NCBI GenBank assembly: GCA_951406725.2
Contig: OX597827.1
Span: forward strand, 69,068,001 to 69,132,000
From: Octopus vulgaris
Lineage: Eukaryota
DNA: 64,000 nt
Direction of reading: 5' to 3'
Shown: positions 1 to 64,000 of the stretch, piece after piece
Layout of the letters: each line of letters begins with the position of its first letter
How positions within the stretch are numbered: the first letter of the stretch is position 1
Translations under genes and position numbers: made by a program
The notes under the pieces: model-generated
What the model saw: the letters and a program-made list of their open reading frames with translations, nothing else
Told to the model about the DNA's origin: nothing
Database searches by the model: none

Positions 1-449
1 ACCCGTGGAAAGAAAAGCCTACGGAAAAGACCATGGTAACCTCAGTCAATAATGTCACATGTTAACACAGTTGTTTGCAAGTAAGTAACCTTCTGTTTTA
101 AATTTTTCCGGGTTCATAGGATTATCCTCAAGGTGGCTTTGTAATTCATATGCGCAAATAATTTTAAAACGTGACAGCTTGGTCACTCCTTTTTTTTTTG
201 TCAGCCCTCACAGCTGTTCTGTCTCCTCTTTCCCTCATCAGCGACCATGAGGATTGAACTTCAACTGTTGTTGTTTTAAGGCAGGAATTAAAAGACAACA
301 GTTGACGTACCGAATGTATTCCCAGGAAATAATGACGCCGAACTAGTTCACACACAAGACTGCATTCCACAGAGTCACAAACATCATTAAAAAAATTATA
401 TATAGACAAGCATAGAAAAGTAGTCACTAAGGCAATGGATGACTATATA

Positions 450-876
450 GATTATATATAGACACAGATACACACACACACATATACACATACATGCACA
501 CATAAATATACACATACACACATGTACACAGACACATGTATACACACACACACATATACATAATGTACACACACAGACACACGTATACACACATGTACAC
601 ACACAATGTATACACACATACACACACGCATACACACGTATACACACGTATACAGACATACACACACATATATACACATACATATACACACATGTATATA
701 CATATGTATACACATACACCACACACATGTATACACACACATGTATACACACATACATGTACACATACACACACACACACACATGTATACACACACACAT
801 GCACACATACACATACACACATGTATACACAGACAAGTTTAGACATAGATGCATACGCATCTATACATACAAGTGT

Positions 877-912
<36 letters not shown>
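450..912. repeat. Degenerate (CA/TA)n microsatellite field
   Basis: Direct reading; produces spurious VC/HT ORFs. Confidence 0.95.
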
Positions 913-917
<5 letters not shown>

Positions 918-919
918 AC

Positions 920-985
920 CCACAGAGCATGTAATTTGGAATTAAAGAGCTGAACAATGTAGCTGTTAATACCAAACTTGCTAAT
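920..985 (-). CDS. Possible further minus-strand exon (ISKFGINSYIVQLFNSKLHALW)
   Basis: tttgcag acceptor, GTATTA donor, 66 nt, phase 0-0 and open, but both splice signals are weak. Confidence 0.3.
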
Positions 986-1425
986 CTGCAAACACCACCA
1001 CCATCACCACCACCACCACCAGTACCATGTTATTAGACAGAATCAGTAGAGCTGCAACGACGACCAAATGTCTTGTGGTATCTTGTTACGTCTGCTGTTC
1101 AAATCTAGCTGGGGGCAACTTAGCCTTTCGTCTTTTACAAGGGTCAATAGGTCAATATATCTGTGTGTGGGTGTGTGTGTGTGTGTGTGTATTCTTTTAT
1201 TTGTTTCAATCATCAGACTGCAGCCATGCTGGAGCACTGCCTTAAAGGGTGTTAGTTGAAGAAATTCATCCCAGGACTTGTTCTTTGTAAGCCTAGTACT
1301 TATTCTATGGGTCTCTTGCCAAGCCACTAAGTTATGGGAACATAAACACAACAGCATCGGGTGTCAAGCAATAGTACAGTGGGGACAAACACAGCCACAC
1401 AAATATATATATATATTTCTGTGTA

Positions 1426-1463
1426 TCTTTCTGTCGAAGAGCGTAGGCTCGAAACGTAAAAGA
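1426..1463 (+). ncRNA. Degenerate minimal hammerhead motif in a Penelope-like insert
   Basis: TCTTT CTGTCGA A GAGC gtag GCTC GAAA CGTA AAAGA. Core A6 reads T. The insert (about 1417-1560) sits in the (TA)n of a SINE. Confidence 0.55.
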
Positions 1464-1559
1464 CTTGTTCTATTTCTATTTCTGAGCGCCATACTAATAC
1501 ATTTGTTTGTTTGTACTCCACCTGCCTTCGTCTTTTGTTTATGTTCGTAAACCTTCCCG

Positions 1560-1590
<31 letters not shown>

Positions 1591-1772
1591 ACATGCTTCT
1601 TCCAGTTTCCATCTACGAAATTTTCTCACAAGGCTTTGGTCGGCTCGAGGCTATAGTAGAAGACATTTGCCCAAGGTGCTATGCAGTGGGGCTGAACCCA
1701 GAACCATGTGGTTGAGAAGCAAGTTTCTTATCACACAGCCATGCCTATAAATTTCTAAAAGTTTAAAATCTC

Positions 1773-2012
1773 AATTATTACTTCCACCTTAGCAAAGGCA
1801 GAGGTATTGTTTTCAGTTGTGTTTGTTTGTCCGTGGACAAGATATCTCAAAAACCGCTGGATGGATTCGGATGAAACTTCCAGGGATGTTTGGCCTCCTG
1901 ACTGGCATGAACTAATTAGATTTGGGGATTGATCTGGTACCAGACAAGGATACTGGATTATTTTTCCTGTCTTTTTACTCAATTTTTGAGAGCAGTCAGG
2001 TTCATTTTTAGT
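1773..2012 (+). mobile_element. DINE-1/Helentron-associated-like element fragment
   Basis: ttattacttccacc..gaggtattgttttc..gtttgtttgtcc..gattcggatgaaactt layout typical of HINEs. Confidence 0.45.
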
Positions 2013-2310
2013 ATTGTCGTTTGCCCGGACTTGTGCCTGGGAGGGTAACTTTCTAGGTGCAATTCCATGGTCATTCATGACTGAAGGGGGTCTCCTCCTC
2101 CTCCTCTCATTTATGTACTTTGATCTTAACATGGGGCCCTTAACCGTGGAGGCCCCCTGCGTCTGCAGGAGGCTTAGTGACAGCCCTGGAGAGAGGTACT
2201 AAGAGGGAGAAAGGGAGAGGAACAAAGAGAGAGATAAGGAAATACAAAAAATAACAGTGAAGGAGTCCAGACATAGAGATATAGACAGAGGGAAGCAAAG
2301 AGAGAAAAGC

Positions 2311-2344
<34 letters not shown>

Positions 2345-2375
2345 GGGCACAAAAATATTTAAAAATTTTAATTAC

Positions 2376-2627
2376 CTTAATGACACCAACAAGAGATTTC
2401 CTTGTTTTTGGTTTAACCACTGGCCTATCAATTGCCGGCATGGACCGTCGTCTCAGAGAAGGGCCTCCCGCAGTTGGTGCACATGTCTCCATAGTTGTTG
2501 CTGAATAGTCGAAGCTGTCTGGTATCGGACCAGCCCATGAATAGTCAACCATCTGTTTGAGAACCTGCTTCCGAAAACTTCCAGTTACTCTTCTTTGCAA
2601 AGTATTCTTCCATTTGGGTCTTTCAGA
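2376..2627 (-). CDS. Minus-strand gene exon (SERPKWKNTLQRRVTGSFRKQVLKQMVDYSWAGPIPDSFDY...PSLRRRSMPAIDRPVVKPKTRKSLVGVIK)
   Basis: Acceptor cttctcttcag, donor AAG|GTAATT, 252 nt, phase 0-0, open. Unique sequence between repeats. Confidence 0.8.
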
Positions 2628-2667
2628 CTGAAGAGAAGCCAACATATATATTATTTTATCTATTTAT

Positions 2668-3135
2668 TGACAGACAAACAGATGGAGACAGACAGATAGA
2701 GACAGAGACAGATAGAGACAGACAGAGACAGATAGAGATAGACAGAGACAGACGAAGACAGACAGAGACAGACGAAGACAGACAGAGACAGACGAAGACA
2801 GACAGAGACAGACGAAGACAGACAGAGACAGACGAAGACAGACAGAGACAGACGAAGACAGACAGAGACAGACGAAGACAGACAGAGACAGACGAAGACA
2901 GACAGAGACAGACTGAGACAGACGAAGACAGACAGAGACAGACGAAGACAGACAGAGAGACACGAAGACAGAGAGAGACGAAGACAGAGAGAGACGAAGA
3001 CAGATGGAAACAAACAGATGGAGAAAAACAGAGAAAGACATATATATATAGAGATAGAGAGATGGATAGATAGAGAGCCATACAGAGACAGATAGGGATA
3101 GACATAGACAGATATGCATACACACATACACAGAC
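2668..3135 (+). repeat. GA-rich minisatellite (20-bp unit gacagagacagacgaagaca)
   Basis: About 10 near-perfect units at 2741-2960. Confidence 0.95.
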
Positions 3136-5986
3136 ACATCGTCATCATATGTACATTTTCCATACTGGCATGGGTTGGACGGTTTGACAGGAGCTGGCCA
3201 GCTGGGGAGCTGTCCAGATTCCAAATTGTCTGTTGGCATGGCTCCTTCAACTGGATGCCCTTCCTGATACCAACCACTTTACAGAGTGTGCTTTTCACAT
3301 GCCACCAGCATGGATACCTTAACACAGCACCAACACAAGCGCATCTTATGTGGCACCAGCACCTGTCAAGAACAACTCTGTAGATATGGATGACTATGAT
3401 TTTACTTGGCTTGATGCATCCCCTCAAGTACAGCAAATCACCATAACTCCCGTATATACACGTGCACTGTTAGGTCATGTGCCTTGTGAAAGCACACGGC
3501 CTAATGTTTAGGGCGTTACACCTACAATTGCTAGGCTGGAGGGTTCTAGCCAGAGTGTTGCAATGGTCTCTTAATAAAATTGCTTGCATGAACCTTTCAC
3601 CCTTCATATATACAACTTAATAATTATCCCCCTTTACTTCTTTTTAAAATGACGCACACATACACACACACACACACCTGGACATTTACTCTTTTGCATC
3701 TAGTCTAACCCTAACCCCTAAACCTATCCCTAACCCAGATTAGGTCATTTCGCAGTGCAGACTAAAAATACTGCAGCAGTCTGCACACTAAAGGAGCACC
3801 AATACTTTTTGCTGCTGTTTACAAAGAGGTGAAGGCATGGCTGTATGATAAGAAGCTTGCTTTCCAATCACATGGTTCTGGGTTCAGTTCCACCGCATGG
3901 CACCTTGGGCAAGTGACTTCTACTATAGACTCAAACCAACTAAAGTCTTATGAGTGGATCTGGTGGACGGAAACTGAAAGAAGCCTGTTAAGTATATATC
4001 TGCATGTCTTTGTTTGTCCCCTACCACTGTTTGACAACCAGTGTTAGTGTGTTTACATCCCCATAACTTAGCAGTTCGACAAAGGAGACCGATAGAATAA
4101 TACCAGGCTTTAAACAAAAAAATCCTGGGGTTGGTTCATTCAACTAAAAATTCTTCAAGGCAGTGCCCCAGCATGACCACAGTAAAGACAAAAACAAGGT
4201 AAAAGGTAAATGCTTACACCACCAAATGTGTTGAGGAAATTAGCACCCATTTTTGTTAGCTGCTGGCTAAAATTAGCCTAGTGTGTGTGTACAGACTGGG
4301 ATTAATTAAACCAATTGCTTGGTTTATATTTCTTTACTCATTAACCACACTGACATTTTATTCCCTGACCTGTCTGACTTTAGTTGCTACCACCAAATAT
4401 TGTGGTTGAGAAATTTTGCTACTATATAACCCTTTTGATGCTTACTGGCCTAAGACCACCCTTGGTTCTGATAAAAACTTCTCATTTTAAAGTGATCAGA
4501 ATTAAAACCTTCATTTGATATTTCATGTTAATACAGGTTTCATGCAGCAGCATAATAACAAATCTCTTATATAAAATCTGTTCTGTCTGTCTGTGTGTGT
4601 GTCTTCTAGGATCTCGGGCATCCTCCATCCGATTGCGCTCAAATTTGATATGTAGATACCGACGGTATCAGGGCATGTATAAGTCTTGAAAAAATTACGA
4701 AAATCGATTCCAGGTGAGAATGCAATCAATAAAGCCGCTTCTTGTCCTGCTTTTCTTCAGTCAACCTGTACATAACTGCACCTTCCATTTTTTGTTGTTT
4801 TTATACTGCTTAAAGGCATGTTTCTTTCCTGCCAAGCTTACTGTTTAAACCATGTTTGTGTTCTCCCAGTCAACAGCCTTATCATTACTGTTACTTTAAA
4901 CTCTTCGGTTGCATATTTGTGTGAATAAAATCGTTATTCTTTTAGAATAGAAAAAAAGTCTATCTTTATTTCTTCTTTTGCTGGTGCCTCAAATTTAGGT
5001 TAAATCAGCGTTTCTCAAGGGGGGAGGCCTATGGGACGGTCGGACAAGTTGTTTTGAGAAAATTTGGTTTAAATGTTTGACAACTCAGCACCGTCTATTC
5101 GACGGGGGGGGGGCCTTTAACTTGTTTACTTTATAATTCTTCATTACTTTCAAAATTGAAAACATAAAAAAAAAAGTATTCCAACAGAAATCATGTGATC
5201 AACAAGACTATTGGATGTTGTACATTGCTGGTCACAATGCGCTTTGCAGTATTTTAGCTTTCAAATTATGCCACCCTGCTAGCCAATACTCCCCCAATCA
5301 AAAAGCTACTCTGTTGCAGGGTTACTCATTTAAGCACCCACTATGCTCTCGGAGTGGTTGGCATTAGGAAGGGCATCCAGCTGTAGAAACTCTGCCAGAT
5401 CAAGATTGGAGCCTGGTGCAGTCATCTGGTTCGCCAGCCCTCAGTCAAAATCGTCCAACCCATGCTAGCATGGAAAGTGGACGTTAAATGGTGAAGATGA
5501 TGATGATGGTCTGGAACAATGTGAAATGAAGTGTTTTGCTCAAGAACACAATGCACAGCTGGCCCGGGAATTGAAACACACAAGGGGGTTGTTTTCAGCT
5601 TCTGTCAATCAAATCCACTCACAAGGCTTTGGTTGGCATAGAACTACAGAAGAAGAAACACTAGCCCCCCGTGGTACCACACAGTGGGTCCAAACCCAAA
5701 ACCATGCGGTCTGGAAGCAAACTTCGAAAACCACGCAACCACACCAGTAAAAAATTTCAGTTGAGGACAGGTACTGACTTTTGAGAGGACGTATCTTGTA
5801 GATACACTCACGAACCATACAAGACACCCTTCCTGTTTTGCCGAACAACAGCACAAATGTAATTAAAAACTCAGAAACAAAAACAAAGACCATCTGTGTC
5901 GTTGGAATGCTTTTCAACTTTGTCAACACATTACAGCAACTAGCCCTGACTGTACAAGGAGACATCCTCTTACTTCAAGGCCAGCA

Positions 5987-6030
<44 letters not shown>

Positions 6031-9000
6031 CATTGTTATTATTATTACTACTTAAGCTCTTAAGCAGTTGCTGACCTTTTTTCAGATGGCTGATGCAGCC
6101 AGCATTTTGCTGCAATGAACTTAATGCGAGTTCTGAAGTGCACCCCTCCACAATAAACTCATCTCGCTCACTCGTTCGTTCACCGACTGATGGACCGACC
6201 AATTGAATTGTCGAGCTAAAATGCTGCTCCGACATAATAAAATGTTTGCTTTGGCGCTTTGCAAGAATGCTATTGCTGCTACACACCCACACCATCTAGA
6301 ACATTCTAGATGACATAACAAAATAAACTGGAAGAGGCCATCCTACAAACTGATGAAGGAGTCTGTATGTGGTGGCTCAACTTGCTAGAAATAACAGCCA
6401 AGTTTCTCTTCTGCTTTTGTTTTGTTTTTTTAATGTCCATTTTTCTTTTTTTCGTTGAACAATCCATAACAAAAAAAAGATAGGATGGTCATGCCTGGAA
6501 TATTTATGATCATAAAATGACGATGATTATGATCTGCACTGTCAAGACTTCAGTTGGTGCTAAACTGCAACTAACATGGTGATAAGGTATCAGATGGCAG
6601 TGTGGTAAACAAGCTCACATTGCAACCCCATGGTTTCAGGTTCAATCCCACTGTGTAGTGTCTTCTATTATAGCCCCAGGCCAAGCGATGCCTTGTGAGT
6701 GGATTTGGTTGACAGAAACTTCAGTAGACTGAAGGCAGCGAGCTGGCAGAAACATTAGCACGCTGGGTGAAATGCTTAGCGGTATTTCATCTGCCATTAC
6801 ATTCTGAGTTCAAATTATGCCGAGGTCAGCTTTGCCTTTCATCCTTTCGGGGTCGATAAATTAAGTACCAGTTACGCACTGGGGTCGATATAATCGACTT
6901 AATCCCTTTGTCTGTCCTAGTTTGTCCTTTGTGGGCAATAAAGAAATAAGAAACTTCAGTAGACTGGTGGACAGACAGAAGCTCAGACAGACGGTCAGAA
7001 AAACGGTCAAACAGACACACAGGCAGGCTGTGTGGTAAGAAGTTTGCTCCCCCAACTACATGGCACTGGGGTCAGTTCCACTGCATGGTGTCTTGGGTAA
7101 GTGTCTTGAACTATTTCCCTGTGACCAGGCATGTTTCCATCTACCAAACTCACTCACAAAGCACTGGCTGGTCCAAGGATATAACAGAAGACACTTAACT
7201 AAGGTGCTGCACAGTAGGACTGAACCCAAAACCATGGGGTTACCAAAGTGAGCTGCTTAACTACACAGATGTATATTTACGTCAACTAAGATTTTCTTAT
7301 TAGGGTTTTACTGCTTCCAGACAGCTTGTCTGACAACACTACAAAGAACAACTATCTGAAACACGAGATTAACTGACTGTGTAATTAAATTTCATGGTCA
7401 TTCACATAATAATGTTAATTACCTGCCAGAAAAATAGAAATATTTTGTATTTCTCCAATGCTATTTTAGTGTCTAAAAACATTTAATTCTTGCTCTGTAA
7501 AGAAACATTTGATGAAATATGTGAGAAAAATTCAGAAAATCTAAAAAAAAATCGTCTTTTGTCAAAAGTTGTTTGCTTCTTGTAAGATAATTGTTTTGTT
7601 GTTTTTTTTTGTTTGTTTGGTTTTTGGGGGTTTTTTGGGAGGGGGGGGTTTAAACCATGGAGTAAAACTTTTCTGCAGTTAACAGTAATAAAATTTTGAA
7701 TGGATCTATCCACTTTCCACGGTCAAAGGGTTATATACTCCATACCAAACACCAACTTGGTAGTTTCCTCCATGGTAAATGCAGTTTGGCTAGGGTGTTG
7801 CTTTTTAGGTGTCAGCATCAATCAGGATCACTCACACATGAGCCTATGGTTAAGTGAGTCATGACCCTATGCAGGGTTCGTCCTTCCTTATTACATACAG
7901 ATTTTATCCTGTAACCATCTTCACAAAGCTAACGTCATAGGGGTAGTGGTTGTAGTGGTATGGTGGCCAGAACAACCTGACCATGAACACGGCTTCAACA
8001 GAATCTCTTTACCAAATTGAGAATCCATGTAGCTACTCTACAGCAAGACATCTACATCCGTTCCTTCTCTACCTCGAATAGTACAAAGCCACACCCACTC
8101 ACTACTTTTATCCTTCCCAGTTGAGGTGTTATTGCCGTGCAAGGTACTTGGTGACCCTGTCAGCAGTGGTGCCACATGAAAAGCACTGGTGATGGTACCA
8201 TGCAATATGTACCCATTACACTCTGCAAAGTGGTTGGCATTAAGAAGGGCATCCAGCTGTAGAAACCATGCCAAAACAGACAATGGAACTTGGTCTCATT
8301 TTAAAAATCATCTCTGGCTAATCGTTGAGAGGACGTTGGTATTGCCTTGGTGGAGGTTTGCACTCTCTGAGTGCTCTCATGATTATTATTATTATTATAT
8401 TCTTTTACTTGGCTGCAGCCATGCTGGAGCACCACCTTTAGTCGAGCAAATCGACCCCAGGACTTATTCTTTGTAAGCCTAGTACTTATTCTATCAGTCT
8501 CGCCAGGTGAAAATACTTAGCGACATTTTGTCTGTCCTTTTGAGTCCAAATTCCGCCAAGGTCAACTGTGCCTTCCATCCTTTTGGAGTCAATAAAGTAC
8601 CTCTTAAAGACTAGGGTCGATGTACTCAACTAGTCCCCTCCCATCAAATTTCAGGCCTTGCACCTTTAGTAGAAAATATGATTATTATTATTGTCATTAT
8701 TATTAATATTGAGTGAGAGAGCAGTGCATGCCATCAAAGTGACACTGGGGTAAAATATACGAAGCCCAGTATACCCATCATGACTACCCAAATGATAAGA
8801 GTACACTAGGCACATGCATCACAACCATATGTGCGCATCATGGTGATCTCATATCAAGACAAACAGTGCCCAGTCAGAATTTTCTTCTGGTTGAGTAACC
8901 CATCCCGCTCTAAAGGTCCCCTGAATAAGGGTTGTTTAAGGATGTTGAACAAAACACCCATGTTTCCAGAGGTGTATTATTCAAACTCCAAAGACCTCTC

Positions 9001-10406
9001 AACACATGGCTATGATGCTCCACCACTACTTATGCTCATGGTGAAAGATGCACATATCGTCAGCCACTAAGGGACATGCTCAACTGGTTAAGGTCAAACA
9101 ACTGATAAGCAAATCTGTGGTATTGAGCAGAATATTTGCTGTAGCCCATCTTTTATACCAAGACAAAGCAATGTACATGATAACACTTCCAATCAGTTAA
9201 GATCAGCAGTCATGAGAGCCACTGTCTGGTACTGCATCAGGGCATTTATTATTATTATTATTAATTATTATTATTGTCATTATTATTATTATTATTATTA
9301 TGGTGGCAAGCTGGCAAAATTGTTAGTGTGCCAGAAAAAACGCTTAGAAGTATTTTGTGTATTTAGTTTCTGGGTTCAAATTCCAGGTTGACTTTCATCC
9401 TTTCAGGGTTGATGAAATAAATACCAGTAGGGCACTGGGGATGATGTAATTGACTAGCCCCTGCTCCCAAAATTTCAGGCTTAGAGCCTATAGTACAAAG
9501 GATTATTATTATTTTTATTATTTAGCATGCAGGGCGAAATGTTTAACGGTATTTCGTCTGTTACTACATTCTGAGTTCAAATTCTGCAGAGGTTGACTTT
9601 GCCTTTCATCCTTTCGGGGGTTGATAAATTACGTACCAGTCAAGTACTGGGGTCAATGTGATTGACTACCCCACCTTCCCTCAAATTCTAGGCCTACAGC
9701 AGAAACGATTATTATTATTATTACTAATACTATGATTAAAAACAAAACAGATTCCAATCATATTTCATGGTACAACTAGGTTAATAGAAGAAAGGTCATT
9801 TCAACGGTAAAAATAATTGTGCCAACAAAAACCATCCCTCAGATACAAGAATAGAAGGGAAAAAAATGTATGTAAACAATTACATAATTATCATAATATA
9901 TAGTGCAGTGGTTTTCCCATGATGCATTGGTGCATTGCAGATTTTTAAAGATAGAATCTGAGGTTTTAGAAAATCTATACTAATGCCTGAGTACCTTGGA
10001 AGGTGTTTTATTGATAAGTTTGTGAGAAGTATGAGTGACAAAATGAAGGTTTTGTTATTATATATCAGTTAAAAAATAATTTCTTTTTTTTTTATTTCTT
10101 GTTTCACTCATTTGGCTATGGCCATGCTGGAGCACCGCCTTAATGGGTTTTAATCGAAGATGCCAACCCCAGGACTTCTTCTTTGTAAGCCTATATTTAT
10201 TCTCTTTTGCAGAACTGGTAAGTTACAGGGACATAAACACATCAACAGGGACGTAAATACAAAGAATCAGACACGACGGGCTTCTTTCAGTTTCCGTCTA
10301 CCAAATCCACTCACAAGGCTTTGGTCGGCCCGAGGCTATAGTGGGACTGAACCCGGAATCATGTGGTTGGTGAGCAAGCTACTTACCACACAGTCACTCC
10401 TGCACC

Positions 10407-10454
<48 letters not shown>

Positions 10455-11786
10455 TAAAAACGGTAAGATAACAAAAGAAAGAAAGAGACCTCAATATTAT
10501 GTAAATAGAGGAAACCGAAGAGATGGTGGTGTGGATTTCCAACTCGGCATCCGAAACTCGGAGTTTTAGCTTGGCTATTGAATAATTTGTCACATATTAT
10601 TTTACAGATATATATATATATATATAGATATATATATATATATACACACACACATAACAGGTCCTTTCAGAGTGCAGTAGTCAATAAAATAGAAACAAAG
10701 TTGTTTTTTTTTAATTTGTTTCCGTGCGGCCCAGTGGTTCCATGCGGCCCGGTGGGGGGCTAAGCAAAGCAAATTATTCCTGAAAAGTACAAAACAAGGG
10801 AGACAAATAAGACCAACCAAACTTGAAGTTATTTCCCTTTGATATGCTTTTTTTTGTACTAATCAAACTTTCGAAGTTTTATGATCCATTTAATTATGAG
10901 AATCTACCGTTTAGTATGCGGAAAGCTCTCAGTCGGTCATATTCGTAATCAGAGCAGTGATGAAAATGTATATAAAGAACTGGAGGTATTAGGAACCATG
11001 GACTGAAATTGGGAAGATGGGATCAGACCAATGGTCCTTAACCGGAGTCCATCCAAATAAAATAGGAAACGGGCAAAAAAAAAAAAACGGTTGAGAATCA
11101 TCAGACGCTATAAACCATTACACCATCTACCCTCAGTGACCTGAAGCGTACCTTGAATATCCTGGCGGGGGTACATAATACGTACACCACCCGTTTTCGG
11201 CATAACAAAAATCTTAACCCCTAAACAGCAGGTGTGGGTATTCTTTACTTTCGCCGAGTATCCCTAGGTACTCTCTCTCTCTCTCTAACCCTAACCCATT
11301 TCCATCGCTGAATCAGAGAGATTTATATCAGGTGGTTGCAGTGATCCACAATACAAAAAAAATAATAATAATTCAGTGATACTCAGTATCACGTCTCTTT
11401 TCTTTCTATTATTGTCTTCTTACAGAATGATCAGATGGTATGATTCCCGTCTTCTCTTAATCTTACCAGCAACAGATCAGTCAGCGACAGAAAAACTGCA
11501 ACCCGTGGAGACTTGCTGAAATATCTTCAGAATTTTGGTGCCCCCCGCCCCCAACAGTGCGACCCGCTTGAAGTTGAGCCAGGTTAATACAGCTCGCTTC
11601 TCGATAAAGGTAGCCTATGCCTTAAGTAGACTAGGCTTCAATGAGAAGGTCTAAGAAAGTTGAAACATTTGTTGCTCTCACCACTTGGCGTTGAGGACCA
11701 AATCCAACTGTGTACAAACTTTCTTACAACGTCCGAACACTTAATTGTACCTTTTTCTTTCTTTTTGCTATCTTTTAGAAGTTTAC

Positions 11787-11838
11787 CTCGAGTCCAGCAA
11801 ATTGTTCGGGTAATTTGTTAAGTAAGGTTTTCAACTCA
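11787..11838 (-). CDS. Minus-strand gene exon (ELKTLLNKLPEQFAGLE)
   Basis: Acceptor ttttgtaatacag, donor GAG|GTAAAC. Phase 2 in, phase 0 out. Confidence 0.65.
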
Positions 11839-12841
11839 CTGTATTACAAAACATGTATGGTTGGACATGTGTAGTGACAACAGACGGCGAACTGGCAGAA
11901 ACGTTAGCACGCCGGGCGAAATGCTTTGCGGTATTTCGTCTGCCGTTACGTTCTGAGTTCAAATTCCGCCGATGTCGACTTTGCCTTTCATCCTTTCGGG
12001 GTCGATTAAATAAGTACCAGTTACGCACTGGGATCGATATAATCGACTTAATCCGTTTGTTTGTCCTTGTTCGTCCTCTCTGTGTGGGTAGTAAAGAAAT
12101 AGGTATTTCGTCTGCCGCTACGTTCTGAGTTCAAATTCCGCCGAGGTCGACTTTGCCTTTCATCCTTTCGGGGTCGATTAAATAAGTACCAGTCATGCAC
12201 TGGGGTCGATATAATCGACTTAATCCATTTGTCTGTCCTTGTTTGTCCCCTCTGTGTGTAGCCCCTTGTGGGCAGTAAAGAAATAAGAAAACCAGACAGA
12301 CTAGGTTCCGAGAGAAAGTAGAAAGAAACAGGAGGATGACAACGAACAAGAATGAAGGACGAACTTGGATAGATTTGACAAAATTTGGAGAGCGAGAAAC
12401 CCGAAGCTGATAGCTATGGAGAGATCCAGAGTTAAGCTTTTACCCAGGATTGGGAGAATAAAGGACCGGTTTGCTGAAATAGATATAATTTCATTTTTTT
12501 TTATTTCTTAAAAACTGAAATGCCATCAAACTCGTTATTTATAGCTATGTATAAGACGGCGAGAGGGTAGAATCGTTTGCACGATGGATAAAATGCTTAG
12601 CGACATTTCGTTCGTATCTACGTTCTGGATTCAAATTCCACCCAGGTTGACCTTGCCTTTCATCCTTACGAGGTTGACGAAATAAGTAACAGTTGAGAAC
12701 TGGGGGTGCATCCGCCCCTAAAAAAATTTCAGGCCTTACACCCAAAATAGGAAAGCTATTTATAGCAATGTGATATTATTAACTGCCTGGAATATATTTG
12801 ATTTGGCGTCTAAGTCCAAAAGCCTATAGCGCAAAATTTAC

Positions 12842-12921
12842 AGAGATGAGTTAAGAGGGTTACATGACGTTCGTGCCTTTTTCTCCGCAGCCCCCGCTCC
12901 TTCAAGACCTGTAGCAAAAGG
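12842..12921 (-). CDS. Minus-strand gene exon (PFATGLEGAGAAEKKARTSCNPLNSS-L)
   Basis: Acceptor ttcgctttcag, donor GTAAAT. Phase 0 in and phase 2 out bridge the flanking exons exactly. Confidence 0.65.
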
Positions 12922-14549
12922 CTGAAAGCGAATAATAAATTGAAAAACGATTTCTCATGTAGGCACAAGACGGGCAAGTCTGAGAGAAGTGAGTTTGATA
13001 ATACCACTGACCTCAGTACTTGACAAGTACTTCATTTTATCAATCTCACCTCGGCAGAATTTAAACTCAGAACATGAAGAATCTGAACAAATATTGCAAG
13101 GTATTGGGGGTGCTTTTTCTAGACACTCCAATGATTCTGCCAGCTTGCAGGCATCATGTCCTCAGAAATAAATGATAACGTTTTCAAAATCGCAGTGGTG
13201 ATGGTGGTTATGAACAGGCCCGTTTTAACTTATCTAAGCCCCGGAAAATCACTGCACTGGGCCCTATAGCTTTTATTTATTGACAGCAAGCCACAGCATA
13301 CATAGATCCAAATTGGGTCCATAGAATCGTAAGGCCCTTGAGCAACTGCCCAATGAGTCCGTACCTTAAGACCGTACTGGATTATGTAATCCTAGACCAA
13401 CCCGGATAGTACAGACCTCTAATCAAAGATCCCACCGCCGCGCCGGCCCTTCTTTCCACCGTTTTCTTTTTAGACAATGTATTGGAAAGTGTCCCTATTT
13501 TTACGATGGCAGAATATAAGGTGGAGTTTTGAAAAAGCTGTCCCTCGAATGGAGGACTACTAGAAAACTACGTCGAGTATAGATAATTATTTCTACAATA
13601 GGAATATAGCCTGAAATTTGGTAGGAGTTTGGTATTTATTTTGTCGACCCCAAAAGGATGTAAGTAAAGCTGAACTTTACTATGTTCCGAGTTCAAATAC
13701 CGCTAAGTACAGCGGAATTTGAACTCAGAATGTAAAGCTGCACGAAATGTCACTTAACGATTCTGCCAGCTCGCCGCCTAGTCGAATACAAACAATGCTT
13801 AATTTAGCTGCTATTTTAGATCAAGTGACCATACAAACGTAAACAAAAAGTTGAAAAACAACTAACCTAAATATAGAGAGTAATCGCATTCCAAAGATAT
13901 GTACAAAGCATCTGTGAACAATAGCGTCGCCGGTTAAAGATTTAACTTCATCTAATTGTTTCATTGTATTTAACGGGAGATAAAGAGTTGCAGTTAATGA
14001 ATTAATTAACACGCAATCGTCAGGAATGTGATATACTATAGTGCTAATTATAATACAGTTGATGACTTAAATTGAAACAAAACCGTCAATTTAGAGAAGA
14101 GGAAATAATTAAATTGCGCCGGTACAAAAATTGGGTAATTTTCTAGAAGAGATTTGGAAACTATTTTAGTTGCTAAAAACAGTAAATTTTCTGGATATAT
14201 AAGGCTAGACTTTAAACATCAAAGATTACAATTCAGCATTTGTTTTTTTGGGGTTTTTTTTCTTTTGAAATTAGAATTTAAAAATCTTTGGCTCAGTGTT
14301 ATTTTGAACGAGTTAAAAATACATAGAATTAAACAAGTTCTTTATTTTTCGATTAAGGGGATTTCTCTGTATAACGTTAATTAATCTGATTAAGTAATGA
14401 GACACAGGAAAAATACGGAAATAATTGTGATAATATAAATAACGGTTTGTCTGCCATAATAGCAATAATGAATGAGAGACAAAAACAACGAACACACACA
14501 CACAAAAACAACTGAGGGTTTTACATCAATGGACATGGATCAAGATTTC

Positions 14550-14675
14550 GGCACTACTTAAATATAGAGGTCCCGATGCATCAACGTAACGATATGTTTT
14601 TACAGTGCACACTTGCTAGTGGGGGTTAGGGTTAGTTTTAGGGTTGGTTAGGGACCTCTGTATTTCAGTAGTACC
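14550..14675. mobile_element. 126-bp MITE with 25-bp TIRs and 8-bp TSD, internal TTAGGG-like repeats
   Basis: TIRs ggcactacttaaatatagaggtccc / gggacctctgtatttcagtagtacc (3 mismatches). TSD AAGATTTC at 14542-14549 and 14676-14683. Confidence 0.85.
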
Positions 14676-15194
14676 AAGATTTCATTATTTAAAGCAAAAA
14701 AAAAAGGCATGAAACAAATACACACGTATATATTGTTGACATAAGGCTTTTTGGAAGTTTCAAGGGATGAAATAATTCTTCTTTGGAACGTTGCATCTCG
14801 AAGCAGAAAGAGCAAAAGACAATAGTATGTAAATATTAGGTTAAAAACAACCCCTTTGGATCGAAAAAGGTCGAAGGCAATCCGTGAGACACGAACCCAC
14901 TTCTGTAAACATGACAGAGATTTTTTTTTTTAACCCAATATTTACACTTCATCATGTATGATTTTATTTGCTTCGAGATCCACTCTTCCGAAAAAGAATT
15001 ACATATATATATCAGAAGGACATTCACATAAGAAAAAAAAATAGAAACCTTTCGGTATCGGTAGACGACGTAATTCACTTACGCAACGTTCCCTCAAGGA
15101 ATTTGGGCAGAAAAAGAAATATGAATGATGTCGTCTACCAATACCGAGATATTACCGAACAAAGTATTCCCCTTAAAGAATTTAGATGGATTAC

Positions 15195-15350
15195 CTTGTC
15201 ACCATTCGTAATATCTCCCAGCTGAATTCGGGGACGTTTCTTCACGCGATTTAAGACAGCTTCGGATAACTGAGGTGCTTTAAACGTGCTTTCGGCGTTT
15301 ATTTTACCCTTAGACAACCTAGTGCTGTATTTTCTTTTTAGTGAAGTCAT
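15195..15350 (-). CDS. Unidentified minus-strand gene, first clear coding exon (MTSLKRKYSTRLSKGKINAESTFKAPQLSEAVLNRVKKRPRIQLGDITNGDK)
   Basis: ATG at 15350, non-repetitive sequence, donor AAG|GTAATC at 15194 (phase 0). Contains RxxLGDITN (D-box-like) and KRK/KKRPR basic clusters. Confidence 0.75.
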
Positions 15351-15961
15351 CTTTCTCTTTTAGAAATCAATATTAAAAAATAACAATTAGATAAAGATTA
15401 AAAATCCTTCTGTTCTGTCTAATTATTTCACAAGGTGGTTGGTTGATTTTTGCTTTTGTTTGTTAAATTTCTTAACGATAGCCGGCGTATTTTTAAGAAT
15501 ATAAAAATTTACGTATTTTTTAAAAAATATTCTAAGTCACAGGTTGTCAAAGAAGTTCGATTTGAAGTCGTCGAGAGAGAGAGAGGATGGAGTCAGTCAA
15601 GTGGGTAAATTCAAATTCGTTCAGGTGATCTATATATAACAGCGGAAATAGATTAACGTCAATTTCTGCTTTCGAACCGTTTAAATTTACGCGCCGTTAC
15701 AAGGGACACAACTCTCTCCTCCACCATCACCATCACCACCACCTCATTATACATTTTCTCTCTCTCTCTCTTTCTCTCACTCAGTATTTCTTATAATTTA
15801 TCTTTCCAAGCACTTGGCTCCGCGTTCAGTCCCACTGCGTGGCACTTGGACAAGTGTTGGTTAATGTTTACATCTTGACTCGGAAATGAAAATAAAAAAA
15901 ATAAAAAATACTGGAATGGATGTACAAATATTGTGTAGGAAAAAAATGCGCACAAAGCAAC

Positions 15962-16560
15962 GGGAAGGTGGGGAGAGGACTTCGGAAAATTCACAAAATC
16001 CGAGTTTTTCTCTCATAACTTTTAGGAAAATGGGGGTTTTTTTCAATAAAATTTTATAGAAATACCTTTCAAACGGCATACATTACGATTATAAAGAAAT
16101 TTGTGGGGAAAATCTTTTGCAAGGGGATGGGGAAAGGACTTCGGAAAATTTACAAAATCAGAGTTTTTCCCTTATAACTTTTAGGAAAATGGGGGGGGGG
16201 GTTCAAGGAAATTTTATAGAAATACCTTTCAAACGGCATACATTATGATTATAAAGAAATTTGTGGGGAAAATCTTTTGCAAGGGGGTAGGGAGAGGACT
16301 TCGGAAAATTCACAAGACCGAGCTTTTCCGTCATAACTTTTAGGAAAATGGGTTTTTTTCCAATGAAATTTTATAGAAATACCTTTCAAACGGCATACAT
16401 TACGAGTATAAAATAATTTGTGGGGGAAATCTTTTGCAAGGGGATGGGGAAAGGACTTCGGAAAATTCACAAAATCCGAGTTTTTCCCTCATAACTTTTG
16501 GGAAAATAGGGGGGTTTTTTTTCAATGAAATTTTATAGAAATACCTTTCAAACGGCATAC
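15962..16560 (+). repeat. Tandem array, ~159-bp unit x ~4
   Basis: ggacttcggaaaatt recurs at about 15977, 16136, 16296 and 16453. Confidence 0.92.
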
Positions 16561-17714
16561 TGGAGTGTACTGGCAGAAACATTAGCATGCCGGGCAAAAT
16601 CGTCCGTCTTTACGTTCTGAGTTCAAATTCCGCCGGGGACGATAAATTAAGTACCAGTGAAGCCCATCGTATTGTATGTGTATTTATATTTAATAAAAGA
16701 GTTACCGGTAGATTCTTTTGTATTAAAAAATTCTGATAAAATACTCTTTTCTACTCTAGGCACAGGGCCCGAAATTTTGGGGGAGAAGGCCAGTCGATTA
16801 GATTGATCCCCAGTACACAACTGGTACTTAATTTATCGACCCCGAAAGGATGAAAGGCAAAGTCGACCTCGGCGGAATTTGAACTCAGAACGTAACGGCA
16901 GACGAAATACGGCTACGCATTTCGTTCGCCCGGCGTGCTAACGATTCTGCCAGCCCCGCCGCCTTAACTGTGATAAAATATTAAAAATAAAGTTGGGGTT
17001 TTTTTCCCACCATCGATGGGACATACATTTTTCTGGAAAGTTATAGTGGGGCCTGGGAGAAAATAGATTGGGAAACACTGGTTTAGTTAAACAAATCAAC
17101 AATGGTTAAAGGGTCTAGTGTAGTGGTCTTCAACCTTTTCAATATCCAGGCTAGACCCTGGATTTTTTTAGGGAGCTTCAGTAAGATAAGTAAAACAAAT
17201 CAAAGTATAAAATTTATTATATTTTTAGAGAAGATTGTCGGGACCCACCGGAGGGCTGCTTGAGGGCCGTGTGTGGCCCTGACAGCCGCTGGTCTAATGC
17301 CTCAGCAACTCACAAAACTGAGTGGATTTCAAGAGGACAAATTAAATTCACTTCCATACGATGCTAGAACCTTTACTTCGTGAAACAAAATGCCGCCAAC
17401 GAAGAAGCCTCTACGCCAATCATGAGCAAACTGCGGCCCGCAGGACTTCTTGAATTACCATGAATAATTTTTTTTATATATAATGAGCCATGGCTCATGC
17501 AGCAGCTCAGTTCTCAAATAAGTTTACCCGTACCTGTTCCAAAACTCACTCGATTTACTAGAAATAGCAGTTAATTCTTCATGAAATCACCATTACTACT
17601 ACCCAACACTTTACTGTAATATCATTGCGGGTTACTTTTTTACCGTAGTATGTTTAATAAAAAAAATGTATATATATATATATATATATATAGCCATACA
17701 GATGTGTCGCCGAA

Positions 17715-18213
17715 TTTGTTTCCTCATAACTTTCTGAAGAATGGCTATTTTTTAATGAAATTTTCTACATATACCATTCAGATGATGTAAATTATGATTA
17801 TATCAGAATTTAATATGCAAAAAAAAAAAAAAAATGGTGGACACACACACACACACACACAAACACACATAGACACACACACACATACAAACACACATAG
17901 ACACATATACACACACACATACACACAAACACAAACATACACACACATCAAAGTAGACTTACACACACGCACGCACACACACGCACACACACACACACAC
18001 ACAAACATGCAATCACATATACACACACATCAAAGTAGACTTACACACACACACACACACATCAAATTTTCAGGATATATGAGTGTGTGCCCATGCCCAC
18101 CATTTTTTCTACATTAAATTCTAATATAATCGTAATCTACATCGTCTGAAAGGTATTTGTGAAAATTTCATTAAAAAAAATAGCCATTTTTCTGAAAGTT
18201 ATGAGGAAACAAA
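17715..18213. mobile_element. Foldback/MITE-like element: ~125-bp inverted arms around a CA microsatellite
   Basis: 17715-17840 is the reverse complement of 18085-18213. The same motif occurs alone at 19845-19960 and as the unit of the 15960-16560 array. Confidence 0.75.
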
Positions 18214-18437
18214 AGTCGGGCGGTGGGGGTACACTTGTATAGGTGCTCACACACACATTTATATACACATATGCATATACATCTATATATAGGTATGTGT
18301 GTATAAATATAAACGTGTATGTGTGTGTGCGTGTCATTGTTCAGTTTTATTTCAAGATTTCTTGCCAATAGAGAAAGAACCGGTTTCTAACCTAGATCCA
18401 AGGCTCCTTCGAATTTCAACATCAGCAACAGGGTATT

Positions 18438-18985
18438 TTGTATGTATGTATGTATGTATGTAATGTATGTATGTATGTAATGTATGTATGTATATGTATG
18501 TATGCATGCATGTATGTATGTATGTGTGTATGTGTGCAGATTTGTAATGTATGCATGTGTCTATGTATGTATATACGCATTGTTATAATGTTTCAATCAC
18601 TCCAATATCTACATTTTTCTTATATACAACGTGTATAAAGATAAAAACCTACATCAGTTATATGTATATATAAGTAAGGGCGAAATATCACGTTTTTAGC
18701 GCGTGCACACACACACACAGGCACACACACATATATATATATAAATATATATACACATACATACATGCACACATACATACATACATACATACATACATAC
18801 ATACATACATACATGCACACATAATACATACATCCATCCATACATACATACATACACAATACATACATACATATATACATACATACATACATACATACAT
18901 ACATACATACATTCATACATACATACATACATACATACATACATACATACTACATACGTATACATACATACACACACACATACAT

Positions 18986-19018
<33 letters not shown>

Positions 19019-19189
19019 TACATACATACATACATACATACATAAATACATACATACATATATACATACATACACACACACATACATACATACATACATA
19101 CATATATACACACATACATACATATATACACATACACATACATACATACATACATACATACATACATACATACATACATTCATATATAC

Positions 19190-19222
<33 letters not shown>

Positions 19223-19453
19223 CACACATACATACATACATTCATATATACACATACATACATACATACATACATACATACACATACACACACACACATA
19301 CATACATACATACATACATACATACATACATACATACATACATACATACATACATACATACATACATACATACATACATACAAACACACACACATACTCA
19401 TATCCGCGCGCTCCGGCGCATACGGACATATAGACATATACACATACATACAC
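18438..19453. repeat. (TACA)n / (TATG)n microsatellite field
   Basis: Direct reading. Confidence 0.95.
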
Positions 19454-19516
19454 ATTAATCGAACTTTTTCTTATTCTTTTACTTTTTTCTTACAATAAAC
19501 CATTTCCAATACTTAC

Positions 19517-19800
19517 ATTTCGCTTCAACATCCACAATTCTCCCTCAATCCTTCCACAGTCTCTGGACTGCAGCCATTAATGGCTCATCCGAGAATCCGT
19601 CTGAAACGGGGGACGTCGTCGTCGTCGCCGAAATGTGACGGTTTTATTCGATCGACTTTTTTTTTATAAACATTCAAAGTATCGACTATGTTTTTAATTT
19701 TCTTTATTATTTCTCTTACAGAAATTAAATAAAACGAACTAATGAAGGAATCTCTACGCGGTCCGTCCGACAACCCCGGCTGCATCATATTTGCATAAAC
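19517..19800 (-). promoter_or_regulatory. Putative promoter / 5' exon of the minus-strand gene
   Basis: CpG-rich unique sequence, perfect GTAAGT donor (19516-19511), octamer ATTTGCAT at 19789-19796. Ends in ATG TTG AAG CGA AAT (MLKRN, phase 0), which could splice in frame upstream of ATG 15350. Confidence 0.45.
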
Positions 19801-20004
19801 CCTCCCAGCATAGCATACCTACACAAACGTACCCCAGCAACCGACTTTGTTTCCTCATAACTTTCGGGAAAATAGATATGTTTTGAAATAAAATTTTCTA
19901 TGAATAGCTTTCAGATTGTGTAAATTACGATTATATTGAGATTTTTTAACACGAAGAGAAAAAAATTGTCAGTGCACACATATTACATAATTTCAAGATC
20001 CATT

Positions 20005-20014
20005 TGTATGTATA

Positions 20015-20050
<36 letters not shown>

Positions 20051-20076
20051 TGTATGTATATATGTATGTATGTATG

Positions 20077-20168
<92 letters not shown>

Positions 20169-20189
20169 GTGTGTGTGTGTGTGTGTGTG

Positions 20190-20266
<77 letters not shown>

Positions 20267-20268
20267 TA
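20005..20268. repeat. (TATG)n-(TA)n-(TG)n-(TA)n compound microsatellite
   Basis: Direct reading. Confidence 0.95.
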
Positions 20269-20350
20269 AACACTTGCAGCGTGGAAGGTGTTTATAAGCC
20301 ATTTAAGAAACACACAAAACCGTTAGATTCACTTCAACATTTAAATTTAA

Positions 20351-20401
20351 TTTGTCAAAATATTTTCGTCGCTTTGAAACCGCGACTTGTTCACTGACAA
20401 A
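20351..20401 (-). ncRNA. Minimal type I hammerhead ribozyme motif (G3-C8 variant) in a Penelope-like remnant
   Basis: Minus strand: TTTGTCA GTGAACA A GTCGC ggtttcaaa GCGAC GAAA ATATTT TGACAAA = stem I (7 bp), core, stem II (5 bp), GAAA, palindromic short stem III, stem I'. Confidence 0.7.
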
Positions 20402-21044
20402 ACTCCGTGCTGCTCCGAGGGAGGATTTGTCCAGATCCCCAAAATTAATTGTGACTTTTTCTTTCTTGTGACTTTATTACCGACCACCATAAATTAGTTA
20501 TGACTTTTTTCCTAGCAAAAATTGTCACTTTTTTTCCCTGTAACTTTATTACCGGTCACCGACGAGTATATATATAATAATAATAATAAAATTTACCACA
20601 ACTGGTTTCAATAGTTTTAATAGAAAAATTTTGGGAGAATTAGAAAACAGTTCTCCGGTAATTTTCTTTCATATATATATATATGTTTATTTTAATTTAA
20701 GAATTTGCCAGCAAAATCTTATAAAATGACAATGTTAATGCACATGCTAATATGTTGTGTATGAAAATAAAGATTGGTGACATTTTAATCATTTACAAAC
20801 AGACGAATATTCCAGCCAACGCCAAGAAGAAATTCTGCCACGGTCTTGTGGTTCTCCCGTCGAGTAACACAAATTATATTCTTGTAACTGCACATAGCAC
20901 TTTTTTCCCTATGACTTTTTTCCTGGTTTCCATTCGAAACCCTTAGGCAAGGGTTTTCTACTATAGCATCTGGCCGACCAAAGACTTGTGAGTAGATTTG
21001 GTAGACGGAAACTGAAAGAAGCCCGTCATATATATGTGTGTGTG

Positions 21045-21255
21045 TGTAAATGTAATATGTGACAGTTATTCGGTAGCCATGATAAAACTCCGAGTTTCGG
21101 ATGCCGCCATGAAGAGATGGCGGCGTGGATTTCTACCTCTGAGTTTTATCATGGCTACCGAATAATTGTCACATATTACATTTACAGATAAATTCCTCTA
21201 TTTACATAATATTGAGGTCTCTCTCATTCTTTTGTTGTCTTACCATCTTTATCAA
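21045..21255. mobile_element. Palindromic microsatellite-targeted (Penelope-like) insert inside a SINE
   Basis: 46-bp inverted repeat with 1 mismatch (21045-21090 / 21141-21186). A related copy lies at 10451-10610, also in (TA)n. Confidence 0.65.
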
Positions 21256-22379
21256 TATATGTGTGTGTGTGTGTCCCCCAACATCACTTGACATCCATGC
21301 TGGTGTGTTTACGCCCCCGCAACTTAGCGGTTCGGCAAAAAAGAGACCGATAGAATAAGTACTAGGCTTACAAAGAATAAGTCCTGGAGGTCGATTTGCT
21401 CGACTAAAGGTGGTACTCCAGCATGGCCGTAGTCAAAATGACCGAAACCAATAAAAGAATAGACAAAATGCCACGAAGCATTTGGTCCGGGTTCGATGCG
21501 CTAACGATTCTGCCAGCTCACCACCTTGGCAAAAGGCCGGCAAATTTGAAGACAGGAAGACTATTACATCGACATGATATTTATTACTCAACTGATATTT
21601 ATTTCACTCATTCAATCGATCCTCGAAAGTATTAAAAACGTAGTCGACCTCGGCGGAATTCGAACTCACAAAGCAATTTAACCAACGCGCTAACGATTCT
21701 GCCTACTCGCCACTTTTCTTGCAATATACTTTACTATATATGTTTCTTTATTGCCCACAAGGGGCTAAACATAGAGGGGACAAACAAGGACAGACAAACG
21801 GATTAAGTCGATTTTGACATCGACCCCAGTGCGTAACTGGTAACTGGTACTTAATTTATCGACCCCGAAAGGATGAAAGGCAAAGTCGACCTCGGCGGAA
21901 TTTGAACTCAGAACGTAACGGCAGACGAAATGCAGCTACGCATTTCGCCCGGCGTGCTAACGATTCTGCCAACTCGCCACTTCTCTTGCATTAAACTTTT
22001 ACTATATAAAGTCAAGAAGTTCGGAAAAAACGCCTAAGAGTTATCTCCCTTCTATTTCCGTTTCACCAACTTTATTTCAATCATGACGCTCGGTCTGACC
22101 GAACCATTTCCTCCATATGATTTAACGTAAGCCTTACTTATTTATTTTCTCTCTCTCTCTCTCTCTTTATACATATATTTATAAACATACCCTTTGTTTA
22201 TTTACCAAATAATTCTTGCTGATTTACTCTGTAAGCTCGGACTTTCGTGTTTTTTCTTTGGTATTCTTTACACACAAGATGCGACTTCTAAGCTGTTTAT
22301 GCTTCATGCAAGATCCTACGTTCGTTTTCGTTTTGGTTCTTTTACCTCGTGTCTCTGTTGACTCAACACTTTCAGAATC

Positions 22380-22660
22380 AGAGAAAGAATCTTACTTGAA
22401 AGGTCAACAATAACACCGGGAAATATAGAAATTTGCTCTCCTCGGAAATAAAATAAAGCAAAATAATTATAGTAGTACATCGTCACGGAAATATTTCTAA
22501 ACTCCAGCCGGACAAGACAATTCCGTCAGATGCATTCCAAACGTAGCCACTCGGTTGGGATACATTATCCAGTTGGTTTTTTTCTTGCTTAAAACGGTAA
22601 AAAGTTATATGAAGGAATATTTGATAGATATTTATAGGAGTTTTGCCGACCAAGTAAATG
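22380..22660 (+). promoter_or_regulatory. Probable SMG8 promoter / non-coding first exon region
   Basis: CpG-retaining unique sequence 600-800 bp upstream of the ATG, with candidate donors near 22597 and 22653. The TSS cannot be determined from sequence. Confidence 0.4.
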
Positions 22661-23228
22661 CTTGCTTGTTTAATGCATTTTAAATATGGTAGGGATGACT
22701 ATCGTTTTTAAATTAAACAGTTTTATGAATAAATAAATAAATAAATGACTGGGTATTATGTTTAATGATATTCGGAGAAATAACAAAATATTATTAGTGT
22801 TGAGATACTATTTAATTGGACTTTAGTCAAATAGGTTCTGTTAGTAATTAACAGCCTGTGTCAGAGTATGGAATAAGTTCAGTTGTCCTGTAATTCAATC
22901 ATTTAGAATTAATTGACCAAAGCATATTCAACTCTCCTTCCATACTCTCTCAGAAATGACCAACTGTATGAATTTGTATATATATTACAGGTGTAACACC
23001 GAACCGCTTATAATCCTCTCTAATCTGCTAGCAGGAACTTCAAATTCCTGCAGTTGCCAGTCTAGTTTAATGGTAACTTGCTCAATACAGTATTTATAAA
23101 ATTGTATCATTTATACTCATGTACGAGTAACCGTACTACATTTAATTGTTTTAAGTAAATCTGATATTTAATTTATAGTGTTGACCAAAGTGACCACCTC
23201 TGATTGGAAAAAAAATCAGTAATTGGTA

Positions 23229-23260
23229 ATGACTTTAGAACCAAAAATCGATATACCTGG
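23229..23260 (+). CDS. SMG8: SMG8 coding exon 1 (MTLEPKIDIP-G, phase-2 end)
   Basis: ATG at 23229 and donor GTATGT at 23261. Phase 2 joins exon 2 in frame (GG|T AAC). No homology support for this short N-terminus. Confidence 0.7.
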
Positions 23261-23689
23261 GTATGTGTGGACATGCATGGATACTATCATTTCATGTGGA
23301 GAAGTTTCTATATGATGTGCCTGAAATAGCATCTAAATTTCCCTCAAATCACATCCTACCATTGTAAATAAGAAAACAAACCTAGTACAGTATAATTTCT
23401 AATGTATGAAAGACGGCTGGAATACCTTTAGTTATAGTTTTGTTCAACCAGGGTTGACCTGGTGCTAAACCAACAAACTATAACAGCTGACTATGAGATT
23501 GAAGACAGTATAGGCACAGGAGTGGATGTGTGGTAAGTAGCTTGCTTACCAACCACTTGGTTCTGGGTTCAGCCCCTCTGGGTGACGCCTTGGGCAAGTG
23601 TCTTCTACTATAGCCTCAGGCCGACCAAAGCCTCATGAGTGGATTTGGTAGATGGAAACTGAAAGAAGCATGTCGTATATATGTTTATG

Positions 23690-23722
<33 letters not shown>

Positions 23723-25184
23723 TTGTCCCCCTAACATTGCTTGACAACCAATGCTGGTATCTTTACGTCCCCGTAACATAGTAGTTTAGCAAAAGAGACT
23801 GATAGAATAAGTACTAGGCTTACAAAGAATAAGTCCTGGGGTCGATTTGCTCGATTAAAGGCGATGCTCCAGCATGGCCACAGTCAAATGACTGAAACAA
23901 GTAAAAGAGTATATTTTTAGGTGTATTTTAAAACTGATGTCTGACATTGATATTTTATTAAGTTTGACTTTAATTGTATGTCTAAATACAGTAATTTGTA
24001 ACATTTTAAACTTCTTGTTTTAAATATAGTATTGTTTGTTCTTTTGTATTATGGGCTTCAGTTATTTCACTGCAGCAATGCTGGAGCGCCACCTGCAAGA
24101 GTTTCAGTTAATTACATTGGCCACTGATATATAGGGATGGCTGTGTAGTTAAGAAATTTGCTTCCCAACCATGTGGTTTTGGGTTTAGTCCCACTGCACG
24201 ACACCGGGGGTAGATGTCTTCTTTACACCTGAGCCAACCAAAGCTTTGCGAGTAGATTTGATAGATGGAAACTGAAAGAAACCTGCTGTGTGTGTTTGTG
24301 CATTAGTGTCTCCTTGTGTTGACATCATGCAATAGTCATAAATGAGTGTCACTGTTGTACATGCGGTGTCGTTCATTCCCAGTTTCCCATGAAAACATGT
24401 CTGGCCATGGAGAAATATTACTTTGCTTAGAAACAGATGCAGGTTAGCAACAAAGACGAAAGCCTACCTCAATGAATTCCATCCGCCCCATCCTAGAACG
24501 GAAAAGTGGGTGTTAAAATAAACAATGAATCTAGTAAAATAACTTTTAGGAAGGGCATCCAGCTGTAGAAACTTTGCCAGATCAGATTGGAGCCTGGTGC
24601 AGCCTATCTGTTTCCCCTGCCCCACCCCATCTTCTAACCTCCTTCATTGCTATAAATCTTCACCAGGCCTGGTCGGTGTTTGTGAGAGATGCAGCATTGA
24701 GGATGAATGAAACTAGCTCAACCCACCCCGGGTGAATGCTGTCAAGTTAGTCAGTCAGTCTATAAATCTTCGTTACCCCCCTGCTCGTGCATGACATCGC
24801 ATTATTTTCTCCTATAAGACTACCAAACTGAAATAGCCATATAACTCATGTCACAACAGACAGTTGGTGTATAGACAGCTCCCTGCTAGCCAGCTCCATG
24901 TAAAACTGTCCAACCCATGCCAGCATGGAAAGCAGACATTAAATGCTGATGATGATGATGATGATGATAAAACTGAGGTTTGGATCTTAACATGAAATTT
25001 TGATGGAAGATTTGGTTTTAATCACTTCTCTTGAAGTTTGTATCAAAGAATTTCTGGCAGTTTCACATGGGCTGGTATCAAAACAATCAATTTATTTCCT
25101 GAAACCAGGTTCTCTGGTGAATAAGAAGAGTCAGTCTTGGAGATCCTCAATGCTATAATTCTGTATTTCTTTGTTATTTTGCAG

Positions 25185-25305
25185 TAACTTGGCACAAAAG
25201 AATTCTAAAGTATGTGTTGTGTCCATTATTGGGAAAAGCAGATACAGTGCTTTCTCTTCAAAAGCCAGTTTACTGAATCCTTCCATTGGCAAAGATGTTT
25301 TTAAG
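25185..25305 (+). CDS. SMG8: SMG8 coding exon 2 (NLAQKNSKVCVVSIIGKSRYSAFSSKASLLNPSIGKDVFK)
   Basis: Acceptor ttttgcag, donor GTAAGC. Aligns to human ICVVGIFGKT..KFSLVNTVCDRQVF. Confidence 0.93.
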
Positions 25306-26699
25306 GTAAGCCAATAAACTCCACTAACTTCTTTTTTTTTCCTTTTTTTTTTAAATTAAATTTCTGCTTGTTTAGATCCCAGCTGAACCATAATTGAGCA
25401 GACCTATGGTCCAATATCCAGTCCATGCTTTATTCTTTATTCTCATGCATAGCGTGGCTGTGTGGTTAAGGACCTTGCATCCCAACCACATGGCTTTGGG
25501 TTCAGTCCCACTGCATGACTTCTTGCCCAACTGTCTTTTATTGTTGCCTTGGGCTGGCTAAAGCTTTGCGAGCGGATTTGGTTGAGGGAAACTGAAAGAT
25601 GCTCATCAGGTGTGTGTATAGATAGTGTTATGACATGAGTATACATGTCTGGTGTAAAATGGCAATACACAAATAAATAGTTGGTTGTGGTTATCTAAGA
25701 ATAACCTATTGCAGAAATCTATATATATATAAACAGCAAAATGTCTGTCTGTGTGTGTACTACTCAAACATAGGTATGACACTCTGTATTCACAGTTCAA
25801 CTACCAGCTGTTAAACCAACATGTTGAACTAACACAGTTGAATTAACACTGTAAAAAGCACCATTTGAGCGTATTCATTACCAGTGTCGCCTTACTGGCA
25901 CATGAACAAAACATTTGAGTGAGATTGTTGCCAGTGCCGCTGGACTGGCTCCTGTGCAGGTGGCATGTAAAAAATCACCATTTGAGCGAGGCTGTTGCCA
26001 GTACCACCAGACTGACCCTCGTGCCAGTGGCATGTAAAAGCAGTCACTACACTCTCGGAGTGGTTGGCGTTAGGAAGGGCATCCAGCTGTAGAAACTCTG
26101 CTAGATCAGATTGGAACCTGGTGTAGCCATCTGGTTCGCCAGTCCTCAGTCAAACCGTCCAACCCATGCTAGCATGGAAAGCGGACATTAAATGATGATG
26201 ATAATGATGAACTATCCCCTCAAAGTTCACTCAGTTCTTATTTATTGTAATCGGATAGTCCACCTTCAGTCACATGGGGGTATTCAGGATTCTCCCATAA
26301 CAGATAGATAGAATGGTGATGAGATAGATACATAGATAGATGTGTGTGTTTTACTCTTCTTATCTTGACTTCATGTAATAGTTGTAAACGAGTATCCTTG
26401 TCAAGCAAGTGGTGTCCTTTGTTTCCAATTTTCCATAATAACATGTCTCACAATGAAGACATATTACCTTGCTTTGTAAACAGTTTAGGGTTGGCAACAG
26501 GAAGGGCATCCTGCTGTAGAAAATTTGCCTCAACAAATTCCATCTGATCTATGTAATCATAGAAGAGTAGATGTTAAAAAATGATGGTGATGAGTGTATA
26601 TTGAGGATTTCATTATCAAAAGTACATCCTTTTTAAGATGTACGGTGTAATTTGAGTGAGATTTAGTTGCTATTTCTTGTTGATCAAGCTATTTAGAAC

Positions 26700-27570
26700 A
26701 GAAATGTGGAAACCTTTTGGTGCTATGTTTCAATTTCGAATGCATGAGAACCTCTGCTATGGACAATTAGGAATCTTTGTGCTGTTCTTCCTTTTGAGGT
26801 ATAAGCATAACTGTTAGAGGATTGGGTAAGATGTGGTGTTTTGTATACTGACCGCAACATCTGTGGCAACACTGATTCAAATCTCTGTCTCACCATGTTA
26901 CAGTGGTATCTCGAAGAGGGGAGACAACTAACAGTCATCCTCAAGATATTTTACCCTGGCTCACATGTACATGTCTATCACAAGGTCCAGTCCTTGTTGC
27001 AGTGTGATGGCTTGTGTGCTTTGATAACCCAGGGAGCTATGCCAGGGGTGTACAAACAAGCTCCCGATAGGGTATCCTATGCTGGACGAGTCAAAAGACA
27101 GAGGCCAGACAAATATGGACCGCATCTTGCCAGAGGTGAAAATGGATTTGTGTAGAGACAATACTCCTGCCTAGAAAAGAAGCAAAGTTTTAGAAGCATT
27201 CATGACAATTCAAAACCAACAAGACCTGGCAGAAGGCCTTCTTTCAAGGGGACATCTGATGCAGTGCAACAAAATTGGAGACAAAAAGTAGGGACCCAAC
27301 TTGAGAGGAAGGCCTTCTTTCAAGGGAACATCTGATGCAGTGCAACAAAATCGGAACCAAAAGGTAGGGACCCAACTTCAGAGGAGGGCCTTCTTTCAAG
27401 GGAACATCTGATGCAGTGCAACAAAATTGGAGCTAATAAGTAGGAACCCAACTGAAGAGAAATTAAAAGGGACAGCTCACATTGATAATGACTGAAACCC
27501 AACAAGACCTGAGGCTAGTGTAGAAAAGTCATCAATGGCCTGTACTTTGTAGGGAGCAAAGAGCTTAACC
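26700..27570 (+). mobile_element. Decayed LINE 3' fragment with internal ~76-bp triplication (27232-27460)
   Basis: gaaggccttctttcaagggaacatctgatgcagtgcaacaaaa x3; RTE-like ending (KVINGLYFVGSKEL). Confidence 0.5.
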
Positions 27571-28692
27571 TCTTAACATAGAAATTTTTTCAATGTCCAT
27601 GCCAAAAAAATTTTTTTTAAATTTATTTTGAATCTGTATATAAGGAAGAGTAAGTACACAAATTATTTTGAATCAGTTATGATTCATTATGAAGTTATTA
27701 ATAGAAATGATAGTTAATGCTAGAAAACAGGAATAACATCACGAACAAAGTATTTTGGGTTAGAAATAAGTGACATATCCCCCAGAATACAGTGAACATA
27801 TGTTTGCGTTCAAATATTTATTTACTAGACATCTCTGAATGAAAATATAGGGGGTAATATGTTAAGAGGTTAAATGAAGTATACATACCTGTAGGAGGGG
27901 AAAATGTGTCACCCACCTTACCACTGGTGTTGGTTTGTTTACATCCCCTGTAATTTAGCAATTTGGCAGAAAGTAGACTGATAGAATAAGTACCACGTGC
28001 GTTGCCCCAGCATGGCCACAGTCTAATGACTGAAACTAGTAAAAGACAGAAGATAATTTGAATTGACCATTTGAACACCTTCAACCATTAAACATTCAAA
28101 TTTTACTGTCAAATGTAATGCTTATTTTTCTTTTTTTTTTTTACATTGTTTTGAGTTAAGTGTTAGGTTATAAAATAACAATAAATGCGCCCTTTTAAAG
28201 CATAGCCAGGCTCATGGGCCCAGTTTCCCGGTTTCAATGGTGTATGTGTTCCCCAGGTGGACGGGACGCCAGTCCATCATCGCAGCGTTACTCATTTTTG
28301 CCAGCTGAGTGAACTGGAGCAACGTGAAATGAAGTTTTTTGCTCAAGAACGCAACGAGTCTCCCGGTCCTGGAATCGAAACCACAATCTTACGACCATGA
28401 TGCTGACATCCTAACCACTAAGCCATGTGCCACCACAAAGTGTTAAGTTATAGCTACAAGATTTCAATGATGTGAATGTTCATATTCAGAACAGCATATT
28501 TGAGCCAGTGTGAGAGGCCGGATCGAGCATAAAGCAGGCAAAATATTAAGGATGGATATGGATGGTTTAAATGTTAAAGAGTTAATTGAGTCAATTTCGG
28601 TTGGGTTGATATTGAAAAGGATTTATATATGAAAGGACTTTATCTAATTTCTTATTGTCTTCCTTATCTTATATTTTTCTTTTCTATTGCAG

Positions 28693-28728
28693 AGTTTGGA
28701 CGAATCGTTCGTCAATGGTATTGCTGAG
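28693..28728 (+). CDS. SMG8: SMG8 36-nt micro-exon 3 (SLDESFVNGIAE)
   Basis: Long pyrimidine tract plus ttgcag acceptor, GTATGG donor, phase 0-0 and open. Falls in a poorly conserved linker. Confidence 0.7.
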
Positions 28729-30408
28729 GTATGGCAGCTCTTTTTCTTGTTTCAAGCAATTATTACACCTGACAAGTTTAGGATATCTCTCCTTTTCTTC
28801 TACCCTACTCTCTCTTTCTCTCGATAGTGTCATTGTGTATGTGTGTATCTGTAACCCAATATTTGCATGCTAACATATCTTTATTTGCCTCTGAATTCTT
28901 ATGCCATCAACCATATACAATTCTTGCTGGTAAGAATAAGTTTTTAAAATGGACAGAAAATTTCAAAGGATGGTTTTGGTCCAATGGTAGAACATGTCAT
29001 GTTGAAAGATGTGGGTTCTAGTCCTATGAACAGCTTTCGATTTCTATCCAAAGGGTTTTTAACCCAATATTTACACACTATTGTTTATGACTTTTTTGCT
29101 TCCAGATTCGCCACTCCCAAAAATAATTATTTTACATTCTCTCAGACTTACAACAAAATATGTATCATTTATCCTTCAACTCATTGCACCCAAGGATTTT
29201 TTTCTTTGTCCCAATATTCCATATGCTATTATTTATAGCTTTATCTATTTCAAGTTTCACTGTTAAAAACATTTTATTTCATTTCTCATGAAGTTTCTAA
29301 GTTCTTTTGATGAAAATTTGTGTGCGTATTGTGTATTTTTCGGTACATATTCCAGCATGGAAAATGGATGTTAAGTGATGATGATAATGAATACATCTAC
29401 AGATAATTAGCCACTTTTACCCTTTTGATAGAAAAAGTCGAAAACTGGTCATGGGATTCGTCCACATCTTCTATAAACATGTTTATGTAAAATTAATTTA
29501 TTATAATAAATTCTAACATTTAAAATACATATATAAACTCCCTGGGGTTGACCATGTATTTATTATGTACATCTATGCTAATTTTTCTTATTGACTGCAA
29601 ATTTAACAAAGACCTGCATATAATTCTTCAAAGTAAATAAATTAATATGAAAACCAACTAGAGATTTATAAACAACCTATCAAGGTTTTGTAAAGTGTTG
29701 TAGTGAAATTATACAAAAAAGTAGTAATGATATTTTGACTTTTCTTTTTTTTTTAATGGTTAAATTTGAGGGGAGGTGTTTGCATTAGATAATTAGATAC
29801 ATGGTCCCATTGTTTGTCATCTTCATCATTTAACGTCTGCGTTCCATGCTGGCATGAGTTGGACAGTTTGAATGAAAACTTGTAAGCTGCGAAGCTGCAC
29901 CAGCTTCCACTCTGATTTGGCATGGTTTCTACAGCTGGATGCCCTTCCTAGAGCCAACCACTCTGAGAGTGTAGTGGATGCTTTTTACATGCCACCAGTA
30001 CTGGTGCCAGTTACCAATCACTGCCATCAGCTACAATTACGATCTATCTCACTTGGCTCGACATGACATATTGCTAAAGGTCTCAGTCACTTGTCACTGC
30101 CCCCATGAGGCCCAAAGTACGAAGGGTGGTTTTTATGTGCCACCAGCATGGGTGCCAGTTATGAAACCCTCCCATATTGGCCATGACTACAATCTGACTT
30201 GGCTTGACCCGTCTTCTCGAGCACAGTATATTGTCAAAGATCTCAGTCACTTACCACTGCTTCCGTGAGGCCCAAAGTTCGAAGGGTGTTTCCTCCATGC
30301 CAACAGCACAGGTACCAGTTACAAAAAAATTAAAATGTGGAGCTTTCAGCTAGATTAATATTAAAAAGGTTAAATTTAAAGTAATATTTCTGTTCTTTTT
30401 CTTTCCAG

Positions 30409-30531
30409 GATGAAATAGAATACTATTACGACACATCAAATCATGTAGTCTACCTCCATTACAGTTCGTTGCTTGACAGCTACCGTTTGGCAACCTTGTG
30501 CCAAAAGCTGGACACTGATGTTGCACAGCAG
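30409..30531 (+). CDS. SMG8: SMG8 exon 4 (DEIEYYYDTSNHVVYLHYSSLLDSYRLATLCQKLDTDVAQQ)
   Basis: ctttccag acceptor, GTATGT donor. Aligns to human QAYYSQESKVLYLLLTSICD. Confidence 0.93.
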
Positions 30532-31115
30532 GTATGTTGTTTTTTCATCATCGTCATTTAACATCCGTTGCCCATGCTGGTATAGGTTACACAGTTTGAC
30601 CAGGGCTGGTAAACTGAGAGGCTGCACCAGACACTAGTCCGATTTGGCATGGTTTCTACGGTTGGATGCCGTTCCTCATGCCAAGCACTCCGAGAGTGTA
30701 ATGGGTACTTTTACATGCCACCGACATAGGTCCCAGTTTGCACGACACCAATATCGGCCATAACTTTGATTTTACTTGGCTTGATGGGTCTTCTTCTCAA
30801 GCACCTCATTTGTCATTGCCTCTGTGAGGCCCACTGTTTGGAAGGTGCTTTTCACATGCACCAGCACACTTTGTTTATTGTTATTATTATTATTATTATT
30901 AAAGGCAATGAGCTGGCAGAACCATTAGCATGCCGGGCAAAATGCTTGGCGATATTTTGTCTGTCTTTATGTTCTGAGTTCAAATTCTGCCAAGGTCAAC
31001 TTTGCTTTTCATCCTTTCAGGGTCAATAAATTAAGTAACAGTTGTGTACTGGGGTCGATCTAATCAACTGGCCCGCTACCCCAAAATTTTAGGCCTTGTG
31101 CCTAGAGAAGAAAAG

Positions 31116-31147
<32 letters not shown>

Positions 31148-32337
31148 GTCTTTTGTTTATTATTTAATATTGAGTTATTTTTTATTTGTTTCACTCACTG
31201 GGTTGAGGCAATGCTGGGGCACAACCTTGAAGGGTTTAGTTCAGGGTTGGCCAACCTGAAGCCCACAGGCCACACGTGGCCTGCAGACTTTTATCTTGCA
31301 GCCCACTTGATACTTTATTGAAATGGGTTTATTTAAACAAACATTTCAAAAAATTTATCAGAAATTAAAGATTTTAACGAAAAGTAAAAAAAGAAAGATA
31401 CTACTGTTTTTGCAACGATAATATTTCATGTTGCATCAATGATCATTCAATCGTTATTGTAATAACAGCATGAGAAAGCAAAATGCTTTCGATTCTGTTA
31501 GCAGTGCGCTATTCCCATAGCATGCATATGTAGTTTGCAAGTGTTAATTCAACATCTTTTTTTGTATCTTTTATATGTATGCACATGTGTGTATACACTT
31601 GAACCCTTTAGTTACTGTATTTATTTTGAGATGTTTTGTGTTTCTTTCAATTACCTTAAATATAACAAAGAATTTAGTAAAATAATTTAGTTATCATTTA
31701 GCTGGTTTTAAAAACATAAATTGTGACTAAGGTTTGGTGGAAGATTTTTATTCAAAACTTATGAAAACAAGACACTTATACTGGGAGCCAGAGCCTCTGG
31801 CTCCCAGTCACACACACACTCACACATACACTCACACACACACTCAAACACACAAACACATACACACACAAATACATACACACATATACACACACACCAA
31901 CGCACACACACACACACATACTCACTCTCTCTCTCTCACATTCATACAGACATTATACATACAAACACACGAAAGACTTCTTTCAGTTTCCAACTATCAA
32001 AACCATTTACAAGGTACAATAGCCTGCCTAGGGCTGTAGTAGAAAACACAAGCTCAGTGCTACACACTGGGACTGGACTCAAGACCACACACTTACACTG
32101 CTATAAGTATTGGGGACCCCTCTGGATATGTTTTGATCTTCCAGTGTCATCAGCAAAGCATCGCCTTCCCTTTTTTTGAAATTTAGGCATCATTGTTCAT
32201 AAACTCTTAACCCCCATCCTCAATCTGCTGCTGTTAATATAGGTAATAAATAATTCTCTATTTATCAATATTATCATCATCGTTAACTTGATTTTTGTAA
32301 TATATTTATTTGTTTTTGTTTTCGTTTTTTGCTAAAG

Positions 32338-32421
32338 GATTTTCACACCATCTGGGAGACGGAGGAATTCCATCATGCTAAAACCTGGCTCCTCTTATTC
32401 TGCGTTTCTCATATTGTTCTG
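32338..32421 (+). CDS. SMG8: SMG8 exon 5 (DFHTIWETEEFHHAKTWLLLFCVSHIVL)
   Basis: AAG acceptor after a T-rich tract, GTAAGT donor. Aligns to human HEFWKHQE..LLYLFSVCHILL. Confidence 0.93.
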
Positions 32422-33011
32422 GTAAGTCAGCCTTACTGTTTATTATTACAGTTTGCAAACCATTCCATGGAATTGAGAGATAACTGACTTGCTATTAAGT
32501 TCTAACACCTGTTCACCCTTCAGCATTCAGACTATTTTATCAAATGTAATGCTTATTTATATTCGCATCATTTTCGAATTAATCCTGCATTATCTCGTAG
32601 CCTTTGCTATTTCAATTGTGTGGTAGGTGTGCAACACTGGATCCGGTCAGTTTGAACACAAAACAGGTGGAATATTAAACCAAACATTGTATTTGTTTAT
32701 CATCAGGTCAATCATCGTTGAGCAAACCTGTGAACAAACGTGTTCCAAATGACTATTCCACATTCTTTATCTTATTTTTTTCTTCTTCTAGAGATACTGT
32801 TGAATACTCTCTCTTTTACTTGTTTCAGTCATTTGGCTGCGGCCATGCTGGAGCACCGCCGCCTTAAATCGAGCAACTCGACCCCGGGACTTATTCTTTT
32901 TGTAAGCCCAGTACTTATTCTATCGGTCTCTTTTGCTAAACCGCTAAGTAGCGGGGACATAAACACACTAGCATCGGTTGTCAAGCAATGCTAGGGGGAC
33001 AAACACACACA

Positions 33012-33051
<40 letters not shown>

Positions 33052-33703
33052 TACGACGGGCTTCTTTCAGTTTCCGTCTACCAAATCCACTCACAAGGCT
33101 TTGGTTGGCCTGAAGCTATAGTAGAAGACACTTGCTCAAGGTGCCACGCAGTGGGACTGAACCCAGAACCATGCGGTTGGTAAACAAGCTACTTACCACA
33201 CAGCCACTCGTTGCAAGTTATTTCTGTTTTTTTCCCCACTGAGATAACCTACTCCTGTGTTACTATTTCTGAGGTCTGTCTAGAATATTTAGAATGCTAG
33301 AACATTCAGCAAACTTGACTCTTTTGAATGTTCTACACCAGCGTGTGTGGATTATTTTGCATCAAAGTGCAGTGCATGCACTAATCTGTTTTAACTCTTT
33401 AGCATTCGGATTACTTGTCGGTTTTCAGTGTGGATTAATGCTTAACTCAAATCTCCATAACATTAAACAGTGCTAGGTGGCACTGACAACAACCATGCAA
33501 ACAACATGAAATACGTAAACAAACAAGTTGAATACATAAGAGTGGCTGTGTGGTAAGTAGCTTGTTTACCAACCACATGGTTCCTGGTTCAGTCCCACTG
33601 CGTGGCACCTTGGGCAAGTGTCTTCTACAATAGCCTAGGGCCGACCAAAGCCTTGTGAGTGGATTTGGTAGACGGAAACTGAAAGAAGCCCGTCGTATAT
33701 ATG

Positions 33704-33734
<31 letters not shown>

Positions 33735-34070
33735 ATGTTTGTGTGTCTGTGTTTGTCTCCCTAGCATTGCTTGACAACCGATGCTGGTGTGTTTATGTCT
33801 CCCGTTACTTAGCGGTTCGGCAAAAGAGACCGATAGAATAAGTACTGGGCTTACAAAAGAATAAGTCCCGGGGTCGAGTTGCTCGATTAAAGGCGGTGCT
33901 CCAGCATGGCCGCAGTCAAATGACTGAAACAAGTAAAAGAGTAACAAGAGAGAAAAATGGAAAACGGGGCAAGTAACCACAAAGAAAGGCCCCTTCATCA
34001 GTTGTCAGCTGTCTATCTACTCCTCAGTTTGAACATTTATTGTCATATGTATTATTGTTTTTCTTTTCAG

Positions 34071-34138
34071 TTGGTTCACCCTGGCAGTTCCTTTGATACG
34101 AGCTTTATCCGGATTTTCCGGATCTTGGATACTCTCAG
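34071..34138 (+). CDS. SMG8: SMG8 exon 6 (LVHPGSSFDTSFIRIFRILDTL-R)
   Basis: ttttcag / GTATAG. Human LVHPTCSFDITYDRVFRALDGLR. Confidence 0.96.
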
Positions 34139-34359
34139 GTATAGCCTCTTGCTTCTTACATATTCTATTTAACTTCAAAGAATGGAAAGTAAAGTTGGTT
34201 TTGTTGTTGCTGTTGTTGTTGATGATGTTTGATGAGATGTTCCCTCCATGACCATCCTGTCATTTTGTGCTTCTAGAACTGAGGATACTGCTTGAAATAG
34301 CCAAGTTCTCTCAAAACACTGCCTACTCTCTTGGGAAAAGAAATATATATATTAATCAT

Positions 34360-34745
34360 AGGCGCAGGAGTGGCTGTGTGGTAAGTAGCTTGCTTACCAA
34401 CCACATGGTTCCGGGTTCAGTCCCACTGTGTGTCACCTTGGGCAAGTGTCTTCTACTATAGCCTCGGGCCGACCAAAGCCTTGAGTGGATTTGGTAGATG
34501 GAAACTGAAAGAAGCCCGTCATATATATGTATATATATGTGTGTGTGTGTGTGTGTCAGTGTTTGTCCCCCCAACATCGCTTGACAACCAATGGTGGTGT
34601 GTTTATGTCCCCGTAACTTAGTGGTTCGGCAAAAGAGACCGATAGAATAAGTATTAGGCTTGCAAAGAATAAGTCCTGGGGTCGATTTCCTTGACTAAAG
34701 GTGGTGCTCCAGCATGGCTGCAGTCAAATGACTGAAACAAGTAAA
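34360..34745 (+). mobile_element. tRNA-derived SINE family A (representative copy)
   Basis: A-box-like tggctgtgtgg, B-box-like gggttcagtccc, ccttgggcaagt domain, internal (TA/TG)n. Other copies at about 1190-1745(-), 3830-4205(+), 10090-10410(-), 20945-21460(+), 23512-23910(+), 32812-33210(-), 33538-33940(+), 41965-42330(+), 43395-43620(-), 51132-51520(-), 56637-57045(+), 61530-61930(-). Confidence 0.9.
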
Positions 34746-36155
34746 GAGAGAGAGAGAGTATAACAATCATGGCTGAATGCTTTGAATGATAGCCCTGTTT
34801 GATCAGAGATGACCTAGGGTTAAACAACAGCATGTCTGTTTATCTTTTACTTGTTTCAGTCATTGGACCATGGCCATGCTGGAACACTACCTTAAAGGAT
34901 TTAGTTAAACAGATTGATCCCAGGTCATACTTTTTAAATGTCGTACTTACTGTACTGGTCTCTTATGCTGAACTGCTAAATTACAGAAGAGTAAACACTG
35001 GAATAAATAAGTGCAGATGCATTTTAATAGAATTGAAGAAATTGATTCAGTCATCATCATCATCATCGTTTAGCATCCGCTTTCCATGCTAGCATGGGTT
35101 GGACGGTTCAACTGGGGTCTGGGAAGCCAGAAGGCTGCACCAGGCCCAGTCTGATCTGGCAATGTTTCTACGGCTGGATGCCCTTCCTAACGCCAACCAC
35201 TCCGTGAGTGTAGTGGGTGCTTTTTACATGCCACCGGCACAGGTGCCAGATGAGGCTGGCAAACGGTCATGATCGGATGGTGCTTTTTACGTGCCACCGG
35301 CACAGGGGCCAGACGAGGCTGGCAAACGGCCACGATCGGATGGTGCTTTTTACATGCCACGTCAGCAGATAATTTGTTTGCTGAAGCTTTTAACCATAGC
35401 CATGAACTTGTAGAATCATTAGCCCAGCATGACTCTGCCTGATAAGACGCAACAATGTTGAAACACTAGGTGTTCCAAAGACAAAATTGTGTTGAGGCAG
35501 ATTTTCTATGGCTGGATGTCTTGGAAGATGGAGAAATATAGGAATCCACATGCATGACATTTGCGCTGGTGGCACACAAAAAAAAAAAAGCACACGGTAC
35601 ATGCTGTAAAGAAAGTGGTTGATGTTAAGAAGGCCATCTAGCAATAGAAATCAATTCAAAGTAGACATCTGAACATGATGCAGATCTTGGGGGTCATCAG
35701 ATCCTCTCAAACCATCGAATCCATACCAGCATGGAACCTAGACATTAACTGATAAAGGTGGCGAACTGGCAGAAATGTTAGCACACCGGGCAAAATGCTT
35801 AGCGGTATTTCGTCTGCCGCTACATCTGAGTTCAAATTCCGCCGAGGTTGACTTTGCCTTTCATCCTTTCGGGGTCGATAAATTAAGTACCAGTTATGCA
35901 CTGGGGTCGATGTAATCGACTTAATCCATTTGTCTGTCCTTGTTTGTTCCCTCTGTGTTTAGCTCCTTGTGGGTAGTAAAAAGAAATAGACATCAACTGA
36001 TTATGAAGCAGACTTACCAATAAGGCCATGTCTAACCTAATATCTATTAAGTATGACTTCTGTGTAGCTTCTGAGACTACACCATAATAAATGCAGTCTT
36101 TTAGTATTAATTTGTTGTTGTTACTGTTATTGAGACACTCTGTTGCTAATTTCAG

Positions 36156-36318
36156 GGTCCAGTTATTAAGTGTGATGAGCGAACAGCTGCAAGGGCTCCA
36201 CATTTCTAAGGAATGGTACCTGAGTGCCCGGCCGTGTTCACCTCGGGTGCTGTTTGTCTTCCAGACCACACTGCTTGATATTTCAACCGAAGACAATGAT
36301 ATGAAACCTCGATCTCAG
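36156..36318 (+). CDS. SMG8: SMG8 exon 7 (VQLLSVMSEQLQGLHISKEWYLSARPCSPRVLFVFQ...KPRSQ)
   Basis: tttcag / GTAAGG. Human KDWKLNCRPCPPRLLFLFQ. Confidence 0.96.
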
Positions 36319-36574
36319 GTAAGGAAAGGAAAGGACCAGTCTAACCTCCATCACCCCGTGCAACGATGTTTATTTTGTGTGTCAGTGTGTGCTTGTTTGT
36401 ACATGGGTGTGTGTATCATCATCATTTAGCATCTGCTTTCCATGCTAGCATGGTTTAGATGGTTTGAGACTGAGACTGGTACACCAGGCTCCAGTCTGAT
36501 TTGGCATGGTTTCTATGGTTGCATGGACAACGGATGCTAAATGATGATGATATATATATATATATGTATATATC

Positions 36575-37865
36575 ATCATCACCACCATCATTTAGCATCC
36601 GTTGTCCATGCTGGCATAGGCTGAGCAGTTTGACCAGGGCTGGTAAGCTGAGGGGCTGTACCAAACTGTAGTCTGATTAGGTATGGTTTCTATGGCTGGA
36701 TGCCCTTCCTAACGCCAAGCACTCCAAGAGTGTAATGGGTACTTTTATATGCCACTAGCACGGGTGCCAGTTTGCATGACACCAATATCTGCCACAACTA
36801 CGATTTCACTTCACTTGATGGGTCTTCTTCTCAAGCACAGAATATTGCCAAAGGTCTTGGTCATTTGTCATTGCTTCCATGAGGCCCAGTGCTTGGAAAG
36901 TGCTTTTTGTGCCACCAGCATGGGTACTAGTTATGTGATACCAGCATCAGCCACATTGCCTCCTTGAGGCCCCACACTCGAAAGGTGCTTTTTACATGCT
37001 ACCGGCATGAGTACCAGTTACTTGACACCAACAATGACTACAGCTATGATTTCACTTGGCTTGACAGGTTTTCTCAAGCACAGCATATCACGAAAAGTCT
37101 TGGTCACTTGTCATTGCCTCCATGCGGCCCAAAGTTTGAAGATCATGCTTCACCACCTCGTCCCATGCCTTCCTGCATCTCCCTCTTCCATGCCTTCCTT
37201 CGACTGGTAGAGATCAGCACTTCACACAACCATCCACATCCATACGCATCACATTACCATACCATCACAGTCGTCTCTCTTGTACACCACATCTGATGCC
37301 TCTTATGCCCAGCTTTTCTCTCAAGACTCTTACACCTTGTTGTACATGCACACTGACATTACACATCCAGCAAAGCATACTGGCTTCGTTTCTTTCAAGC
37401 TACACATGTCCTCAGCAGTCACAGCCCATGTTTCGTTGCTCTGTAACATGGCTGTTCACACACAGGCCTCATACAATCTGCCTTTCGCTCTGAGGGAGAG
37501 GCTTTTTGTTACCAACAGAGGTAGGAGCTCTCTGAACTTTGCCCAACCTATTTTTGTTCTAGCAGTTACACTCTCGGATCATCCACCCACACTACTGGCT
37601 TGGTCACCTAGATAACAGAAGTTATCAACTACTTCTAGCTTTTCCCTTTGGCATTTGATGGAGTCTATTTTCTTCACATTTTTAGTGCTTATTGTACCTG
37701 TGCACCTACCACACACAAAAAACTATTTTCCCTGTTAACCTTCCTCTGATATTGCTGCACCTCTTATGTATCCATAGCTTGCACCGAGTATATCTTATGG
37801 AATTTCTAGCTACACCTTTTCTACAGATCATGCAGAGCCATCTACCTGAAGGGATTTGGGATTTG
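36575..37865 (-). mobile_element. 5'-truncated RTE-clade LINE with 3'UTR and (GAT)n tail
   Basis: Degenerate ORF pieces CMICRKGVARNSIRYTRCKLWIHKRCS, LEVVDNFCYLGD, IGWAKFRELLPLL, then the aggaagggcatccag..catggaaa..gttaaa(tga)n tail. That tail recurs alone at about 5330, 25850-26205, 29818-30320, 35050-35360, 42635-43050, 48890-49068, 51635-51940, 55820-56215, 58280-58545, 60678-61085, 62205-62665. Confidence 0.85.
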
Positions 37866-38285
37866 TTTGATTGAGCAGGGTCATCTACCTGGTGGGATTT
37901 ATGATTTGTATATAAGGGTGAGTGGACAAACAAAAGCAAGAAGCACTCAACACATTTAGTAAGATTTACATATATTATTATTTTAACAGTTTCGTCTGGC
38001 ACCTGCAACTGCAAGGAACCTATGGAACTTCAAACTGCATGGGACTGAACCAAACTGTTTAAAATAAAAGTAATAATAATAATACACACACACAATGGGC
38101 TTCTTTCAGTTTCTGTCTACCAAATTGATTCTTGGGGTTTTAATCTGCCAGTGCTATACTAGAATACACATTCCCAAAATGCCACGCTGTGGGATTGAAC
38201 CTGCCACTATGTGGTTGGGAAGCAAACTTCTTGACCACATAGCCATGCTGGCACCTTACTTCATATTTCTTGTTTCTTATTTCAG

Positions 38286-38374
38286 CGTAACCCTCCACTG
38301 AAACGACTGCAGCATGCTATGGAGGATCAGATTTATCGTCTGCTGAGGAAGTCTCGTGTGATCACAAATATCAG
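38286..38374 (+). CDS. SMG8: SMG8 exon 8 (RNPPLKRLQHAMEDQIYRLLRKSRVITNI-S)
   Basis: tttcag / GTACAG. Human RRLQHALEDQIYRIFRKSRVLTN. Confidence 0.97.
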
Positions 38375-38652
38375 GTACAGTCCTACAACAGATAGAGCTT
38401 TCTGTTTCCATTTTAACTCTAGTAAATCTTGTATCACATCACCAGTTCAGTTGTTGCTCTAGTCTCAGTGTTAGTTATATGGATGACGTGTGTGTGTGTG
38501 CATTCTTTTACTTGTTTCAGTCATTTGACTGCAGCCATGCTAGAGCACCACCTTAAAGTGAAGACTGGTGACAGGAAAAGCATCCATCCATAGAAAAATC
38601 TACTTCAATGCATTCTGTTTGACCCATGCAACCACTGAAAAGTGGACATTAA

Positions 38653-39870
38653 CCCTTTCGATACTAACCTGGCTGTAGCCAGCCGAAAAATTTTTTGGTT
38701 CATAAGACCAACCCAGCCATAGCCGGCTGAGAGCACCCATTGTTATTTAAATGTGAATTTAAGCACAAATCACGTTAGTACATTTGTGAAAATATGTGAC
38801 TTCACTTTGTAAATAGTTGAGTTATAGTATCTTGACGTGATATCTGAACTCAGTGAATTTTGGGAGATTTTTTTCCATACTTTTTCGGCATTGTTTTTTT
38901 TTTCAACTTTGAAAATGGATAGGAGTTTCATGCTGTCAAGCAGTGATTTCGAATTTTAAAGTTTTTCAACAGAAAATATTGGGATATCGAGAAAAAGAAT
39001 GAATAAGGTACAACAGCACGTGGTGTACGAAAAGGAATAGGATATTTCTGTAACCAAAACCTAAAGCAGTGATTCTGAAGAAACTGGAAGCGGTGATAGC
39101 AACAGCAAAGACAATTTTACATCGGAATGAAGTAAAAACTTTAAAAATGTTTTTATTAGCAATTTTTCTGAGGAAATGGGGTCTATCCATAGTCTTTCTT
39201 AGGAAGCAAAACTGTTAGACTTTTATTTTTTTTAGTATGCTTGTTTGGAGCGATCTCTGCGGAAACAAACTATTACACAGAATTTAAACAAACAGTATAT
39301 GCCAGGAAAGCCCACAATATGGGGGATCAAAGTTTGGAAAATTTCCGTGGCAAATACAGAGTACTGCTGTGAATTTAGTTTTAATACAGGAAAAATAATG
39401 TTAGTCAGCATGGTCTAGGGTACGATGTGGTCTGGAATTTATCACTTCCATACCATAACCAGGGCCGTATATTATTTTTTGACCGTTTTTTTTTTTAGTT
39501 CGGTCAAACTTACGGTGGATTCCAGTATTTCAGTTTATTTCACCTTTATGGTACACCTGTTCTGTTGTGCATTAAATTCAGCTGATGATCTAGTGATGTG
39601 CACAATTCTTCTATATCAAAATTTTGTGCATACCCAATTGAATATTAGCTGATGATTCATTTTCTATGGTGATGTTTAAACAAAATTTTTATATTTTTAC
39701 CTTTTGCTCAGTTTACCTGGATTTGCCTGTAATTAAAGTCACTTTAAGACAAAAGTTATGCAATAGAACTGATTAAGAACCCTTTCTTTAATTATATTCC
39801 AAATATCACATTAATATGTTGCTAAGTAAAAAAGTTACAGTTGTTTAATGAAACTAGTCTAAATTCATGA
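38653..39870 (+). mobile_element. piggyBac-like DNA transposon remnant
   Basis: TTAA|CCCTTT left end at 38649-38658. Transposase remnant QYMPGKPTIWGIKVWK..EYCCEFSFNTGK..HGLGYDVV..FFDRFF at 39293-39500. Right end not found, so the end coordinate is approximate. Confidence 0.8.
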
Positions 39871-40669
39871 TTATTTTAGAATTTAATTGAAACTAATGAG
39901 GGGTGTATTTTGCCCCTTATGGAGTAATATGGACTGACAATAACCTGAGTACTGGGATTGACGTCGTAAACTAGCCCCTGTCCACAAAAACTTCAGGCCT
40001 TTTGCAGACACAGTTAGATGATTCCTGATGGACCCTTCACCAAGGAGGAAACTATTCGATTGTGGAACCTCCAAGACTGTGACAGCTAAGGATTGAAGGA
40101 TCATTGGCCGCAAGTTACATGGGAAACCTGGACAAACAAGTACCGTAAACCACCAGAAATCGCATTCTCTGGACCATTGCTTTGCAAGAACCCCTGAAAG
40201 AATTATGAGTTGGCAGAATAGTTAGAACAAAGGAATAAATGCTTTTTGGTATTTGTTCTTGGTTTTGATGTTGAGTTTCAATTCCACCTAGGTCAACATT
40301 GCCTTTCATCCTTTTGGGGTCACTAAAATAAAGTACCATTCAAATATTGTGTGTGTGTGTGTGTGTTGGCATCGCCTACTTACAAATAAGCATCACTGTT
40401 TACATAAACATTGTTGTTCACTGTTCACTTCCAATCTTCCATCTAAAACAGTGGTTCACAACTGGGGTCTATGCAACAAAATAGTAAACAGTGATCCACA
40501 CCAGTATTTTAAGGACCCCTAAAAGAATTTTGCTTTAGATGTATGTACTGAAAACCACCAGAAATCACTTCCTTGGGACCATTGCTTTGATTTGAGAACC
40601 CCTGAAACTGCCTCCTTTAACGCTCCGTCACAGGAGTTTGAGGTTTCAGTAGGCCCAAAAGTACATGAT

Positions 40670-41420
40670 GTTAGACATGAGTGTGTTCTGTTCACTGACG
40701 AAACCAAGCTCATGTGGCTAAATAGAACTGATCGGCAGATGCGTCTACTTTGGAGATGAGCATCACCAATGTTTACGACATCAACAACAGGGTGGAAGAG
40801 TCATATTGTGGGAGGGGGTTAAAAGTGACTGCAGCCACCTACTGCGGTTTCCTGAAGGATCCCTGGCTGGAAGACATTCCACTGTCATTTCTAAGGAATC
40901 TCGTATTCATGCATGACAATGCTCCCTCCCACTCTGTTAAGACCAGCCAAACAGTACTCAGGGTCTTGCGGCATACAAGGTGAAAGGTCGATAGTGTGGC
41001 CACCAGCATCTCCTGATCTCAGCCCTATCGAAAATCTTTGATCCATCACAACATGTTTATGCTGATGGACACCAATTTACATCAAAAGATGTCTTATGAG
41101 TAACCGTCAAAGCTGCAGCAGAGGCAGTCCAACCTGGGTACAGCCGTCCAAGAATTTGGACCTGGAGATCTCCATTTCCAGCGACTTCGAGGGCCACCTC
41201 CCAGTGGTGTCGGGTGTCAACGAAGAGCCCACGACTACAACAAGATGACCAAAGTTTTTTTATTTTTTATCCAAGGTCTGGGGTATCCTGCCCCTAAGCC
41301 CTAGACCATCACCTAATCACCCTTACCCGTCTTGTTGCTTAACAGCAACAACAACCTGGGTGCATATAAGTAATTAACAGATTCTATGACTAATAGCACT
41401 TTTGAAGTTATCCGTCAAAA
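40670..41420 (+). mobile_element. Tc1/mariner transposase remnant, interrupted by a retro-insertion
   Basis: VLFTDET, FMHDNAPSH and WPPASPDLSPIENL motifs of the DDE domain, with frameshifts. Confidence 0.85.
41140..41351 (+). mobile_element. Short non-LTR retro-insertion with (CAA)n tail and 10-bp TSD
   Basis: caacctgggt at 41130-41139 and 41352-41361; ends aacagcaacaa. Confidence 0.7.
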
Positions 41421-43126
41421 TGGCACTCATATGGCTAAATAAATGTTATATTTATTATGATTTTCTGTTACATATATATTTAATATATGCTTAATGTGTA
41501 TAATTACCTTTCATTTTCTGGGGGGAAAAAAACAGTCTAGATGGACTATTTTCATTCAAAATCTATTAGTGTGGTTCACCCAAAAACTGAAGAATCTGAA
41601 ATAAAAAAAGGATGTTACACAGAATAATGAAAACATAACAATGGTGTTGCCATAGCGTGCAAACCAGCTGGGAAAAGTTTTATCATAATCGATTCACAGA
41701 GGACCGAGAAATCCGAAATTTCACTCCATAGCTATTAGCGTGGTTCTGGGTGTACATGTGTACAAACACATACACCGGTTTCTTTCAGTTTCCATTTATC
41801 AAATCCACTGACAAGGCTTTGGTTGGCCTGGGGTTATAGTAGAAGACCCTTTTGTAATGTTCTACACAGTGTGACTGAACCCGACCCTGTGGTTTGGAAG
41901 CAAGCTTCTTAACCATACAGCCATGCCTGCTCCTTATATATATGAAAGAGATGTGTGTGTATATATGGCTGTGTGGTAAGTAGCTTGCTTACAAACCACG
42001 TGGTTCCGGGTTCAGTCCCACTGCATGGCACCTTGGGCAAGTGTCTTCTACTATAGCCTCGGGCCGACCAAAGCCTTGTGAGTGGATTTGGTAGGCAGAA
42101 ACTGAAAGAAGCCCGTCGTATATATGTATATATATATGTGTGTGTGTATATGCTTGTGCATCTGTGTTTGTCCCCCTAACATCACTTGACAACCAATGCT
42201 GATATGTTCACGTCCCCGTCGCTCAACAGTTCAGCAAAAGAGACCAATAGAATAAGTCCTGGGGTCGGTTTGCTCGACTAAAGGTGGTGCTCCAGCATGG
42301 CCACAGTCAAAAGACTGAAACAAATAGAAGAACAAAAGAATCATCATTTAGCATCCATGTTGCCATGGTTTCAGAGCTGGTTGCCCTTCTTAATGCTAGT
42401 TGCTTTACATTGTGTACTGGGTGCATTTTTTCATGCCACCAGTACTACCGAGGCTACCATGTAGCTCACAAGTCTATGGAGCATGAGGGGCAGGGTTGGA
42501 TCCTCTTGTCAGATGGGGGTTAAGGTATGAGAGAAAAAGTTGGAGTAGAGCCGCTACTTGTACAGGCATTACATGGCTACTTGTATTTAGGGAAAAGAGT
42601 GAAAATGAACCAGTAGTATATACAAATATATATTACGGTGGCACATAAAAAGCACCATCCGATCTTGGCCGTTTGCCAGCCTCGTCTGGCACCTGTGCCA
42701 GTGGCACGTAAAAAGCACCCACTACACTCGTGGAGTGGTTGGCGTTAGGAAGGGCATCCAGCTGTAGAAACATTGCCAGATCAGACTGGGCCTGGTGCAG
42801 CCTTCTGGCTTCCCAGACCCCAGTTGCACCGTCCAACCCATGCCAGCATGGAAAGCAGACGCTAAACGATGATGATGATGTATATATATATATATATATA
42901 TAGGGTTGGCGTTAGGAAGGGCATCCAGCCGTAGAAACACTGCCAGATCAGACTGGGCCTGGTGCAGCCTTCTGGCTTCCCAGACCCCAGTTGCACCGTC
43001 CAACCCATGCTAGCATGGAAAGCGGATGCTAAATGATGATGATGATGATATATTTGTATATACAATAGTATATACAAGTAAGAGGGATATACAAATGTTT
43101 CTGATTATTTATTTTATTGTCTGCAG

Positions 43127-43260
43127 CAACAATTCCCTGTTTGCCGTGCCAGCCAACCAAGAGTTTGTGTTCATCAACAGCCGAAGATCCGACAGCAGTG
43201 ATCCTGTCGCCTACTTCCTCCTGCAGCTACGAAACACCCACACAGTAAATAAAGATGGAG
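43127..43260 (+). CDS. SMG8: SMG8 exon 9 (NNSLFAVPANQEFVFINSRRSDSSDPVAYFLLQLRNTHTVNKDG)
   Basis: ctgcag / GTAAGT. Human NCLFTVPANQAFVYI..DPVGMLLDQLR. Confidence 0.96.
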
Positions 43261-44336
43261 GTAAGTTTCTCGATGATGTTGTCTGTCTTTTACAAGGTAT
43301 CTGGAGAAAAAAAATGGTATTGGGACCGTTGCTATGGTAACAGAGCTAAAGTACATGGAATGAATCCACTTGGTACAGATTGACCTTGAAATCTGAGGAC
43401 GTAAACATACCAGCATCGGTTGTCAAGCGATGTTGGTGGGGACAAACACAGACACATACATATATACAATGGGCTTCTTTCAGTTTCCGTCTACCAAATC
43501 CACTCGCAAGGCTTTGGTCGGCCTGAGGCTATAGTAGAAGACACTTGCCCAAGGTGCCACGCAGTGGGACTGAACCCGGATCCATGTGGTTCGTAAGCAA
43601 GCTACTTTACCACACAGCCACATCAAAATTTTATCTTAAATTTTGTTCTAAACCAAACATTTGTAATGACTGTTATTTTACAAAATTTTTCATTATTTTC
43701 TAAACCAGCTGAAACAAAGACAGTGTCTGCCAGCATAAATATGGTAACAATAGGTTTATGCTGATGTTTGGAGCATAAATTAGCATACAATGTGACAGAA
43801 ATTTTTAATTTAGATCACTTTAAAATGAGCAGTTTGTAATACAGAATCAGAGGCAACCTCAGGTGGCAATCTTTTTGTGAAACTAAGTCATAGGGATGTA
43901 AACAAACCAACACCAGTTGTCAAGTTATGTGTGTGAGACACACAGAAACACAAACCTACGTATGTATGTATGTGTTTGTGTCTCCTTGATCGTACGCAAT
44001 AGTTGTAAACAAGCATCACCGCCACGCAAGTGGTGTCATTTGTTTCCTGTCTTGTGTGAAAATCTGTTTAACCACAGAAGATCTGCCTCACCAGATTCTG
44101 TCTGACTTGTGCAGGCATGGAAAATGGAAAGCTCATTGTGTGTGACAATGTGTGTGACCACCGCTTGACAACCAATGTTGGTCTGCTTACATCCCAATAA
44201 CCTAGCAGTTTAATAAGAGGGACCAATAGAATAAGTGCCATTAAGGATAATGAAATTTTGAGTGAATGTGTCTGATTTCTAATGTATTATTTTCATGCTT
44301 CATCATTTTTTTTGTTTTTTCTTTCCTTTTCCTCAG

Positions 44337-44548
44337 AACCTATGAAAGGTAAAAGCTATCAAACAAGTCGTCGCACCAACCAAGGTAGTCCCGGTCGTAC
44401 TGACAACCTCAGCCATACCACATCTCTAAATAAATGTTCATCGTCTGATAACAGCTTTCACGACTTCCTTTGGCCTCATATTGAGCTGGCATTCAATAAA
44501 GGTTTTGATGACAATGTCGGTAAAAGGCAAGTGCCAGCATTGTTCGAG
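44337..44548 (+). CDS. SMG8: SMG8 exon 10 (EPMKGKSYQTSRR...FHDFLWPHIELAFNKGFDDNVGKRQVPALFE)
   Basis: Strong pyrimidine tract with cctcag acceptor / GTGGGT. Human LREFLWQHVELVLSKKGFDDSVGRNPQPSHFE. Confidence 0.96.
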
Positions 44549-45327
44549 GTGGGTGCACAGATTTACATCATGTTTTAGCTTATTTCTATTGGTTTATTGT
44601 TTACTTTATTTCCTACTGCCCCAAATGGTTAATGCTTATCTTGACAGTGGGTTGGACAGATCTACAAGTTTACAGCTTCGGCTTAAGTTCATTTAAATAT
44701 TTTTAACTATAGGTGCAGGAGTGGCTGTGTGTTAAGAGGTCGACTTTGCCTTTCGTCCTTTTGGGGTCGACTTTGCCTTTCAGGGTTTTGGGGTTGACTT
44801 TGCCTTTCATGCTTTTGAGGTTAACTTTGCCTTTCATCCTTTCGGGGTCGATAAATCAAGTACCGGTTATGCACTGGGGTCGATGTAATTGACTTAATCC
44901 CTTTGTCTGTCCTTGTTTGTCCCCTCTATGTTTAGCTCCTTGTGGGCAATAAAGAAATAAGCTTGCTTCTTAATCATGCAGACTTGGGTTTAGTTCCACT
45001 GCTTGGCACCATAGACAAGTTTCTTGTACTGTAGCCCCAGACCGACCAAGAGCTTGTGAGCAAATTTCATCATCATCATTTAACTGCTTTCGTAGCTGAT
45101 ATGGTTTGGACAGTTTGACAGAAGCTGGTTAGGTAGAAGATTGTACCAGGCTTTGCTGTCTGTTTTGGCATGGTTTTTACAGCAGGATGCCCTTTCAAAT
45201 GCCAACCACTTACTCTACAGTGTGGATTGCATGCTTTTTATGTGGCACCAATACTGGTAGGGTCACCGAGTAATTTACACGACAAAGATTTGTTCAGCAG
45301 AAACTGAAAGAAGCCCATCATGTATAT

Positions 45328-45655
45328 GACTTGACTTGAGCAGCATTCACCCAGGGTGGGTTGAGCTAGCTTCATTCATCCTCAGTGCTGCATCTCTCAC
45401 AAACGCCAACCGGGCTTGGCGATTTGAGGCTAACGACAGCGTGATCTCCAACCACTCCTTATTCCAGCGGCGAACGCCGTAGACATGGAGGCTTAGGTTA
45501 GGTTCCAGATCAGCCTTGACTGTCATCAGCCAGGTTTTTCATTGTCCACCACATCGCTTTCGCCAACCCTGAAGGGAGCTGGAGCAATTGCTTCATAGAT
45601 GAATTCTCCTGGTTGACGATGGAGGGCATGACCCAGCCAATGCAGATGTCTCGTT
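45328..45655 (-). mobile_element. LINE 3' end (RHLHWLGHALHR..), second copy at 24660-24760(+)
   Basis: RTE-like WLGH motif, (CAAGT)n-type tail, shared 100-bp segment. Confidence 0.55.
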
Positions 45656-47399
45656 AAGATTTTATGTTTATACATTTGTATGTGATGGTCTTGACATCAT
45701 GTTATGGTTATAAATGAGCATCACCATCATACAAGCAATGGTGTTCATTTCCAGTCCGGCCTTTGGAGAAACAAATGTGGGATGTCAACAGAAAGTGTGT
45801 CCAGTTGCAGAAAATTTGCCACAGTAAAATTCCGTCTGACCCATGCAAGCATGGAAGACTAGACGTGAAATAAATGGTTTTTAATGCTGACATGGGTTGG
45901 ATGATTTGACCAGAACTGACAAATGCGAGAGCAGCATCAGCTTCCAGTCTGGTTTGGCTCAGTTTCTATGGCTGGATGCCCTTCCTCATGCCAACCTCCT
46001 TACAGTGTGTGCTGGGTGCTATAAGAAAATAGTGTATAAATATTAAGTGAAAAAGACCCTTAGATGGAAAATTCAAAGCTGCCAGTAGGACTTGAACCCA
46101 TTTCTTCTGTAAACATGACAGACATTCTATCATTGGACCAAAGCAGTTTTTTCAGTTTTTTAGAAGTTTTGCTCTGACTGAGAATTGTATGTTGTTGACA
46201 TCATACAAGTTTAGATATTTTAACTTTTTTTCCCTCCAAGAGTTATTTTTAAACCAGTGTCATGTCCAGTGTGGAATTTATATGCCAGAGAAACCAGGAA
46301 ACTGGCCCAAGCTCTAATTTAAGTTCTACCATTAAAGCAAGTTTATCTTTATCTATGACATACTTTGTGTGTGTGTTTCATTGAAAAGTGAGAAGTTACA
46401 GTTTTTTTCCTCCCCAGAAAAAAATCTCTTTATATACATAGTGTAATGTAAAACACAGTATACTTCAGACTTAGGCAAAAATGAAATCACTCCAGAAGTG
46501 AAGACAAGTAGCAGATATAGTATTTCACTACTTTTGCAGCTTGTCAGTGCCACTTTGGGAACAAGGTCAAATCAGCCAGTCTGAAGTATACATTGTATAA
46601 ACAATACACTGATTTGTAATGACGTTGCCAAGGCTGAATAAAATTGAACTCTGCAATAGATGCAGCTTTAGAATAAAATCTTTATCTAAGTGACAAACTT
46701 TACATATGCTTATTGTTGAAAAGCCTGAAGCTGTAGTTTTTGTCCTGAAAATATCCCTCTTTTGACATATTGTGTTAAAAAAATCCTATAGATATGCTTC
46801 GGAACTCATCATCATTTATTTTCTGATTTCCATGCTGGCATGGGTTGGATGGTTCTGTAGGAACTGGTAAGCTGGAGAGCTACACCAGGCTTCAATTGTC
46901 TGTTTTGGCATGGTTTCTATGGCTGGATGCCCTTCCTGATGCTGACCACTTTACACTGTGTACTGGGTGAATTTTCCGTGGCACCAGCACAGTTAACATC
47001 ATCAGTATTTAACGTCTGTGTTCTATGATATCATGGGTGGGATGGTACCACAAGAACTGGCTGGGCCAGAGCCTGCACCAGACTTTTGTGACTGTTTTGG
47101 CACGATTTTTTTTACGGTGCCATGCCCTTCCTAACACCAACCACTCAGCAGAGTGGACTTAGTACTTTTTATGTGGGACAAGCACAAGCAGGGTGAGTAG
47201 TGCTTTTTACACGGCACAAGTACAGGCAAGGTCAGTTTTGGCAGGGTTTTTACAGCTGGATGCCCTTCCAAACACCAACCACTTTACAGTGAGGACTGGG
47301 TGCTTTTAAGTGGCACCTGCACCAACTGGGTCTCCAAGTACTTGTAAGACAAAAACTTTTAAGAAGGGAGGAGGCATTGGAGGAGGAGGTGATGATGAA

Positions 47400-47625
47400 A
47401 AGCTGGCAGAAACGCTAGCACGCCGGGCGAAATGCTTAGCAGTATTTCGTCTGCCATTACATTCTGAGTTCAAATTCCGCTGAGGTCAACTTTGCCTTTC
47501 ATCTTTTCGGGGTCGATAAATTAAGTACCAGTTACGCACTGGGGTCGATATAATCGACTTAATCCGTTTGTCTGTCCTTGTTTGTCCTCTCTGTGTTTAG
47601 CCCCTTGTGGGTAGTAAAGAAATAG
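47400..47625 (+). mobile_element. SINE family B (representative copy; central domain resembles the MetaSINE-type motif)
   Basis: gagttcaaattcc B-box, then ctttgcctttcatcctttcggggtcgataaattaagtaccag. Copies at about 6733-6950, 9300-9700, 11885-12290 (tandem), 16750-16965(-), 21743-21980(-), 30903-31110, 35757-35990, 44735-44960, 50380-50550. Confidence 0.85.
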
Positions 47626-47927
47626 GTTGTAGTGAGACGATACAGGTGTCTTGCTGAAGAGGAAGTACAAGGTTACCCAAGAGAGAAAGATCAGGAATGA
47701 AGACAGAAACAGGTGTCAAACTAAAATTCTAAATTCAGGTATACCTCAACTTAGTTGGCAGTGGGTTCCAAAAAATAGCGTTAAACAAAAATACATTGTA
47801 AAAAATATAAAGATTTAATTCAAAATAATGCATGTTAAAGTATGCCTATACTTCAGATTTTTTTTTAAAAACCTTTATAGCCACACAAATAAATAATCTC
47901 TTTGTTCTTTTATCTCCTTCTCTTCAG

Positions 47928-48067
47928 ATGGCCACAGCTAGCACTTGGTTTACCTTGGCATCAAAGCTTTACCAATTATATTTTAATGAACTGTCAGATA
48001 CCAAAGCTCAAAGCTTCTTCAATAAGATGAGGACCAAGCTTGATGTAGACATTAGATTTTCAGAGAA
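47928..48067 (+). CDS. SMG8: SMG8 exon 11 (MATASTWFTLASKLYQLYFNE...KLDVDIRFSE-N)
   Basis: tcttcag / GTAAGG. Human WISAASKLYE..LDIDTKFSEN. Confidence 0.96.
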
Positions 48068-48244
48068 GTAAGGAGACATGTTATTACTTTATTTATTTTA
48101 AAAAATCTTTTTTTTTTCAGATTTTCCCCATCTCTCCATTTTTTTTTTTTGTTGTTCATCATCATCATCATTGTTTTAACATCCACTTTTCCATGTTTGC
48201 ATGGATCAGGTGGAATTTGTTGACTGAAACAACTAAAAGAATAT

Positions 48245-48890
48245 GCACTTAAAAATCCCCATCTGAACCTGGCTGATGCCAGTGCCTCCTGACTGGCCCC
48301 CATGCTAGTGGCACTTAAAAAGCACCGTCTGAACCTGGCTGATGGTAATGTCTCTTGACTGGCTCCCGTGCTTGTAACACTTAAAAATCCCCATCCGAAC
48401 GTGGCTGATGCCAGTGCCATGCTAGTGGCACTTAAAAAGCACCGTCTGAACCTGGCTGATGGTAATGTCTCTTGACTGGCTCCCGTGCTTGTAACACTTA
48501 AAAATCCCCATCTGAACCTGGCTGATGCCAGTGCCTCCTGACTGGCCCCCATGCTAGTGGCACTTAAAAAGCACCGTCTGAACCTGGCTGATGGTAATGT
48601 CTCTTGACTGGCTCCTGTGCTTGTAACACTTAAAAATCCCCATCCGAACGTGGCTGATGCCAGTGCCTCCTGACTGGCTCCCATGCTGGTGGCACTTAAA
48701 AAGCCCCATCCAAACATGGCTGATGCCAATGCCTCCTGACTGGCTCCCATGCTGGCGGCACTTAAAAAGCACCATCCAAACATGGTCAATGCCAGTGCCT
48801 CCTGACTGGCTTCCATGCTGGTGGCACTTGAAAATCCCCATCCGAACGTGGCCAATGCCAGTGCCGCCTGACTGGCACCTGTGCTGGTGG
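48245..48890 (+). repeat. ~60-bp minisatellite (about 11 units) in an RTE 3'UTR
   Basis: Unit cacttaaaaa[tccc/gcac]..gaacctggctgatg..tgactggc; source of the spurious 281-aa ORF. Related arrays at 55350-55640 and 62340-62660. Confidence 0.9.
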
Positions 48891-49487
48891 GATGCAAAGA
48901 TCACCCACTACACTCTCAGAGTGGTTGGTGTTAGGAAGGGCATCCAGCTGTAGACACCTTGCCAGATCAGATTCGAGCCTGGTGCAGCCACTGGCTTTCC
49001 AGTCCTCAGTCGAACCATCAAACCCATGCCAGTATGGAAAACGGACATTAAACAATGATGATGATGATATGCATTGGGTTTGACTGCCTATGTTCAGTCT
49101 GCTGTAGGACAAAGGTTTCAATATGTTCTCTACACCAATTATGGTTTGATACAGAGGCTGTGAATTTGAGCTTCAGATCCTACAGGTATGTTGAGCCTGT
49201 TCTTCCACACTGGCTCGACATGGCTTGGCAGCGGGGTGCAGTTTTTATACTCTTACCCTGGATTAGTTAAGTTGATTACACTGACCTCAATGCTCAACTG
49301 GTCCTTATTGTATCAAACCCGGGAGAATGAAAGGCAAAGTTGACCTCAGTGGAATTTGAACTCAGAACATAAGGACAAATGAAATACTGCCAGCTCATCA
49401 TATAGGGAGTGGCAAGCAGGCAGAATGATTCTGTAACTTTTTTCTGTTTAAGGATGTTGGCTCTGTGCAAAGAGGTGGTCCTTATTA

Positions 49488-49664
49488 CAGTTCTATATTT
49501 AAGAGATGAGAAATTGTGTACCTTATTTACATTATTTACATTCGACGGATATTTGTCCTCATCTTGTTTGTTATTAACACAACATTTCGGTTAGAGGGTA
49601 TATCAGCCGAAACGTTGTGTTAACAACAAACAAGATGAGGACAAATAACTGTCAAATGTAAATA
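49488..49664. mobile_element. Inverted-repeat Penelope-like remnant with ~15-bp target duplication
   Basis: Inverted arms of about 60 bp (49532-49592 / 49605-49665) containing CAGCCGAAACGTTGTGTT, flanked by aggtggtcc[t/a]tatta at 49473 and 49665. Confidence 0.65.
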
Positions 49665-50853
49665 AGGTGGTCCATATTAGTCTAACCTCTATTGTTTGAC
49701 TTGTATAGTATGTGAGGCTCTACATGGAGCTCGTTTTCTCTGATGAGAAGGGACAGTTGATATTATTGACACGCCAAGTACTGATGTCAATGATATCAAC
49801 TACTTTTCCGTCAAATTTCTGGACGTGTGCCTATGTAAGAAGCACAGCATCATGTGATGTTTTAAACATGACATAGGTTTCTTACACAGATGTTATTATC
49901 CAGAGACAAAGTTTTGTTATATTGATGTTGAACACTTGAAAGGCGCTTGGCCACTTTGCCATGAGGCTCGAATTTATTTTAAATGTGAAGATCTCTAAAT
50001 GATATGATTTTGTATTATGGAAACAAATGCCATCTCAAATAAATAGGCTTAATTAATTTAGGTTAGTCAAGTTTGGTTTAGTGATAAATTTAGTGTTTTC
50101 TAAAACGTTAGCACACTGGGCGAAATACTTAGCGGTATTTTGTCTGCCATCATGGCCGTTTGCCCCGATCGTGGCCGTTTGGCAGCCTTGTCTGGCACAT
50201 AAAAAGCACCCACTACACTCATGGAGTGGTTGGCATTAGGAAGGGCATCCAGCCGTAGAAACATTGCCAGATCAGACTGGGCCTGGTGCAGCCTTCTGGC
50301 TTCCCAGACCCCAGTTGCACCGTCCAACCCATGCCAGCATGGAAAGCGGATGCTAAACGATGATGATGATGATGATGATTACGTTCTGAGTTCAAATTCC
50401 ACCGAGGTCGACTTTGCCTTTCATCCTTTTGGGGTCGATAAATTAAGTACCAGTTACGCACTGGGGTCAATGTAATCAACTTAATCCCTTGGTCTGTCCT
50501 TGTTTGTCCCCTCTATGTTTAGCCCCTTGTGGGCAATAAAGAAATAAGAAATGCTATGGAAGCCAGTTGTATTTTCTATGTATCTTTGTGTTTGTCCCAC
50601 CCCCTAGTTGATAGCCAGTGTTGGTTTGTTTACTTCCCCATAAGTCAGCAATGTGACAGCTGGATGCCCTTCCAAATAAGTACTGCAGGTGATATAACTA
50701 ATCTCTTTAAGGAGGTAGCACTGTATGGTTGCAGTCCAATGATTGAAACCAGTAACAGAATAAACGAATACAGCGTTTCATATGTTGTTAATTTTGTTGT
50801 AATCATTTTGTTGTTGCTAATCTTATATACTTTGTTGTTGTTTTCCTCCACAG

Positions 50854-50941
50854 TCGTTGTAACAAAGTACTGCCTGTTGCAGAGACTGCATACCAAGAAG
50901 GCCTACCAACCCACTACACAAATAGCTACCATCTCTCCAAG
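50854..50941 (+). CDS. SMG8: SMG8 exon 12 (RCNKVLPVAETAYQEGLPTHYTNSYHLSK)
   Basis: ccacag / GTGAGT. Human RCQKALPMAHSAYQSNLPHNYT. Confidence 0.96.
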
Positions 50942-51321
50942 GTGAGTTTTGTTATCAATGATTTCTTTATAGATTTTGTACATTTACCAGATGGAGAAGT
51001 AAGTCTGAAACAAAAAAATATTTGGTATGACTTCAGCATTTAAATCAGCCATACATATTGTACCTGTTTTGTGTTCAATCCAGCCAGATGTGGCCTCTCA
51101 CACTTACCATATTCTTTTACTTTCTTTTATGCTTTTACTTGCTTCAATCATTTGACTGTGGCCATGCTGGAGCACCGCCTTTAGTCGAACAACTCGACCC
51201 CCAGGACCTTATTCCTTGCAAGCCTAGTACTTATTCTATCAGTCTCTTTTGCCAAACCGCTAAGTTACGGGGATGTGAACACACCAACATCGGTTGTCAA
51301 GCGATGGTGGGAGGACAAACA

Positions 51322-51358
<37 letters not shown>

Positions 51359-52884
51359 GACGGGCTTCTTTCAGTTTCCATCTACCAAATTCACTCACAA
51401 GGCTTTGGTCAGACCGAGGCTATAGTAGAAAACACTTGCCCAAGGTGCCACGCAGTGGGACTGAACCCAGAGCAATGTGGTTGGTAAGCAAGCTACTTAC
51501 CACACAGTCACTCCTACGCCTATGATATCGTTTTAAAAATAATCAATCACATCATCAAAACATCAAAGCTATGAGATAATGCATAATTAATTCAAAACAA
51601 CATGAATAACAAGCATTATATTTGACAGAGTAATCTGAGCGAGGTCGTTGCCAGTGCCGCTGGACTGGCTCCTGTGCAGGTGGCACATAAAAAGGACCAT
51701 TTGAGCGTGGCCGTTGCCAGTACCGGCTGACTGGCCCTCGTGCCGGTGACACGTAAAAGCACCCACTACACTCTCAGAGTGGTTGGCATTAGGAAGGGCA
51801 TCCAGCTGTAGAAACTCTGCCAGATCAAGATTGGAGCCTGGTGCAGTTCCTCAGTTTACCAGTTTTCAGTCAAATCGTCCAACCCATGCTAGCATGGAAA
51901 GCAAACGTTAAACGATGATGATGATGATGATGATGATGACTTCACCATTTAAATCGGCCATATTTAGCCAATATACTGTACCTGTTTTGTGTTCAATCCA
52001 GCCAGATGTGGCCTCTCACACTTACCATATGATATTGTTTTAAATATAGTCAATCACATCATCAAAATATCAAAGCTATGAGATAATGCATAGTTAATTA
52101 AACGATGATGATGATGATGTTAAACACTGCTCAAACTAGTTCTACTCCAAATCTATCAAAGTTCTCACTCTATACCTTACTTCAGCCCTTTATTCCCTAT
52201 GGAGTGTATGCCACTGACAACTTTTCTCCACTGTTTTTTATTCTGGCCTATCCACTCTGATGAAAGACCTTCCTCTCCCAGGTCTTGTTGGTTTTGAACT
52301 GCCATCAAAGCTCCTGTAACTTTGCTCTTTTTCTATGTAGAGATCTTGGCTCTATGCAGAGGTGGCCTATATTTGTCTAACTGTTATCATTTGACTTATC
52401 TAGCATGGGAAGTCATATCAGAAGCTTGCATTCCAATGCATAGCTCTCAAAATTCTTAATCAGTAATTCAGCAAAAGAGAACTTACTGACCAAATACCAG
52501 GCTTGAAGCAAAAATAAGTATTGGAGTCAACCTGTTTCACTAAAACCCTTCAAGGTTTTGCTTTCACATGACTGAAATGGACTGGATCTTGTGGTATTTA
52601 GTTAGTTACAGCTCGAATAATTTTTCTTAGTGCTTAGTTCAGAGGGATGGGCAGCACCCATAACTCTTTAAAGAGGCTCAAGGACAGGTCAGAAGGTAGG
52701 AGGTTGATATTACACCAAAGATTTGGCCCCACCAAATGCTTGCAATGGAGTGAACTCTGCTACAGGCTCCCCCAAGAATTTGATGCCTGGAATCAAACTC
52801 GGAATCTTGGGGTTAGTAGCCCGCACTCTTAACCACTATGCCATATGCCCATGGGTATATGAATAATAATAATAATAATAATAA

Positions 52885-53057
52885 TATCGAAAAATACGTT
52901 AGGAATGAGAACCCAGGTTCGAAATTCCCCAAGACACCTGATGGAGGCTGGTTGGTATATCAGCCGAAACATTGTGTTCACAACAAACAAGATGAGGAGA
53001 AATATCCATCAAATGTAAACAATGAACATAATTCCTCATCTCTTAAATATAGAACTG
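52885..53057 (+). mobile_element. Penelope-like pLTR remnant with degenerate hammerhead (52933-52978)
   Basis: GACAC CTGATGG A GGCTG [10 nt] CAGCC GAAA CATT GTGTT, following (AAT)n. Same family as 49488-49664. Confidence 0.6.
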
Positions 53058-53224
53058 AAATAACTGCCAGTTTGCTTTCTATATTACTATTTCAAAGCTG
53101 ACACCATCCTAACTGCAGTTTTACCCCAGATATCTCTCTCTCTCTCTCTCTCTCTCTCGGCCATCATCTCCAAACAAACCAATCCAATCTCTTTGTTATT
53201 CTTCCTCCTTTTTTTCCATTTCAG

Positions 53225-53321
53225 TTCAACCAAGCCAAGAGGGTTTTTGCTCAGTATGCTCGAGGTGCTGCATATAAGAAATACCTGTGTCAGTTGGAAG
53301 AGGCTTGCGAGAAGTGGTGGA
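53225..53321 (+). pseudogene. Partial tandem duplicate of SMG8 exon 13 (first 97 nt) with its own acceptor
   Basis: Identical to 53498-53594 and preceded by a copy of the same intron end (53085-53224 vs 53369-53497). Has no donor and runs into a SINE fragment. Confidence 0.9.
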
Positions 53322-53497
53322 CGCAGTGGGACTTAACCCAAAACCATGTAGCTAGGAAGCAAGCTCCCTACTATTTCAAAGCTGACACTATCCTAACTGC
53401 AGTATTACTCCAGATCTCTCTCTCTCTCTCAGCCATCATCTCGAAACAAACCAATCCAATCTCTTTGTTATTCTACCTTTCTTTTTTTTCATTTCAG

Positions 53498-53660
53498 TTC
53501 AACCAAGCCAAGAGGGTTTTTGCTCAGTATGCTCGAGGTGCTGCATATAAGAAATACCTGTGTCAGTTGGAAGAGGCTTGCGAGAAGTGGTGGAAGAGTG
53601 GGAGGCAGTTGTGTGAAGAGATCAACTATGAGTCTAACCGGACAGCACTGTGTGAACCCG
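53498..53660 (+). CDS. SMG8: SMG8 exon 13 (FNQAKRVFAQYARGAAYKKYLCQLEEACEKWWKSGRQLCEEI [+7 nt] SLTGQHCVNP); frameshifted as assembled
   Basis: tttcag / GTGAGG. Human ALRVYSQHARGPAFHKY..CYKFWSNGHQLCEERSLTDQHCVHK. The exon is 163 nt between two phase-0 introns; removing aactatg (53624-53630) restores frame and homology. Confidence 0.9.
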
Positions 53661-54185
53661 GTGAGGAGTTTTTTCTAATTTCATATATTTAAGGTTTCTA
53701 TACACCGCATATACTCGACTATAAGACGCACCCCTGACTTGCAAGGTTCAAATTGGGAATTTTATCATTGACCTGATTATATCACAGTGACCTTTTTGAT
53801 GCTGGAGGTCAAAGTTCGATTAGGGATCATGCCAACATAGTTGTTGTTCAGTAACCATGAGGGAGTTCTTGATGTTTCATATACATCTATTCATTGGAAA
53901 GGAAAAAAGCAATATGGCCAAAGAAAGAAAAAGAAAAAAATTCAACGGCACACATGCAGTAACATTACACTTCGTATCGAAGGCTCCAATGAAGTTATAT
54001 AGAGTGTCATTGAAGCACTCAACTATGAGTCCATCTTATAGCAGAAACAACTGTAAGCTAATGAATTTCATAATATAATAATCATTTATTCCTTTGTCAT
54101 CTTTCTTTCTTACACACACACACACACACACACAGTAATTCAAAATGAACAGTACAGAGAACATGCTTGTGAGTACTTGAGCTAA

Positions 54186-54224
<39 letters not shown>

Positions 54225-54236
54225 TCTAAGAGTGAA

Positions 54237-54545
54237 GGCGCATGGCTCAGTGGTTAGAGCGTCGAGCTTACGATCGTGAGGTTGTGAGTTCGAATCCCGG
54301 ACCGGGCTGCGTGTTGTGTTCTTGAGCAAGACACTTTATTTCACGTTGCTCCAGTTCACTCAGCTGTAGAAATGAGTTGCGACATCACTGATGCCAAGCT
54401 GTATCGGCCCCTTTGCCTTTCCCTTGGATAACACTGATGGCGTGGAGAGGGGAGGCCGATATGCATGGGCGACTGCTGGTCTTCCATAAACAACCTTGCC
54501 CGGACTTGTCCAGGAAACTTTCTAGGTGCAATCCCATGGTCTGTG
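54237..54545 (+). mobile_element. tRNA-derived SINE family D (CORE-like)
   Basis: tggctcagtgg A box, gagttcgaatccc B box, gttcttgagcaagacactt domain. Partial relatives at 2020-2090 and 28200-28435(-). Confidence 0.8.
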
Positions 54546-54797
54546 TCGTGACCAAAGGGCGTCTCAGATATTCCAAGAAAGTTAGAGGTTGTGAATCCAA
54601 CCATGTTGATTTATGGAAGATCTTGATCGTACATCTTGTCTCTGTTGTTATTATTTGAGATCATGGTTATATTTCCATTTAACTCCTATATTTGTGAATG
54701 TTATTTGGTGGTGTTTGCATAACACGGCTGGTAAGTCTCTCTTTCTCTCTCCTCCCACTTGCAACCGTTTATATGACCTTCGACCTTGTTTTGTCAG

Positions 54798-54938
54798 TTA
54801 CATCGTCTTCCCGATGCCATTGAAACTGAGGAGAACAAGCACCTCCCTGTGATGTATCACTCTAGCCAGCTGAAGACAAAAGCTGCCTGCAACTGTGGAC
54901 GGAAACAGGCTGACAAAGAAGACCCCTTCAACCATGAG
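54798..54938 (+). CDS. SMG8: SMG8 exon 14 (LHRLPDAIETEENKHLPVMYHSSQLKTKAACNCGRKQADKEDPFNHE)
   Basis: ttgtcag / GTAACT. Human PVLYHNSRARSTGACNCGRKQAPRDDPF. Confidence 0.97.
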
Positions 54939-56265
54939 GTAACTTTTACTGATCTTATGTTTCATTCCTTATCTTTCTGTCACTCTCTGTCACACTATAA
55001 CATTCCATCACCCTCACCAGTGCCTCATCCCTGCTCAAAGATTCTTTGTCTTGTAAGTTACTTGGTCACCTTGCAAGTGCTGATTCCACATAAAACGCAT
55101 CCAGTCCACACTGTGAAGTTGTTGGCATTTGAACGGGCATCTAGCTGTAAAAACCATGCCAAAATGACCTCACCTGTGCTGGTGCCATGAAAAATGTATT
55201 CGGTCCACTCTGGGGAGTGCTTGGTGTTAGGAAAGGCATCCAGCCATTAAAAACTATGCCAAAACAGATGCAGGCTCCAATCTGATCTAGCAAGGTTTCT
55301 GCAGCTGGATGCCCTTCCTAATGCAGGCCACTCCAGAGTGTAGTGGGTGCTTTTTACATGCCACTGGCATGTGGGCCAGTCAGGCGGCACTGGCATCAAT
55401 CACGCTCAAATGATGCTTTATACATGCCACTGGCACGGGGGCCAGTCAGGCGGCACAGGCATCAACCATGCTCAAATGGTGTTTTTTACATGCCACTGGC
55501 ACGGGAGCCAGTCAGGCGGCACTGGCATCAACCATGCTCAAATGGTGTTTTTTACATTCCACTGGTATGGGAGCCAGTCAGGTGGCATTGGTATCAACCA
55601 CACACAAATGGTGCTTTTTATGTGCCACTGACACAGGAACCAGTCTGGCAGTTAAAAAAATGTTTATTATTTGGAGGCACAAGTGTCGCTGTGTGGAAAG
55701 GAGCTTGCTTCCCAACCATGATTGTATGCTCAACACTCTAACCACTAAGCCATGCACCTTCACACACACACGCATAGTCTTAAACTTTGATTACCTGCTC
55801 GTAGGTAACAATACCTTCACCATCATCATCGTTTAATGTCCGTTTTCCATGCTAGCATGGGTTTGACGGTTCAACCGAGGTCTAGGAAGCCAGGAGGCTG
55901 CACCAATCTGATCTGGCAGTGTTTCTACAGCTGGATGCCCTTCCTAACGCCTACCACTCCGTGAGTGTAGTGGGTGCTTTTTACGTGCCACCGGCACAGG
56001 GGCCAGAGGAGGCTGGCAAATGGCCATGATCGGTTGGTGCGTTTACGTGTCACCGACACGGACGCTAGTCAGGCGGCGCTGGCATCTGCCACATTCGGAC
56101 GGTGCTTTTAACGTGTTACCAGCACAGGTATCTTAACTACAATTTCCATTTGATTTTCATTTTGATGTTGGTGTTAACGTACTTGACTCAATAGGTCTCC
56201 TCAAGAACAGCAGGTTGAATACAAATGTATTGATTTGGAATATTTTCTTTTAATTTCATTGTCAG

Positions 56266-56467
56266 GCAGCAAATTTTGAATTCTATGACAGCATGGAGAA
56301 AAGCTGCTGTTGCAGTTTGCAACATGTTGATCTACCGGTGTTTAAACCAGGGACCGACAGCTTTCAACCATCTCCTCTTGTCAAACCCAGCAACGTCAAT
56401 CTTCGAGAAGGTTCTAAAAGCGACATCACACACGGAATTGGAAACCTCAGCTTAGCACTAAGTCTTG
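56266..56467 (+). CDS. SMG8: SMG8 exon 15 (AANFEFYDSMEKSCCCSLQHVDLPVFKPGT...NLSLALSL-G)
   Basis: ttgtcag / GTAAGG. Human AANYDFYQLLEEKCCGKLDHINFPVFEPS..SLSLALSLG. Confidence 0.96.
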
Positions 56468-57066
56468 GTAAGGTTCTAGCCTCATCACATCTGAAACAGG
56501 TCACTGTATTTGTCACACTTTTGTATCATGTTTTTGCTCCCTGGCCCTTTAGCATTCGGATTACTCTGTTAAATGTAATACTTATTCCCATTGTTTCCAG
56601 TTAATCGTGCATTATTTTGTATCTTCAAAATTTCAATAGGTGCAGGAGTGGCTGTGTGGTAAGCAGCTTGCTTACCAACCACATGGTTCCAGGTTCAGTC
56701 CCACTGTATGGCACCTTCGGCAAGTGTCTTCTACTATAGCCTCGGGCCGACCAAAGCCTTGTGAGTGAATTTGGTAGACGGAAACTGAAAGAAGCTCGTT
56801 GTATATACGTATATATATATATATATATACGTACATGTGTGTGTGTGTGTCTGTATTTGTGCCCTGCAACATCACTTGACAACCGATGCTGGTGTGTTTA
56901 CGTCCCTGTAACTTAGCAGTTCGGCAAAAGAGAACGAAAGAAAAAGTTCTAGGCTTACAAAGAATAAGTCCTGGGGTCGATTTGCTCGACTAAAGGCGGT
57001 GCTCCAGCATGGCCGCAGTCAAATGACTGAAACAAGTAACGAGTAAAGTTAGAGAAAGATAGTGTG

Positions 57067-57107
<41 letters not shown>

Positions 57108-57158
57108 CATATGTATGCACATGTATATGTAATAAGATGTTTATTTTGTCTGCTGCAG

Positions 57159-57263
57159 GTCAGTCAGGAAGCAGTGATCTTTTTGCATCCACTAATATGA
57201 ATACAGAGAGTCTTGCTGAAGCCAGCAACAGCCACCCACAAGAGATCCGTTTAACACAGCCAG
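57159..57263 (+). CDS. SMG8: SMG8 exon 16 (QSGSSDLFASTNMNTESLAEASNSHPQEIRLTQP)
   Basis: ctgcag / GTAAAT, phase 1-1. Continues the LSLG-QS motif. Confidence 0.9.
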
Positions 57264-57605
57264 GTAAATAAAAATGAGAAGAAAAAAAAGCAACTCTTTT
57301 CCTTGCCATTTTTAAACAACCCCTATTGCATGAGAAAACCACAACATTTTACAATACATAGTGAGTGGGTTTCCTGTTCTTTGTAATGTATCCTGGTTTG
57401 TTATCTGGAGATTGAGATCCTAGGTAGGATGAAGTATGAACCAGAAAGTCCACAGTGGATCTAATGTATTGTTTGTGTTTTCATTCTTTTATTGGTTTCA
57501 GTCATCGGACTGTGGCTGATGTGTCTCTATAATCTTTTGGTTTTATAAAAGTGTGGTCAATGCTTCATTTTTAGATATTTTGTGTGTGAAACCTTTATTT
57601 CTAAA

Positions 57606-58005
57606 TCTATATATATACAAAGCTGAAGTTGTCTGTGTATGACAGGTTTTGGTAGCCTTCAACTAACACTATCTCCTCTGAGACCCTGCGACGCAAGTTG
57701 ACCAAAATTGAGAGTATGATAGAAGAAGGCTTGCTCTTTCTTTCGTAGAAGAAAAAATTCAAATCGGACCATGTTAAAACCAAAAATTATTTACATCAAA
57801 ACGGTGCTTTTTTTCTATGAAAAACCCTATTTCTTACGATTTTTTTTACTGCTGTGTCGCCATTTTTCGGTGTATATCAACCAGAAAAATGCTTACTTAA
57901 AGAGAATAACAAGCTACATAATGCAAAATTTTTACTTTTCAAAAATTCCAATTCTAAAGGGTCGAAAAGTAAACAAGCCCAAGCAACGCTGGGCTATACC
58001 ACTAA
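57606..58005 (+). mobile_element. Non-autonomous Helitron-like element
   Basis: A|TC-tatatata 5' end, subterminal hairpin agccc..gggct (57976-57995), CTAA|T 3' end, no TSD. Similar 5' ends at about 4564 and 25718. Confidence 0.7.
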
Positions 58006-59129
58006 TGTATTCTATACAGACTTATGATGTATGGGAGATCTTGATTGTACATCTTGTCTCTGTTGTTATTATTTGAGACCATGGTTATATTTCCAGTTAA
58101 GTCCTAAGTTTTTCCGGATTCTTTGTGAATGTTATTTGATGGTGTTTGCTGAAAGCTTTTGTAGAATTTGCACAACACTTTATAAGGTTGTTAGAACCTT
58201 TTCCTTGCAGGTTTGTAGCCAATATCCATTACTGACTTGTTCACTTATGAGAGAAATGTTTTCGTTCAAAAATTTATCATTTGACTGGCTCTTGTGCTGG
58301 TAGCACGTAAAAAGCACCATCCGAACGTGGTCAGTGCCAGCCCCCTCTGGCTCCTGTGCCGGTGGCTTGTAAAAAGCACCTACTATGCTCTCGGAGTAGT
58401 TGACATTAGGAAGGGCATCTAGCTGTAGAAATACTGCCAGAATCAGATAGGAGCCTAGTGCAGCCTCCTGGCTTCCTAGTCCCCAGTTGAACCGTCCAAC
58501 CTATGCCAGCATGGAAAACAAACATTAAACAATGATGATGATGACTGACATTGCTATAGGCCTTCCGCCTTCTGACCAAGGCTACACACCTACAACCCTA
58601 GACAGGGTAGCTACTATATAAGTAGTTTTCTGAAACCTTTTAATCTTCTAGTGTAGCTGGCAATCAGGGAACTAGACAGGATGTTAGACTTACAGATGCC
58701 TGCTCAGTATTCTGCCTGTTCCAGCACTCAATTCTCAGAAGAGGAGAGTTTGACAATAAATTAAAACTCGTTATCTTCAATTTGGTTTTTTTTATGCCTG
58801 TCCTCACCTGGGATCATAAATGTTGGGTAATGACCAAAAGAGTATAATCCCAAATATATGCAGCTGAAATTTAAGTTTTCCTGAAGGATCTTTGGATTAA
58901 CTTTACTTAACAGGATGCATGGCTTGGAGATCAGGGATGAGATGCTACTTCTCCACATTGAGAGGTCAGAGCTCTGCTATTAGAGTCTTGTAATTAGAAT
59001 GTCACAAGAAAGACTCACAAAATACATTCTTCAGCCAAACCAACCTGCAGGAGACCTAGGGGTAGACCAAGAATTAGAGAAGTTTGGATAATATCCATAA
59101 TCTCAGTTGGTCACATTTGAGAATCCAAT

Positions 59130-59462
59130 CTGAAGTTGCTTTTGATAGGGCCCTGTGGAGGAGGTGCTTGAGATCTATACCCCCCACATGATCCTTCCAT
59201 GAATAGTCGGTGAAGATGAGGATGGTTGCTTTTTATAGGGCCCTCTGGAGGAGGTGCTTGAGATCTATACCCCTGCATGACCCTTTCAGGAATAGTGGGT
59301 GAAGATGATGACAGTTGCTTTTGATAGGGCCCTGTGAAGAAGGTGCTTTAGATCTCTACCCACTTTACCCTATATCCCTGCATGACCTTTTCAGGAATAG
59401 TGGGTGAAGATGACTATGGTTGCTTTTGATAGGGCCCTGCAGAGGAGGTGCCTAAGATCTAC
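59130..59462 (+). repeat. Tandem repeat, ~90-110-bp unit x4
   Basis: gttgcttttgatagggccctgtggaggaggtgcttgagatct recurs four times. Confidence 0.85.
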
Positions 59463-59550
59463 AAGATTAATGAGCAAAGAAGATAGATGGATATTTAGAT
59501 GACTTTTTAACTTTCATGTATTGTTTTACTACTTTGTCTTTCCTCTGTAG

Positions 59551-59700
59551 AAGTCGAGCGAGTATTTGACCGTCAACATTCAACAACAGAATATCTACCT
59601 GATATGATTAACTCAGATTCTCCATCTGGACTGTTGCCTAAGTTTTCATCATGGTCACTGTGTGCACTGGGCAAGACCAGCTCCTATGTCCACTCTCAAG
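59551..59700 (+). CDS. SMG8: SMG8 exon 17 (VERVFDRQHSTTEYLPDMINSDSPSGLLPKFSSWSLCALGKTSSYVHSQ)
   Basis: ctgtag / GTGAGG. Human DRQASTVEYLPGMLHSNCPKGLLPKFSSWSLVKLG. Confidence 0.97.
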
Positions 59701-59944
59701 GTGAGGAAACCAATTACTAATTTTTTTCTTTTTGGTTATACTATCACTTTTTATTTACATTTATTTCTTGCTGTGTGTGTGTGTGCACAAATACATGTGT
59801 GTATGTAAGTACAATTGTTCTACATATGTGTGTGTGTTATACTGAAAGATCTTTGGCTATGCACTTAAGAAGTTTGCACATGGCTTTGGGTTCAGTCCCA
59901 CTGCACAGCCAGCATCCTGGGCAAGTGTCTCTTACTATAGCCCT

Positions 59945-59983
<39 letters not shown>

Positions 59984-61387
59984 AATAAAATTTCACCTCC
60001 CAAACTTGGTTCATTTCCACTGTATGGTACCTTGTACTATAGTCTTCTGCTATAGCCCTGGGTTAACCAAAACCTTGCGTGTGGATTTGGCAGAAGGAAA
60101 CTGAAAGAAGCCTATCGTGTATATGTGTGTGTGTGTGTCCATATTTGTGTTTTAGTTGACACCACTTAAAAACTAGTTATGTTTGGTAACTTAGTGGTTT
60201 TACAGAGATGGATAAAACAAGTCCTAAATTGGATTAAATACCGGGGTTGATCTGATTGACAAAATACCCAGCACTAATGACTTAAACCAATATAAGAACA
60301 AACACCCTCACAGGCATTTGGGTTTCATGAATTTATAGCTGAGGCATTGTTTTACAGCTGGGTGCCCTTTCTGTTGCAAACAACAGCTTTGCAAGTAAGG
60401 GATATCTTATTCCACATGTCGTTGGAGATGCAAAGCCAATGGATGACCCATCGACAGGAGTACTGACAGCAACATCACCACCCATACCTGAGCAGTTTTC
60501 AGAGAAGCATAAATGTAAACCTACACACATGGCTTCAGTTTCCATTTACCAAATCCAGAAGGTTTTGGAAACAAAATATTTTTTCTTTTATGATAATTTA
60601 CTTCTTGTCATTAATTTTCTTCCACACTTTTTGCAATGTTGAAGTGTATCAAACCTTCAATTAACTACCAACTATAATCATCATCATCGTTTAACGTCTG
60701 TTTTCCATGCTAGCATGGGTTGGACGGTTCGACCAGAGTCTGGGAAGCCAGGAGGCTGCGCCAGGCTCCAGTCTGATCTGGCAGTGTTTCTACAGCTGGA
60801 TGCCCTTCCTAACGCCAACCACTCTGTGAGTGTAGTGGGTGCTTTTTACGTGCCGCAGGCACAGGAGCCAGAGGCGGCTGGCAAACGGCCATGATCAGCT
60901 GGTGCTTTTACATGTCACCGACACAGACGCCAGTCAGGCGGCGCTGGCATCTGCCACGTTCGGATGGTGCTTTTAACGTGTCACTTAACTACAATTTCCA
61001 TCTGATTTTCATTTTGATGTTGGTGTTAACGTACTTGACTCAATAGGTCTCCTCAAGAACAGCGGGTCACTACGATCCAAGGTTATAATATCATCATCAT
61101 CGGTTAACGTCTGCTTTCCATGCTAGCATGAGTTGGACGATTTTGACTGAGGGCTGGCAAACCAGATGGTTGCACCAGGTTCCAATCCTGATTTGGCAGA
61201 GTTTCTACAGCTGGATGCCCTTCCTAACGCCAACCACTCCGAGTGGGTGCTTTTTACGGGCAACCACCTCGCTCAAATCCTTTTATATGTATCTATTTCT
61301 GTATCCGTTTCAATATATGATCCCTGATTAAATTTATTGCAATAAAATGTCCCTCTGTACCTATATCTATCTTTGAATCTGTCTTAG

Positions 61388-61522
61388 GTTTGGACCTTCC
61401 TGGTTTTTTCCACGGCAGTAATTTCCTATTGCCCTGGGATATCTCGCTGCGTATGGAGAAAGACAAATGGCCTGGTCTGGGAGAAGCAAACAAAAAGACC
61501 AAACAAAAAAGGATTCAAAAAG
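61388..61522 (+). CDS. SMG8: SMG8 exon 18 (LDLPGFFHGSNFLLPWDISLRMEKDKWPGLGEANKKTKQKRIQK)
   Basis: tcttag / GTAACT. Human GLDQQGFIPGTNYLMPWDI. Confidence 0.95.
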
Positions 61523-61720
61523 GTAACTCTTTTACTCTTGTACTTGTTTCAATCATTTGACTGTGGCCATGCTGCAGCATCGCCTTTAGTCGAGCAAATC
61601 GACCCCAGGACTCATTCCTTGTAAGCCTGGTACTAATTGTACCGGGCTCTTTTGCCGAACCGCCAAGTTACGGGGACGTAACCACACCACCATCGGTTGT
61701 CAAGCAATGTTGGGCGGAGA

Positions 61721-61763
<43 letters not shown>

Positions 61764-62722
61764 CCATATATACGACGGGCTTCTTTCAGTTTCCATCTAT
61801 CAAATCCACTCACAAGGCTTTGGTCGGCCCAAAGCTATAGTAGAAGACACTTACCCAAGGTGCCATGCAGTGGGACTGAACCTGGAATCATGTGGTTCGT
61901 AAGCAAGCTACTTACCACACAGCCACTCTTTCACCTATAAGTGACATTTCAGAATTATTTTGAGAACCTGAGTTAATTATGAAACAGTTGTAACCAGTAT
62001 GGAAATAGTTGAACAATTTGTTTCTCACATCTGGTTTTTTGAGAGAGAAAGACACACACACATGCATGTGGGTATGTAATACTATTTCTTTACCTTGGCA
62101 CCTTGTGATAATTGTAAATGAGTGTCACCTTTTATACAAGAGGTGTCCTTTGTTTACAGTCTTCCATAAAAGCATGTTTGGTTACAGGGAAACATTACCT
62201 TACTTGATCTGGCAGAGTTTCTACAGCTGAATGCCCTTCCTAACGCCAACCACTCCGAGAGTGTTGTGGGTGCTTTTTACGTGCCACCGGCACTGGGGCC
62301 AGAGGGGACTGGCAAACGGCTATGATCATTGCCAGTCAGGCAGTACTGGCAACGACCTCGCTCGAATCTTTTTACACATGCCACCAGCGCAGGTGCCAGT
62401 AAGGTGACGTTGGTAACGATCACACTCAAATGGTGCCCTTTTACGTGCCACCGGCACGGAAGCCAGTTGGCTGCTCTGGTAACAATCATGCTTGGCTGGT
62501 GCTCTTGGCACCCTACTAGCACGGGCACAAGTGCCAGTAAGGTGACGCTGGTAACGATCACACTCGAATGGTGCCTTTTATGTGCCACTGGCACAGAAGC
62601 CGGTTAGCTGCTCTGTCAATGATCACATTCGTATGGTGCTCTTTGTACCCCGCTAGCTTGGATGCCAGTCATCGAATTTTTTTGTATATGTATGTATAAA
62701 AGTTTTTTGCTGTTGCTTTCAG

Positions 62723-62844
62723 AGTCTGGTGAAGTGAATGTTCGTGTGTACATTGGTGTTGAATATGAATGCCCACGAGGCCACAGATTCTTCAGCAGCG
62801 GCCCAGACAAACTAGTTAAAATGTCCAGTTCCAGTAACGTGAAG
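62723..62844 (+). CDS. SMG8: SMG8 exon 19 (SGEVNVRVYIGVEYECPRGHRFFSSGPDKLVKMSSSSNVK)
   Basis: ctttcag / GTAAAT. Human RAFVGFEYEDSRGRRFMCSGPDKVMK. Confidence 0.96.
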
Positions 62845-63149
62845 GTAAATATACTTCTGTGATAGATCTCCATATTTTAAGCCCCGGGTTAACTTTGATC
62901 AAGTACAGCTTTGATTAAAAAATAAATAAAAAGCACTGTGAAAAAAAATATGAAATGTTGGTAGGACATTGATATTTTCATGCATGTCAGCTGCTTCCTC
63001 ATATATTTTGATGATAAATAAAAATTTCTTTTGAGACCTACATCATCCCTGCTATTTCTAGTGTGAACCATCCATCAAATTGCCTTCCAAGTGATCCCAC
63101 CCCACTTCCTGTGGATTTCAAAACTTTTGGGTTGCAACCATAATGATGA

Positions 63150-64000
63150 GCACAATGAAAAGTATGTCTGGTGAGATTGTGGAAACGAGAGAATGTGTGT
63201 TGTGTGCAAGAGATAAGAGGGAAAGGATGCTCAACCAAACTCCTCATGGGTAAAAGACAGATATACAAATTGTTTTGGGGGAGTAATAGTTACACTAGAG
63301 GTAGAATAGGCATACTGTTAGCTGAGTGATAAAGTAATTGAGGTAGCCAAGGTATGTGATAGGATAATCAAGATGTTATAGGCAACTCAACTGCAACAGT
63401 TATCTCAGTATATGCCCAGAAGCACAGAAAGATTGCTTTATGTGAGACCATGAAGATAAAATGATCAAGGACAGGAGAGAGGAGAAGGCCCATTAGGGGT
63501 AGTTAGAGAGATGTTCAAAATAACTTGTGGGGTAGGGTACAGGATTACCACCTAGAGAATCAAGTTATGTAAAGAATCATACCCAATGATTGACATGGTA
63601 GTATCATCATAAACTGCTAGAAAGGCAAAGGAGATGATTAAGAGAGAAGCAGTTATATAAAGTTCAGACTATGAGGTCACAGAGTGAATCCTACTGCAAC
63701 TGATTTGTAACAGGGTAGATCTAGATGAAATGCTGTTTGTTCTATGCCTGGGAGAGGTACCACAGATGCAATCTTCCTAGTAAGGCAACTACAGGAGAAA
63801 TGCTTGGCTAAGAGCAAACCATTAGTGCTTGCTCTGTTGACTTGGAGAAGGCATTTGACAGGGTACCACATGCAGTAAGCTGGTGGTCACTAAGGAACCT
63901 AGGCATTGAGGAATAGCTTGTGAGGGCTGTACAAGTTATGTATAAAGCCACAGTAAGTAAAGTGTGAGTTAACGTCAGTGAGAATTTAGTACAAGGGTTG
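63150..64000 (+). mobile_element. Decayed RTE-clade LINE (AP-endonuclease and RT remnants)
   Basis: Fragments VCCVQE..KG, VISVYA, then GTTDAIFLVRQLQEKCLAKSKPL..DLEKAFDRVP, with stops and frameshifts. Confidence 0.85.

What the first reader, a model, noticed from the sequence alone, without database searches (positions are those of the whole stretch)
53621..54031. 7-nt frameshift in SMG8 exon 13 that looks templated from 400 bp downstream
Seen: the exon reads ...TGT GAA GAG ATC [aactatg] AGT CTA ACC GGA CAG CAC TGT GTG AAC CCG|GT. Without the 7 nt it gives CEEISLTGQHCVNP (human CEERSLTDQHCVHK) and phase 0 into exon 14. With them the frame shifts and hits TGA at 54821-54823 (about 492 aa), with several junctions downstream. 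The 13-mer tcaactatgagtc spanning the insert (53622-53634) recurs exactly at 54019-54031, with tca and agtc microhomologies on each side. Established: that geometry is typical of polymerase-theta templated insertions. Inference: this is either a natural loss-of-function allele of an NMD regulator (whose mRNA would itself be an NMD target and would lose the C-terminal half) or a local assembly/consensus error. The other 18 exons are intact, so this is not an old pseudogene.
Basis: partly seen in the sequence, partly recalled or inferred. Interest (0 to 1): 0.78.

Follow-up and report, generated by a model that had tools for sequence, protein, structure and literature searches.

The report
Likely assembly error in octopus SMG8
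This octopus genome assembly has seven extra letters that break the mRNA quality-control gene SMG8, but public sequence from five other samples lacks them, so they are likely a software error made while merging two versions of the chromosome rather than a real mutation.

Summary
SMG8 exon 13 (53498-53660) carries 7 extra nt, the frame shifts to TGA at 54821 (496 aa, not about 492), and the 13-mer recurs 397 nt downstream, far above chance. But 5 of 5 public runs that cover the site lack the insert, two as spliced transcripts, and octopus, argonaut and cuttlefish relatives are intact. It differs from the true copy at 8 of 128 intron letters and 0 of 97 exon letters, like a second allele, and joins a truncated high-copy repeat. 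Full-length copies of that repeat measure 361-408 nt, about the 397-nt offset. Best reading (0.68): the sequenced animal was likely heterozygous for a roughly 400-nt insertion, and out-of-register merging of the two alleles wrote both oddities into the consensus. Rival (0.26): a real, private loss-of-function allele. Polymerase-theta templates typically lie within 30 bp, so 397 nt is atypical. No run could be shown to be the source animal, so the decisive read test remains open. Either way this is ordinary; the practical point is a wrongly split gene model.

The parts
22083..62844 (+). SMG8 coding exons 1-19 (aa 1-773); three further exons lie beyond the window
   Evidence: tblastn with O. sinensis P0001; exons 1-14 refined to GT-AG boundaries; last three exons in L014
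53498..53660 (+). SMG8 exon 13, 163 nt in the assembly, 156 nt without the insert
   Evidence: spliced contigs of X4 and X5 cover 53496-53660
53624..53630 (+). 7-nt insert (placement 53624-53630 or 53625-53631) that shifts the frame
   Evidence: left out in X1, X3, X4, X8 and X1, X3, X5
54019..54031 (+). Exact 13-nt donor match, 397 nt downstream; 18 of 21 letters match over 54011-54031
   Evidence: (family D8)
53964..54095 (.). High-copy interspersed repeat that holds the donor 13-mer
   Evidence: 42 matches from 40 scored of 1561 candidates, about 80% identity; 353 exact 13-mers; context of 10 loci
53085..53321 (+). Upstream partial copy: 140 nt of intron 12 end, acceptor, and first 97 nt of exon 13; looks like a second allele
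   Evidence: 8 of 128 intron mismatches, 0 of 97 exon; only these two copies in the genome
53322..53368 (-). 47-nt remnant of a high-copy repeat (SINE label recalled, not tested) between the two copies
   Evidence: 22 other copies found in the window and loci; hundreds of contigs laid here
53369..53497 (+). End of intron 12 belonging to the true exon 13
   Evidence: X1 contig runs unbroken 53341-53771 and X3 contig 53415-53673
54798..54938 (+). Exon 14, with the out-of-frame TGA at 54821-54823

Best explanation
The 7-nt insert is in the assembly but is likely a consensus error, likely made where the sequenced animal's two chromosomes differed by a repeat insertion of about 400 nt in intron 12. 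Shown: the assembly holds an allele-like partial copy of exon 13, a 47-nt stump of the repeat, the true exon with the insert, and a donor 397 nt downstream. Inferred: reads of the allele without the repeat were laid about 400 nt out of register on the allele with it. Where the shifted sequence loosely resembled the backbone, the consensus would have crossed over: once for 237 nt (the false partial duplication) and once for 7 nt (the insert). The real gene in this species would then be intact.
For: (1) 5 of 5 runs with cover lack the 7 nt at full contig depth: X1, X3, X4, X8 and X5; 5 samples, 4 studies. X5's contig continues into exon 12 and exon 14 sequence with no extra exon (table 7). (2) P0001, P0002, P0003, P0006, P0007 and P0008 all read CEE(I/V)SLTGQHC. 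(3) The upstream copy differs at 8 of 128 intron and 0 of 97 exon letters (Fisher p=0.011). About 6% intron divergence matches differences seen among public contigs of the same species label (7 in 116 for X3, 25 in 347 for X8, 4 in 315 for X1). (4) X1, X3 and X8 contigs run unbroken through the stretch that is duplicated in the assembly; an identical second copy should break a word-graph contig (my inference). (5) 11 of 22 other copies of the stump's family are full length at 361-408 nt, median 385; the register arithmetic needs about 408 nt. (6) Both switch points are fuzzy alignments, not clean junctions: 1 exact letter at 53321/53322 with loose similarity on both sides, and a 3-nt mismatch inside the left flank of the donor match. 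(7) False duplications and polishing errors at heterozygous sites are documented (10.1101/2020.05.22.110833, passages; PMC8092372, passages).
Against: No run could be shown to be the assembled animal (best share of words 0.63), so absence in others does not exclude a private allele. Contigs drop rare variants and can keep one allele of a heterozygote. The second allele and the full-length insertion were not seen in any run; they are inferred. The length match is after the fact and sits at the top of the range, and the other 11 of 22 copies are shorter (86-305 nt). The duplication's own offset is 273-284 nt, not 397, so one simple shift does not give both lesions. I did not reproduce the error with any assembler. 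A 7-nt templated insert is not the usual 1-nt long-read error (own knowledge).
Confidence: 0.68

Rival explanations
1. A real, private, probably heterozygous loss-of-function allele. A break or stalled fork in exon 13 would have primed on the repeat 397 nt downstream, copied 7-10 nt and re-annealed (theta-type end joining or replication template switching). The same or a second event would have copied 237 nt from the other homologue. The mRNA would be an NMD target giving a 496-aa stub.
For: The donor match is not chance. Insert size and direct orientation fit templated insertions of 3-30 bp (PMC7165422, passages and section 7). The source animal's reads were not tested. SMG8 disease in people is recessive (PMC9090808, passages) and complete loss in human cells impairs NMD only modestly (PMC12988323, abstract), so a carrier would likely be viable.
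Against: Templates are typically within 30 bp and distal ones were under 0.1% of repair. The insert is absent from 5 of 5 covering runs. It needs two rare lesions within 300 nt, one of them copied from a 6%-divergent allele, with fuzzy junctions.
Confidence: 0.26
2. Both lesions are real and compensate each other: the upstream partial copy is spliced in as an extra exon, exon 13 is read in a shifted but open frame, and the 7-nt insert restores the native frame.
For: Three GT donors in the upstream copy (53313, 53316, 53325) give an open frame through exon 14. Donors at 53347 and 53401 (replacing exon 13) and skipping exon 13 are also in frame.
Against: These donors score -3.3 to 2.5 against 7.4 to 12.7 for the 14 real donors on a matrix trained on those same real donors. 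The product would gain 45-46 foreign residues and lose 10-13 conserved ones. Spliced contigs of X4 and X5 show the plain exon, though those animals need not carry the allele.
Confidence: 0.03
3. The insert is untemplated, or came from another of the genome's copies of the repeat, and the nearby match is a coincidence.
For: The 13-mer stands 353 times in the genome, and 10 of 10 loci inspected continue into the same repeat sequence by eye.
Against: At that density another copy within 500 nt has probability about 1.3e-4, and simulations give 1.6e-4 to 4.5e-4.
Confidence: 0.03

Closest known systems
False heterotype duplication and polishing mosaics in diploid assemblies (10.1101/2020.05.22.110833; PMC8092372)
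   Same: Two allele-like copies in tandem, can be misread as an exon duplication, arises at heterozygous sites, and can break a coding frame.
   Different: Here the duplication is only 237 nt, inside a contig with no gap, and comes with a 7-nt insert copied from one repeat-length downstream; the passages I read do not describe that exact signature.
Polymerase-theta templated insertions (TINS; PMC7165422)
   Same: 3-30 bp insert, direct repeat of flanking DNA, short microhomologies on both sides.
   Different: Template 397 nt away against typically within 30 bp; presence in real molecules not shown; enzyme dependence untestable here.
SMG8 loss-of-function alleles in people (recessive; PMC9090808 passages) and SMG8 knockout cells (PMC12988323 abstract)
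   Same: A premature stop in the middle of SMG8 with downstream junctions.
   Different: Those are shown in reads and patients; this one is seen only in one assembly and in two protein records that follow it.

Membership tests
SMG8 (PF10220) | Pfam Smg8_Smg9 match and collinear exons with a full-length orthologue | tested here: met
Polymerase-theta templated insertion | Insert of 3-30 bp repeated in flanking DNA with short microhomologies | tested here: met
   7 nt, direct, 6 nt of flanking identity
Polymerase-theta templated insertion | Template typically within about 30 bp of the break | tested here: not met
   397 nt against PMC7165422 section 7
Polymerase-theta templated insertion | Exists in real DNA molecules | tested here: inconclusive
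   absent in 5 of 5 covering runs, none shown to be the source animal
Polymerase-theta templated insertion | Depends on POLQ | not testable with these tools
   needs genetics
False heterotype duplication / consensus mosaic | Tandem copies differ like alleles | tested here: met
   8 of 128 intron, 0 of 97 exon mismatches; comparable to differences among public contigs
False heterotype duplication / consensus mosaic | Independent data show a single copy and no lesion | tested here: met
   unbroken contigs through the duplicated stretch in X1, X3, X8; insert left out in X1, X3, X4, X5, X8
False heterotype duplication / consensus mosaic | Heterozygous structural variant at the site | tested here: inconclusive
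   repeat stump present and family length fits; neither full allele seen
False heterotype duplication / consensus mosaic | Junction k-mers missing from the source animal's own reads | not testable with these tools
   no run shown to be the source
NMD-target premature stop | Stop more than 50-55 nt upstream of a later exon junction (rule recalled) | tested here: met
   115 nt to the end of exon 14, 8 coding junctions downstream; applies only if the allele is real
Old pseudogene | Several disabling changes and amino-acid decay | tested here: not met
   1 difference in residues 1-476, 0 in 505-888 against O. sinensis

The most novel reading that the evidence does not exclude
A wild octopus carries a real complex SMG8 allele made by multi-step template switching: 237 nt copied from the other homologue plus 7 nt copied from a repeat 397 nt away. 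The two lesions cancel by splicing, so an in-frame SMG8 with about 45 foreign residues is made and escapes the very decay pathway it regulates.
Probability: 0.03. Interest if true: 0.65.

Novelty: not a real feature. Interest (0 to 1): 0.12.

Why it matters
If it is an error, it matters for curation: public Octopus vulgaris records split SMG8 into a 496-aa and a 384-aa protein at exactly this place (P0005, P0004), which could be misread as gene fission or loss of an NMD regulator. It also warns that a 'templated' insert in a collapsed assembly of a heterozygous animal can mimic a DNA-repair scar. If it is a real heterozygous allele, it is one private recessive variant of a non-essential NMD modulator, with an unusually distant template. 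Neither would surprise a specialist much.

Tried and rejected
No RNA holder was on record in the run search; this says nothing on expression. X7 gave no cover of exon 13 (about 76% read) and is not counted. No run gave cover over 53166-53319, the upstream copy, and the tool skipped 53056-53166 as repeats; a part without cover is not used as evidence. X1's contig has only 28 letters left of the 53368/53369 junction, under the 31 needed to count as bridging, so it is a hint only. Two look-ups of earlier scan notes returned nothing. A paper search for SMG8 with octopus found 0; that search alone backs 'not in print', within this library. My first exon chain had wrong boundaries and was replaced. 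Frame rescue by other donors in or just after exon 13 (0 of 10) or other acceptors near exon 14 (0 of 3) failed. A second apparent duplication in intron 12 (51027-51595 against 51936-52102) is a high-copy repeat and was dropped. A second genomic SMG8 copy that could explain relaxed selection was not found; only a 67-nt fragment on C11 (searched with exon 13 only). Supplements of the cited papers were not read; the distance distribution figure of PMC7165422 was seen only through its legend.

Full report
The window is octopus DNA (G000, contig C14). The gene is SMG8: three translated stretches match Pfam PF10220 (3 of 4 given; the fourth was the shifted frame), and exon 13 matches human SMG8 residues 527-570. 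The O. sinensis protein P0001 (888 aa) maps to 19 exons in the window and three more just beyond it.

Exon 13 runs 53498-53660. Leaving out 7 nt from 53624 or 53625 restores the O. sinensis peptide; with them the frame ends at TGA 54821-54823 after 496 residues. The 13-mer spanning the insert stands at 53622 and 54019 only, inside a 21-nt match of 86%. Simulation puts such a match within 500 nt at 1.6e-4 for this site (32 of 200,000) and 4.5e-4 for random sites. The donor is part of a high-copy repeat: 353 exact copies against 44 for the control, the same downstream context in 10 of 10 loci by eye, and 1561 candidates for the surrounding 136 nt. Even so, a copy this close is not chance (1.3e-4). 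The rest of the protein shows no decay: 1 difference in residues 1-476 and none in 505-888.

Is it in real molecules? I laid 6 of the 24 runs listed, all of organism A and all kept as contigs. Five cover the site and all five leave out the 7 nt at their full contig depth: X1 16.5, X3 59.8, X4 21.7, X8 3.8 and X5 19.8. X7 has no cover. X4 and X5 hold long contigs that fit only 53496-53660, and X5's loose ends are the end of exon 12 and the start of exon 14, so these are spliced transcripts of the intact allele. All six other cephalopod proteins read (P0001-P0003, P0006-P0008) are intact here. Two public O. vulgaris records are split at this point, 496 aa and 384 aa, but their contig has the same length as C14, so they are very likely read from the same assembly and are not independent. 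The limit is plain: no run holds more than 63% of the words, none can be shown to be the assembled animal, and contigs can hide one allele.

53085-53321 is a copy of the last 140 nt of intron 12 and the first 97 nt of exon 13, present only here. It differs from the true copy at 8 of 128 aligned intron letters and 0 of 97 exon letters (p=0.011). An old dead copy should have drifted in the exon too; two alleles would look like this, and 6% is within what public contigs differ by in the next intron (1-7%). Contigs of X1, X3 and X8 run unbroken through the duplicated stretch, which argues for one copy in those animals (inference from how word-graph contigs break). Between the copies lie 47 nt of a very abundant repeat; I recall this family as an octopus SINE but did not test that label. 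The switch from exon copy to repeat has 1 exact shared letter but loose similarity on both sides.

This suggests one mechanism. If one chromosome carries a full-length copy of the repeat here and the other lacks it, reads of the shorter allele laid without the gap sit one repeat-length out of register. Of 22 other copies measured to the same end, 11 are full length at 361-408 nt and 11 are shorter, 86-305 nt. The register needed to bring the donor under the insert site is 408 nt. A consensus that crosses between the two where they loosely resemble each other would write a partial duplication and a short insert copied from downstream, as seen. False duplications and mosaics at heterozygous sites are described as common (10.1101/2020.05.22.110833, passages), and polishing can add frameshifts there (PMC8092372, passages). 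Shown: the anatomy, the allele-like divergence, the absence in five runs. Inferred: the heterozygous insertion, the misregistration and the software step. Against it: neither full allele was seen, the length fit is after the fact and at the top of the range, and the duplication's offset (273-284 nt) differs from 397.

The main rival is a real private allele. Size and orientation fit polymerase-theta templated insertions, but those templates are typically within 30 bp, with distal ones under 0.1% of repair (PMC7165422, passages and first part of section 7). It also needs a second rare lesion copied from the other homologue. A carrier would likely be viable: human SMG8 disease is recessive (PMC9090808, passages) and knockout cells lose little NMD (PMC12988323, abstract). 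If real, the stop lies 115 nt before the next junction and would likely trigger NMD (rule recalled).

The boldest reading not excluded is compensation by splicing: three donors in the upstream copy give an open frame through the shifted exon. They are weak (-1.7 to 1.4 against 7.4-12.7 on a matrix trained on the real donors) and the protein would gain 45-46 foreign residues and lose 10-13 native ones. I give it 0.03.

Verdict: observation confirmed; likely an assembly consensus error (0.68), possibly a private loss-of-function allele (0.26). A search for SMG8 with octopus found no paper in the held library. Interest is low; the useful outcome is a flag on a split gene model.

Noticed in passing
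L003 (G000:C11:6054370-6054436, minus strand): A 67-nt, 90% copy of the 5' end of SMG8 exon 13 beside a copy of the same repeat family as the stump. X1 holds a 236-nt contig fitting 53498-53556 with 4 other letters, so it is probably real and old.
   Followed up: partly
window:53964-54095: The donor repeat often stands as inverted pairs about 100-230 nt apart elsewhere in the genome, like a small inverted-repeat element; the 13-mer lies in a short hairpin-like motif, and the window's copy lacks about 5 nt right after it compared with other copies (table 4).
   Followed up: partly
window:53581: Synonymous C>T (Cys codon) in X1, X4 and X5, C in X3, X8 and both window copies, while the window's next intron is closest to X1 and X4: a mosaic or recombinant haplotype.
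   Followed up: no
window:51027-52102: One copy of a high-copy repeat is split by a roughly 400-nt insertion and an unsplit copy lies just downstream.
   Followed up: yes
window:48245-48890 and 55346-55650: Arrays with a 66-nt period in SMG8 introns.
   Followed up: no
P0002: The public cuttlefish SMG8 record (766 aa) ends in a low-complexity tail unlike the 901-aa P0003, which suggests a mis-predicted C-terminus.
   Followed up: no
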